Shown: positions 1 through 64,000 of the stretch, in pieces
Layout of the letters: each line of letters starts with the position of its first letter
Position numbering within the stretch: position 1 is the first letter of the stretch
DNA from: Macrostomum lignano
Lineage: Eukaryota
Assembly (NCBI GenBank): GCA_002269645.1
Contig: NIVC01001735.1
Location: forward strand, 62,001-126,000
Length of the DNA stretch: 64,000 nt
Direction: 5' to 3'
Notes under the pieces: generated by a model
Told to the model about the DNA's origin: nothing
What the model saw: the letters and a program-made list of their open reading frames with translations, nothing else
Databases searched by the model: none
Translations under genes and position numbers: made by a program

Positions 1-1790
<1,790 letters not shown>

Positions 1791-2395
1791 ATCTCTGTGG
1801 ATCCGTAGTTACACCCGGTTCTAGCATGACACTCTGGGGAATATTTAGGCCAGTAATTATCGATGCAATATAACAGTAGGTGGCAAAATATTTTGAAGAC
1901 GATGTATAATTCTGAACACAATGCTAAGCTGAAAATACGCTTGTAGTAAACCTTGTATCAGCTGAGTGTAGAAGCTGAGATAAATATTTAACTTCTAGCA
2001 GGTTGGCTAGATGTAAGGTGCTTTACGATTTACAAAGAAGACAAGAGCAAAAATCGGACTTAGCAACCTTATTACGTAAGCGCGCACACTATTTAGATTA
2101 TTGGAGCAGTAGTAAATTGCGGTTATGGTCACTTAAAATCGCGCAGACCAATAGAAAATGCTTATTCTTGTAAACAAACAAAATTATGCGACATTAAAAA
2201 TCGCGTAATTGAGCACCGTCTAGAGAATAGCACATCGATAGCAATAGAGATATAAAGAAAGAAATGCCTTAGCTTCAACAACTGCTAATAATTAATAACC
2301 CAATCGGGCTTGACCAACTAACTTACACTAACAGCACTAGTAATATAAAGGTGGCTGTCAATATACATGTACTATATACAATAATAAGCCAGTTG

Positions 2396-4776
2396 CTACT
2401 CAATAGCCTCCTCCTCGAAGTCCGGACGCCAGGCCCAGGACACGAGCACCTCTGGCGGCTCGTCGACCCCGGCCCCGAGGCGATGGCGAACGGCCAGCAC
2501 GCGGCCCTCTGGGCGCACCGGGCCGACGCTACTAGAGCTGTCGAAACCTTCTGCCAGTTTGAACACCTTGGCCAGCCAACGTCGACGACGTCCTTCAACA
2601 CCGTCCGGGCCGCCGATGGGCTCCCAGGGCAGCGCAAACGGATGTCGGAATCGGTCTCCGCTGTTGAGGAACGGCGCGACAACATCTGCGGCAGACTGGA
2701 CCAGCACGGGCGCCGGCGGCTGCGGTGATGCAGCGACAACAGCCGCCGAGGCCGCCGCTGAGGTCACGGCTTTTCGCCGGAGCTCCGGCCGACGCTTCGG
2801 CGACGGACGAACGCCGGCCTGATCCTGTCTGGAGGAGCTCAGCACCGATGTCGATCGACGCGGACGCTTTGCCACTGTCGCCATTTCCGCGCTTGACGTC
2901 GCTGTCAAAGACGCGTCCCGATTGTCGTCTTCTTCATCGTCGGATGTTGCCGACACTGAAGGAGGCGGCGAAGACGGTGGCGGCCGCTTCAGTAGTCGCT
3001 TAGGCCGCTGCTGCGAGGCGGCGCCGCTGTCGTGATCGAGCTCGAGCTGAAAGCCGGCGTTGCTGCTTTTCCTGCTTGGCCGGTCGCGAGGATCCAGAGA
3101 CAGCACCGAGTAGTGACGAGCCTCCGGCCGATCGTCCGGGCAGTCGTGATCTGTCCGAGTGGCATGCCGGGCACTTTGTACATGCAGTCTTCAGACTATA
3201 ACCCACGATAAAGACAAAACACAGACATCACAGATCTCACTTAACATTCCATACCCCACACATAAACATCCCAAACCCCACACCCAAACATCCCAAACCC
3301 CACACCCAAACATCCCAAACCCCACACCCAAACATCCCAAACCCCACACCCAAACATCCCAAACCCCACACCCAAACATCCCAAACCCCACACCCAAACA
3401 TCCCAAACCCCACACCCAAACATCCCAAACCCCACACCCAAACATCCCAAACCCCACACCCAAACATCCTAAACCCCACACCCAAACATCCCAAACCCCA
3501 CACCCAAACATCCCAAACTCACACACTTAAACATCCCAAACCCACGCCTAAACATCCCAGACCCCACACCCAAACATCCTAGACCCCACACCCAAACATC
3601 CTAGACCCCACACCCAAACATCCTAGACCCCACACCCAAACATCCTAGACCCACACCCAGATCCCATACCAGAGCATTCCAAATCCCACACGCAAACATC
3701 GCAGATCTCAACCAAGAAACATCAGTTCATATTTAGGTACCATAGAACAGGCTCAGTTAATCACTGCTCCCAAATCAAACGAAAAATATCCTACCTAGAG
3801 CATCATCATGCACAGGAAACTTCTTGTTGCACACTCCGCACACGCGAATGTTTACGTTGTGCTTCGAGCGCAAATGTACCTGCATATTGCGCAGATAGCC
3901 AACGCAAGTGCCGCAGTGGGCGCATTCGAATACGCCTGGCGTGTGTCTCGCTTGATGCAGCCGAAGCCTGTAGGCTGTGCTAAATCTTATTGAGCACACT
4001 GAACATGTGTGGAGCTCTGCCTCGGTGGAGCCCGATAAACAGGAGGCGGATAATGAAGCGGCAGCGCCATTGGATTCATTCGTGGCGCCAATTACTTTGT
4101 TATTCGCGCCATTTACTTCATTAGTCGCGCTATTTAGTTCATTCGTGGCGCCAATTACATCATTATTGGCGCCATTCAATTTATTAGTCGCGCCATTTGA
4201 CTTATTAGTGGCGCCAATTACTTCGCTAGTCGTGCCATTTACTTCATTAGTCGCGCTATTTAGTTCATTAGTGACGCCATTTAATTCACTTGTCGAGCCA
4301 TTCGATTTATTAGTGGCGCTATCTGCTTCATTTGATTCATTAGTGGCGCCAATAGCTTCATTAGTGGCGCCATTTGATTCTTTAGTGGCGCCATTTACTT
4401 TAGTACTGGCGCCATTTGCTTCATTAGTGGCACCAGTAGACTGAGTAGTGGCGCAAATAGATTCAGTTTTGGTGGCAGTTAATAAGGCAGAATTCGAGGG
4501 TGACCTAGTGAATTCAGAATTTTTGTTGGCTAGCATCTTAAATAAATTGTTGCAGTGCCTACTCTGCTTGTTGATGTCCAGGTGCTGCTGGTCGGGATTT
4601 TTCTGCCCAATATCAGACTCAGAAGTATCGATTTTCTTCTCAAGCCAAGTCGAAATGGCTTCCATATTCTCTGAAGACTCAACGTCCACTGATTCCTTAT
4701 TGGCTGAGGCAGTTTGACAAGTGTCAGTACGCTGCGACATTGAGAAGCTTGTGGCCTTGGAGCGATGCCTTGTCAT
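2396..4776 (-). CDS. C2H2 zinc-finger protein: exon 4776-3795 (heptad-repeat region plus 3 fingers) and a probable last exon ~3150-2396 (low-complexity basic/acidic region, possible chromo-like C-terminus)
   Basis: CSVC..HQARH, CAHC..HLRSKH and CGVC.. fingers; phase-1 donor CTAG|gtagga at 3795. The GC-rich ORF 2396-3106 is in the matching frame. The acceptor choice is uncertain (3195 or 3150). Confidence 0.7.
3255..3660. repeat. 22-bp minisatellite (ccccacacccaaacatcccaaa)n in the zinc-finger gene intron
   Basis: Direct tandem units, visible as PKHPKPHTQTSQTPHPNIPNPT periodicity. Confidence 0.95.
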
Positions 4777-4962
4777 AGCAATCCTTGTTGCGAGCTATAC
4801 TACTGATGCACAAGTAGCAGCAATTTTGGCAATCAATTAAATAAAATAAGAAAAGTGAAGTTTGAACTACTCTTTGACCCTTTACAGCTTCTTAAATAAT
4901 TTCAATAATATTTCCTCATAAAACTGTTCCCACTATGCTATTTAAATTATATCATAAATACT

Positions 4963-6910
4963 TTGTCTAAATTAGATCTTATATTGTCATGGACTCCAAT
5001 CGTAGTCAAGATCCTAGTCCCACGGCGGGGGGTCCATCAATCCCCCAACCCTCCAAAATGGAGGTTGACTCTGCCGCGAACCCCCCGGAAACCCCCGCAC
5101 CTTGCCCAGGTGGGTCCACCTTCACCCCCGCTGCAGGGGCGTCTCAAAATGATGGCTTCCAAGTCATTACCCATCGCAGGCGCGATGAGAAAACCTCGGC
5201 TGGCCCTGAGCAAAAAATGCAACAGCCAGACGAGCGCACCGACCCCTCGCTGGACCCCAAGAGGCCAAAGGAGGCCAATGCCGGCACGTATGCTAAAGTG
5301 GCGACGGAGCCGAAATTTAAGATCTGCGTACGTGCGGCTAGCAGCACGCTGACCACCGCCCAGATGGAAGCATCAATCGGCGTAATTGATGACTCACCCT
5401 CAAGAAGAACAATTTTGCCACCTACATTGGGGCGTGGAAGATCGTCTTCCATCTGCTGCCCAGGCATCGTCCAGCCAGCAATCAATGCCAAGGTGAGTCC
5501 GCGAGCTCGGATAGCTCTGGGAACGAGTAATGCCATTTGCTACCCCGTGCCAAACTAGGAGCAGGGTGCTGAGCGCGAACCATGCTGGCCACTGGCCAGC
5601 CCAATGATGACACTGCCACCAGCAACCAGATAAATAACCCGCCGCCGGCAAACCAACCAGTTAACCTGCACATTATTCAGATCAACCTGCACCACACTCT
5701 TGCAGCTTCTAGCAACCTTTCAGGCACCTTTGCCAACAAGGAAGTTGACACCTACCTTATTCAGGAACCGTATACCCACAAGGGGAAGCCGACCTGCCTG
5801 CCGCCAGGCTATCAGGTTCTGTACCTCTGCGCGAACGATACTTCTAGGGCTATTGCCCTTGTCAAAAACGACCGCCTGGCAACTATTATGCCAATGTTTT
5901 GCTCAAAAGGCATGTGTACTTTCTCAGTCTTTGACTTGACCTTCGTTTCTGCCTACCTGGATATCCAGGAAGACGTCCCTCCCTCTCCTGCAGAAGCTGG
6001 CGGACTTCTGTAACCTTCAGGGCTGGAGGCTAATTAGCTGCGATGCTAATGCCCATAACACTGCCTGGTCTAGTAGTGATACCAACAGGCGCGGTGACTT
6101 ACTAATTGATTTCATTAACTCCTCGTTATACATATGTACCAGGGGCAGCTAACCTACATTTATTGTTTCTAACCGACATGAGGTTATTGATCTCACTCTT
6201 GCTTCCAACAACGCCTTCAATCAGATCCACAACTGGCTGGTTAAGCATGATATTCCCTCGCTTTCTGACCACTCATACATCCAGTACAGCATCAGCTTCG
6301 TTGGAGCCCGCCATGAGAACCGAGACCGCCTTAATCTGAAAAAGGCCAACTGGACAGGTTTCCGAAGAGACCTGCTAAAACTCCTAACTGAAGCCAATTT
6401 ACTGGACTGCAGCGAGGATCTCCCTGGCATTGAGCATTGGTGCAACTCCTTTGTTGAGATCCTAAACACCACCATACGCATAATGCCCCTAAATTGAATT
6501 ATAGGAAGAAATACTCTCCTTGGTGGAGTCCCAAGCTCACTTGCATGAAAAACACCTGCTGACTGCAATGCCTTGCAAACAGCTCAAATACCCCAGAGGA
6601 TTAGAAGAAATACCACTCTGCTCTGAAGGTGTACAAAAGTACTATCTGAAAGGCTAAGAAGACCACCTGGAAGGCCTACTATGCCAGCCTAGAAGGGCAG
6701 CACCCCATGGCTTGGCTGGTCAGGTCTCTTAGACACACTTGTTCAGCCTCAGTATAATTCCTTTCTATACCTAGATAGTGACTACACTACTAGTGCCGAA
6801 GGTTTGCTAAATCTTCTATTCTCCACCTGTTTTCCATAGGTTGATGACCCAGAGTACATGGTCAAAGACCACAGGCCTAGTGACCGCCTACTTTTCCAGC
6901 AATGTACCAC
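4963..6910 (+). mobile_element. Decayed 5' half of a non-LTR retrotransposon (R1/LOA/I-group-like): ORF1 remnant plus APE endonuclease; RT missing
   Basis: [70 protein letters not shown] and PWWSPKL motifs across frameshifted segments. Confidence 0.88.
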
Positions 6911-6929
6911 CCCAGCTGATCTACTCGGA

Positions 6930-7850
6930 TAGGATAAACTTATTGCTCTCTGTATCAATCAATGCTTAAATTATCCAATGAAATAATTAAGTGGTGGAAT
7001 TATTAATGGATTAGATACTAGATAGATGAACCAACATGTACTGCTCTCTGCACTGATCAATGCTTAAATTATCCAAAGGAATAATTATAATTAAGTGGTA
7101 GAATTACTGACAGGATAAACCTTTTGCTCTTTGCATTGATTAATTCTTAAATTATCTGACAGAATAAGTTGTAAGTGACTGCAGTGAATAAGTAATTCCC
7201 TTTGCTCTCTGTAGTAATCCATGCTTAATTATATAATATAATAGTGTAATCAGAAAATCTGAGAAAATTTCTTAGAAATTAAGATTCTTTAAAAAAATAG
7301 CATTTTGTAACTTATATATAACTTACACATTTTATTTCCTTAGTAATTCTATTAGTAATTATGTCACATGCTTATTCTGTCGGATAATTGTTCTGTTGTA
7401 CAAATTGATCAGTGCAAAGAGCAGTACATGTATATTTTTATTCAATCAATAATTCATCACTTATTTAGATAATTTGTACAAATTTATCAGTGCAAAAAGC
7501 AATACATGTACATGCTTGGGCGCAACCTAGGGATTCACCCGGCCGTTTCTATTGGCAACACACACATGTAAGTCGCTATTGGACGGAATAGTAGTCACGT
7601 GACTGCTCTCAGCCAATAGCGACTTACATGTGCGTGTTGCCAATAGAAACGGCCGAGCGATTCCCAAGGTTGCGCATGTATGTACATGTATATTTTTATT
7701 CTATCAGTAATTCTGTCAGTAATTCTACCACTTATTCTGTTGGATAATTTGTTCAAATTGATTAATGCAGACAGCAATACATATAGGTTCATTTTACTAG
7801 TAATCTATCAATATAATCCTATCAGTAATTCTGCCACTTATTCCATTGGA
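6930..7850. repeat. Degenerate AT-rich repeat arranged as inverted arrays (tgctctctg..atcaatgcttaaattatcc units facing their reverse complements)
   Basis: Forward units at ~6940, 7040, 7120 and 7200; reverse units at ~7380, 7465 and 7740. Confidence 0.6.
7511..7682. mobile_element. Palindromic MITE, copy 1 (8-bp TSD tacatgta)
   Basis: Near-perfect hairpin with CAT...ATG ends; tacatgta at 7503-7510 and 7683-7690; homologous copies at 41681 and 43624. Confidence 0.9.
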
Positions 7851-8026
7851 TAATATTTTTATATATCTCAGAAAGTCTTATAGATTGATGCACATTATTC
7901 GACATAATATCCAAGGGAATTATGCAGCAAAATATTGGATAGAAAAAGTCACACATCTAAAAAGGTCTTTTTGTTGCAATGCCCCTATTTGCGACCCCCT
8001 CTTAGTCTATTGGCGCATACTTGGGA

Positions 8027-8709
8027 GGGTTGCTTTCACAAATGCAAAATTTCACAACCACTAAATCATTTACTTTCACAACTATGAAACTTCATAACCG
8101 CGAAACTTCACAACCGCTAATTTTTTTGCAGTCACTTTCATAAACACGAAACTTCACAAATGCGAAACTTCACAACCGCTAAATCACCCACTTTCATAAG
8201 CACGAAACTTCACAAATGCGAAACTTCACAACCGCTAAATGTCATCTACTTTCACAACCGCAAAACTTCATAACCGCAAAACTTCACAACCGCTAAAAAG
8301 ACTGCAGTATATGAAAGTATGTGCAAAATTTTTAATAGTTATGAAGTTTTGTGGTTGTGAAAGTAGATGACATTTAGCGGTTGTGAAGTTTTGCGTTTGT
8401 GAAGTTTCACGGTTGTGAAGTTTCGCGTTTGTGAAAGTGACAGCAAAAAATTTAGTGGTTGTGAAGTTTCGCATTTGTGAAAGTGACAGCAAAAAAATTA
8501 GTGGTTGTGAAGTTTTGCATTTATGAAATTTAGCGCTTATGAAAGTAGGTGATTTAGTGGTTGTGAAATTTCGCGGTTGTGAAGTTTTGCGTTTATGAAA
8601 GTGACTGCAAAAAAGTTAGCGGTTGTAAAGTTTTGAGTTTGTAAAGTTTCGCGTTTATGAAAGCAAGTGCTTTTAGCGGTTATGAAATTTCGCGTTTATG
8701 AAACCCACC
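8027..8709. mobile_element. Foldback/MULE-like non-autonomous element: inverted arms built of gaaacttcacaaccgc-type subrepeats, 9-bp TSD tacttggga
   Basis: Left arm gggttgctttcacaaatgcaaaatttcacaac pairs with the reverse complement of the right end; tacttggga at 8018-8026 and 8710-8718. Confidence 0.8.
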
Positions 8710-10040
8710 TACTTGGGATAGATCTAACCCTTCCCTATGTAGTGTATAAAGCAACAAAAATTATTGTATGCATAGTGCATACTTGGAACTTTATTATGGT
8801 AAAAGACTTAGTATGCCAGTTTTCTAAAAGAATATTAGAAGGAAGTTCTTATAGGCCAAATTATATTAGAAAGCAACAAAAGGGTATCATTATGCAGAAT
8901 GAACACATTTAATTAAAGAAATAAAAGGCGTCTAGTACTGCTTACAAGGTCATTGCCTAGTTGGCAAAAATATGACACTGAAGTTTAATAAAGAAAGTTA
9001 ATCAATCTAGAAATTAGAATAAGCTATAAAGGGCCTAACCTTTTTGATAGCTTGCTAGTGTAATAAGCCTATGGCTATAGAAACATAGTTTTAAATGAGA
9101 CAAATGCAACAAGGACAATGTAAATTAGGTCTAGCCTAGACTGTTTGCAATTGCAATTGCCCTAAAAAGTAAAAACATTGCAATATATATAGTGTACAAG
9201 GTACAAGGTAGGCCTATTGCCAGTATTGGTAAATGTATAATTTTTTGTTAACTATGAAGGCAAGGATATCACTAACAACAGACCCAGGAATCCAGGATCT
9301 GGATAGACCAAATCAATAGCCTAGTGACTAGTAGTAGTAGGCCCAGTCTGATATATGAAGATAATGTAGATTATTATTACATTAGGCCTAGGCTAGGCGG
9401 TTACGAAAACTATTATAAAAAATTACGAATAGGCCTATTCTGGTTTATTTTTCCTTCTGTTAGTGATGTCAATGATAAACTACCTCTTTGGTCGTACTTT
9501 TAAGCGGTTCCCAGCTCGGCACTGCAAACTTCTTTGGATTAAAAAATTCCAGGTCTAGATGTTTTTTTTAAATCCAAATTTTAAAGTAAGAAACTTAACC
9601 AGTTTTAAGAGCAGCCTATTAAGTTAAGATAAAGACACAGCTTATGGAGAGTTGATTTTTTTTCTTTTAAACACTTTTTCTCTTAGATATTTTCCTTTTT
9701 GTTATTTTTGGCAACATCTTTTAAATTGTAGTTTTTCCTAGACACTCGCATTAAATCGCATTTTAGAAGAATCGTTTTGCGTCAAATCAAGGTCATACGG
9801 TATCTGTTTTTTTTATTATTCCCTACTTAAAATCTTGTCGTTCTGTTGTTCATCGTTAGTCGTTCGAAAAAACCGTTACAATTCCAGACGCTCTTTCAAA
9901 TACCTTACTTATACAAATATCGTAAATCGTATTCATCGATTATGTAAAAAAATAATAAACTTTTTGAACAAATATTAAATACATCGAATCATATTGGCAA
10001 AACAGGCTCTTTGCCTGAGCCAAACTTACTACTACTGCTG

Positions 10041-10079
<39 letters not shown>

Positions 10080-10118
10080 TCGAACCATAAAGCTCTTAGC
10101 TCTTAAAACACGGGTGCT

Positions 10119-10248
10119 GGTCATTTCGTCAACTGCTAGTTCGTCAACTGGGTTGACGAATTGACTAACATTTTAAGGTGGTCTCACTTGCAGTTGACGA
10201 AATGACCAAGGTTTTAGATTGTTTCATTAGTCAGTTGACGAAATGACC
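10119..10248. repeat. Short inverted-repeat cluster ggtcatttcgtcaactg / cagttgacgaaatgacc (MITE remnant)
   Basis: One forward 17-mer and two reverse-complement 17-mers, plus partial copies. Confidence 0.6.
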
Positions 10249-11389
10249 TGAGAATGTTAGTTACTTCGTCTACAGTTTGCAAATGTCATAACATGTACAT
10301 CAACTAACGCATTACTAACCGTAATGAGCACCTAAAATAAAATTTGCGACACTCATAAATCGTATAAAATCACTGGAAGCCGGTTTTTGCTGCAAAATTC
10401 ATTAGCGACAGAGGTAGTTTTTGTTTTTCAGCTAGAAACTCAAAAGTCTCACCTTACATTTCTTTTGAAATCTGGGCTTTTGAAGTGAAAATCTGGGCAA
10501 TCACAAGTTTACTGGAGACTGGAAAGCTAGCTAAGTTAGGGAACAGGACAAATTTTTAAATGTATTTTTGGACATTATGCAAAAATCTAAGGCAAATTAA
10601 GCAAGCAAGAGTACTTTTAAGACCTCTCAGTCTCACCCCACCCCATAACATCCACTTTGGTTATAATTTGATGTGGTGCAAAAACAAAAGAACTGTTGAG
10701 CAAAAAATACAAAAAGAAATGATTTAAAATATGTACGAGTTCACACACTTAGCAAGGTTCAAGTGTATCTATCTATCATGATATAGAAAATAGTTTGTAT
10801 AATGATTATACATATATTTTAATTATTTATTTCATTGCTGGGTTTGTTAGGGTATCTTGTCAATCTGGCAATAGGATGCTCTAGCAACAAACAATCCGGC
10901 AATAGGCCTAGTAAAAACAGTGATAGTCAATCTAGTAACAACTTTTAATTGTAATAAAAAGCTATTAAATCAGCTATTTGCTTTTCTTGGCATTTAAACA
11001 GATTAGAGAGCTTGTAGTATTATATCCCATTTTTAGTATATGGATTTATTATTATATTTATTACTGTTATTAATATATTAATATTATTAAGAATATTTAT
11101 TTATTTATTTAAAACAATATAGATAGAAATAGTTTTGAGGATTAGAAGTTAGTGGGTTCAAAATCAATAGGTTTCAATGTTTTTTTATAATGATGATATT
11201 GCTTTGAAAAATGGGAAACTGCATTAGATTGATGCATTCTCTAATTTCACTGAGGGCTGCGTACTAGTTTTATAATCAAATGACTTGTAAATATTGTAGG
11301 AGTTCACTTGTAACACATACAGATAAACATTGCATCAATTGTAGTATTTACAACAACAAAATATGCAACACCGCATGCACAGTCACAGT

Positions 11390-11950
11390 TAGAGCAAGGC
11401 ATGTTAGATGGCGCGCTGCAGAGCCTGGGAGCAAAGTCAGCTCCATTGGCAGTGTCGGGCACCCCAGCGTCGCACAGTAGGCAGTCCACATATTGATGGG
11501 TTTGGGCCTGACCCCGCCTGAACAGACCTCGGAAGGTGAGCAGCAGGACATCTTAAATAGGTTGGGGGCAGTAGCCCTCAGCCTCAATCATGTGGCCCAC
11601 CAGTTAAAGTTGCCACTGGCGCAGGATGGTGGACAGGCATTGTAGCTTGGCCTGATCATATAGGGCCTTGGTCCCGATGCTCTCGTCAACTTGAAAGGCT
11701 GCACAGAGCAGCCCTGAGTGCACCAAGTCCAGCTGCCACTCTAGCAGGACGGTTTCGACCACTGCCTGCCACAGCCAAACCCTTTGGCAGTTGGGCAGCA
11801 CTTCAGACTAGAGGACGGCTTGGATTGAACGAAAGGCTACCCAGGCAAGTCCTCTGCACCATTGGAGGTCCTCTTCCACATGGGGCACCAGACCGCCAAG
11901 GTAGGTGAACCGCTGGCAGTGTGCAAGCCTGGTCGTCTGCCCATCTGCAC
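11390..11950 (-). mobile_element. RTE-like LINE reverse-transcriptase 3' remnant
   Basis: FTYLGGLV..EEDL..CRGLAWVAF....SEVLP..QRVWLWQAVVETVLL, a typical post-RT thumb segment; contains stops. Confidence 0.7.
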
Positions 11951-12440
11951 CGTGTATTTAGATATATTATTATATTTAATTGCTTGAGGTAACACTATAA
12001 ATTATATAAGAAGTATAGCCATTATGTATATTTTTTATTAGAAAAGATATACTCTCCTAAAGTTAATTCTTTATATATATAAGTAAAATTAAAAACTACA
12101 TATAAAGTTGTATTTTGTATCTAAAATCCATAAAATCTATAATACAAAATCTGTTGCCAGATTGTCTGTTACCATTTTGATTGTTGCCAGATTGTATGTT
12201 GCTAGAGTATCTTGTTGCCAGATTGACTAAATACTATGTATTTTGGAATCTTCTTGGCTTGAGTTAATCACTTAAAATTATAGCATTTTTAACTTCTATT
12301 ATTCTATTTGGCTTTACTATACTGTACTGTGCCTTATTCAAAGTATGAAAATGAGCTACTAGCTTCAAGCACTATAGGTTTTTTGTTTTAGCTCATTAAT
12401 TATCTAAGTTTTTTAATTCATTATTACCAATATAACTACT

Positions 12441-14161
12441 TGAGGGGTGTCCAAAAAGTAGTGATACTTTTGCTCGTATAGCTTTATTGTATGCTTGAAA
12501 ATCAGCAAGTTTGGTGTTGTTGGAAAGCGGAACATATCAGCTTTAATTTGACTACAAACATTTAACAAAAACACAACCTATAACAAAGTTATGGATAGAA
12601 ACACACAACAAGGTCGACCATAGAGTTACAATGAATTTGTGCATGGTGCAACAGGTCAAGAAGTTGCAACAGTTAATATGCCTCATCATCATCAGGGAGG
12701 GAAGCTTTCTCGACATAATTGCCCATCAATTGCACGCACTTCTCCCAGCGACAAAACAAGCAATCAATCGCATCTGCGTAGATCTGTCGTGGAATCACAT
12801 GCAAAAGTACTCTGCGGACTTCCTGTTCGAGATGATCACGCTTGGCATGGACATGGCCCCTCAGGTGGCGCTTCAATTGAGGGAAAAGGGCAAAATCCGC
12901 AGGTGCCAGATCTGGCGAATATGGCGGATGAGGCAGAAGGTCAAACTTTAGCTTTTTGATGGCCTCCATTTGGCGGGCAGTATGCGGCCGGGCATTGTCA
13001 TGATGCAAGATGACTGGCTTGACTCCTGAGCGCCGCTTGTTTTGGATGTCTGCCTTCAGGCTTGCAAGGAGAGATGAATAACGGTCTGCGTTGATCGTCG
13101 TTGAAGTCAATGGTAATTGGGCCATTAAAGTCAAAGAAAACTGACAGCATGATTTTCTTACAGTGAGTTTCACGGCAAGCCTTGAGTGGTGGGTCGGAAC
13201 CCTTGAGTGCCCACACTTTAGACTCTTGCTTTATTGACGGGTCAAAATGTCTCATTGCCAGTAACAATCAACTGGCGGAACTGATTCCAGCCACCGCGTT
13301 GACTCACCAGATTCAGGTTGCTTTGGCATGTCTGCTGGCACTGCAGTCGCATATCAGCAGTGAGGAGCTTCGGGACCCAGCAGGCGCTCAGCTTAGCGAA
13401 GTTCATGTTGGTCAGGCAGAGATGGACTGTTGATCGTGGGGTGTCGAGTCTGTCAGCAATCTCACAAATTGTCAATCTGCAGTCTTCTTCCAGAAGATCA
13501 AGAATCCGGTCAGCCAAAGCCTTTGAGCTTGGTGCGGATGGCCTTCCTGACCTTGGCAAGTCAGCCAAATTTTTTCTTCCTGACTCAAATTGCTCGACCC
13601 ATCGGTACACCATCATGCGACTTACTGCTTCGGCTCCATGAATGCTGCACAGATGATGGTAAATCTCCTGTCCACTTTTTCCGATACTCCATAGGGTGTG
13701 AATTGCATGTCGCTGTCCTTCCTTTGAGTGCATGTCCATAACTGTCGGCTGAACAAAATCTGGTCTTGAAAAAGCAACCGCTTGAGAAAGAAGAATGAAG
13801 CAAGCTGGCAGTGCAAAGAAGACTTAGCCATAATTTTACCACAGACAAAACAGCACCACTCGAATGCTTATAAAATGCTCGTAACAGAGAATATTGAGCA
13901 CTCGATATTCTCTGGCTGCTGGATATTCTCCGGCTCGTAAAAACTCAGCAAGATTTACCATACAGTTTTTTTGTAAGTCTATGGGCCATCCTTGCTCAAA
14001 TAGACAGTGATAACTTTCTTTAAAAACAACATACGAGATTGATTTTTCAGTCAAATTAAAGCTGATATTTTCCGCTTTCCAACAACACAAAACTTGCTGA
14101 TTTTCAAGCATGCAGTAAAGCTATACGAGCAAAAGTAACACTACTTTTTGGACACCCCTCA
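12441..14161 (-). mobile_element. Mariner-family DNA transposon with ~113-bp TIRs
   Basis: TIRs 12441-12553 and 14049-14161 (tgaggggtgtccaaaaagtag...) differ at about 5 positions; TA at the right end; internal transposase. Confidence 0.95.
12673..13739 (-). pseudogene. Mariner transposase, two frameshifts, first catalytic Asp changed to Asn
   Basis: WVPKLL, IVTGNETF (normally GDETW), LHHDNARPH and YSPDLAPADF spread over three reading frames. Confidence 0.92.
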
Positions 14162-15215
14162 TATTACTTAATTGAATTATATTCTAATATATTATTCACT
14201 AAGTCACTACAGGCTTTAGTCTACAACAAAATCTAGATACTAAGTATAAAAATCAAAAAATGCTATTTGGATACCAATTGATACTAATCTTTTCATTTGT
14301 AATGAACTTAAGTAAAGAACTTAAGAAATATTTTAATAGAGAGTAGTAAGACTATTTTAATGTCTTATATGATCTCTATTTTGATCACAAAATTAATATT
14401 GTGATATCATTGTTTACCAAAGGCTATTCCTATTATCATTTATTTTCTATCTTATTGTTATTACTTTTTAATACAATTCATTTTTTTCAGAGTAAGAGTC
14501 AGTAATAGAGGGTAATAAAATTAATTTATTATTTAGATTTCAATATATTATAAGCAGTAACCAGTATATAATTATATATAAGTATATAAGTAATAAAATT
14601 AATATATAATGGGTAGTACAAACTGAAAAAATAAAAAGGCTTTAATTATAGGACAATGGACAAGTATGGTCTATGCTTTTGTTTTTTTTATCTTCTAACT
14701 ATTAGGCCTACAAAATGATAAAAATATGCTTATACTTTGTAGATAGTGAATAGTTAAAGCTTTGATTTAAGGGAAAGACATTTTTCTTTATTGGAAATTA
14801 ATTTGGCATCTATTCTATGGTATAAATAGAAACTTAGTAGGGATCCCAAGGGGAATATATATTCAAACTCTAAATTGCACTAGTTATACAACTTAGTTTT
14901 GCAACTTGGCCAAAAACAATATTAAAAATGTCATTTTTATCAGAACTAATCTAATTATGCTAATTTTACAACTAAAATTTGGTTTGCCACAAATTTTGCT
15001 AGCTAGGCCTATATTGGCTTGGTAAGCCAGCAGTTGCACATGTACACTTGTATGCTCAGGGGGATTAGCCTATATTTTGCCAAGTTTCTTAGTACTACAT
15101 AGATAGTGCAGTAGTGGTTATATCATATAGATATCATTAAGTTATATTGAGCTACATTAAGTCATAAAAACAACAAAATGTACTGCCTTAATGTCAAGGA
15201 GACAAAACAGTCACA

Positions 15216-18200
15216 ATGGCTACATACCACGATGCCACCAATCTGATTGCACTTTTGCACTCTTCTGATATTCAAACTGTTCGGGAGACTGAATCGTTCT
15301 TGCGGGAGCATCTGCAGATTGGTAATTGTTCCTTTCAATTAACACAATGCTTTAATTTTGTTTATGTGACCTGATTCTTAAGTCACTTACTTGCTAATTA
15401 AAATTGAAGGCAAAGACAGCAGCGGCCTCGTGTGCGCTCTAGTTGACGACTACATTGTAGCTCAGGACGAGTGCACACTGTCCCTGCTAGGATTGGTCGA
15501 AGATCCTCTGGATAAGGTTTGCTGATGTGACTGCTTTCTGTGTTATTTTCAGTATGCTAATGTATGGAAAAGTTATAATCAAAGTTCATAGCTTTGGGTT
15601 AATTATAGTTTTACAGGAGATTGCTTACTGACGAGTAGAGGATTGATTGATTGTTAAGCAAATCTTTTGAAAATCTTGAGACCTTGATTAAGGCAGATGG
15701 AGGCTACTTGGCTTATTTAATTTAGCTGAAGCCTTCAACGTCTCCCAATCCCCGCTGAAGGGACCCAATCTCAAGGTGGCCCAAGCACTGACTCCTGGAG
15801 GACCCATGTCTGTTCCAGTGACATAATCTGACACCCCGTTTAACAGCAATTTCCATCAAGACCTGCTCCCTATCTAACTACTAACATTTCCCTAGGGCTA
15901 CTACTACTACTAAACTACTAATAGTAGCGTAAAAGCAAAAAAACTGCTGTCATCACAATTTCTATAGTTTGCGATTACAATTGGGTTTGTGAGTCTGTAA
16001 GGTTCAAGACCAAATGAGAAAGATTAATAACTCAAAAGCCTTATGAGTAAGTTTAAAAATGAGGTCTTAAGGAATTGCTATTCCTGCTGGTAATTGTGCA
16101 GTTACTGTATTACCAAACACGCATGCCGAAACCTCTACAGGACTTGTCCGACCGCATAGCCGAACACCTGAGAGCGGACTCCTCTCGAGTGCACGCTATG
16201 AACCTCCTTGGCCGACTAGTTCAACGCCAGCCTCTCTGGCTGTCCTCGATCTTCTCTAACGGACTGTTCCAGACTCTGCTTCGATTGCTATTAAAATGCG
16301 ATCCGCCAGCCGATCTGCCGTTTGCTATCAGCGGCGGCCTCCTGCTGTGCACCTTGGTGCCTCTGTCGGCCGGCTGCCTCACGCCGCACCTGTCCGACAT
16401 CTGCAGCCTGCTGGTCCGCATGGCGGCCGCCGCTAGCAGGCGCTCCGTTGATCCGCCACCATCGCCGTCGACTGCAGCGCCGCCAACGTCAGTCGCAGTT
16501 ACCGCGGCTTCAACTGATGATTTGCCGCTGCTGCACCTGCACGCAACCGTGTACGCCCTGTTCAACCGGCTGTACGCCATCTTCCCCAACTACCTGTTGG
16601 ATTACCTGCGCTCCCAGTTGAAACGAAATAGTCGCGAATTCGCTCCGCTATTTAATTCGATATTCCGCGATTTACTGAGCCGAGTCAGAGCTCACCCGCT
16701 GCTGGTGGCCGGCACTAAAGACGCCGAACTGCAGGCGCAGCGCTGGCGTCGGGTGACCTCGGCTGACCTCATGCTGGAGTGCGGCCGCTACTGCCTGGAC
16801 CTGGTCGAGACCACAGCTGGCGAGGCCGGCATTCAACTGGCGGCTACGTGCAGGCAGTTGGAGCAGCAACAGCAGCAGGCGGTTAGCGAGGAGGCTCGCG
16901 ACCTGCTGGCCTCATCTCAGTTGGGGCAAAGCCAGTCGCATCAGCTGCAGACTTCCGGTGCCGATGCCGGAGTGGATTCCAATGCCGCTGCCGCTCCGGC
17001 AACTGCTGCGGCTGATGCTGACGCTCAGGATGAGCTGATGCTGCAACAGGTGAGTGCAATTCTGTAGTTCTCCCACTGGACCCAAGTTTTCCCACTAAGA
17101 TTCTCTTGCCGAGAATTCAGTGCCAGGATTTGGCGATTCGCACAGCGAGGGCTCGGAAATCCAGGTCATACGAGTGTTAGGACGGATGCCCTAAAATCTA
17201 TTTAAAAAATTGTAGCCACTGCACTGCTACACACTTTAGGCATGTGCATGTACATCACATTGTGTCGCCTCAGAAGCGTCTGGGAGTGGTTTCAGAGTCG
17301 TAGGCAATAAAACACCTCAAATTGACTCTTAGGCGACTCTTCGACGACTTTTTGGCGACTCGTACCGTGACATCTCGTCATTTTAGAGTCGTGTAGAGTT
17401 GCTTCGGTCCTATTTTACCTGTGTTACCTTCAACGACTCTGAAACCACTTTGGGGCGACGCAAGTGACTTCGGGACGCTTCTTACCTTTTTATCATATAG
17501 GGAAAAATAGAAAGGCGCAGTGAATTTAGGGGCGCTAAAAAATCCCCATAAATCGTAGCAACAAGTATTGTTACGGAAATCAAGGAAATCCCCAAAATCC
17601 CGCCTATAAATCAGGGAAATCCCAAATATCCCGCCTATAAATCAGGGAAATCCAAAATATACCGCCTATAAATCAGGGAAATCCCAAATATCCCGCCTAT
17701 AAATCAGGGAAATCCCAAATATCCCGCCTATAAATCAGGGAAATCCTAAATATACCGACTATAAATCAGGGAAATCCCCAATATACCGCCTTTAAATCAG
17801 GGAAATCCCAAATATCCCGCCTATAAATCAGGGAAATCCCAAATATCCCGCCTATAAATCAGGGAAATCCCAAATAAACCGCCTATAAATCAGGGAAATC
17901 CCAAATATACCGCCTATAAATCAGGGAAATCCCAAATATCCCGCCTATAAATCAGGGAAATCCCAAATATCCCGCCTAAAAATCAGGGAATTCCCAAATA
18001 TCCCGCCTAAAAATCCCGATAAATCAAGGAAATCCCCAATATCCCGCCTACAAATCCCTAAAATCAAGAAAGCCCTCATTATGTCGCTCGTGCCCCATCT
18101 CCCACACTGCTCAGGTGCTCCCAGAGGACGGCACATTTCCATCCAAGGAGTCGTTCCTGTGCTCCAGTCTGGTCCGCCGGGTGCGCACCCGCCTGTACAC

Positions 18201-20982
18201 GCACCAGCCAGGCTCCGCCGATCCCTACTCAGCTGAGCTGGCTGTGTCTCCCATTGTGTCAGCTTCCGCCTCGTCAGCTGGCGGCCAACTCTGGCTTCGT
18301 CAGTTGCAGCAGCAGCAGCAGTCGCTGGCGCATCGGCATCGAAAGCTGCCGCTGCCAGGCCAAAGGAGGCGCTCCTTGAGCTCTCCCGCTCTGCTAGACG
18401 TGGAGCTGGCATCGCAGGAGCAGCAAAATCATCATCAGCAGCAGCAGCAGCGGCAGATTCGATTTAGTGGTAAAGAGAACAAAAAAGCAGCTGCTGACGT
18501 GGACGATGGGAGAGCGCAGCCTTCTAATAAATCCAATGAAAGCGACAGAGCAACGGAGCAGGTGCAGAACTTTTTTTGCAGGATATTTTTTAAACACAGC
18601 GAATTCCTTTCTCAGCCTCTGGCTAATCTCCTCAAGGATCTGTATAAAAAATCTCACTGAGAATCTCCACCCACCAATACCCCGAATCTCACGCACCAAT
18701 ACCCAGATAATCTCACCCAACCTGCACCCAGAGAATCTCACCCAGCCAGCACCCAGAGAATCTCACCCAGCCAGCACCCAGAGAATCTCACCCAGCCAGC
18801 ACCCAGAGAATCTCACCCAACCAGCACCCAGAGAATCTCACCCAACCCGCACCCAGAGAATCTCACCCAGCCAGCACCCAGAGAATCTCACCCAGCCAGG
18901 ACCCAGAGAATCTCACCCAACCAGCACCCAGAGAATCTCACCCAGCCAGCACCCAGAGAATCTCACCCAGCCAGCACCCAGAGAATCTCACCCAACCAGC
19001 ACCCAGAGAATCTCACCCAACCAGCACCCAGAGAATCTCACCCAACCCGCACCCAGAGAATCTCACCCAACCAGCACCCAGAGAATCTCACCCAACCTGC
19101 GCCCAAGTCAGCACAGCCAGGTCTTGGACACAGCTCACTCAGCTGCCCCATCCAAATTCAGTCAACAGACTGCGGCGCCAGCAGCAACGGCCTGCAGCTC
19201 CGGCCGCCCCCAGCGGTGCTCAGCCGGGACAGCCAGTCGTACGCCGAGCTGTTCCTGTCCGCCCTGCCCATGTTCCCCTTGGCCAAGTGTCCGGAGTGCG
19301 GCCACGTGTCCGCCGGGCCGCACTTGTACTGCCAGCCGGCGGCCGCCTGCAGTCAGCCGCTGCCGCAGTGCCTCAGCCTGGCTCCAGCCGATCTCCTTGA
19401 CGCCGCCGTCATCTGCTCGGCCGAGCTGCATCAATTATTTCTTGAGCAGCGGCAGATAAAGCAGAATACTGGTAAAGCCGCTGAGCCAAGCAACTTGGAG
19501 CAGCAACTGCGCGCCCAGCTGCTGCAATCCCGCTGTCTGCTGATGTACGAGCGCCACCGCCGGGAGCTGCACGCCCAGCGGAACCGCCGCCTCCTGGCCC
19601 GCCTGGTCCGGCTGCGCAGTCTGGAGGCCGAAGCCGAGGACGCCAGGCGTCTCGGCAGGTCGAAAATTCTTCAACGAGTCGACGAACTTGAGAGCTGCCT
19701 GTTGAACGAGCGCGCCGAGTGGCAGCGGGAGCGAGCCGAACTGCTCGAACAGGCCGAGTCCGCCCGCCGACTCGCCGACGAACGGGCGCGAGAAGCGGCG
19801 GCCTCAAAGGACAAGGCCCGCTCGGCTGCCGACCTCTGCCAGGACCTGCGCCGCCTGCTTGAGGAAGAGCGGAATCAGCGGATGCGAGCTCAGGCCCGGC
19901 TGGAGAATGCGGAGTTGGAACTGCTGGCCTGCAAGTCTGATGGAGAGGTTCGGCCCTTTGCTATTGGCTATCACCTGCGATTGCCCCCTTCACCAACCCT
20001 GATTGCCCCCTTCACCAACCCCGATTGCCCCCTTCACCAACCCCGATTGCCGCCTTCACCAACCCCGATTGCCCCCTTCACCAACCCTGATTGCCCCCTT
20101 CACCAACCCTGATTGCCCCCTTCACCAACCCCGATTGCCCCCTTCACCAACCCCAATTGCCCCCTTCACCAACCCCGATTGCCCCCTTCACCAACCCCGA
20201 TTGCCCCCTTCACCAACCATAATTGCCCCAATCACCAACCCCAATTGCCCCAATCACCAACCCCAATTATCCCAATCAACAACCTCAATCACCAACCCCA
20301 ATTGTCCCCTTCACCAACCCCAATTGCCCCAATCACCAACCCCAATTATCCCAATCACCAACCTCAATCACCAACCCAATTGCCCCAATCACCAACCCCA
20401 ATTATCCCAATCACCAACCTCAATCACCAACCCCAATTGTCCCCTTCACCAATCTCAATCACCAACCCCAATCGCCTACCCGTCACCCAACTAATCTCCA
20501 TCACCCGGATCTGCCGCCACTCACAGACGGCCCAGGCCGCCGGCCGCCAGCTGCAGGAGGCGCAGCGCAGGCTGCTTGTCCTCGGCGACCTCCTCGCCAA
20601 GTCGGAGACCAGCCTGCGTCAGCGAGATGCCCAACTTGACGAGCTTCGATTTCTTCGCTTGCACGCCGAACGACTTGAAAAGCGTTCAATTACTATGGAA
20701 ACGGAGCTAGATCAGCTTCATCAATTATTAGGCTCCAATCCTAGGTCACCGGACCCGCAGCGTCTTGTCGACGACAGTTTAACGCAGCAGGCAGCAATCG
20801 CGACCGCCGACGCTACAGAGGAGTTGGCTCAGCTGAGGCGGGAGAACGCCGAGCTGAAGCGGAGGCTGGCCCAGCGGGACCTTGACGCCGACTTGCTGGC
20901 GGTCAGTCGCATCGCCGGGCCGGCCGCCTCTGACTGCAGCTGCTGCCCCTTGGTGCGCATGACCAACTCGCTGACTGGCTAG
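15216..20982 (+). CDS. TSC1: Hamartin (TSC1); exons 15216-15321, 15410-15516, 16141-17049, 18115-18561, 19162-19947, 20527-20982
   Basis: LHLHATVYALFNRLYAIFP, VRAHPLLVAGTKDAEL..RWRR and LLMYERHRRELHAQRNRRLL match hamartin. All junctions are GT-AG and phase-consistent. The exon 4 donor and the 3' end are less certain. Confidence 0.93.
17590..18060. repeat. 31-bp minisatellite (aaatcagggaaatcccaaatatcccgcctat)n in TSC1 intron 3
   Basis: About 13 tandem units. Confidence 0.95.
18655..19100. repeat. 25-bp minisatellite (ccagcacccagagaatctcacccaR)n in TSC1 intron 4
   Basis: Tandem units seen directly. Confidence 0.95.
19975..20500. repeat. 22-bp minisatellite (cccgattgcccccttcaccaac)n, decaying rightwards, in TSC1 intron 5
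   Basis: Tandem units seen directly. Confidence 0.92.
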
Positions 20983-21240
20983 CTCAGGATCACATGTGAT
21001 TTGACAGAATCGCTCAGGATCACATGTGATTTGACAGAATCGCTCAGGATCACATGTGATTTGACAGAATCGCTCAGGATCACGTGTGATTTGACAGAAT
21101 CGCTCAGGATCACATGTGATTTGACAGAATCGCTCAGGATCACATGTGATTTGACAGAATCGCTCAGGATCACATGTGATTTGACAGAATCGCTCAGGTT
21201 CACATGTGATTTGACAGAATCGCTCAGGATCACGTGTGAG
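20983..21240. repeat. 30-bp minisatellite (gctcaggatcacatgtgatttgacagaatc)n starting at the TSC1 stop codon
   Basis: About 8.5 near-identical units. Confidence 0.95.
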
Positions 21241-22152
21241 TCCTGTAATTTCCTTGCAAATAACCTGTGCCTTTTCTTCTCCGGTTGTCTCTAATTGTCT
21301 TTCCAAACAGCTCCATACATCGTTTGAACTGGTCATAAAATTCATACTGACTACTCCCTCTTCTACTACTGTTAGTAGGTAGCTTCGATTTCTGTTAGTG
21401 CACAAAACCTATGCTTAGCTTGAATTTGCATGAAGGCATAACGTGTGCTTTTCTAAACACGAAATTCGTTGGTTATCAGCATCCTAAATAAGTAATTTCC
21501 CAGTCTGACTTATTATGCTATATTGATTTGCATTGTAGTAACTTTCATTGTTACTAATACATTTATTTATTTATTATTATTGCCGTCTACATTCCTTACA
21601 TCTGGTATTCTTAATATGTATGATTTATTCATTCTTGAACAGATTGTAAATAAATAATAATCTATGACTATTTTATTATATATGCCGCACTGTCATTCAT
21701 TTAGATCCATTCTATTTTCTTGAAAGAAACTGTTTTTATTTTTTGTTATTTTTATCGGAATTTTCTACTTACAGTAGGACTATTTAGAAAATTAACATAT
21801 AAAATTCTTCACTTGAAAGTCGGAGGCTGGAGCAAATCTAGTTAAAAACAAGGAAATAGTCTTTGTTTAGCATAGAACGATGGAAGCAAAGGTTAATATT
21901 AAAAAAATCAAAGCAAAACTTTGTATTCGTCTATTGACGTTGACGAATATAATTGTAATACGGCAATTCGTGGACTTGCATGATCTTCAAATCACTCTAG
22001 AACCTGATTATGATTTACTACACACATTTTGTACAGCTATTCATTCAGTTTTGGCTGAAATACAATTACAAGACAGCAAGATTCGTTCAAGTGGCTATGT
22101 GGGCTATGTTAAATCAGGTTTATTTATGTCGTTGAGCGCCTCATAGTACGAC

Positions 22153-22224
22153 GGCCAAGTGGTCTAGGGGTATGATTCTCGCTTCGGGTGCGAGAGGTCC
22201 CGGGTTCGAATCCCGGCTTGGCCC
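22153..22224 (+). tRNA. tRNA-Pro(CGG): tRNA-Pro, anticodon CGG
   Basis: Acceptor stem GGCCAAG/CTTGGCC; anticodon arm CTCGC-TTCGGGT-GCGAG; T arm CCGGG-TTCGAAT-CCCGG; body matches eukaryotic tRNA-Pro. Confidence 0.97.
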
Positions 22225-22229
22225 CCATC

Positions 22230-22235
22230 TTTTTT
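22230..22235 (+). terminator. Pol III terminator (T6) after tRNA-Pro
   Basis: TTTTTT begins 6 nt after the discriminator base. Confidence 0.8.
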
Positions 22236-23320
22236 CTGATCCTCAACTTCACTTACTTTAGAAACTCGCTGAGTACTTTTACCTATCTTAGGCCGTATAA
22301 TATTTTACAACTCCTTAAGTTAGTTAATTTGCAATGTACATTGTCTTTATTTATTTAATTTTTTTTCGAATCGTACCAAAAATTAATTTATTTAGCTAAT
22401 CAACAAACTGGTTGCGTCTTTTTGAAAATAATAATGGTTTGCTTTCAATTACAGAAAATATTAAATTAGACTTTATAATCATATTGATTTAGTTATAAAT
22501 TGTATCGAAACATCCCCGATATGTATCGAAAAATTCATTTTTGGGTTAATCAATTTATATTATTTAATTTTTAAAAATAATTTCGAAATTACGACTTTTA
22601 ATTGATTAAAATCCAAAACTCTATCCTGTTAATGGTCGTGATACTCAAACCATTCTAAAACCATATTTAAACATTACATACCATGTTTTAGGTTAGGCAC
22701 TGACTTTATTTTAGAGTAATTTTAGGTTGAAGCCGAAATATTTTAAACTACTTACAGTAGTTGAACTACTTCATCTGAAATTTTCAAAACTGCCATTAAA
22801 TTACAGACATAAAATCATGGGAAATCAAGAGTAAGGTAAATGCTACAAAAATCAATGTACAAAACTCAATTAATGTACACTTACCATTAAAGCAATGGAA
22901 GTGAAACGAGTGTGAATGCATGGTCCTGATCAAGCCCTTTCAACGCGTATAATGGTAATAATTTAGCCACACTGGAAGCCACCCTTTTTTAATACACAAA
23001 CAGTACTGTGTCGCTTATGCCCCCGTTGAGCCGCCACTGCCCCCTTATACACGTACGTATCACTTTGCTACGAGTACTATTTTTTCAAAATAGTATCGAT
23101 TTTTTACTTTACGTTTATTGCCTACTCGCGCGGGCAAGTGCAAGCATACTTTGCCCAGCCCAACCGCAAGCCACACGGCAATTCACTCTGTTTTTCTAAT
23201 TATTAAAAGTGTGTGCCATTTTCAAATGAAGAATAACACACACGCACACGCTTAAAAGCTTAAAGTTGTCGACTCCTACAAAGATAAAACTCCTTAAAGC
23301 TGTCAGACAAATGTTCGATA

Positions 23321-25834
23321 ATGCGACTTCCTCAGTACCACAATCAGCAATTGTTGCAGCAACAACTGCAGCAGCAGCAACACCAACACAGTTGGCGCAC
23401 CCGCCGATTAATGATCTGTCTAGGCGCCTGCATCCTGCTGCTGTCCTATCCTCACCTGGTCTACAGACTCAGTCTCACTCGCCTGTGCTCAGCCTCCTGC
23501 TTAGCCAGCCGCCTGTACGCCCAGTTCCAGCACCCCGGCCTGCAGCAACGGTTGGATTGTCGCCGACCAGCCGACTCGGACCGGCTGCTGGACGGTTTCG
23601 GCCTTCAGCCAGCTGACCTGCTGGATCTGACCAGGCCGGCCTACATCTGGCTGGCTGACCCCGGCATCAGGCCGGCCATTGACCTTGCTGGCGTTGCCTG
23701 TCTGCAGACCGAGGCCACGCCAACAGAAAAAGACCGCGGTGGCCGGCCGGTGGCTCGGGACTCGTGCTTTAACATGTCCTACTCCATGGAGGATAAGATG
23801 AAGGTCTGGGCAAATTTTTTTAGGCCTTCTAAAAGATCGTCCTTAATTTCATCGCTCATCATCAAGTCAATGAAGACCGGATAGAGTTTTTAGCAAACAC
23901 TCAAATCCGTGCTGATATCCTTTGTTAGCCTCAGTCAGATGCTTGAATCTTCATGCTGACATCCCAATTGTCAGCCTCAGTCAGATGCTTGAATCTTCAT
24001 GCTGACATCCCAATTGTCAGCCTCGGTCAGATGCTTGAATCTTCATGCTGACATCCCAATTGTTAGCCTCAGTCAGATGCTTGAATCTTCATGCTGACAT
24101 CCCTTGTGAGCCTCAGTCAGATGCTTGAATCTTCATGCTGACATCCCAATTGTCAGCCTCAGTCAGATGCTTGAATCTTCATGCTGACATCCCAATTGTC
24201 AGCCTCAGTCAGATGCTTGAATCTTCATGCTGACATCCCAATTGTCAGCCTCAGTCAGATGCTTGAATCTTCATGCTGACATCCCAATTGTTAGCCTCAG
24301 TCAGATGCTTGAATCTTCATGCTGACATCCCAATTGTCAGCCTCAGTCAGATGCTTGAATCTTCATGCTGACATCCCAATTGTTAGCCTCAGTCAGATGC
24401 TTGAATCTTCATGCTGACATCCCAATTGTCAGCCTCAGTCAGATGCTTGAATCTTCATGCTGACATCCCAATTGTCAGCCTCAGTCAGATGCGCGACGCA
24501 GAGTTGGGCTGGGTGAGGAGGGATTGTGAAGAGCGGAGGGCGAAGATTGGATGGATTGAAGCTTCCGCCCGGTTTTGTTTGCTTTTTTTCAAGCATTTTT
24601 TAATATCACAATGGTTGGCCAGGTGATAGACGCATGGTCGAAAGACACTGCTCACTGGGCACAGGGAGGCGAATTTTCAATGTTGCTGAGTATAAAGTAA
24701 TACTCGCTAAATAGCTACTTATTTCCCTGACAATGCGAACAAGGTGTACTCAGCGCTGCACCAGCTGGAGCGGAACTTCACCCGGCGCGGCCTGGAGATT
24801 TTCCTATCGGACGGCAGCCTGCTGGGCTCGCGCCGTCACTTCGGCATCATCCCGTGGGACGACGACATCGATTTTATGGTGCTGCGCGAGCAGAAGTTTG
24901 AACTGCGCCAGCTCCTTATTGAGCTGTCCCACGAGGATCAGTTCAGATTCGACGATGTTGAGAGCGTCACCGGGCATTGGCGGCTGAGTCTGCTGTGTGA
25001 GGTGTGCAGTATCATTGACCGTCCTATTCTAGTATAGATAAGTAGCTAGTTCTGTTCTAGTATAGATCCGTAGCTAGTCCTGTTCTAGTATAGATCAGTA
25101 GCTAGTCCTGTTCTAGTATAGATCAGTAGCTAGTCCTGTTCTATAGTATGGACCAGTAGCTAGTCCTGTTCTAGTATGGACCAGTAGCTAGTCCTGTTCT
25201 AGTATGGACCAGTAGCTAGTCCTGTTCTAGTATAGATCAGTAGCTAGTCCTGTTCTAGTATGGACCAGTAGCTAGTCCTGTTCGAGACAAACTGAACAAC
25301 AATTAAGAAGTCAGCCGCAATAAAAACATAGACTCGTACTGATCTGCCTACTGACAGTAGAAATAGCAGTTCGATTCTGCAAACCGCAACCCAGGCGGAC
25401 CGCAGCAAACCGGCGCAGCCTCGGTACGGCATGAGCCGTCGATTCCCAGTCAAGTGGTGCAAAATCGCAGCCGACCTGTTCTTCGCCGAGATCTACGGCG
25501 ACGAGTGCTCAGAGTGGAGATGCCCTACCGCCTCAGCAAGCGGGATATTTATCCCATTCAAATGCTGCCGTTCGGTCCAGGCCTGATGCGGGCCCCGGCT
25601 AATCCGCAGGGATTACTGGAGGCCGAGTACGGCCGGGACTTCGAGTTCAGCTGCTTCTTTGAGCCGCACTCGGCTGATCTTCGGTGCGAGGAGAAATTTC
25701 TGCCCTGCGAAAAGCTTAGCAGGATTTATCCTTTTGTGCGGCACGTTGTGCTTCAGAAAAGTGGACGGAGCTTCTTTGCCGATGTTCTGGTGTGGCGGGG
25801 CAAAGCTGTGGCCATCTTCCTGCCGGCTCAGTGA
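23321..25834 (+). CDS. LicD/fukutin-related type II membrane phosphotransferase, paralogue 1; exons 23321-23803, 24744-25001, 25395-25834, with a 1-nt frameshift near 25505
   Basis: N-terminal TM segment; LSDGSLLGSRRHFGIIPWDDDIDF LicD motif; DLFF; YPIQMLPFGP..APANP..LLEAEYG; colinear with paralogue 2. Confidence 0.82.
23925..24491. repeat. 46-bp minisatellite (cagcctcagtcagatgcttgaatcttcatgctgacatcccaattgt)n in LicD-1 intron 1
   Basis: About 12 units. Confidence 0.95.
25025..25283. repeat. 28-bp minisatellite (ctagtcctgttctagtatagatcagtag)n in LicD-1 intron 2
   Basis: About 9 units. Confidence 0.93.
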
Positions 25835-26695
25835 CTGCTGCACTGCCTGAGGGTCAGTCAGGATGGTGATGGCTCAGTGACTGCTGCACTGCCTGAGGGT
25901 CAGTCAGGATGGTGATGGCTCAGTGACTGCTGCACTGCCTGAGGGTCAGTCAGGATGGTGATGGCTCAGTGGCTGCTGCACTGCCTGAGGGTCAGTCAGG
26001 ATGGTGATGGCTCAGTGACTGCTGCACTGCCTGAGGGTCAGTCAGGATGGTGATGGCTCAGTGACTGCTGCACTGACTGAGGGTCAGTCAGGATGGTGAT
26101 GGCTCAGTGACTGCTGCACTGCCTGAGGGTCAGTCAGGATGGTGATGGCTCAGTGACTGCTGCACTGACTGAGGGTCAGTCAGGATGGTGATGGCTCAGT
26201 GACTGCTGCACTGCCTGAGGGTCAGTCAGGATGGTGATGGCTCAGTGACTGCTGCACTGCCTGAGGGTCAGTCAGGATGGTGATGGCTCAGTGACTGCTG
26301 CACTGACTGAGGGTCAGTCAGGATGGTGATGGCTCAGTGACTGCTGCACTGCCTGAGGGTCAGTCAGGATGGTGATGGCTCAGTGACTGCTGCACTGACT
26401 GAGGGTCAGTCAGGATGGTGATGGCTCAGTGACTGCTGCACTGACTGAGGGTCAGTCAGGATGGTGATGGCTCAGTGACTGCTGCACTGCCTGAGGGTCA
26501 GTCAGGATGGTGATGGCTCAGTGACTGCTGCACTGACTGAGGGTCAGTCAGGATGGTGATGGCTCAGTGACTGCTGCACTGCCTGAGGGTCAGTCAGGAT
26601 GGTGATGGCTCAGTGACTGCTGCACTGCCTGAGGGTCAGTCAGGATGGTGATGGCTCAGTGGCTGCTGCACTGACTGAGGGTCAGTCAGGATTTC
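25825..26695. repeat. 46-bp minisatellite (ggctcagtgactgctgcactgcctgagggtcagtcaggatggtgat)n whose first unit contains the LicD-1 stop codon
   Basis: About 19 near-identical units. Confidence 0.96.
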
Positions 26696-27167
26696 TGATG
26701 CGTTTTCGTTTTCAATATCTCGTAAAATTTCTGACTTCCTTGCTGTCTGCATTCAATGCTATTCAGTATTTTATCCAGTAGTTTATCCAGGTTTCTAAGA
26801 AAACCCTGTTTCTAAAATTTCAACCCAATTTGCTAAATTCTGTACGCCAATTAAAAGTTTATGCTGATACAATTCAGTAATTTATACATCCAACACAAGT
26901 TAAATGTGCGAAAGCGATAAAATATTCTCAGTTTCACTTGAATCAAAGTATTTTTTAATTCTGCGTAGTTACGGACCTGCTAATTTGATTGATCAGCCGA
27001 ATATTGTTGATTTTGTACGGAGTTAGTATTCAAGAGTATTCAAGGAATATAGTGCATGTGCAATACAACATTACTACTGTATGCTATGCAGGGCCTGCGC
27101 AGCATCTGGTAACATTGAATGGACTGCTAAAACATACGAGTTTAGATTATTACTTATTCCTATAGAC

Positions 27168-27530
27168 TGCTGATGGCTTCAGGCTCTCACTGCCTCACTG
27201 CTGATGGCTTCAGGCTCTCACTGCCTCACTGCTGATGGCTTCAGGCTCTCACTGCCTCACTGCTGATGGCTTCAGGCTCTCACTGCCTCACTGCTGATGG
27301 CTTCAGGCTCTCACTGCCTCACTGCTGATGGCTTCAGGCTCTCACTGCCTCACTGCTGATGGCTTCAGGCTCTCACTGCCTCACTGCTGATGGCTTCAGG
27401 CTCTCACTGCCTCACTGCTGATGGCTTCAGGCTCTCACTGCCTCACTGCTGATGGCTTCAGGCTCTCACTGCCTCACTGCTGATGGCTTCAGGCTCTCAC
27501 TGCCTCACTGCTGATGGCTTCAGGCTCTCG
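27168..27530. repeat. 31-bp minisatellite (ctgctgatggcttcaggctctcactgcctca)n
   Basis: About 11.5 units. Confidence 0.95.
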
Positions 27531-28066
27531 CTGAAACGCTGCATTTGATGCAAAAAACCAAGTCAGTCCCGAAGCTCCGCTTCCCCAATCCGCACAGTCT
27601 GCAAAGTTGAAAGAAAAGTCAGTGGGGGAACGAAGCATTCCTGCATGGTCCAGGCGGCCGAATTCCCTTCCACTGCAAAGCGAAGGAAGAACCCCAGCCG
27701 AGGATGCTGGAAACTGGTCCCCCAACCTCCTCCTCTCAATCCCGAACTTGCACACTAGCCTGTACAGCTTGCACAGTCTGCTGTACGCTTGGCACTCGAA
27801 TCGCAAAACTGGAGGAGGGTGGCGATGCTTCCTGTGACTGCAACAGGCTGCACGCAAACTGGCCCTGCTGAATGGCTCTACTGACATGTTTAGGAATGTA
27901 GCCATCTGATCTGAAACCGTTTCGTATTTGTTGACGCGAGGGTTTAAGAGAGAGAGAGAGAGTGTGCGAACAGAAATGCCCGAGATTTGTGGTTCGACAT
28001 TTTGAGCCTGCAAGCCACAGCCTTCCAGAGACTACAAGTGAGCCAGCAGTTTAAAATCTGTAAAAT

Positions 28067-28890
28067 CTATAGATTAGCAATCCATTCTATTCCTGTAAGC
28101 ACAGGCTATAGATTAGCAATCCATTCTATTCCTGTAAGCACAGGCTATAGATTAAAAATCCATTCTATTCCTGTAAGCACAGGCTATAGATTAGCAATCC
28201 ATTCTATTCCTGTAAGCACAGGCTATAGATTAGTAATCCATTCTATTCCTGTAAGCACAGGCTATAGATTAGTAATCCATTCTATTCCTGTAAGCACAGG
28301 CTATAGATTAGTAATCCATTCTATTCCTGTAAGCGCAGGCTATAGATTAGTAATCCATTCTATTCCTGTAAGCACAGGCTATAGATTAGTAATCCATTCT
28401 ATTCCTGTAAGCGCAGGCTATAGATTAGCAATCCATTCTATTCCTGTAAGCACAGGCTATAGATTAGTAATCCATTCTATTCCTGTAAGCGCAGGCTATA
28501 GATTAGCAATCCATTCTATTCCTGTAAGCACAGGCTATAGACTAGTAATCCATTCTATTCCTGTAAGCGCAGGCTATAGATTAGTAATCCATTCTATTCC
28601 TGTAAGCGCAGGCTATAGATTAGTAATCCATTTTATTCCTGTAAGCGCAGGCTATGGATTAGCAATCCATACTATTCCTGTAAGCACAGGCTATAGATTA
28701 GCAATCCATACTATTCCTGTAAGCACAGGCTATAGATTAGTAATCCATTTTATTCCTGTAAGCGCAGGCTATAGATTAGTAATCCATTCTATTCCTGTAA
28801 GCACAGGCTATGGATTAGCAATCCATACTATTCCTGTAAGCACAGGCTATAGATTAGTAATCCATTCTATTCCTGTAAGCGCAGGCTATA
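28067..28890. repeat. 39-bp minisatellite (ggctatagattagtaatccattctattcctgtaagcaca)n
   Basis: About 21 units. Confidence 0.96.
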
Positions 28891-29399
28891 GGTAGCAACC
28901 CAATCTATGAAAAGCAAAGGCCTACCAAACAAAGTAAACTTCATTTCAGATAGTAAATTTAGCAATGCGATACCTACTTGTGTGTTTACCCAAATTTCTC
29001 TCCATTAATATATAAGGGTTCAACTTCCCGCATGGCCTGGCACTGCTGAAGGCTGTTTCTGTAAACTCAGTGTAAGGTGAAACTGCCGCACTGTGTTAGT
29101 CGTAGTTGAATCACAACAAACTTTGGCACAATTTTGCGGCAACCAAAAGTCGTGGGGGAAACCACCACTTACTCGTGTGTTGTAACTCAGCGAGATTCAG
29201 TGCGGGCTGGATTGGCAGGCGGATAAGCGCGTGTTGGGGCTCGGGTACTGGACTGCACAGAGCTGGTTAAAGCGGGGGAGACGGCGGAGGAAGGAGGGCG
29301 GCGCCCTGGACGTGGGCACACAGTTTGAGGAGCTGGAGGGAAGGAATGGGTTAGGAGTGTACAGACACTCTTTGATGCCTGATGAGCAGAAAGACAAAG

Positions 29400-30915
29400 T
29401 AGATGGATTGATTGATAGATAGACAGACAGATAGATAGACAGATAAAATAGATAGACAAATAGACAAATAGACAGATAGACAGATAGACAGATAGACAGA
29501 TAGACAGATAGACAGATAGACAAATAGACAGATAGATAGACAGAAAGATAGATAGACAGATAGATAGATAGACAGATAGACAGATAGACAGATAGACAGA
29601 TAGACAGATAGACAGATAGATAGACAGAAAGATAGATAGACAGATAGACAGATAGACAGATAGACAAATAGACAAATAGACAGATAGACAGATAGACAGA
29701 TAGACAGATAGACAAATAGACAAATAGACAGATAGACAGATAGACAGATAGACAGATAGACAGACAGACAGATAGACAGATAGACAGATAGACAGATAGA
29801 CAAATAGACAAATAGACAGATAGACAGATAGACAGATAGACAGATAGACAAATAGACAGATAGACAGATAGACAGATAGACAGATAGACAGATAGACAGA
29901 TAGACAAATAGACAGATAGACAGATAGACAGATAGACAGATAGACAGATAGACAGATAGACAGATAGACAGATAGACAGATAGACAGATAGATAGACAGA
30001 AAGATAGATAGACAGATAGACAGATAGATAGACAGAAAGATAGATAGACAGATAGACAGATAGATAGACAGAAAGATAGATAGACAGATAGACAGATAGA
30101 TAGACAGATAGACAGATAGACAGATAGACAGATAGACAAATAGACAGATAGACAGATAGACAGATAGACAGATAGACAGATAGACAGATAGACAAATAGA
30201 CAGATAGACAGATAGACAGATAGACAGATAGACAGATAGACAGATAGACAGATAGACAGATAGACAGATAGACAGATAGACAGATAGACAGATAGACAAA
30301 TAGACAAATAGACAGATAGACAGATAGACAGATAGATAGACAGATAGATAGACAGATAGACAGATAGACAGATAGACAGATAGACAAATAGACAAATAGA
30401 CAGATAGACAGATAGACAGATAGACAGATAGACAGATAGACAGATAGACAGATAGACAGACAGATAGACAAATAGACAGATAGACAGATAGACAGATAGA
30501 CAAATAGACAAATAGACAGATAGACAGATAGACAGATAGACAGATAGACAGATAGACAAATAGACAAATAGACAGATAGACAGATAGACAGATAGATAGA
30601 CAGATAGATAGACAGATAGACAGATAGACAGACAGACAGATAGACAGATAGACAGCTAGACAGATAGACAGATAGACAGATAGACAGATAGACAGACAGA
30701 CAGATAGACAGATAGACAGCTAGACAGATAGACAGATAGACAGATAGATAGACAGATAGATAGACAGATAGACAGATAGACAGACAGACAGATAGACAGA
30801 TAGACAGATAGACAGATAGACAGATAGACAGATAGACAAATAGACAGATAGACAGATAGACAGATAGATAGACAGATAGATAGACAGATAGACAGATAGA
30901 CAGATAGACAGACAG
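29400..30915. repeat. 1.5-kb compound (GATA/GACA)n microsatellite, mainly the 8-bp unit gatagaca
   Basis: Seen directly. Confidence 0.98.
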
Positions 30916-31113
30916 ATTATATCTATAATAAGTTAGTCTACCTCCCAAACAACGCTAAACTCGCTGATTTTCGCCTTCGCCTTGTCACGTCTTTGACGAC
31001 TTTGCGAGTGGCTGTTGTGGCTTTTAGCCAAGCATGATAAGCCTGGATAGGCCATAGTGATGCATAGCATATCAGCCAAATTAGGAATAAGGAGAATATG
31101 CAGCAGATAGATA

Positions 31114-31343
31114 CACTGGTGGACATTGAAAAGTACCCATCCTGATCTACATAGTGAGCCATTTCTCTCCGATCGCTACTGCAAGTTACGCAATTGACAT
31201 ACTTATTACTGAATTACACACTAAAGGAATAATAGTGAATAATACGGTTTCCCGCGCGGGATGCCAGTTGCGTAACTTGCAGTTGCAATCGGAGAGAAAA
31301 GGCTCACTAGCTCAAGGTGGATACTTTTCAATGTCCACCAGTG
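31114..31343. mobile_element. Tc1/mariner-type MITE (~230 bp, ~85-bp imperfect inverted arms)
   Basis: TA|CACTGGTGGACATTGAAAAGTA at the left and its reverse complement at the right; inner arm pair agtgagccatttctctccgat..ctgcaagttacgcaa. Confidence 0.75.
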
Positions 31344-31424
31344 CAGCTAGCGAAGCCACAAATTGTAAGATGCATCAATCTGACATCGCATCGCACCTAC
31401 CATCGCACATTGCACAGCCAAGCC

Positions 31425-32480
31425 ATGCAATCCAGCTTGCCAAACCAGCCCCGCTTCCGATGTCTCTGCATCGCCGCGGCCGCCTGTGTGTCCTGCCTGG
31501 CCTACTGGCTGCTATTTGGTCCGGGATCAGCTTCGCTCAAGTTGATGTCGCAGTCTCGGCCAGCACGAATGTTCAACGACTGTCTAACCGACCTGCTTCT
31601 CGACTTCGACGCGGTCGTCGCTGGCGGCAGCAACGAGTCTGGCCTGAAGCTGCCAATCTACGCGACGCTGCCGAAAGGCCAGGCAAAGCCGATCAGCTGG
31701 CAGTGCCGGCGGGCCATGAATTTGCAGTCTGCACAGCAGGCAGGGCCGCCCGCTGGCTTTGTCAAACAGGAGCTGCTGACTGAAGCTGAGCGGGACAAGA
31801 TGTACAGCATCGCCTGGGAGCTGCACTCCAACTTCAGCCGGCTCGGCCTGGAACTGTTTCTGGCCGGCGGCAGCCTGCTTGGCTCCGTGCGGCATCTCGG
31901 CTTCATCCCGTGGGACGCTGACTTGGACCTGATGATTCTGGCTAGTCATAAGCCGGCCGTCCGGCAGCTGCTGATTGACATGTCCAGCTCGGACGAGTAC
32001 AGATTCGCGGACACGGAGAAGAGCAACGACCACTGGCAGCTGGGAGTGTTTTGCCGCCCCGTCAGAACCAAGCCGCCCAGTCAGATTTACAAAAACGGTC
32101 GGCTTTATCCAGAGAAAGAGTGCAAAACCATTGTGGACTTTTTCTTTGGCAGAGTTGAACAAAACCAGTACAAGCGGAGTGAGCAGCCCTACTCGTTTCC
32201 TAAGGACTTTGTCTATCCTCTGTCGCTTCGGCCGTTTGGCCCCCACCAGCTGCCAGTGCCGAACCAACCCGAGCGCTTCCTGGCTGCCGTCTATGGCAAC
32301 AACTACGAGTCCGAGTGCCTGTTTAAGTACTTTCAGTATAAAAAATTTACCTGCGCCTCACTAAACAATGTGTACCCGTTTGCTCAGCACTTGGAGCTGG
32401 TCCACCGGGGCACCATTGTACGCGTTGACCTCTTAGTGCAAAACTTAACTTCGCTGGCCATGTTCATTAAAAAGCAGTAG
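31425..32480 (+). CDS. LicD/fukutin-related type II membrane phosphotransferase, paralogue 2 (intronless)
   Basis: Uninterrupted ORF from the first in-frame ATG; TM segment CLCIAAAACVSCLAYWLLFG; LAGGSLLGSVRHLGFIPWDADLDL; VDFF; YPLSLRPFGP..PVPNQPERFLAAVYG. Confidence 0.9.
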   Translation: MQSSLPNQPRFRCLCIAAAACVSCLAYWLLFGPGSASLKLMSQSRPARMFNDCLTDLLLDFDAVVAGGSNESGLKLPIYATLPKGQAKPISWQCRRAMNLQSAQQAGPPAGFVKQELLTEAERDKMYSIAWELHSNFSRLGLELFLAGGSLLGSVRHLGFIPWDADLDLMILASHKPAVRQLLIDMSSSDEYRFADTEKSNDHWQLGVFCRPVRTKPPSQIYKNGRLYPEKECKTIVDFFFGRVEQNQYKRSEQPYSFPKDFVYPLSLRPFGPHQLPVPNQPERFLAAVYGNNYESECLFKYFQYKKFTCASLNNVYPFAQHLELVHRGTIVRVDLLVQNLTSLAMFIKKQ

Positions 32481-33350
32481 CAGTAAATGAGAATTGCTTG
32501 CAGGTAATGTAAGTGCTCTCTCCCAACACGTGTCCCAACTTCATTGTCGTAATTCTTTTTGAAAATTTGTATCAATTCCTGTCTGTTCTGCAATAACGAT
32601 CTGAGATATAGTCGCGAGCAGAACAGTTTTTTTGTTTATTTTTGCGCTCACAGACGTAGTTGGATTAAAATATACAAGCGGTCGATGAAACAGTTTGTTG
32701 TACTGTAGGAATTCTCATTGGCTACTGTAAGATATGAAAAGCTGCATGAGCTGTATGGGTATAGGATTAAGCTACCGATGACGCAGAGCAAGGTTCAGTC
32801 TAAGTGGGCTGCAGCACAAGCACCTAGTTCTCAAGAGTTTGGAAAATTAGAAAATATATAGACTCAACTTGAAGTCGCACTTTGCCCACCTTCGAAGTGT
32901 AAAAGTCCACGAGTCAAACAAGACGCAGTATTAGAGTCCTGAATGGTCCTCAGGAGATCCGTCCACTGGCAGACAATAATTCGCCACTGAGAGCTGATCA
33001 GAATCTACAGAAGCTATACGAACTGAAGCTGAGGGTGAACCAAGGTCATCGCCGCAGGCGGAGTGAACATCTGACCCAAAAGTCCCTCTTGTTTTTATCG
33101 AACCTGATATTAACTTTACACCAACCTATAGAAGAGTAGGGGTGCTGCAGGTTTACACAGACACATTTTCTTAATCTGCTTTAGGCTCGAAGCTTTAAGC
33201 AAAAGTACAGCAGGTCACACATGTCGGGTCAGACGTCGGTCAAGTAAGACACCGACTGCACACGTGAGTAAAGACTGGATCTCGTCAGCCACAGTTTTAG
33301 TCAGTCATCACGGGGGCAGTTCTCATGAAGCAATTGCCAGCTAGCCAGTC

Positions 33351-34265
33351 TCAACTGGGCTCCATCAGCGAGTCCGTCACCCGCAATAGCGGCCTACTGT
33401 TGGACTCTTCGGCCAGCCGACTGCCTTCGCCTTCGTGGCAGCAGCAGCAGCAGCAGCAGCAGCCGACGCCGCCGCCGCAGCCGTGTGGGCAGAGGTCGCC
33501 CCGGCGGAACTGCGCCGCCAGCAGGCCGGCCAGGGCCAGCGAGACCAGCAGCACCCCGGCCGAGGCGAAGCCGCCAGCCAGAGCGGCGCTGAAGGCGGGC
33601 TCGCCGGGCCTGCAGAGCGCGGCGCTGGCCAGGGCGAGCAGCAGGATGGCAGCGGCTGCGGCCGAAGTGCACTTCAGCCAGAATATCGCCTGCAGGAGGC
33701 GGCGCGGCTCTGAGCCAGACGGGAACAGGCGAAGGTGGCAGACGTCGCATTGACCGTCTCTGCTCGATTCGTAGTCGAACTTCTGGGATTTTGATTTGGG
33801 ATCGATTCGAGTTCAACTTGATTGCACGCTTGCGAGTGAGCTCAGTGTGTTTGAGTTGGCCTCGGCATGGCTTTGGTCTAATTCTATATAAGCCTGCAAC
33901 AAATTCTACTTTTAAGAGCTCTTTCCCATATGCTTAAAGCTGACGAGGTAAGATACTTCTAGCAATGTAGCCTAGCTTATAACTAACAGATCAGAGCAGC
34001 CCACCTGCAAGCACCGGTAGCAGATGTGCCGCATGGATCCAACGGAGCAGTTGCAGTGCAATTTTACCAGACTATTCAGCCGGCTGCTGCTACTCAGCAG
34101 GTCGGCTACAAACATGGCCAAGCTGCTCTCAATCTCGTCTCTGGATTGCAGGCAGATCCGGCAGGAACTGCAGCTGTCCGCGTCTTCACCAGAACCATCG
34201 TGTTTCAACATGCCGAGTCTTCCTGACAGTTTAGGTGGCTTTAGTCGGAGATAATGTCGCACCAT
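33351..34265 (-). CDS. MARCH-like RING-CH (RINGv) E3 ligase with two TM helices; exons ~34265-34005 and 33782-33351 (an upstream exon is possible through the acceptor at 34300)
   Basis: CRIC...CNCSVGSMRHICYRCLQ|KFDYESSRDGQCDVC, followed by two hydrophobic helices; phase-0 GT-AG intron 34004-33783. Confidence 0.78.
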
Positions 34266-34669
34266 AAACAGTTGGTAGTTGGCTAGAAATTCTGCCGGCT
34301 CTTGCAAAGAGAGACAGTAGTGAGTATTTAATAGCGAATATCAGACCATTTCCGGAGCACTGCTCACAGATTTCCCAGGCCAGTTTTGTGCGCGCAGTAC
34401 GCTATAGCTGTGCGCAAACTATAGGTTTAGTCGTCGCTTCTTTTGTTCTTTCACCGTTCTGTATGAATACGAGAGCAGACTCGAATTTATGTGAGACCAT
34501 CGGTTGGAATTTAAGCAGTGCGGTTGCTGCCGCTGCCTAGGGTTAGAGCTGCCTCGGCCAGTGTTAGAGAATGAGCTAGAGATTGTGTCATTTTTGCTTT
34601 CCTTTCGCAGTTTACCAGTAGATTTGTAGATTATACTATGTGATGTATTAAACTGTTAGACCTTTATTG

Positions 34670-35712
34670 ATCATGTCTGTGCCATCCAGCTGCGGCCTGA
34701 GGTGCATCTTCCACTGGGTAGTCTACAGTGTGATCATGGCTGTGCCATCCAGCTGCGGCCTGAGGTGCATCTTCCACTGGGTAGTCTACATTGTGATCAT
34801 GGCTGTGCCATCCAGCTGCGGCCTGAGGTGCATCTTCCACTGGGTAGTCTACAGTGTGATCATGGCTGTGCCATCCAGCTGCGGCCTGAGGTGCATCTTC
34901 CACTGGGTAGTCTACATTGTGATCATGGCTGTGCCATCCAGCTGCGGCCTGAGGTGCATCTTCCACTGGGTAGTCTACAGTGTGATCATGGCTGTGCCAT
35001 CCAGCTGCGGCCTGATTTGCATCTTCCACTGGGTAGTCTACATGTGATCATGGCTGTGCCATCCAGCTGCGTCCTGAGGTGCATCTTCCACTGGGTAGTC
35101 TACAGTGTGATCATGGCTGTGCCATCCAGCTGTGGCTTGAGGTGCATCTTCCACTGGGTAGTCTACAGTGTGATCATGGCTGTGCCATCCAGCTGCGTCC
35201 TAAGGTGCATCTTCCACTGGGTAGTCCACAGTGTGATCATGGCTGTGCCATCCAGCTGCGTCCTGAGGTGCATCTTCCACTGGGTAGTCTACAGTGTGAT
35301 CATGGCTGTGCCATCCAGCTGCGGCCTGAGGTGCATCTTCCACTGGGTAGTCTACATTGTGATCATGGCTGTGCCATCCAGCTGCGTCCTGAGGTGCATC
35401 TTCCACTGGGTAGTCTACAGTGTGATCATGGCTGTGCCATCCAGCTGCGGCCTGAGGTGCATCTTCCACTGGGTAGTCTACATTGTGATCATGGCTGTGC
35501 CATCCAGCTGCGTCCTGAGGTGCATCTTCCACTGGGTAGTCTACAGTGTGATCATGGCTGTGCCATCCAGCTGCAGCCTGAGGTGCATCTTCCACTGGGT
35601 AGTCTACATTGTGATCATGGCTGTGCCATCCAGCTGCGGCCTGAGGTGCATCTTCCACTGGGTAGTCTACAGTCTCATGTCTGTGCTATCCAGCTGCGGC
35701 TTGAGGTGCCTT
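34670..35712. repeat. 63-bp minisatellite (tgtgccatccagctgcggcctgaggtgcatcttccactgggtagtctacagtgtgatcatggc)n
   Basis: About 16.5 units. Confidence 0.97.
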
Positions 35713-36018
35713 CAGTAAGATGGCCTATTGAAGCCATCAATCATTGATTTCTATTAATCTCATGATTAACCACTTATAGTACCATTTACATGTAGAAATT
35801 TAACTACAAATTTGCTTTTGCTTTTCACTTTTTCCAGGAGGGATGTACAGCTGGGTAAAGTAGGGAAATAAACCAGACGGGTGAGGTCAGGAAGAGAGGA
35901 AGATATGATATCTCAGACTCAATTTCGGCGACTCAGCGGCCGCTTTCTCCTATTGGCTGAGCTCAGTGCTCCCAAGCGTGAGCCACGAGTGAAACCGTCT
36001 ATTTTCTGCCAGGGCAAA

Positions 36019-37140
36019 ATGCTTTCTAGCATCCCAGACGAGGTGCTGCTTGATCTTGATCGCCGGTTTTCTGGTCGCCTTCGTATTGATCGGGGCCAAC
36101 GATGTCGCTAACAGTTTCGGCACCTCAGTGGGCTCCGGGGTGCTCAGCCTACGCCAAGCCTGCGTCTTGGCCACCGTCTCCGAGGTCGCCGGCGCTATGC
36201 TGCTCGGCGCCAAGGTGTCCGACACCATTCGGAAGGGCATTGTGGACGTGGATCTGTACAGCGGCGGTCAGCTTAGCAACGGCACGGATACGAAAACCGA
36301 CAGGCCCAAGCTGATGATGCTTGGCCAGTTGTCCAGCCTCTCCGGAGCTTGCCTGTGGCTGCTGGCCGGCACTTTTCTTCGCGTGCCTGTCTCTGGAACG
36401 CATGCCATTGTTGGCGCTACTGTGGGCTTCTCCATGGTGGCCAGCGGCTCTGCCGGGGTGCAATGGACCAAGCTGGGGCTCATTAGTCAGTGACTGCTGC
36501 TGCTAGGCGGAGGGCTGGAGACGAGAGGAGAGAAAAGGTGAGGAGATTTGAGAAAATGAGATGGGAGATTACAGACATGTAAAAGAAGAAGGAAAGAGGA
36601 GAGGTGGGGTGAGGAGAGGAGAGGAGAGGAGAGGAGAGGAGAGGATAGGAGAGGAGAGGAGAGGAGAGGAGAAGAGAGGAGAGGAGAAGAGGAGAAGAGA
36701 GGAGAGGAGAGTAGAGGAGAGGAGAAGAGAGGAGAGGAGAGGAGAGGAGAGGAGAGGAGAGGAGAAGAGAGGAGAGGAGAGTAGAGGAGAGGAGAAGAGA
36801 GGAGAGGAGAGTAGAGGAGAGGAGAAGAGAGGAGAGGAGAGGAGAGGAGGGAAAGGAGAGGAGAGGAGAGGAGAGGAGAATCGTTTGTTGAATAGTAGAA
36901 ATTTCAACGTCTGCTTAGACAATAAGTGTAATCTTTTTTCAGATTTCTCCTTATACTAATCATCCAACGTCGGCATCTCCAATCAGCACCACCCACTACT
37001 GCAGGTTGGCAGCGTCGGCTTCTTTTGCAACGGGAAAAGCGTGCGCTGGTCGATTTTTCGCAACATTCTGCTCGCCTGGCTGGTCAAGCTGCCCGTTAGC
37101 GCCGTGATCAGCGCCGGGATCATGGCCGCGCAGCCTGCGA
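36019..37140 (+). pseudogene. SLC20A: SLC20A/PiT (PHO4 family) phosphate transporter, frameshifted and internally deleted
   Basis: GANDVANSFGTSVGSG, GAKVSDTIRKGIVD and PVSGTHAIVGA; 3' remnant SNVG/PISTTH/VGSV/VRWSIFRNILLAWLVKLPVSAVISAGIM. The ATG at 36019 is out of frame with the body and the middle of the protein is absent. Confidence 0.82.
36598..36880. repeat. (GAGGA)n polypurine microsatellite
   Basis: Seen directly. Confidence 0.95.
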
Positions 37141-37542
37141 GTCACTGCAAGTGCAATGTGACGCTGATCAACCACAAAATTAAGAGTTGCGCTGAATTTT
37201 CCCGATGTGCGTGCCATCCAGATTTGGCGATTCCATCATATGGGCTCATGGCACCCGCATCGTGGCCATTAATAAAATCAGCTTTAAATGTACATTAATT
37301 GCGTCTACATAATTAATATTGTATACGTTCATTGTGTTAAACTGCATGCATGTTTTTTAAATACTTTCGTTACATATATTAAACGAGCAAAATAAATTTA
37401 GGCTTGTTCCATGCAGTGTTTAAATACGAGTACTCGAGGTGCTTCAATACTAACATAGAAAACTCGAAGTTTTCTTTCAATTCCTCTGTGATTTCGTTAG
37501 AATTACTCTTGTAGCGAGGAATACACATGCATGTCAGCTAAA

Positions 37543-37760
37543 ATCCCAGTCTCTGCTCACGCGCGTATTCCGCGCGTATTACGCGTGTCAATCACGTGCG
37601 TAATACACACGTAATTGACGCGCGGGAAACACACGTTTTGTGTCACTTTTTTTACGCGAATCTACGCGCGTAATATACGCGCAGAATACCCGTGTGAAGT
37701 ACGCGCCGAAAACGCGCGCTTTACGCACACTTTACACGAATAATATGCGCATATGTGTAT
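37543..37760. mobile_element. ACGCGT/CGCG-rich dispersed element starting atcccagtctctg
   Basis: The same terminus occurs inverted at ~45885 (cagagactgggat) with shared acgcgtaatacgcg motifs. Confidence 0.55.
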
Positions 37761-37944
37761 TATTTATCCATTAAATACGCGGCTGAAAGATAAAGATTGA
37801 GGCACGTTTGTGGCACATATCAACATATTTTTAATATGGTAGGCTCGCAAAATGCACGGTAAATGTATTAAAATTTGATATTGGTATTGATATATAAGTT
37901 GAAAACGATTACATGCATTTAAATAGATACGACATATTCATCCT

Positions 37945-38900
37945 GATCGCGCAATTTGAGAGGCGTGCGGTGGATCCATGACGACATAGCTAATCATCTT
38001 TGCCAGCACCATAATAAAAGAGCACAATGAGAAGCTGCGCAACTGCATCGACAGGCTGCGCCAACACAAGGTGACTCTGAACCCGCGCAAATGCCGCATC
38101 GCAACCCAGCAGGCTGATCGACTTCCTGGCCAGGCGGCCAGGGAATCCAACCGACCGAGTAAAAACTGGAGGCTGTGGCCAACTTCAACCGACCATAAAA
38201 ATCTGCAACGGAGGAGCTGTGCTTTCTCGGACTCGTCACATTCGTAGGCCTCCCTTAACCTTCATCCCTCATCCCGAGGCCATTTTGAAACTAACCAAGA
38301 AGATGTGAAATGGTCGTGGGGCCCACAGCAAGCCTCGATTCAGCCTTCCAGTCCATCAAGTTGATCGCACAAAGCTGCACGCTTGCCTTATTTAACAAGA
38401 ACTGCGAGACCAGGCAGATTGTCGCCCCAGCCCGCCGGCGCGATACTCGCCCAGGTGAAACCAGGCCAATCGCCTACGCCAGCCGCAGCTTCAGTGACAC
38501 CAAACAGCGCTACTTGCAGACAGAAAGGGAGGCGCTGGTCCTCAAATTCTACCACTACCTTAGTGGCTACCCAAAGTCCAGGGTCATCGGTCATCACCGA
38601 CCACAAGCTGCTGGTCAGCCTGCTCAGCCCCGGTTCGCGGCTCCCACTGCGGATCGAGCGCATGGCACTTCAGCTGCAGAACCTCCTTCAAGGTCACCTA
38701 TATACCAGCTGGGGGTGACAACCCGGCAGATGTCCTGAGCCGCCAGATACATGTATGTCCAACACCGTCAAACTACGAGGGCAAGGATCTTGACATGGTC
38801 TACATCGCAATGGCAGCTGACAGCAGCGCCAACAGCATCAGCATCGGGACGATCAAGGTGGCCTCCGCATGTGACAGGGCGATCCAAACCGCCGTATCCA
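37945..38900 (+). mobile_element. Ty3/gypsy LTR-retrotransposon pol remnant (RT C-terminus and RNase H), heavily frameshifted
   Basis: RNLRGVRWIHDDI, LNPRKCRI, RPIAYASRSFSDTKQRYLQTEREAL, VITDHK.LV and LRIERMALQL. Confidence 0.88.
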
Positions 38901-41680
38901 GGCCCGTCCCTGCATGCTGTCCGTCAGAGGCTGAAGCTGTCGGCTGTAAATCTGCTTAATTGGAGCGGGTGTAATCAATTAATAATAATATAATATTATC
39001 ATTATTATTACCTCACTGCATTTGTAATGCATTTTTGCAGGCGCCACTAAAATGCAGCATCTGTCTAAAATGATTCAGTTTATTCAGCTGTCATGTCAGC
39101 TGGAAGATTGACAGCCAGCTAAGTTGCCACCTATAAGTTTGCCAAGCTTGCCAAGGTTGTCCTGTAGTCGAAGTTTGCCAGCTTAAGGCAGTCAGAAAGA
39201 GGCGGCTAGATCTAGTGTAAAAATATGTTTCATTGTTAATTATTTTAGCGTTGGTTTTCATGCCATTAAAACAGTATAAATTGATTTCCATGCAGAGCCA
39301 GTTGAATACCATACCAAATTCATAAAATTTATGCTTTAATCAATTGAAGTGGTGACAAAATTGAGCAAAAAATACTATGTTTCATCCTAGAAGTGACAAT
39401 CATACAAAAAATTCAAAATTCTATTCTAAATTACATTAAAGTATAATTAATGTTGTTTTGTTTTGTTGTGTTATTTTTACTTAAAAGTTGTATACATTTC
39501 TCACTTTTCAACATTTTGAAAATGTTTATTTAATTTTGAAATATAGTTAAAGACAATGGTGGTAGGAATATTTAAACATGGTAAAAATTGTTTTTAGTTG
39601 CACATTTCGAGATTCATAGTTTTCCTTTCCATGCTATTCAGTCAAAGGGATATTTGATTTTGTGAATGTTTTATGATATAGAATTACAATATATACAAGC
39701 TACCAGAAAAATTATGCCATATGCCTACTAAATATCTATAAGAATTTTGAAAAGCATATATTCCAGACATCATGCATTGGAGTTACAATCAGAATTCAGT
39801 TTTTATTTCATTCATTACAACCTTTAAATGTATTGAAACATTAATTATTGAATTTATTGACTATGTTATAGACATAGTCAAAGATGATTGGAAGTATAAT
39901 ATCTAGATAGACTATAGTGATTAAAATCAGGCTAGTTTAACTTGATTTTGATAGTATGCAACACTTTTTTGGTGCATGAATGGTAATATATTTTTATTTA
40001 TAATGTCATGAAATACTCATATATACATATAACTACTAGTAATAGTATGCAAAAAGGGGCAACACAAAATTCATTCAATTAATAAATAAACAGTATTTAG
40101 GACTCTAATTTAAATTGTAGAAGTCTTAATAGATATAGGCATATAGCTTATAAATTATAATACAATAAAACTTTTTTGAAGCACAACTAAGCAATATTCC
40201 CAATAAGTTTTCAGAATAATGTCAATTTTTAGCCAAATATATAGTAGGCATCTGTTAAATTTAGTGTTAATATCTATTCTCTAACCAATAAAATCTATAA
40301 TTGACAAACTAGGCCTAATATAGCAATTTATCTTTTTTTACCTTTATATACACTTTTAAATACTTTTATATATGCATTATAGCTTAACTATAAGATATAT
40401 AGTGCATTTTTAAGTAAAAATACTTTAGATGCACATTTCTAGTACTTCTAAGGGTTGAATGAGAACAAATTGATAAATTGACTTTAATCAAGCTGAAGAA
40501 AAATAAGGAGATGCTTTGTATACTTGAATTATTCTTAAGAATTGTTTTGAAGCCCAGTTGTATGTTTTTCCAATCGAATAAATATACAATATACACTATA
40601 ATAATTAATAAACACGCAAAAGGATACAATGCAACCTAGTTACATGGATTAATCAAGAATCATATGAATTCTTGAATATGGTATAAAAAGGACAACAGCT
40701 CCCTGGTAACGTGTCGACTGAGGTCTCTACTGGACATTTTTCGCTTTGGACCGATTTTGTCACGAAGCGAAAACTTAAATTGGTGCTTCATTTGTGTCCG
40801 CGACCGCGGGTAGAATGCGCGTAAAACAACACGATCTTTACGCGCGTAAAATTGTGCGTTTGAATACGCGATGTTTACGCCAAGGACTTCTAGACTAGCA
40901 GGACGTAAAACTCAAAGATCGTGTAAATTTTTAGGAGGACGATTTCCTGGAAAAAATACACTGCGGAGATAGGAGCAAATCATTTTTTCATCACAAAATC
41001 AATGATTGCATTTGATCTAAGGCAGCTAAGATAACCATTCTTTTTATTTAGCACGCACAACATGTTACTCTATTATATTTTAATGTAGTTGTGTCTTGAA
41101 AGTTTCATCTTCATATTATTTTCTTTTTATTTCATAAGCCCCAAGTTGCAAAATACTCACAAGTGGCATTAGCCGAACTTTGTATTTTTCCTTTTTAAAA
41201 TCAAGTATATTTGCAATAAAAATGCTGCATTACGGTACTATTAAGCCATTATTGTAGGTATAATTCCATTTCAATGTAGTAACTATACTAATAGACCTGT
41301 CTATGTAGTTAAATATATAAGGACAATATTTACAATATGCCCCCACCATTTTCATTTTTCTTGTTTTACCTAGGCCTCAAGTCTTTAGAAAGCTATCAGT
41401 TTTTACCTGAAAGCCAGACAGAAAAAAATGGTTAGGGCCTAGGCCTAGTCACAAAAATGGGCACTAACCTTTTTTCTAGGTTTTTACACTTTTAATTAGG
41501 CTTAGATTTTTAATTTTTTATTGCAAATTTGAATACACTATACTATATAAACTAGGCCTAGCACCCAGCTGGTTTAGGTTTACCTTCCTTGAATTATATA
41601 TTTTGTTGAATATAATACCTTTAAAATTGCAATTTTAGTTTGTAATGGTATATTTCATATCATATTTGAATCATAGGCCT

Positions 41681-41859
41681 CATACATGCGCAACCTTGGG
41701 AATCATTCGGCCATTTCTATTGGCAACACAGAACACACACATGTAAGTTGCTATTGGATGGAATAGTAGTCACGTGATTGCTCTCAGCCAATAGCAACTT
41801 ATATATGTGTGTTGCCAATAGAAATGGCCGGGTGAATCCCTAGGTTGCACCCAAGCATG
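41681..41859. mobile_element. Palindromic MITE, copy 2 (8-bp TSD ataggcct), core inverted relative to the ends
   Basis: Homologous to 7511-7682; ataggcct at 41673-41680 and 41860-41867. Confidence 0.9.
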
Positions 41860-43623
41860 ATAGGCCTAATTATTAGATTATTATGATAGGTCTTTTATTA
41901 TAAACTAAAAAATGGGTAATACAATACTGCATGCCCACATTTATCTTAACTTTAGCATTTATTTACTATTGAAACTAGGCCTAGGCCTTATTGCACTCAT
42001 AAAGCTTTGAAACTAGGAATATTTAGGCCTATTCATTTTACTACCTTATATCTATTTATAAAACTAAGCTGGCTCTAATAATTGACAATGAAAATCTAGT
42101 TTTTAGTATTAATTTAAAATTTGTTTATTAATTTAGTTATCTATATTCAGTTTTAATTTTATTTTTTATAGGTAAATATGATTTTTTAATTAGTATTATT
42201 TAATAACTTAGATTTTGGCTATTAGGGTCTAATCCAAATACTAAATAGTACTTAGATGTCTAATTGTTACATTTTTATTCAATAATCTTTAATTTTACTA
42301 TAAGTATTTTGTACCAATATATTATCCTATCATCTATCTTAATAGATAGATAGTTATCATGCCAATTAAATTTTTGGTAGTAACTTACACTAGCAACCAT
42401 TTTAGACAAAAGGCTGCAAAATCTAATCTTGTTAGATTTCAAACAGATTTCCTTATGATATAAATTATGTCTAGCATTGTATTTGACATACTTAATCCTT
42501 TGATCTTTCCAGTGCCTATCTGACTTCAGTGGAAATTTTTGCAAAGCATCAACCTGCTAAAATGCCATTGCACAAGATGATATACTTTTGGATACCAATT
42601 AAAGTGATCCACAAAGTGTCTTTCCTGACACCACAAGGTCTTCATTACATTTGACTTTAGCAAGTGAGTAAATTTTCTAAATGTTGTTTTTTTAATATAT
42701 GGATAAGGGTTAGTAAAAAGCAAGGGTCAATGTGGTTGGGGCAAAAGATGATATATCCTTACCTTTTACATGGCTAGTTTCCCTAAATTTATGATGGCAT
42801 AGTTTGTAGCAAAATTTATGGTATAACCTTTTAGGAAAGTTCATTCCAATGAAAAGACAAAATTTCTCATTTTACCATTGCCCATACCTACCAACATTTT
42901 AGTGTGGTGGATGGACTCCAGCACTAGGCCTATTGCTCATCATTGCAGCACTCAAGTCAAAGTTTTGCATTTTTGGGCTTCCAACATCAACTAGAGCGAT
43001 AGTCTCAATTGGAGGCCATGGAAAGCAATCTCAAGCATGCTGGTAGAGCCTGGTGCCAACCTTGGAAAGAATTTGGAGCCCACCTGATTGTTAATCATTT
43101 TTCATCTGGCAGCTGCAACTGAGCATTGGAAATGGAATTCACTATATCTATAACTGGCCAGCGGGAACTGCACACTGAGAAGCAATGCCCATGTCCTTCA
43201 CCCCACATAACATTGAGGTCTCACTTTAGTGGTCTTAGCGATGTAGGATGCGATCTTCATAGACATGCCATTGAACCTGATCTGCTATGCCACATCTCAA
43301 GAAAGCTGACTAATGTTTTAAGGGTATAGTGCGGCAAGACTGAGTCTGATAGATAGTCCAATTTCAGCCACTGTAGGCCGACTGTGCAAAATTAATTGAA
43401 GCAAATAAGCTTCATGGTACTTGCTAATTTGCCAATTTTTTCTCTTTTTAAATACTGATATCTGCTTTTCTGTTTAGTTTAGCTACAAGTTGCGCAGCCA
43501 TTGGAGCTAAGGCCGCCCACGCATTGCCTGGATGTAGTGCTCCTCACTAACCCCGTGCATAAAACTCCACATGGCCATGACAATCCAACTGCACTGTTAG
43601 TTCCACAAAAAAATTCTATGCCG

Positions 43624-43793
43624 CATACATGCGCAACCTGGGGAATCACTCGGCCGTTTCTATTGGCAACACACATGTAAGTCGCTATTGGCTGAGAATA
43701 GTCACGTGACTACTATTCCATCCAATAGCAACTTACATGTGTGTGTTGCCAATAGAAACGGCCGGGTGAATCCCTAGGTTGCGCCCAGGCATG
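43624..43793. mobile_element. Palindromic MITE, copy 3 (TSD ctatgccg/ctatgcct)
   Basis: Whole-element reverse complement of copy 1; 7 of 8 TSD bases match. Confidence 0.9.
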
Positions 43794-45734
43794 CTATGCC
43801 TGGTAAACACTTAACACTACACTGCTGGTTATTATACTCATATTTCGACCTCCAAATTAAGCCAAGCCTTTACAGTATTTAAATTTACTTTTCTGATTTA
43901 CTTTTGATTTACTTCATAGATACAAGTACCATGTCATACAAAATATTTACTCAATTTTGCCCTTGCAGTTGCATATTATGAGCTGTGCATCTTTGTGCCT
44001 GGTTTATTTTTCCATTTCTGAAACATCAAACATTGCAAAAAACCAATTCAAAAACAAAGAACATTTTCTATTTTCTACATCAGTATGTATAAAGAATGTA
44101 TCTATACATTGCTCTTTTAATGTTTCAATGCACTGTATATATATTATAAATTACATCTTACATTCTTTGCAAGTCAAAACAGTTGAAAGTTCACATTTCA
44201 GATCTGTGAAACAAAATAAAATTCATTTGAAATGAAAAAAAGTCTTGTCTTTTTTATTTACTAAGGTGAAAGAGAAGTTATTAACTTTGAGTTATTTATA
44301 AGAAAGACATCACCAGCAAAAATTAAGGTAGTGCCAATGAGTCTTGAAGTGCTAGTGTCAGCCAGCAAGCAGTTAAAGAACTGCAGTTGCTCATCTTGAA
44401 TGCAGTGCACAGTAGAATAGCCTCAAAGCTTGATGTTGTCTGGTTACTAGAGCACAGCAATCTTCTGTATGTTGACAACCAAACCAATTGCCAGCACAAA
44501 ACCAACCAGCCTGCCTAGCTTTTTGGGTGGCAGGCTAGGTCACTGAGTTGTGACAAGTGAGCAGGACATGGAATGCCATAATGCAATCATTAGGTTGATC
44601 AAACATGAAGCATTCGCCAATACACAGCTAGTAGATAAGCTCAGAATGTAGGCTGAAAATCAGGCAGTGGCAATTGAGGCTTGTTGCTGGCAGCTGAAAC
44701 AAAATATGTTGAAATATAAAGAATTTAATTGTTCAGGGTTAGTGCAAAAATAAATATTATCAAAGGTTGTCAATTGTATTTTAATATATAAGTCAACATA
44801 AAAAAAAAGCTAATACATAAGCAAAAGGTACAAAAATTCAATTAGAAGTTTTACTACTATATGATGTAAATTTTTAGCTAAAAAAGTAATTTAAACTTAA
44901 AATAGTACACATATAAAACTATTTTAACAAATTCCTTTTTCTTAAACTATTATTTAACATTTACCTTTTCTAACAACTAATCTATTTATTTTGTTAATTA
45001 TTAATGCAAATATATTTCTTATTAACACATTTTAACCTATAAAACTTGCAATTTAATAATAATAATAATAATAATATTAAAAGTTACATACTAAAAAAAT
45101 CTAGAATATTTCTTATAGATAGGCCTACTTAGTAAAAATGGTTAGAGCTTGTTTTTGTGCCTAGGTCTATATGACTATATTCTTGGTCCTATATATGCAG
45201 GTCTAGCTTAAAAAACTGATAGCTTTCTAAAGACTTGAGGCCTAGGTAAAACAAGAAAAATGAAAATGGTGGGGGCATATTGTAAATATTGTCCTTATAT
45301 ATTTAACTACATAGACAGGTCTATTAGTATAGTTACTACATTGAAATGGAATTATACCTACAATAATGGCTTAATAGTACCGTAATGCAGCATTTTTATT
45401 GCAAATATACTTGATTTTAAAAAGGAAAAATACAAAGTTCGGCTAATGCCACTTGTGAGTATTTTGCAACTTGGGGCTTATGAAATAAAAAGAAAATAAT
45501 ATGAAGATGAAACTTTCAAGACACAACTACATTAAAATATAATAGAGTAACATGTTGTGCGTGCTAAATAAAAAGAATGGTTATCTTAGCTGCCTTAGAT
45601 CAAATGCAATCATTGATTTTGTGATGAAAAAATGATTTGCTCCTATCTCCGCAGTGTATTTTTTCCAGGAAATCGTCCTCCTAAAAATTTACACGATCTT
45701 TGAGTTTTACGTCCTGCTAGTCTAGAAGTCCTTG

Positions 45735-45885
45735 GTTTACGCGTGTAAAACTAGTGTACAAATTAGGCGCGTCGATATATGCAGCAGTTACACGCGTAAT
45801 ACGCGTGTATTCGCAGTGTAAAATTTACGCGCGTCGCTTACGCAGTAATTACACGCGTAATACGCGCTGCGTCAGAGACTGGGAT
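45735..45885. mobile_element. Right part of an ACGCGT-rich element split by the long-TIR element (left part ~40790-40880)
   Basis: CGCG-rich sequence on both sides of the TSD; ends cagagactgggat, like the 37543 copy. Confidence 0.55.
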
Positions 45886-46859
45886 GCATTTAAAACCCAC
45901 TTATTTCGTTTTAAGAATTGTAATTCATTTTAAGGACAACTAAAGTAGTTAAGCCTATTGTAGAGGTTTGGTACTATTAGTCCTTGATTAATTTTAGTCC
46001 AGGCTGTGCTAATACGCTGTGCTTATTCGGTGATCTTCGGTGAAGCCAAAGTGGAAAAAAACTTATGGTGAATTTTAGCAACAAAACCTGCTGCTTGGTG
46101 AGTTCTCATCGTGAAGAGGCAGAATAATTGCATACATGCTATACATACAGTAAAAATTAAACGTCGATTTTGGGCACTTGGGCCCAGACCCAGACAAGTC
46201 CGTGATGTTATTTAATTGAAGTCAATTTTCTGCCAATGAGGAAAACCTAAATTTTCTTGCTAAGTGTAAAATTATGCAGTAAATGCTTTAAAAACGAAGA
46301 AATATTTCGCTAAAATTACTTCTTTATCGAGCTTGCTACTTATTGCTATCAAAGCTTAGTTTTAACGTGTGAATGGCTAAGATTTTTTCCTGGAAAAGCT
46401 ACCACTAATTCGAAAGAGAACTGAAATTCCATTTAATTTGCATGTTAAGTTGTTAAGTTGTGTAACATAATATTTTTATTGACCTACCGTATTGTAATGA
46501 TTAGTTGGTGATTAGTTGTCTTTTTTATCTATCATACGACATTTAAGGCTTTTACCTAGGACTACCTAGGGTTTCTGCTTGTGCCTAGGGTTTCGCTTAG
46601 CCTTAGGTTTATTGAATCGTGACGTTTTTGTGAGTCGTTTTTATTTTCCTGGGAGGTTGTTGTTGACAATGGTATCTGGGTCAGTGACTAGATTGCCCTG
46701 GTAATACTTAAATTGGGTTGTACGGTTGTACGAATTGGTGAAGAAGGTACGAATTGGTGGAATTGGTGCTCGTATGTAGCGATAGCCAATAGTTTTGCTG
46801 TCTGGCAGAAGCAGCAAAAGAGAGGATGAATAAAAGGTAGCAATGCTAACATCAACATA

Positions 46860-46955
46860 CAGCATCTTTGTTTTGCCATAGTTGATATGGAGCCCCATGC
46901 GCTTCCCCTCATTGGCCAGCCAACTCAACACTCTGTGCAGCTTCAAGGCTTTAGC
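46860..46955 (-). mobile_element. Small LINE RT fragment
   Basis: LHRVLSWLANEGKRMGLHINYGKTKML matches the GL.IN..KTK RT motif. Confidence 0.6.
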
Positions 46956-47560
46956 AAGTCAGTGCTAAGTCATTGGCATATAAGTAAGGCAGGTCAGCTT
47001 GATGCAAGGAAAGCAAGAGTGGGGGGGGGCTAGGCCTAGTGAAGCACCACTTCATAGCCATCTTCACCATACTCTAAATCTGTTACACAGGTATAGATCT
47101 AGACAAAATAAGTATTAATAGTTAATACATTAATAAGCATTAAGATTTTTCATTAATGTTGATGTTAATAGATTGCTAAAGAAGTTAAAGAAGTTAAAAC
47201 ATTACAAATGTATTTGAATTTACCTAAATGCCTAATTAGCCTAATCTCTTTGTTTATGATGATAATCATGCAAATATAACAACTTCTTACTAATGAACTT
47301 TAATAATGAATTAAAATTATGAACTTTATTGCTTGTGCATGAGCATCTGCCATCAATTTGCTTTTATTCACTTCTTTCCTAATCTCTTCTGCTGCACCTG
47401 CTAATGCTACTCAAACAACCTGCCTATTTGTATTTTATCTTATTGGAATAAATGTTGATCCCTATCACTCATGAGAATTACTCATAAATGCCCATCACTT
47501 ATTATATGCTAGAATTTTCTATAATATATTAAGATTCAAAGTGGGATATCTATATTGCAC

Positions 47561-48116
47561 CCATAGTCAGGAAGGTGGCCTCTGAGGAGGAAAATTCCTG
47601 TGCATATAAAGGGTCACAGCGCACATTGGTGCACAAGTGCGGTGCACACAAGGGGTCCTTGGCACACTTGGTGCACAATCATGGCGCACACTGAGGTCCC
47701 TAGCGCATGCGGCGCATAAGGTCCCTGACAAGCATGAAAATTGTAATGCAAATTAACAATTTTACATAAAGAAAAAAGATTTGTATAGTCTAGAAAGTCA
47801 GTGATAAACTTTTTGCTTCTTTAAAATTAACAGTAAATAAAATTAGTATAAATTATTGCTAAAAATGTCAATTTTGCATTACTCTTTTTGTAGGTATAAT
47901 TTAAATTTGTTTAAAATGAAAATATATAAAGCAAATATATAAAGCAATATATATATATATAACATTTTAAAAAGGCTTTTCATATGAAGGCCTTTCTTAG
48001 AAAACTCTACTCGTGAAAAGTGGCACACAGATGACGCACAAATGGTGCATAGACGGTGCACAAATCGTCCCAAAAAAATTATTCTGGCACATACTGTGCC
48101 ACCTTCCTGACTATGG
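47561..48116. mobile_element. 556-bp non-autonomous DNA element, TIR ccatagtcaggaaggtggc, 8-bp TSD tattgcac
   Basis: Perfect 19-bp inverted ends; tattgcac at 47553-47560 and 48117-48124. Confidence 0.85.
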
Positions 48117-48330
48117 TATTGCACAGAGCCAGCTACATAGATTACATGATGTAAATGATTAGGATAACTAATTAAATGGGGATAAGGTATTGCCTAGGTA
48201 ATGGCAAATTTAGATATAGGGCCATAGTCATTCAAGACAAAAAGCTAGGCCTAGCCATATTGCAGCATATTGGCCTATTTAACCTATTATATTATTTAGC
48301 CTTTTAATGAAACTTCTTAAGTTACAATTA

Positions 48331-49117
48331 GGCTCATTCCATATAAGATGGACATAATTGGAAAATAGAAAAAAGTCAATATTTTTGCTTGCCATTGCCT
48401 AATTAGCCTATTTTTTTTACCAAATGTTTATATTGTGCAATATATACAATCTAAGAATAAAGGAATGGTAAAATGTTGGATTAGTATGTTATCAATTGGC
48501 AAAAAGTCATTTTTGTAAAAATTTGGACATTTTTCGAAGCAAAAGACATCATTAAGATTTTGTACCTTTTAAAAACAAATAGAAAGCTTTTGAAGGTTGA
48601 AACAAACTATAGATAAAAGTATAATACTTGCATCATCAGATAAAAGCATTGGTGACCAAATAATCTATTATATTTTTAATGTATTAGTACCTCAAAGTTA
48701 CTGAATTGACAGAAAAAAATATGTTATAACCATAATGTTACGACCATAAGGCTGCCTTTTCTTTTGTATCTTTGTTGCCTTTTGAGTTTATATATTCTAA
48801 TAAAAGAGTATGATTTCTAAAGATGTTCTTAGTCAAATTTTAAAAATGTATTGCAAAATATCAAAAATGAAAAATGTTATAAGACTTTTACCTTTTAGTT
48901 TCTATATGTCAAAAATCCTGTCGTTACGACCATAAGTGTCATTTAAGGTTTAATAGCATCTATACTAATGATGATATCTATATGAAACTCTATAAATATA
49001 TTCTAGACAAAATAATCTTTCATTTAAAATATTGGTTTAGTATATTCTATTATTAGATTTCATTTTATAAGTAAAAATAACCTGTCATGTTATGACCATG
49101 CTTATATGGAATGAGCC
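48331..49117. mobile_element. ~790-bp MITE-like element, TIR ggctcattccatataag, flanked by atta on both sides
   Basis: 17-bp perfect (about 28-bp imperfect) inverted ends; internal ttacgaccataa repeats. Confidence 0.65.
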
Positions 49118-49581
49118 ATTAGGAGTTTTGACTAAAATATTTTTTTCAAACTTCTACTAATAGGCCTTTTTTATAAAGGTATTATACTTTATACCATGTA
49201 TTATAATAAAAAAGCAGCAGTAGTATGTTTATTACATGACAGTTTTATTCTATATATAGAAAGAAGACTATATATATTTTCCAAATCCTAAATCAATTTA
49301 TAGGCCTATTCTTAAATAGCTAACAGTCTTATGTAATTATTCATGAAACAATTTAGCTTTTTTCTTTATGTTTAGCTTAATGCTGTTAGTGTTAGTTTAT
49401 CAAAAAAATTATATATATATAAGGTTTAAGTAAAATTTTTTGAATTATTAACACAATATATATTATTAGTTTGCCTTTTTTGGACAAAACTATTTTATAA
49501 TATATTTGGTCTTCTTAGTGCAATATCCATGTATAAATAAATAAATAATATTCATTTATGCCAATCAAGTTGCACAGGCAG

Positions 49582-52500
49582 ATGTCACAAAATTACCAGG
49601 TATTGGGAATTATTGATCGAGGCAGGCCTGGTGTAGTGATCTACAAAGTGGTGGACAATGCTCAGGCCAGGTGTGTGTTATTATACTTGTAACATGATGA
49701 TACTGTACCAACATTAAAGCTACTTCCTGTTTCTTACTCCCTAAAGGAAAATATTCCATATTCCTGATTTTTCATTAGAGTATTGGATCATGCAGACTTT
49801 CACTTAGTGCCTGGTATTTTTGTATATTTTTGTATTGCTTTATATTCTTTTATTGCTAGTCTTCAGTAGGCAATTGTAATATGAATTGAAATGAGTGCCA
49901 CATACATACTAGTATAAGTAGACATGCCACTTAAAAAATGCAATCATCTAATCTTTTAGTAGCATTGTAAGACTAGCAACCTTTTTTATATTGATAAAAA
50001 ATTAATTTTTTTGTTTTTAATGCCGCGAAAGTTGCCTCTGGCTCTCTACAAGCAGACCGATTCAATTAGCATCTTCAAGCTGCACCCAAATCCAGTGCAT
50101 GTGCATAGCGAGCAAGAGAGAGAAGGGGTGGCGCTCCAGCCAGACCGAAAACAGTTTGGCTTTCCTCTTACCCGCTTGTATCTGACTTTCACCTCCTTAC
50201 TGATCTCTGATTGGCTAAGCCAGACTGCCAGATTGAGCCTGCCCCCAAGGCTGAGTTTCGTCCGTCTCACTTTCACCTCTCTCCTTACTGCTCTCTCATT
50301 GGCTGAGTCAGATTGGGCCTGCCCCCTAGTGTTCCCTCTTTCGTTCACTTGTTTGTGTACATTGAGTTAAATGCTTCTTGTTCATTCTACGAGTGTTCCT
50401 AAAGGTAAAGGCCACAAACCCCGAAGAAGAAAAGGAAATTTTAGCTGCCAAATTAGATTTAAGTGACACTGCGCAGACAAACTACTGAAAAAGAGTAGAC
50501 GCTCTTTTTTTCACAACTTTAATTGCGAGTGACATATCTCGTTACTCTCATATATTTTTATGTGACTAGTAATGGGAATTTAGTTTCAACAAGTCTTACC
50601 TTTCTGACGGTATTGAATTCTGGTCACTTAAAATCTTGCTGCTAACGTAGTGGAATCACCCTGTTACTTATCAACTTTATCGAAACAGAATCTTCGCTAT
50701 GAAGAAGGTGTGCTTAGACAGCGAAGAAGAGACGCGGTCAAGGTCCTTTGTCGAACGGGAAGCCAAGCTGCTGCAGAGGCTGTCCTGCTCGCATCTGGTC
50801 TGGTGCTACGCTGCCTTCGCTAACGAGGACTGCACCACCTTCTCCATTGTCACTGTGAGCTAAATTGTTTTTTATTTTTACATGCTGCTCATAGTGACAA
50901 TCTGACATGGCTTTTACTATTTCCTGGAACTTTAGAATTAGACTTTGGGACATCAAAGTGGACATTGGGCCCTCAAGTTAGACTTTAGGGGCGCCAAAGT
51001 AGACTGAGGATCCAAAGTAGACATTTCAGGCGCCAAAGTAGACATTAGAGGCGCCAAAGTAGACATTTCAGGCGCTAAAGTAGACATTTCAGGCGCTAAA
51101 GTAGACATTGAGGGCGCCAAAGTAGACATTAGAGGCGCCAAAGTAGACATTTCAGGCGCTAAAGTAGACATTGAGGGCGCCAAAGTAGACATTATAGGCG
51201 CCAAAGTAGACATTATAAGCGCCAAAGTAGACATTAGAGGCGCCAAAGTAGACATTATAGGCGCCAAAATAGACATTGGAGGCACCAAAGTAGACTAAGG
51301 ATTCAAATTAGACATTGGGGGCGCCAGAGTCGACATAGAGGATCCAAAGTAGACTGAGGATCCAAAGTAGACTGAGGATCCAAAGTAGACATTGGAGGCG
51401 CCAAAATAGACATTGGATCTAAAGTAGCCATTGGGGAGTCAAAGTAGACATTGGGGAGTCAAAGTAGACATCGGGGAGTCAAAGTAGACATCGTGGAGTC
51501 AAAGTAGACATCGGGGAGTCAAAGTAGACATCGGGGAGTCAAAGTAGACATTGGGGAGTCAAAGTAGACATCGGGGAGTCAAAGTAGACATTGGGGAGTC
51601 AAAGTAGACATTGGGGAGTCAAAGTAGACATCGGGGAGTCAAAGTAGACATCGGGGAGTCAAAGTAGACATCGGGGAGTCAAAGTAGACATTGGGGAGTC
51701 AAAGTAGACATCGGGGAGTCAAAGTAGACATTGGGGAGTCAAAGTAGACATTGGGGAGTCAAAGTAGACATCGGGGAGTCAAAGTAGACATTGGGGAGTC
51801 AAAGTAGACATCGGGGAGTCAAAGTAGACATCGGGGAGTCAAAGTAGACATTGGGGAGTCAAAGTAGACATTGGGGAGTCAAAGTAGACATTGGGGAGTC
51901 AAAGTAGACATTGGGGAGTCAAAGTAGACATCGGGGAGTCAAAGTAGACATCGGGGAGTCAAAGTAGACATTGGGGAGTCAAAGTAGACATTGGGGTAGC
52001 CAAAGGAAGCACTGGGATACTACTGCAAAGCGGAGGTCAAGAATTCTGTTCAAAAGCAATCTCAACCTCGAACGTTCCCAAAGGACTATTGCGAAGGCGG
52101 AAATCTCGCTAAGCACATCGCCTGTAGGAAGATGGTGAGCTTGCTAATAGCATAAATTATTCGGATAAATTCCTAATTCGAATACTATATTAACTAAGCT
52201 TGTACATGTGTAAAATTTTTCAGACCAATGAAATTTTCGACGAAGACGAGATTATGCATGTAAGCTGCTCTCAGCTTCATTTCTAGTTGAACACTGTTAT
52301 ATTTGTAATTTATTTTCATTGCGCTTCATTTTGGCGCGTTTTAACTTTCTATTTTAGTGGTTCGTTCAAGCCACTCTTGGTCTGAACTATCTGCATAATA
52401 ACGGAATTCTTCACAGGTGAGGCATCGGACTGACTGATTTTGTTTTATGCAGTAAGAGCAGTCTGTCTTGGTTGTGTTTCTTGGTATTTTCTTTTACCTG

Positions 52501-55500
52501 CTCTTCTAGATGCCAATCCATCCTCTTAGTCTTTGTTTAGGATGTCATTTAATCTCTTAGTCTTTGTTTGGAATGCCACCTCATCTGGTCTTTGTTTGAG
52601 ATGCCAAACACATCTTCTGGTCTTTGTCTGAGACTCAGGTGCCAACCTCATCATCTGGTCTTTGTCCGAGATGCCACACACATCTTCTGGTCTTTGTCTG
52701 AGATGCCACACACATCTTCTGGTCTTTGTCTGAGACTCAGGTACCAACCTCATCATCTGGTCTTTGTCTGAAGCTCAGGTACCAACCTTATCATCTGGTT
52801 TTTGTCTGAGACTCTCAGGTACCAACCTCATCATCTGTTCTTTGTCTGAGGCTCTCAGGTACCAACCTCATCATCTGGTCTTTGTCTGAGACTCTCAGGT
52901 ACCAACCTCATCATCTGGTCTTTGTCTGAGGCTCTCAGGTACCAACCTCATTATCTGGTCTTTGTCTGAGACTCTCAGGTACCAACCTCATCATCTGGTC
53001 TTTGTCTGAGGCTCTCAGGTACCAACCTCATCATCTGGTCTTTGTCTGAGACTCTCAGGTACCAACCTCATCATCTGGTCTTTGTCTGAGGCTCTCATGT
53101 GCCAACCTCATCATCTGTTCTTTGTCTGAGACTCTCAGGTACCAACCTCATCATCTGGTCTTTGTCTGAAACTCTCAGGTACCAACCTCATCATCTGGTC
53201 TTTGTCTGAGACTCTCAGGTACCAAACTCATCATCTGGTCTTTGTCTGAGGCTCTCAGGTACCAACCTCATCATCTGGTCTTTGTCTGAGGCTCTCAGGT
53301 ACCAACCTCATCATCTGGTCTTTGTCTGAGACTCTCAGGTACCAACCTCATCATCTGGTCTTTGTCTGAGACTCTCATGTGCCAAGTCCAGCTTCTAGTC
53401 TTTGTCTGAGACTCTCAGGTACCAACCTCATCATCTGGTCTTTGTCTGAAACTCTCAGGTACCAACCTTATCATCTGGTCTTTGTCTGAAACTCTCAGGT
53501 ACCAACCTCATCATCTGGTCTTTGTCTGAGACTCTCATGTGCCAAGTCCAGCTTCTAGTCTTTGTCTCACTGTCACGTGCCAACCCCAACTTCTAGTCTT
53601 CGTCTCAGACTCAGGTGCCATCCGGTATAAAGTCCATTGTAGACAAAAATGTTCAAATTATAATCCAAAACCATTGCAGAGATCTTCGGCCCAGCAATGT
53701 GAATCTCACCAATAGAAATGTAGCCAAGCTGTGCGATTTCGGCTTCTCAAAATGCGTCGACAATTTTCTCGATCTAATTAACGGAGTTGTTGGCTTGCCG
53801 TTCTATCAGTCGCCTGAGGCCTGCAACTTCAACGCCTACACGTCAAAGTGCGACGTTTGGGTGAGTGTGATGTCATGTCTTACAGGTGATGTCATGTCTG
53901 ACAGGTGATGTCTTGTCTGACAGGTGATGTCATGTGTGACAGGTGATGTCTTGTCTGACAGGTTATGTCTTGTCTGACAGGTTTTGTCATATCTGGCGGG
54001 TAATGTCATGTCTGACGGGTGATGTCATGTCTGACAAGTGATGTCATGTCTGACAGGTTATGTCATATCTGGCGGGAATGTCATGTCTGACGGTTGATGT
54101 TATGTCTGACAAGTGATGTCATGTCTGACAGGTGATGTCAAGTCTGAAAGTAATGTCATGTCTGACAAGTGATGTCATGTCTGACAGGTAATGTCATGTC
54201 TGACGGGTGATGTCAAGTCTGAAAGTAATGTCATGTCTGACGGGTGATGTCAAGTCTGAAAGTAATGTCATGTCTGACGGGTGATGTCAAGTCTGAAAGT
54301 AATGTCATGTCTGACAAGTGATGTCATGTCTGACAGGTAATGTCATGTCTGACGGGTGATGTCAAGTCTGAAAGTAATGTCATGTCTGACGGGTGATGTC
54401 AAGTCTGAAAGTAATGTCATGTCTGACGGGTGATGTCAAGTCTGAAAGTAATTTCATGTCTGACAGGTGATGTCAAGTCTGACAACCTTATCTGGCAGGT
54501 GATGCCAATTCTATTATTTAATGCATCAAATAACAATTACTTGTCTGACAGGTAATTTGATGTCTGGCTAGTGATAAAGTGTCTGATAATTTTGTGTCCA
54601 ACAAGTATTAGGCTAGTCTTAATTTTCAGTTAAACTCTTTCGTTATTGTTATATCTAGTGCTGTTGATAAACTCCCCCAGTCCCTCGGCTGCCTGCTGTA
54701 CGAGCTGGCCTGCCTTCGGCCGGCTTTCTACTTGGAGTCTGGCGCTCGCACTGTCCTTGACCGGGTCAGGCGGGGCAGCTTCGCCAAGCTGGACCGCCGC
54801 TCGCTCGGTTTGTCCTCGGCGCTGACCAGCCTGGTTGACGAGCTGCTGCAGGTGAGGGCGCTTTTTTGTCTGAGGATATCTCACCGCGACCCCTGGTTCG
54901 ATTCCGTGCGCAAACACATTAATTTGGCTTCCACACCCGTGAGAGCCAGCCCCCAAGGCACAGAGAGTAAATCTCTGACTAGAAAGTCGGCTGTGCACCC
55001 TGTGTGAGCGAGTGTTTGAGTGCGTGTCTGCGCACAGTATTGGGCGCACGCTAGAAAAATAATAGACTTAGTACTAATTAGATGACGAGGCATTAAGCCT
55101 GAATAAGGTAGTCATAGTTACTCTTACCGTTTACCCAAAATTGCGTTAATTTTTGCTCTACAGTTTCTTTCAAAGGTAAGTCGCATTTTTGGTAAAAAAA
55201 AAGTCAAAAAAATATTTTGGGATTTCGTCTGTCTGTCTGCGATATCCCCACTTTTCCCTAACCGGCTGGCCCTCACTCCACAGGTGTCGTGGGAGAAGCG
55301 GCCCTCGTGCAGGCGGCTGCTCACGCAGGGCAGTCTGGTCCGGCGCCACCTGGCCCAGTTCAGCAGCCTGGCGGAGGAGAACGCCGAGGAACGTGGCGGC
55401 GTCACCAGCCGGGCTAGCGGCGGCCTTCGGGGCGGCTCCGCGTCGCCGTCGGACTCCCCGCGTCGCGGCAGCCGCGGCAGCGCCACAGAGCGGCCGCTGT

Positions 55501-56009
55501 CGCGAATGTCGCGGATCCAGACACCCCGGCCGAGGCCTCGCTGGTCCGCGGCGGGCAGCGCCGGCGGCGGCAGGGCCGGCATCGTGCCGGAGGAGACGGA
55601 CGACCTGGAAGACCTCATTGACATGCGGGACAACGGCAGCAGCAGCTCCGAGGACTCCGACGATGACGACGACGCGGGCGGAGCTGGAAGCCGCGGCCGG
55701 CGCCACCAACAACGCGGCGGTCGTTACAATGACGACGAGGCGGCCGAAGACAACGACGATGATGACGAAGCAAGCAGCAGCAGCGACGAGGAGGAGTGCG
55801 CTGACACGGAGGATTGGGCGCTAGTGCTTGAGGAGGCCCGACGCGCTGTTGAGGACGGCCAGTCCGCCGCAGCGGCCGCCGCCGCCTCCGCCCCGGCGGG
55901 GTGCTACGACTCTGTCGCCGATTGCCTGTTTGACGCCTACGGCGTTGATGGCAGCTGCGTCGACAAATCCGGCCGACACGTGTGCGCCGAGTACCTCCGG
56001 AGCGTGTGA
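49582..56009 (+). CDS. NIMA-related (NEK-family) Ser/Thr kinase with an acidic low-complexity tail; exons 49582-49670, 50689-50854, 52084-52134, 52224-52259, 52358-52416, 53680-53860, 54681-54851, 55284-56009
   Basis: FAMKKV, EREAKLL, DYCEGGNL, WFVQATLGLNYLH, HRDLRPSN, DFG, GLPFYQSPE and DVWSLGCLLYEL. All seven junctions are GT-AG and phase-consistent. Most exons are too short for the ORF track. Confidence 0.88.
50950..51995. repeat. Two fused minisatellites sharing caaagtagacat: a 21-bp degenerate array, then a homogeneous 20-bp array (caaagtagacaYYggggagt)n, in kinase intron 2
   Basis: Seen directly; the switch occurs near 51425. Confidence 0.95.
52560..53590. repeat. 40-bp minisatellite (ggtctttgtctgagactctcaggtaccaacctcatcatct)n in kinase intron 5
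   Basis: About 20 or more units. Confidence 0.95.
53870..54500. repeat. 18/19-bp minisatellite (tgatgtcatgtctgacagg)n with a 37-bp higher-order unit, in kinase intron 6
   Basis: Seen directly. Confidence 0.92.
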
Positions 56010-57409
56010 GTGGATTGTGGTTTTTTTGTAGCTCGTATATTGGACTCGATCGTATGAAACTGGCACCGCGGACAGGCGTTTAGAGGGGACAGCTGCCCCT
56101 GGCATTGAGATGGGGGCACTTGCCCCCTGGCAGTTAGATGGGGGCAGGGGGCTTCGGGGGCACTGCCTCTACAGCATTTGAGACACAACAAAGAAAAATG
56201 TTTCCGAAGTGCCTGGTATGAAATATATAAATATATGTTAATTCAATACTGACCGCAAGTAGTTAAATAGTATTTTAGTGACAAATTCACTGTATCTCTA
56301 CTAAGTTGCTTAGCTACGAAAGTTTTTCCTTGGATGCGTTTTAAAAGTATTTTTATTGTTTACCAGTTACAATTATATATTAATTAGATAAGTATAAGTC
56401 ATTTTGAAAGGCTGGACTTCCATACATAAACATAAATAGTCATGAAAAATGTTATCATTCTTACTGTTAAGTAGTAGAAGTAGTGAAATAGTGTGGATAA
56501 TTTTTGTTTTATCAGGAAAAAATGCTTTTTAACTTTTGGTTTATACCCTGTAAGTAGTATACTTGGTGCATGAATCGAGTGGAATGTATATGTCAGTATT
56601 CTATCAAATATATTGATTGTTTTTCAGGTTCGACAAAGGCAGTCGGAAGGGCTAGCGGCGGTTAATAATAGTTTGCTAACGCGGAGTTTCTTCATTGCTC
56701 CAATGAAAAAATAGTTAATCATGTTAAATACAGCTCCGTGTCTGCGCGCTGTGTCAGATATGGGCCAGCCAGCTGTGTCAGTACAATCGATAGTTGCTAA
56801 GAAAATCCCGCATTGTTTCGCTTTTTGTTAAAATTCTTACAACGTTTTCTGCCTTACACCGTGTACTGTTATTTTATTTTCTTTCTCTATTAGCCATTTT
56901 GTCAACTGTCCGTGTCTTATTATTGCTTATTACTACTTACAGTAGTGTGGCAGTGCCTAGTTATTGTTGATTTATTAAAAAAATTGCCCTACTTTGCATT
57001 GCTATTTCGTTATGTTTCTGACTTGATCAAAGGCTATTATTGTGTGCATAAAAATGGCTTGCAAATCATTCCGATATTAGAATTTGAAGCTTTTTGAGGC
57101 GTAGAAACATTTATTTGTATAAAAAATTCTCTGTTTTATTACACTTTCTGTTTGATTGGCGCTATCGTGCAGAGTTTTACTGAGCACTTTGAATTCTTGG
57201 AATCATTTTGTTATTTTATAAGCACTTTTTTTGCGTTGTTCCTTGATGCAGCTGATCTGCCGGATAAAAGGGCTGTGCAGCTGTCTTTGTGCAATTCCGC
57301 CCAATCCGCCCCATTAGTGGATACATCAAGTTGAAAATGTGTCTGCATCTAGATCGTAAATACTTAGTTTAATGCGCCTTTTAACTCAATAGGCACTCAA
57401 TCCATGCCT

Positions 57410-58020
57410 CTCTGCAAACCCACCTCACCCCTTCCACACACCCACCTCACTCCCTGCCCCTTCCACACACCACCTCACTCCCTGCCCTCCACACACCCAC
57501 CTCACTCGCTGTCCCTTCCACACCCACCTCACTCCCTGCCCCTCCACACGCCCACCTCACTCCCTGCCCCTTCCACACACCCACCTCACTCCCTGCCCCT
57601 CCACTCGCTAACCTCAATCCCTGCCCCTTCCACACACCCACCTCACTCGCTGTCCCTTCCACACACCCACCTCACTCCCTGCCCCTCCACTCGCTTACCT
57701 CAATCCCTGCCCCTTCCACACACCCACCTCACTCCCTGCCCTCCACACACCCACCTAATTCCCTGCCCTCCACACACCCACCTCACTCCCTGCCCCTTCC
57801 ACACACCCACCTCACTCCCTGCCCCTCCACTCGCTAACCTCAATTCCTGCCCCTTCCACACACCCACCTCACTCCCTGCCCTCCACACACCCACCTAATT
57901 CCCTGCCCTCCACACACCCACCTCACTCCCTGCCCCTCCACTCGCTAACCTCACTCCCTGCCCCTTCCACACACCCACCTCACTCCCTGCCGCTCCATAC
58001 ACCCACCTCACTCCCTGCTT
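57410..58020. repeat. Degenerate C-rich minisatellite (core ccacctcactccctgcc)
   Basis: Seen directly. Confidence 0.9.
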
Positions 58021-58809
58021 AAGCTAGTTAAAAATTAACTAAAAAATGCTGGGAAACAGCTTTGCTAAGAAGTTCCACTTTGTCAGCAGCGGATCTACAG
58101 GTATCTTGTGGAAGAAACCAATAATACTTATGTCTAACCTGTTATTGACAGTAGCCATTTCGTGTTGTTTTTACACCAAGCAGAATTAAATCTCTTTATT
58201 GATAATCAGGTAAGGCGTTGCTCTGATATTATATAAACTTTAAATTACTTATAGGGGCATATTGTCCATTCAGAGATGCTTTTCTATTTTCCGTCCCGAC
58301 AAAACTGCGTTTTTTCCTGCAGTTCAGTTTTTCCTTGTACGCTGTCCGTCCAAAGTTCTTGGGTGTTTGCTAAAATTAAGCGATTTATCAAGCTTCTCCG
58401 TCTCTGGAATCTTTGTTTGTACATACGTATACACAATTTCTATTAATTAGTCTTTGTTGTCGGGCACTGCTACACAGTAGAGTAGCATGCAGATAGCTAT
58501 CCTAGATAGATTCTATGCCGATTAAATTCTCTGCAGTTGATTTAATAGTACAGTCTACTTCCCGTTGAGTTTCCCGTAGTAACTACTCTGAAACCCTTTT
58601 TATCGGATATTGTTTTAGTTCGAGCTAATTGGATAGCCATGTCTTGATTAATGATAAAATGAATTACATTTTGTTTATCTGGCTCCTTCATTTTAAATAT
58701 ATCTTACTTATAATCCTATAAAATACGTAGGTTGCCTGAGTTTTCATTCTTTTGCTTTGTTACGAGCATATTTAAAACATTTGGCTTGAGTAACTGCTTC
58801 CGTCAACTT

Positions 58810-59790
58810 TCCACCTCACTCCCTGCCCTTTCAAACACATCCACCTCACTCCCTGCCACTCTGAACACATACACCTCACTCCCTGCCACTCTGAACACAT
58901 CCACCTCACTCCCTGCCACTCTGAACACATCCACCTCACTCCCTGCCACTCTGAACACATCCACCTCACTCCCTGCCACTCTGAACACATCCACCTCACT
59001 CCCTGCCACTCTGAACACATCCACCTCACTCCCTGCCACTCTGAACACATACACCTCACTCCCTGCCACTCTGAACACATCCACCTCACTCCCTGCCACT
59101 CTGAACACATCCACCTCACTCCCTGCCACTCTGAACACATCCACCTCACTCCCTGCCACTCTGAACACATCCACCTCACTCCCTGCCACTCTGAACACAT
59201 CCACCTCACTCCCTGCCACTCTGAACACATCCACCTCACTCCCTGCCACTCTGAACACATCCACCTCACTCCCTGCCACTCTGAACACATCCACCTCACT
59301 CCCTGCCACTCTGAACACATACACCTCACTCCCTGCCACTCTGAACACATCCACCTCACTCCCTGCCACTCTGAACACATCCACCTCACTCCCTGCCACT
59401 CTGAACACATCCACCTCACTCCCTGCCACTCTGAACACATCCACCTCACTCCCTGCCACTCTGAACACATACACCTCACTCCCTGCCACTCTGAACACAT
59501 CCACCTCACTCCCTGCCACTCTGAACACATCCACCTCACTCCCTGCCACTCTGAACACATCCACCTCACTCCCTACCACTCTGAACACATCCACCTCACT
59601 CCCTGCCACTCTGAACACATCCACCTCACTCCCTGCCACTCTGAACACATACACCTCACTCCCTGCATTTTCAAACACACCCACCTCACTCCTTGCCACT
59701 CTGAACTCATCCATCTCACTGCCTGCTTCTCCGCACACACCCATCTCACTGCCTGCTTCTCCGCACACACCCATCTCACTCCTTGCACTC
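58810..59790. repeat. Homogeneous 30-bp minisatellite (ccacctcactccctgccactctgaacacat)n upstream of Orai
   Basis: About 28 near-identical units plus decayed ends. Confidence 0.97.
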
Positions 59791-59935
59791 CTTGCTCCTC
59801 TGCACACACCCACTTGCGACATTATTAGCTATCGGTAGAACCAATATGACTAGCGCTCTGAATCACCACAGCAGTGCTCTCCACAGCTCTGCTTCATATT
59901 ATTATTTGTCTCTTTGCATGCATTCAGAGCTGCCA

Positions 59936-62185
59936 ATGGGTTCTAGTGGGAACATAGCGACAGCGCATCTGAACGATCCGGATGTTGACGATGAGCGAGC
60001 GTCTCTTGAAGCAGCGGCCGCTTCAACGGCAGTGGCAGGCGACGGAGGGCAGCGGTACCGCGGCAAGCCTCTGACAGTAAAAGACGTGCTTTCCTGGCGC
60101 CGCCTGCAGCTGAGCCGGGCAAAGCTGAAAGCCAGTAGCCGTACATCCGCTCTTCTATCCGGCTTCGCCATTGTCGCCATGGTTGAGCTGGAGATCTCGT
60201 CCGGCAACAGTTCCTCGACCTCGTCGTCGCCGGCAGCGGCGGTGCCCAGCTGGCTGCTGGTGCTGTTCGCCAGCTCTGCCGCGCTGCTAATTGCCGTCCA
60301 CATGCTGGCCTTGATGATCAGCACCTGCCTGCTGCCCAATCTGGAGAGCGTCAGCGAGAACGATGCCAGGTACATTGTGCTTGTTGACCTTTATTGTTCG
60401 ATTCTTTATCTGGGAATGTCAATGGTGATGCCGTCAGCATTTAAGTGCTGGGGACATTTGACTGTCAGTGACATTTGACTGCCAGTGACATTTGATTATC
60501 AGTGACATTCGACTGCCAGTGACATTTTACTGCCAGTGACATTTGACTGCCAGTGACATTTGACTGTCAGTGACATTTGACTGCCAGTGACATTTGACTG
60601 CCAGTGACATTTGACTACCAGTGACATTTGATTGTCAGTGACATTTGACTGCCAGTGACATTTGACTGTCAGTGACATTTGACTGCCAGTGACATTTGAT
60701 TGTCAGTGACATATAACTGCCAGTGAAATTTGACTACCAGTGACATTTGATTGTCAGTGACATTTGACTGCCAGTGACATTTGACTGTCAGTGACATTTG
60801 ACTGCCAGTGACATTTGACTGCCAGTGACATTCGACTGCCAGTGACATTTGACTGCCAGTGACATTTGACTGCCAGTGACATTTGACTGTCAGTGAAATT
60901 TGACTGCCAGTGACATTTGATTGTCAGTGACATTTGACTGCCAGTGACATTTGATTGTCAGTGACATATAACTGCCAGTGAAATATGACTACCAGTGACA
61001 TTTTTGACTGTCAGTGACATTTGACTGTCAGTAACATATAACTGCCAGTGAAATTTGACTACCAGTGACATTTTTGACTGTCAGTGACATTTGACTGTCA
61101 GTAACATATAACTGCCAGTGACATTTGACTACCAGTGACATATAACTGTCGGTGACATTTGACTGTCAGTGAGATATAACTGCCAGTGACATTTGACTGT
61201 CAGTGACATTTGACTACCAGTGACATTTGACTACCAGTGACATTTGACTGCCAGTGACATTTGACTGCCAGTGACATTTGACTGCCAGTGACATTTGACT
61301 GCCAGTGACATTTGACTACCAGTGACATTTGACTACCAGTGACATTTGACTACCAGTGACATTTTTGACTGTCAGTGACATTTGACTGTCAGTAACATAT
61401 AACTGCCAGTGACATTTGACTACCAGTGACATATAACTGTCGGTGACATTTGACTGTCAGTGAGATATAACTACCAGTGACATTTGACTGTCAGTGACAT
61501 TTGACTACCAGTGACATTTGACTACCAGTGACATTTGACTACCAGTGACATTTGACTACCAGTGACATTTGACTGTCAGTGACATTTGACTACCAGTGAC
61601 ATTTGACTACCAGTGACATTTGACTGTCAACAGCGATTCCAACTGGACTCTGAAACAAGTCCTGCGCAGTGAGCCAAATTCCGCAGAGATCGACATTCCC
61701 ATACTTTATAGAATTGCCTATGACAAAACAGCAAAAAGACAATACTCGTATCTTCTTACTTTTAGAAAATTAGCATGCATATATATTTTACATTTGTGGT
61801 ATGTCATCCGTTTACCCCTGAGCTGCTCCGCATCTCCCATCAACCCCCGTCCCTGCCTTGCAGAACCATTCGAGCATCGCCGCACGACAAAATGCGCTTC
61901 TACATCGAGACATCCTGGATATTCAGCACCGGCTTAGGCATCCTGCTATTCCTAGTTGTTGTGGTGCTGCAGACCTGGGTGAAGTTCTACGCCGTCTCCA
62001 AGACGGCAGCCATCGCGGCCACCGCCATCATCGCGCCCGTAGTGGTGGTGTTTGTCGTGTTCGCCCTGGTGTTCTATCACCAGCTGACTCTGCACAAGTT
62101 CCGGCGCGCCGCACTCATGGTCGAGCGGCTCCAGCTGGATTTGCGCGCTTTTAGCGCCGCCGGCGACGACGTGAAGATGGTGTGA
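59936..62185 (+). CDS. ORAI: Orai/CRAC channel pore subunit; exons 59936-60369 and 61864-62185 (251 aa)
   Basis: [70 protein letters not shown] and TM4 [11 protein letters not shown]; phase-2 GT-AG junction in frame. Confidence 0.96.
60452..61630. repeat. 17-bp minisatellite (cagtgacatttgactgc)n filling most of the Orai intron
   Basis: About 68 units with variant blocks. Confidence 0.96.
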
Positions 62186-63777
62186 CGCAATCAGTGTACT
62201 TTTATAACTGTGTGTCACGTGATCAGTGCAGAGTTGCTCAAATGGATAGCTAAAGTACAAGGGGCGCTATCGAAACAAATTAACAATTTTCAAATCAATC
62301 AATTCACAATATCTCTCATGCTGGACTCTCGAATAGCAAACAAAGTGAGCATTTGTTTTGCCGGAGGCTTCTCAAACTTTTTAGTAGCGGGCGGAGCAGC
62401 TCAGCAGTTACAGAGTCCGACTCTCGTGTCGCGACCCCTGGTCTTTTAGTTGTCCATCTTGTACGCCTTACTTATCGTATTGTGTAAATTTTTTTAACGG
62501 AACAAGCATTCTGAAACTATTCACGTGCAATTGTCATTTATTCTGTGTTCATTCCAATTCCATTGAAGCAAATGGCACCAGTAATAAATAAACTGGAACG
62601 TCTTCCCAAGCACAATTATTTTTATAAAGTATATTATCGGTTGAGATCAACAGGCCACCAAGTTGGCACAGCAGTTTTACTACTACATGCATTTGATTTT
62701 AAAGCATTAGAAATTATAATATAAATAAATATGCACATATATTATAGTGAACTCTGGCAGCTACAAGGCGTATAAAGGAGCGCAGAAGTAGCGCATTCAA
62801 TCATTCATTAATTAATAGTCATGTGCGCAATAGTTATGTTTATAGACTCTAATGAATAATATCTCCGGGAGTTACTGGGAGCGAATGCAGACTTACAATA
62901 GCTTATTTATTATAAAACCATTTATTTAAGCGCGTTACTAAGGCGCATCATCACAAACAGCTATAGAATATAAAACAAAACAGTCCGTCATAAATAAGAA
63001 ATCAAAATAGTGCTGTTCACTACTGTACAACGCGCATGAAATTATGATTTATATAATAATTTTCATGCTCTGAACTCTTAAAATTAATCATTTGCTACTG
63101 TTAAACCGATTGCAATAACCGATAGAATAAGAAATGCAATGAAAAATAATTCAGCAACTATTGATGATAAATTAATCGAATAACCTGTTCAAGAAGGTCC
63201 AAGTATAGGAGTCCATGGCTACACTATACTATGTCAACCCGTTTCCAGTCCAAGTAGGTTCATCAGTCCATGGCTACACTATAGCAGCCAGTTTCCAGTC
63301 CAAAGAGGTTCAGGAGTCCATGTCCATGAAAAATTATACATGTACTAAAGAATAAAAAAATCAACGGCCTGAGAATCAAGGACCAGCAGCAGGAAGAGGA
63401 TGTCGTGTAATTCAATATTTACAAGAAAATCAAATTGGCAATGCGTATTTTTAATCCAAAATTGGCACAAAATAAGCGCGCTACATCCTCATAAACTAAC
63501 TAGTGGTCCTTGATGCAAATAGACACGAATCTGAAATCTGATTATACTGAAACAGACAGCATGCTGTCCTATTAAAACAAAAGTCAAAGCATGCAAACTG
63601 CTTCATTTTGTTAATCAAATAAACTTAGTAAAGAAATTTACGCGAGGCGAGTACAAGGCAGGAGTGAAACAAAATAACTTAGCTACAAACAGCGATTAGC
63701 TACGTGTGAATAGAAATTGATAACCCGGACTAGATAAAGCCTAGTGAACCACTAATTTTAACACTCATAACATAACA

Positions 63778-64000
63778 CTCACAGTGGGACCGGAAGTGGC
63801 AGTCACAAAGAGGGAGAGTAGCGGCTCACAGTGGGACCGGAAGTGGCAGTCACGAAGGGGGAGAATAGCGGCTCACAGTGAGACCGGAACTGGCAGTCAC
63901 GAACGGGGAGTAGCAGCTCAGAGTGGGACCGGAAGTGGCAGTCACGAAGGGGAGAGTAGCGGCTCACAGTGGGACCGAAAGTGGCAGTCGCGAAGGGGGA
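63778..64000. repeat. 47-bp minisatellite (cacagtgggaccggaagtggcagtcacRaagggggagagtagcggct)n, runs off window
   Basis: At least 4.5 units. Confidence 0.9.

What the first reader, a model, noticed from the sequence alone, without database searches (positions are those of the whole stretch)
7511..7682. Hairpin MITE exists as flip/flop isomers: the core is inverted relative to the asymmetric ends
Seen: the element has two distinguishable ends (A: catgcttgggcgcaacctagggattcacc; B: catacatgcgcaaccttgggaat) and an asymmetric core (ggaatagtagtcacgtgac..ctctcagc). In copies 1 (7511) and 3 (43624) the ggaatagta side adjoins end A. In copy 2 (41681) it adjoins end B. All three have 8-bp TSDs (copy 3 with one mismatch), so each is a whole insertion. 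Known: flip/flop isomers mark hairpin-transfer replication (parvovirus ITRs) and recombination between inverted arms. Inference: this family passes through a hairpin/cruciform or template-switch step that inverts its core, which is not expected from plain cut-and-paste.
Basis: partly seen in the sequence, partly recalled or inferred. Interest (0 to 1): 0.8.

Follow-up and report, generated by a model that had tools for sequence, protein, structure and literature searches.

The report
Palindromic flatworm MITE with flipped core
A 170-180 bp hairpin-shaped mobile element of the flatworm Macrostomum lignano occurs three times here, and one copy has its 30-base centre exactly reverse-complemented relative to its two unlike ends; this is most simply an ordinary inversion between the element's own inverted arms, not yet evidence for a new way of transposing.

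Summary
The window (Macrostomum lignano, GCA_002269645.1, contig NIVC01001735.1) has exactly three copies of a 170-179 bp near-palindromic element. Each has 8-bp target-site duplications (8/8, 8/8, 7/8) and two distinguishable ends, A and B. With A on the left, copies 1 and 3 carry the 30-nt core in one orientation. Copy 2 carries its precise reverse complement: 28/30 identity to copy 1 when flipped, 21/32 otherwise, with no junction indels.

An exchange between the 42-bp perfect arms is the only simple way to make such a flip. But spacer inversion between inverted repeats, by template switching or intramolecular recombination, is a known general mutation process (plastid hairpin "flip-flop" inversions, short template switches). 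One event in the ancestry of copy 2, the most decayed copy, is enough.

Nothing shows that the flip is part of the transposition cycle. The 8-bp TSDs point to ordinary DDE cut-and-paste.

I could not enlarge the sample. There are no further copies in 109 kb of other M. lignano DNA, and none in the DNA or protein collections. The flop fraction therefore stays at 1/3 (95% CI 0.8-91%). A genome-wide census would be decisive and is easy outside this toolset.

The parts
7511..7682 (+). MITE copy 1 (172 bp), 'flip' isomer. End A is at the left on the + strand. TSD TACATGTA lies at 7503-7510 and 7683-7690.
   Evidence: The ssDNA hairpin folds at -71.3 kcal/mol, z -17.3.
7583..7612 (+). Core of copy 1: ACGGAATAGTAGTCACGTGACTGCTCTCAG. 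It is the 12-bp palindrome AGTCACGTGACT inside a 10 x 8 nt asymmetric bubble.
7425..7432 (+). Paralogous empty site for copy 1. The neighbouring unit of a degenerate ~100-bp tandem repeat has a single TACATGTA followed by TATTTTTATT, as at the filled site.
   Evidence: read directly from the sequence
41681..41859 (-). MITE copy 2 (179 bp), 'flop' isomer. End A is at the left on the - strand. TSD ATAGGCCT lies at 41673-41680 and 41860-41867. It is the most decayed copy, with 8 private transitions and a 7-nt insertion in one arm.
   Evidence: Fold -55.9 kcal/mol, z -11.4.
41758..41787 (-). Core of copy 2. It is the exact reverse complement of the c1/c3 core relative to ends A and B: 28/30 to c1 when flipped, with no junction indels.
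43624..43793 (-). MITE copy 3 (170 bp), 'flip' isomer. End A is at the left on the - strand. TSD is CTATGCCG at 43616-43623 and CTATGCCT at 43794-43801 (7/8).
   Evidence: Fold -72.0 kcal/mol, z -16.5.
43692..43721 (-). Core of copy 3. It has the same orientation as c1 relative to the ends (27/30). A GC>AT double substitution extends pairing with the opposite side of the bubble.
40880..45735 (.). Context only: a 4,856-bp non-coding DNA element that carries copies 2 and 3 inside it. It has 525-bp terminal inverted repeats that are 100% identical (40880-41404 and 45211-45735) and a TTTACG duplication on both sides.

Best explanation
This is a family of miniature, non-coding DNA transposons (MITEs) in the Macrostomum lignano genome. 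Each copy is a 170-180 bp quasi-palindrome and makes 8-bp target-site duplications. It was presumably moved in trans by a DDE transposase that tells the two unlike ends apart (inferred).

The 30-nt centre lies between two ~42-bp arms that are perfect inverted repeats. In the lineage of copy 2 that centre was reverse-complemented by an exchange between the arms. The exchange could have been replication template switching across the hairpin or cruciform, or an intramolecular crossover between the arms.

This is the generic 'inverted-repeat spacer inversion' mutation. It happened once or occasionally, in a master copy or in situ. It is not an obligatory step of transposition.

Shown: the copies, the TSDs, the unlike ends, the precise flip and the strong hairpin potential.
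Inferred: the arm-to-arm exchange, its incidental nature and the transposase class.
For: - There are three copies with exact boundaries and 8-bp TSDs.
- A neighbouring tandem-repeat unit supplies an empty site for c1.
- No ORF or Pfam content fits in 170 bp, and there is no Rfam match.
- All three copies fold as long hairpins, z -11 to -17.
- The c2 core equals the reverse complement of the c1 core at 28/30, against 21/32 unflipped.
- After flipping the core back, c2 aligns with c1 and c3 with no junction indels. The breakpoints therefore lie inside the identical arms.
- Ends A and B stay linked to their own subterminal bubble in all copies. Only the segment inside the long perfect arms moved.
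- The flop copy is the most diverged copy, so one old event is enough.
- Template switching between inverted-repeat arms is reported to cause arm homogenisation and spacer inversion (PMC8604942, abstract seen).
- Hairpin-bounded small inversions in plastomes flip back and forth 5-7 times within a single tribe (PMC6824564).
- In c3 a GC>AT double substitution raises complementarity with the opposite bubble side from 4/7 to 6/7. Templated mutation in a hairpin leaves that kind of footprint. This is suggestive only.
Against: - With three copies, 'incidental' cannot be told from 'systematic'. One flop in three is somewhat unexpected if flop is below 1% of the family (P = 0.03 of seeing both isomers).
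- No pre-inversion state of c2 is available. The two homeologous contigs lack the whole ~8.4-kb segment that carries c2 and c3.
- Transposase class and autonomous partner are unknown.
- The extreme termini share only CAT...ATG, which is unusual for a classical TIR element.
Confidence: 0.6

Rival explanations
1. The flip is coupled to mobility. One route is a single-stranded or cruciform hairpin that is nicked in one arm and copied back (parvovirus-like hairpin transfer). The other is repair of the gap left by excision, in which synthesis-dependent strand annealing can re-anneal through the palindromic arms in either register. Either way every transposition or excision-repair cycle would randomise the core orientation.
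For: Both isomers turn up in a sample of only three. This has probability 0.75 if the ratio is 1:1, but 0.27 at 10% flop and 0.03 at 1%. The hairpin potential is very strong. The flip is precise.
Against: - 8-bp TSDs on all three copies indicate staggered-cut integration of a double-stranded element.
- The outer asymmetric patches (termini and subterminal bubble) are conserved and never homogenised between arms. This argues against one arm being copied from the other.
- The two similar copies share an isomer and the diverged copy has the other.
- No HUH/Rep-type nickase or transposase gene lies near the copies.
Confidence: 0.2
2. The flip came from ectopic gene conversion between different copies. 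Because the arms are palindromic, any copy can pair with any other in two registers. A conversion tract spanning the core, copied from a donor aligned in the flipped register, would install the reverse-complement core without any intramolecular inversion.
For: The arms are near-identical between copies. The flip is exact, with unchanged arms. Copies 2 and 3 lie only 1.8 kb apart.
Against: The c2 core carries its own private transition (GACT>GATT). It is not identical to the flipped core of either neighbour, so no donor is identified. A conversion would be expected to erase some of c2's private arm substitutions near the core, yet c2 keeps private changes 15-20 nt from the core. In outcome this rival cannot be told from the best explanation.
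Confidence: 0.15
3. Copy 2 is an assembly or consensus artefact of a long-read assembly at a palindromic sequence.
For: Palindromes are difficult for consensus callers. The surrounding 4.9-kb element has suspiciously perfect 525-bp inverted repeats.
Against: - The 525-bp repeats are flanked by a TTTACG duplication and enclose 3.8 kb of unique sequence, so they are the ends of a real element.
- c2 has perfect TSDs and an exact 30-nt reversal with intact arms.
- c2 has private substitutions on both sides of the core.
- A consensus error would not produce a clean reverse complement.
Confidence: 0.03

Closest known systems
Hairpin-associated small inversions ('flip-flop' mutations) of plastid non-coding DNA
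   Same: A short spacer (here 30 nt) bounded by perfect inverted-repeat stems is found in both orientations, with the stems unchanged. The event is attributed to exchange in the stem of a hairpin. In plastomes it recurs many times within a clade (PMC6824564).
   Different: Those cases are single orthologous loci in an organelle genome, compared between species. Here the two states are seen in different paralogous insertions of a nuclear mobile element. Recurrence has not been shown.
Short-range replication template switching between inverted-repeat arms (quasi-palindrome mutagenesis; template-switch mutations)
   Same: It predicts exactly the two footprints seen. One is precise spacer inversion (c2). 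The other is clustered substitutions that increase arm complementarity (c3 GC>AT). See PMC8604942 and PMC5453318.
   Different: It has been documented at ordinary genomic inverted repeats and RNA hairpins, not as a property of a MITE family. I cannot tell a template switch from a reciprocal crossover between the arms.
Parvovirus ITR / poxvirus telomere flip-flop isomers
   Same: Two forms of an imperfect hairpin that are reverse complements of one another.
   Different: Those arise at molecular ends, at every replication round, through a site-specific nick and hairpin transfer or concatemer resolution. They give about 1:1 mixtures (established knowledge). Here the hairpin is internal to a chromosomal insertion with TSDs, no nickase is known, and the ratio is unknown.
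Classical eukaryotic MITEs of 8-bp-TSD superfamilies (hAT-like, P-like)
   Same: Small size, no coding capacity, TSD of fixed length, inverted-repeat structure, multiple dispersed copies.
   Different: Almost the whole element is one hairpin. The terminal 7-9 nt of the two ends are not complementary beyond CAT/ATG. The hAT terminal consensus YARNG (from memory) is not matched by CATGC or CATAC. The superfamily is unassigned.

Membership tests
MITE (non-autonomous class II transposon) | Target-site duplication of constant length flanking each copy | tested here: met
   8 bp in all three copies: 8/8, 8/8 and 7/8 identical.
MITE (non-autonomous class II transposon) | Terminal or subterminal inverted repeats | tested here: met
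   Long inverted arms start 8-10 nt from each end. The extreme termini share only CAT...ATG.
MITE (non-autonomous class II transposon) | Small size, no coding capacity | tested here: met
   170-179 bp. All frames are interrupted or shorter than 60 aa. A protein search with the longest frame found nothing.
MITE (non-autonomous class II transposon) | Multiple dispersed copies, and an empty site lacking the element | tested here: met
   Three copies lie in different contexts. A paralogous empty site for c1 is present in the adjacent tandem-repeat unit. No orthologous empty site could be obtained for c2 or c3.
MITE (non-autonomous class II transposon) | An autonomous partner with the same ends encoding a transposase | not testable with these tools
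   No eukaryotic genome DNA search is available. The end motif occurs only in the three copies across the 173 kb held.
hAT superfamily | 8-bp TSD | tested here: met
hAT superfamily | Terminal consensus YARNG (from memory) | tested here: not met
   The ends read CATGC and CATAC.
Parvovirus-type hairpin-transfer flip/flop | Both isomers present in roughly equal amounts | tested here: inconclusive
   2 flip to 1 flop; 95% CI for flop 0.8-91%.
Parvovirus-type hairpin-transfer flip/flop | Site-specific nickase (HUH/Rep) and a nick site in one arm | not tested
   No such gene was seen among window ORFs. The breakpoint cannot be mapped because the arms are identical.
Parvovirus-type hairpin-transfer flip/flop | Both isomers at one and the same locus or molecule population | not testable with these tools
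   There is no read data. The homeologous contigs lack the c2 locus.
Inverted-repeat spacer inversion (template switch or intramolecular recombination) | Inverted segment exactly bounded by inverted repeats, with arms unchanged and no junction indels | tested here: met
   The 30-nt core lies between ~42-bp perfect arms and realigns cleanly after flipping back.
Inverted-repeat spacer inversion (template switch or intramolecular recombination) | Recurrence or homoplasy of the flip across lineages | not testable with these tools
   Only three copies are available.
ssDNA hairpin transposons (IS200/IS605-type, PATEs) | No target-site duplication; insertion next to a specific short motif | tested here: not met
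   8-bp TSDs are present and the target sequences differ between copies.

The most novel reading that the evidence does not exclude
Core orientation is randomised at each mobilisation. This would happen because the element passes through a hairpin or cruciform intermediate, or through excision-gap repair that can anneal through its palindromic arms in either register. Young copies would then be about 1:1 flip to flop. It would be the first eukaryotic TSD-forming transposon family with parvovirus-like isomerism, and it would give a sequence-readable record of a hairpin step in transposition or repair.
Probability: 0.1. Interest if true: 0.75.

Novelty: new member of a known kind. Interest (0 to 1): 0.3.

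Why it matters
If the flip is only an occasional inverted-repeat spacer inversion, the finding is a tidy nuclear example of a known mutation class, in an undescribed MITE family of a model flatworm. Its practical lesson is that repeat annotators and phylogenies of palindromic MITEs should allow for core inversion. Otherwise one flip is miscounted as ten or so substitutions.

If a census showed about 1:1 isomers in young copies, the family would become a natural reporter for hairpin or cruciform processing during transposition or double-strand-break repair in an animal germ line. That would be of real interest to transposon and replication biologists.

Tried and rejected
1. More copies by DNA. 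I scanned viral contigs, genome contigs and metagenome contigs with arm motifs conserved in all six arms. Only single chance matches came back, or none.

2. More copies by protein. The longest MITE reading frame shares no words with any database protein.

3. More M. lignano DNA.
- Fetching the LicD gene's homeologs and paralogs (L014-L018, 109 kb) gave no copy, by blastn and by an nhmmer profile.
- Ten window ORFs were not in the protein collection.
- Close relatives (79-93% identity) of the window's retroelement-like ORF at 5582-6013: the ten checked are UniRef-only M. lignano proteins with no contigs on record. Two further ones are not on record.
- One weaker hit is a 1-kb Logan contig whose source organism I did not determine.

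4. Orthologous empty or filled sites for c2 and c3. Both homeologous contigs lack window ~37536-45942 altogether.

5. Arm-to-arm gene conversion inferred from mirrored variants in c2. I rejected this as evidence. Both mirrored pairs are CpG sites. c2 has lost 7 of the 12 CpG columns in the alignment, and all 8 of its private substitutions are transitions. Independent decay therefore explains the symmetry.

6. The idea that c2 and c3 are duplicates of one insertion (their TSDs match at 6/8). Rejected: the flanks beyond the TSD are unrelated.

7. Structured-RNA gene. No Rfam family matches at any copy.

8. Literature. No paper links MITEs with flip-flop cores, and no description of M. lignano MITEs was found.

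Full report
**What is there.** The window comes from Macrostomum lignano. A single-exon LicD-family gene at window 31425-32480 is identical to a protein on contig NIVC01001735.1 (182,887 bp) of GCA_002269645.1. Its closest relatives are M. lignano proteins. The window corresponds to about 62,001-126,000 of that contig.

Three motif searches were run, each allowing mismatches. They used an 18-mer from the arms, a 17-mer from the ends and a 13-mer from the core. Each finds exactly the same three elements. Each gives 6 matches, two per element because the element is palindromic. Shuffles predict 0.05, 0.31 and 0.91 matches. An nhmmer profile built from the three copies finds nothing else in the window.

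**Boundaries.** The copies are c1 7511-7682 (172 bp), c2 41681-41859 (179 bp) and c3 43624-43793 (170 bp). Their flanking 8-bp duplications are TACATGTA/TACATGTA, ATAGGCCT/ATAGGCCT and CTATGCCG/CTATGCCT.

c1 sits in a degenerate ~100-bp tandem repeat. The preceding unit has a single TACATGTA (7425-7432) followed by the same TATTTTTATT, so it serves as an empty site.

**Anatomy.** Each strand folds into one long hairpin. Free energies are -71.3, -55.9 and -72.0 kcal/mol, against about -21 for shuffles, with z of -17, -11 and -16. The element is a quasi-palindrome with three asymmetric patches:

- **The termini.** The extreme ends read CATGCTTGG (A) and CATACAT (B). They are complementary only in CAT/ATG.
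- **The subterminal bubble.** This reads TAGGGATTCACC (A) against TTGGGAATCGCT (B).
- **The core.** These are the 30 nt between the innermost CTATTGG and CCAATAG. The core is a perfect 12-bp palindrome, AGTCACGTGACT, flanked by a 10 x 8 nt mismatch bubble (ACGGAATAGT opposite GCTCTCAG).

About 42 bp of perfectly complementary arm lie between the subterminal bubble and the core.

**The flip.** When all copies are oriented with end A on the left, c1 and c3 have the GGAATAGTA side of the core next to A. c2 has it next to B. The numbers are:

| Comparison | Same orientation | One core reverse-complemented |
|---|---|---|
| c1 vs c3 | 27/30 | 22/32 |
| c2 vs c1 | 21/32 | 28/30 |
| c2 vs c3 | 21/32 | 27/30 |

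. If the c2 core is flipped back in silico, c2 aligns with the others end to end, with no indel at either junction. In all three copies the two outer patches stay linked to one another. The segment that changed orientation is exactly what lies inside the long perfect arms.

**How the flip most likely arose.** The reversed segment is bounded by identical inverted repeats and the junctions are seamless. The only simple route is therefore an exchange between the two arms. This could be an intramolecular crossover, or a replication template switch across the hairpin.

This is a known, general mutation class.

- Template switching between inverted-repeat arms is described as causing both arm homogenisation and spacer inversion (PMC8604942, abstract; see also PMC5453318).
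[quoted passage not shown] They flip repeatedly, 5-7 changes per site within one tribe (PMC6824564).

c3 shows a possible second footprint of the same process. An adjacent GC>AT double change on one side of the bubble raises complementarity to the other side from 4/7 to 6/7, and it alters the predicted fold. This is a single case and could be chance.

**Is the flip part of the transposition mechanism?** Nothing here says so. Four points bear on it.

- The 8-bp duplications indicate staggered-cut integration of duplex DNA. This is typical of DDE transposases and is an inference from established knowledge.
- The outer asymmetric patches are conserved and are not homogenised between arms. This argues against one arm being routinely copied from the other.
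- The flop copy is the oldest-looking copy. It has eight private substitutions, all transitions and five of them at CpG. It also has a 7-nt insertion. Its non-core identity to the others is 133/149 and 131/149, against 136/142 for c1 with c3.
- c2 has mirrored variants in its two arms, which might suggest arm-to-arm conversion. Both are at CpG sites. Because c2 has lost 7 of the alignment's 12 CpG columns, the symmetry can be coincidental. I do not count it as evidence.

On the other side, finding both isomers among only three copies is mildly unexpected if flop were very rare. The probability is 0.03 at 1% flop, 0.27 at 10% and 0.75 at 50%. The exact 95% interval for the flop fraction is 0.8-91%. 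The data exclude almost nothing.

**Attempts to enlarge the sample.** None succeeded.

- No tool here searches eukaryotic genome DNA.
- Scans of the viral, prokaryotic and metagenome collections with arm motifs gave only chance single hits, or none.
- A protein search with the longest MITE frame found nothing.
- I fetched 109 kb of other M. lignano sequence: two homeologous loci and three paralogous loci of the LicD gene. It holds no copy.
- Relatives of the window's retroelement-like ORF at 5582-6013 gave no usable M. lignano DNA. The close ones that I checked are UniRef-only or not on record, and one weaker hit is a 1-kb Logan contig of undetermined origin.
- The two homeologous contigs lack window ~37536-45942 entirely. 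No orthologous filled or empty site for c2 or c3 exists in the data I could reach.

**Context of c2 and c3, and the misassembly question.** Both copies lie inside a 4,856-bp AT-rich, non-coding element (40880-45735). That element has 525-bp terminal inverted repeats that are 100% identical, and TTTACG on both flanks.

The perfect repeats might look like an assembly palindrome. Three things argue that this is a real, recently inserted long-TIR element: the flanking duplication, the abrupt repeat ends and the 3.8 kb of unique sequence between the repeats. c2 and c3 were then either passengers or later insertions. c2 itself has clean TSDs and private changes on both sides of the core. I give an artefact about 3%. 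Only reads can close this.

**Comparison with known systems.** By TSDs, inverted repeats, size, copy number and empty site, the element qualifies as a MITE. The superfamily is unassigned. An 8-bp TSD fits hAT- or P-like elements, but the termini do not match the hAT consensus I recall, and no partner could be searched for.

The flip works like an inverted-repeat spacer inversion. It resembles parvovirus flip/flop only in outcome. The defining features of hairpin transfer could not be shown: a site-specific nick, a dedicated nickase, equimolar isomers, and both forms at one locus.

I found no paper that describes flip/flop cores in MITEs, or that describes this family. That absence is weak evidence, because the library is partial.

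**Verdict.** An arm-to-arm exchange did occur, but it is most economically an occasional mutation of a palindromic repeat and not a signature of an unusual transposition pathway. Interest is modest (0.3). A genome-wide census of end-versus-core orientation is cheap and would decide the matter.

Noticed in passing
window 40880-45735: A 4,856-bp non-coding, AT-rich element with 525-bp terminal inverted repeats that are 100% identical, and a TTTACG duplication on both flanks. It carries MITE copies 2 and 3 internally. It looks like a very recent insertion of a long-TIR non-autonomous DNA transposon.
   Followed up: partly
window ~37536-45942: This ~8.4-kb segment is absent from both homeologous contigs (NIVC01000677.1 and NIVC01002720.1), which are otherwise 94-98% collinear. 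It holds an LTR-retroelement RNase H fragment at 38310-38738 and the long-TIR element. Weak 61-nt inverted repeats lie at its edges (37543-37603 and 45825-45885, 70%).
   Followed up: partly
window 41681-41859 (copy 2): All 8 private substitutions of copy 2 are transitions, 5 of them at CpG, and 7 of the alignment's 12 CpG columns are lost in c2. This hints at deamination-type decay of this repeat in M. lignano (methylation or editing?).
   Followed up: no
window 43692-43721 (copy 3 core): An adjacent GC>AT double substitution makes one side of the core bubble more complementary to the other (4/7 to 6/7). This is the pattern expected from a templated quasi-palindrome mutation.
   Followed up: partly
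window 41673-41680 and 43616-43623: The TSDs of copies 2 and 3 (ATAGGCCT and CTATGCCK) agree at 6 of 8 positions although the wider flanks are unrelated. The c1 TSD, TACATGTA, is a perfect palindrome. This may reflect a target preference.
   Followed up: no
window 7583-7612 and equivalents: Each copy carries a central CACGTG (E-box) palindrome and four CCAAT/ATTGG motifs in the arms. The element could therefore spread promoter-like motifs.
   Followed up: no
window 12673-13739 (-): A degenerate mariner/Mos1-type transposase split into two ORFs, with HTH_48 and DDE_3 domains. The best database relatives are only 65% identical, so this mariner lineage is poorly represented.
   Followed up: partly
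window 4989-6013 (+): A truncated retroelement-like pair of ORFs with no Pfam match. The second ORF has 79-93% identical stretches embedded in many chimeric M. lignano gene models in UniRef (BTB, SWIM, kinase and other domains).
   Followed up: partly
window 22153-22224 (+): A tRNA gene (Rfam RF00005, 57 bits), lying downstream of the hamartin exons seen at 16075-17067.
   Followed up: no
window 3159-3530, 19900-20700, 28000-30950, 34660-35750, 36560-36960, 57400-59840: Very many long minisatellite arrays lie in and between genes (hamartin, LicD, PiT phosphate transporter, Orai, a penta-EF-hand gene). Array lengths differ between the homeologous contigs.
   Followed up: no
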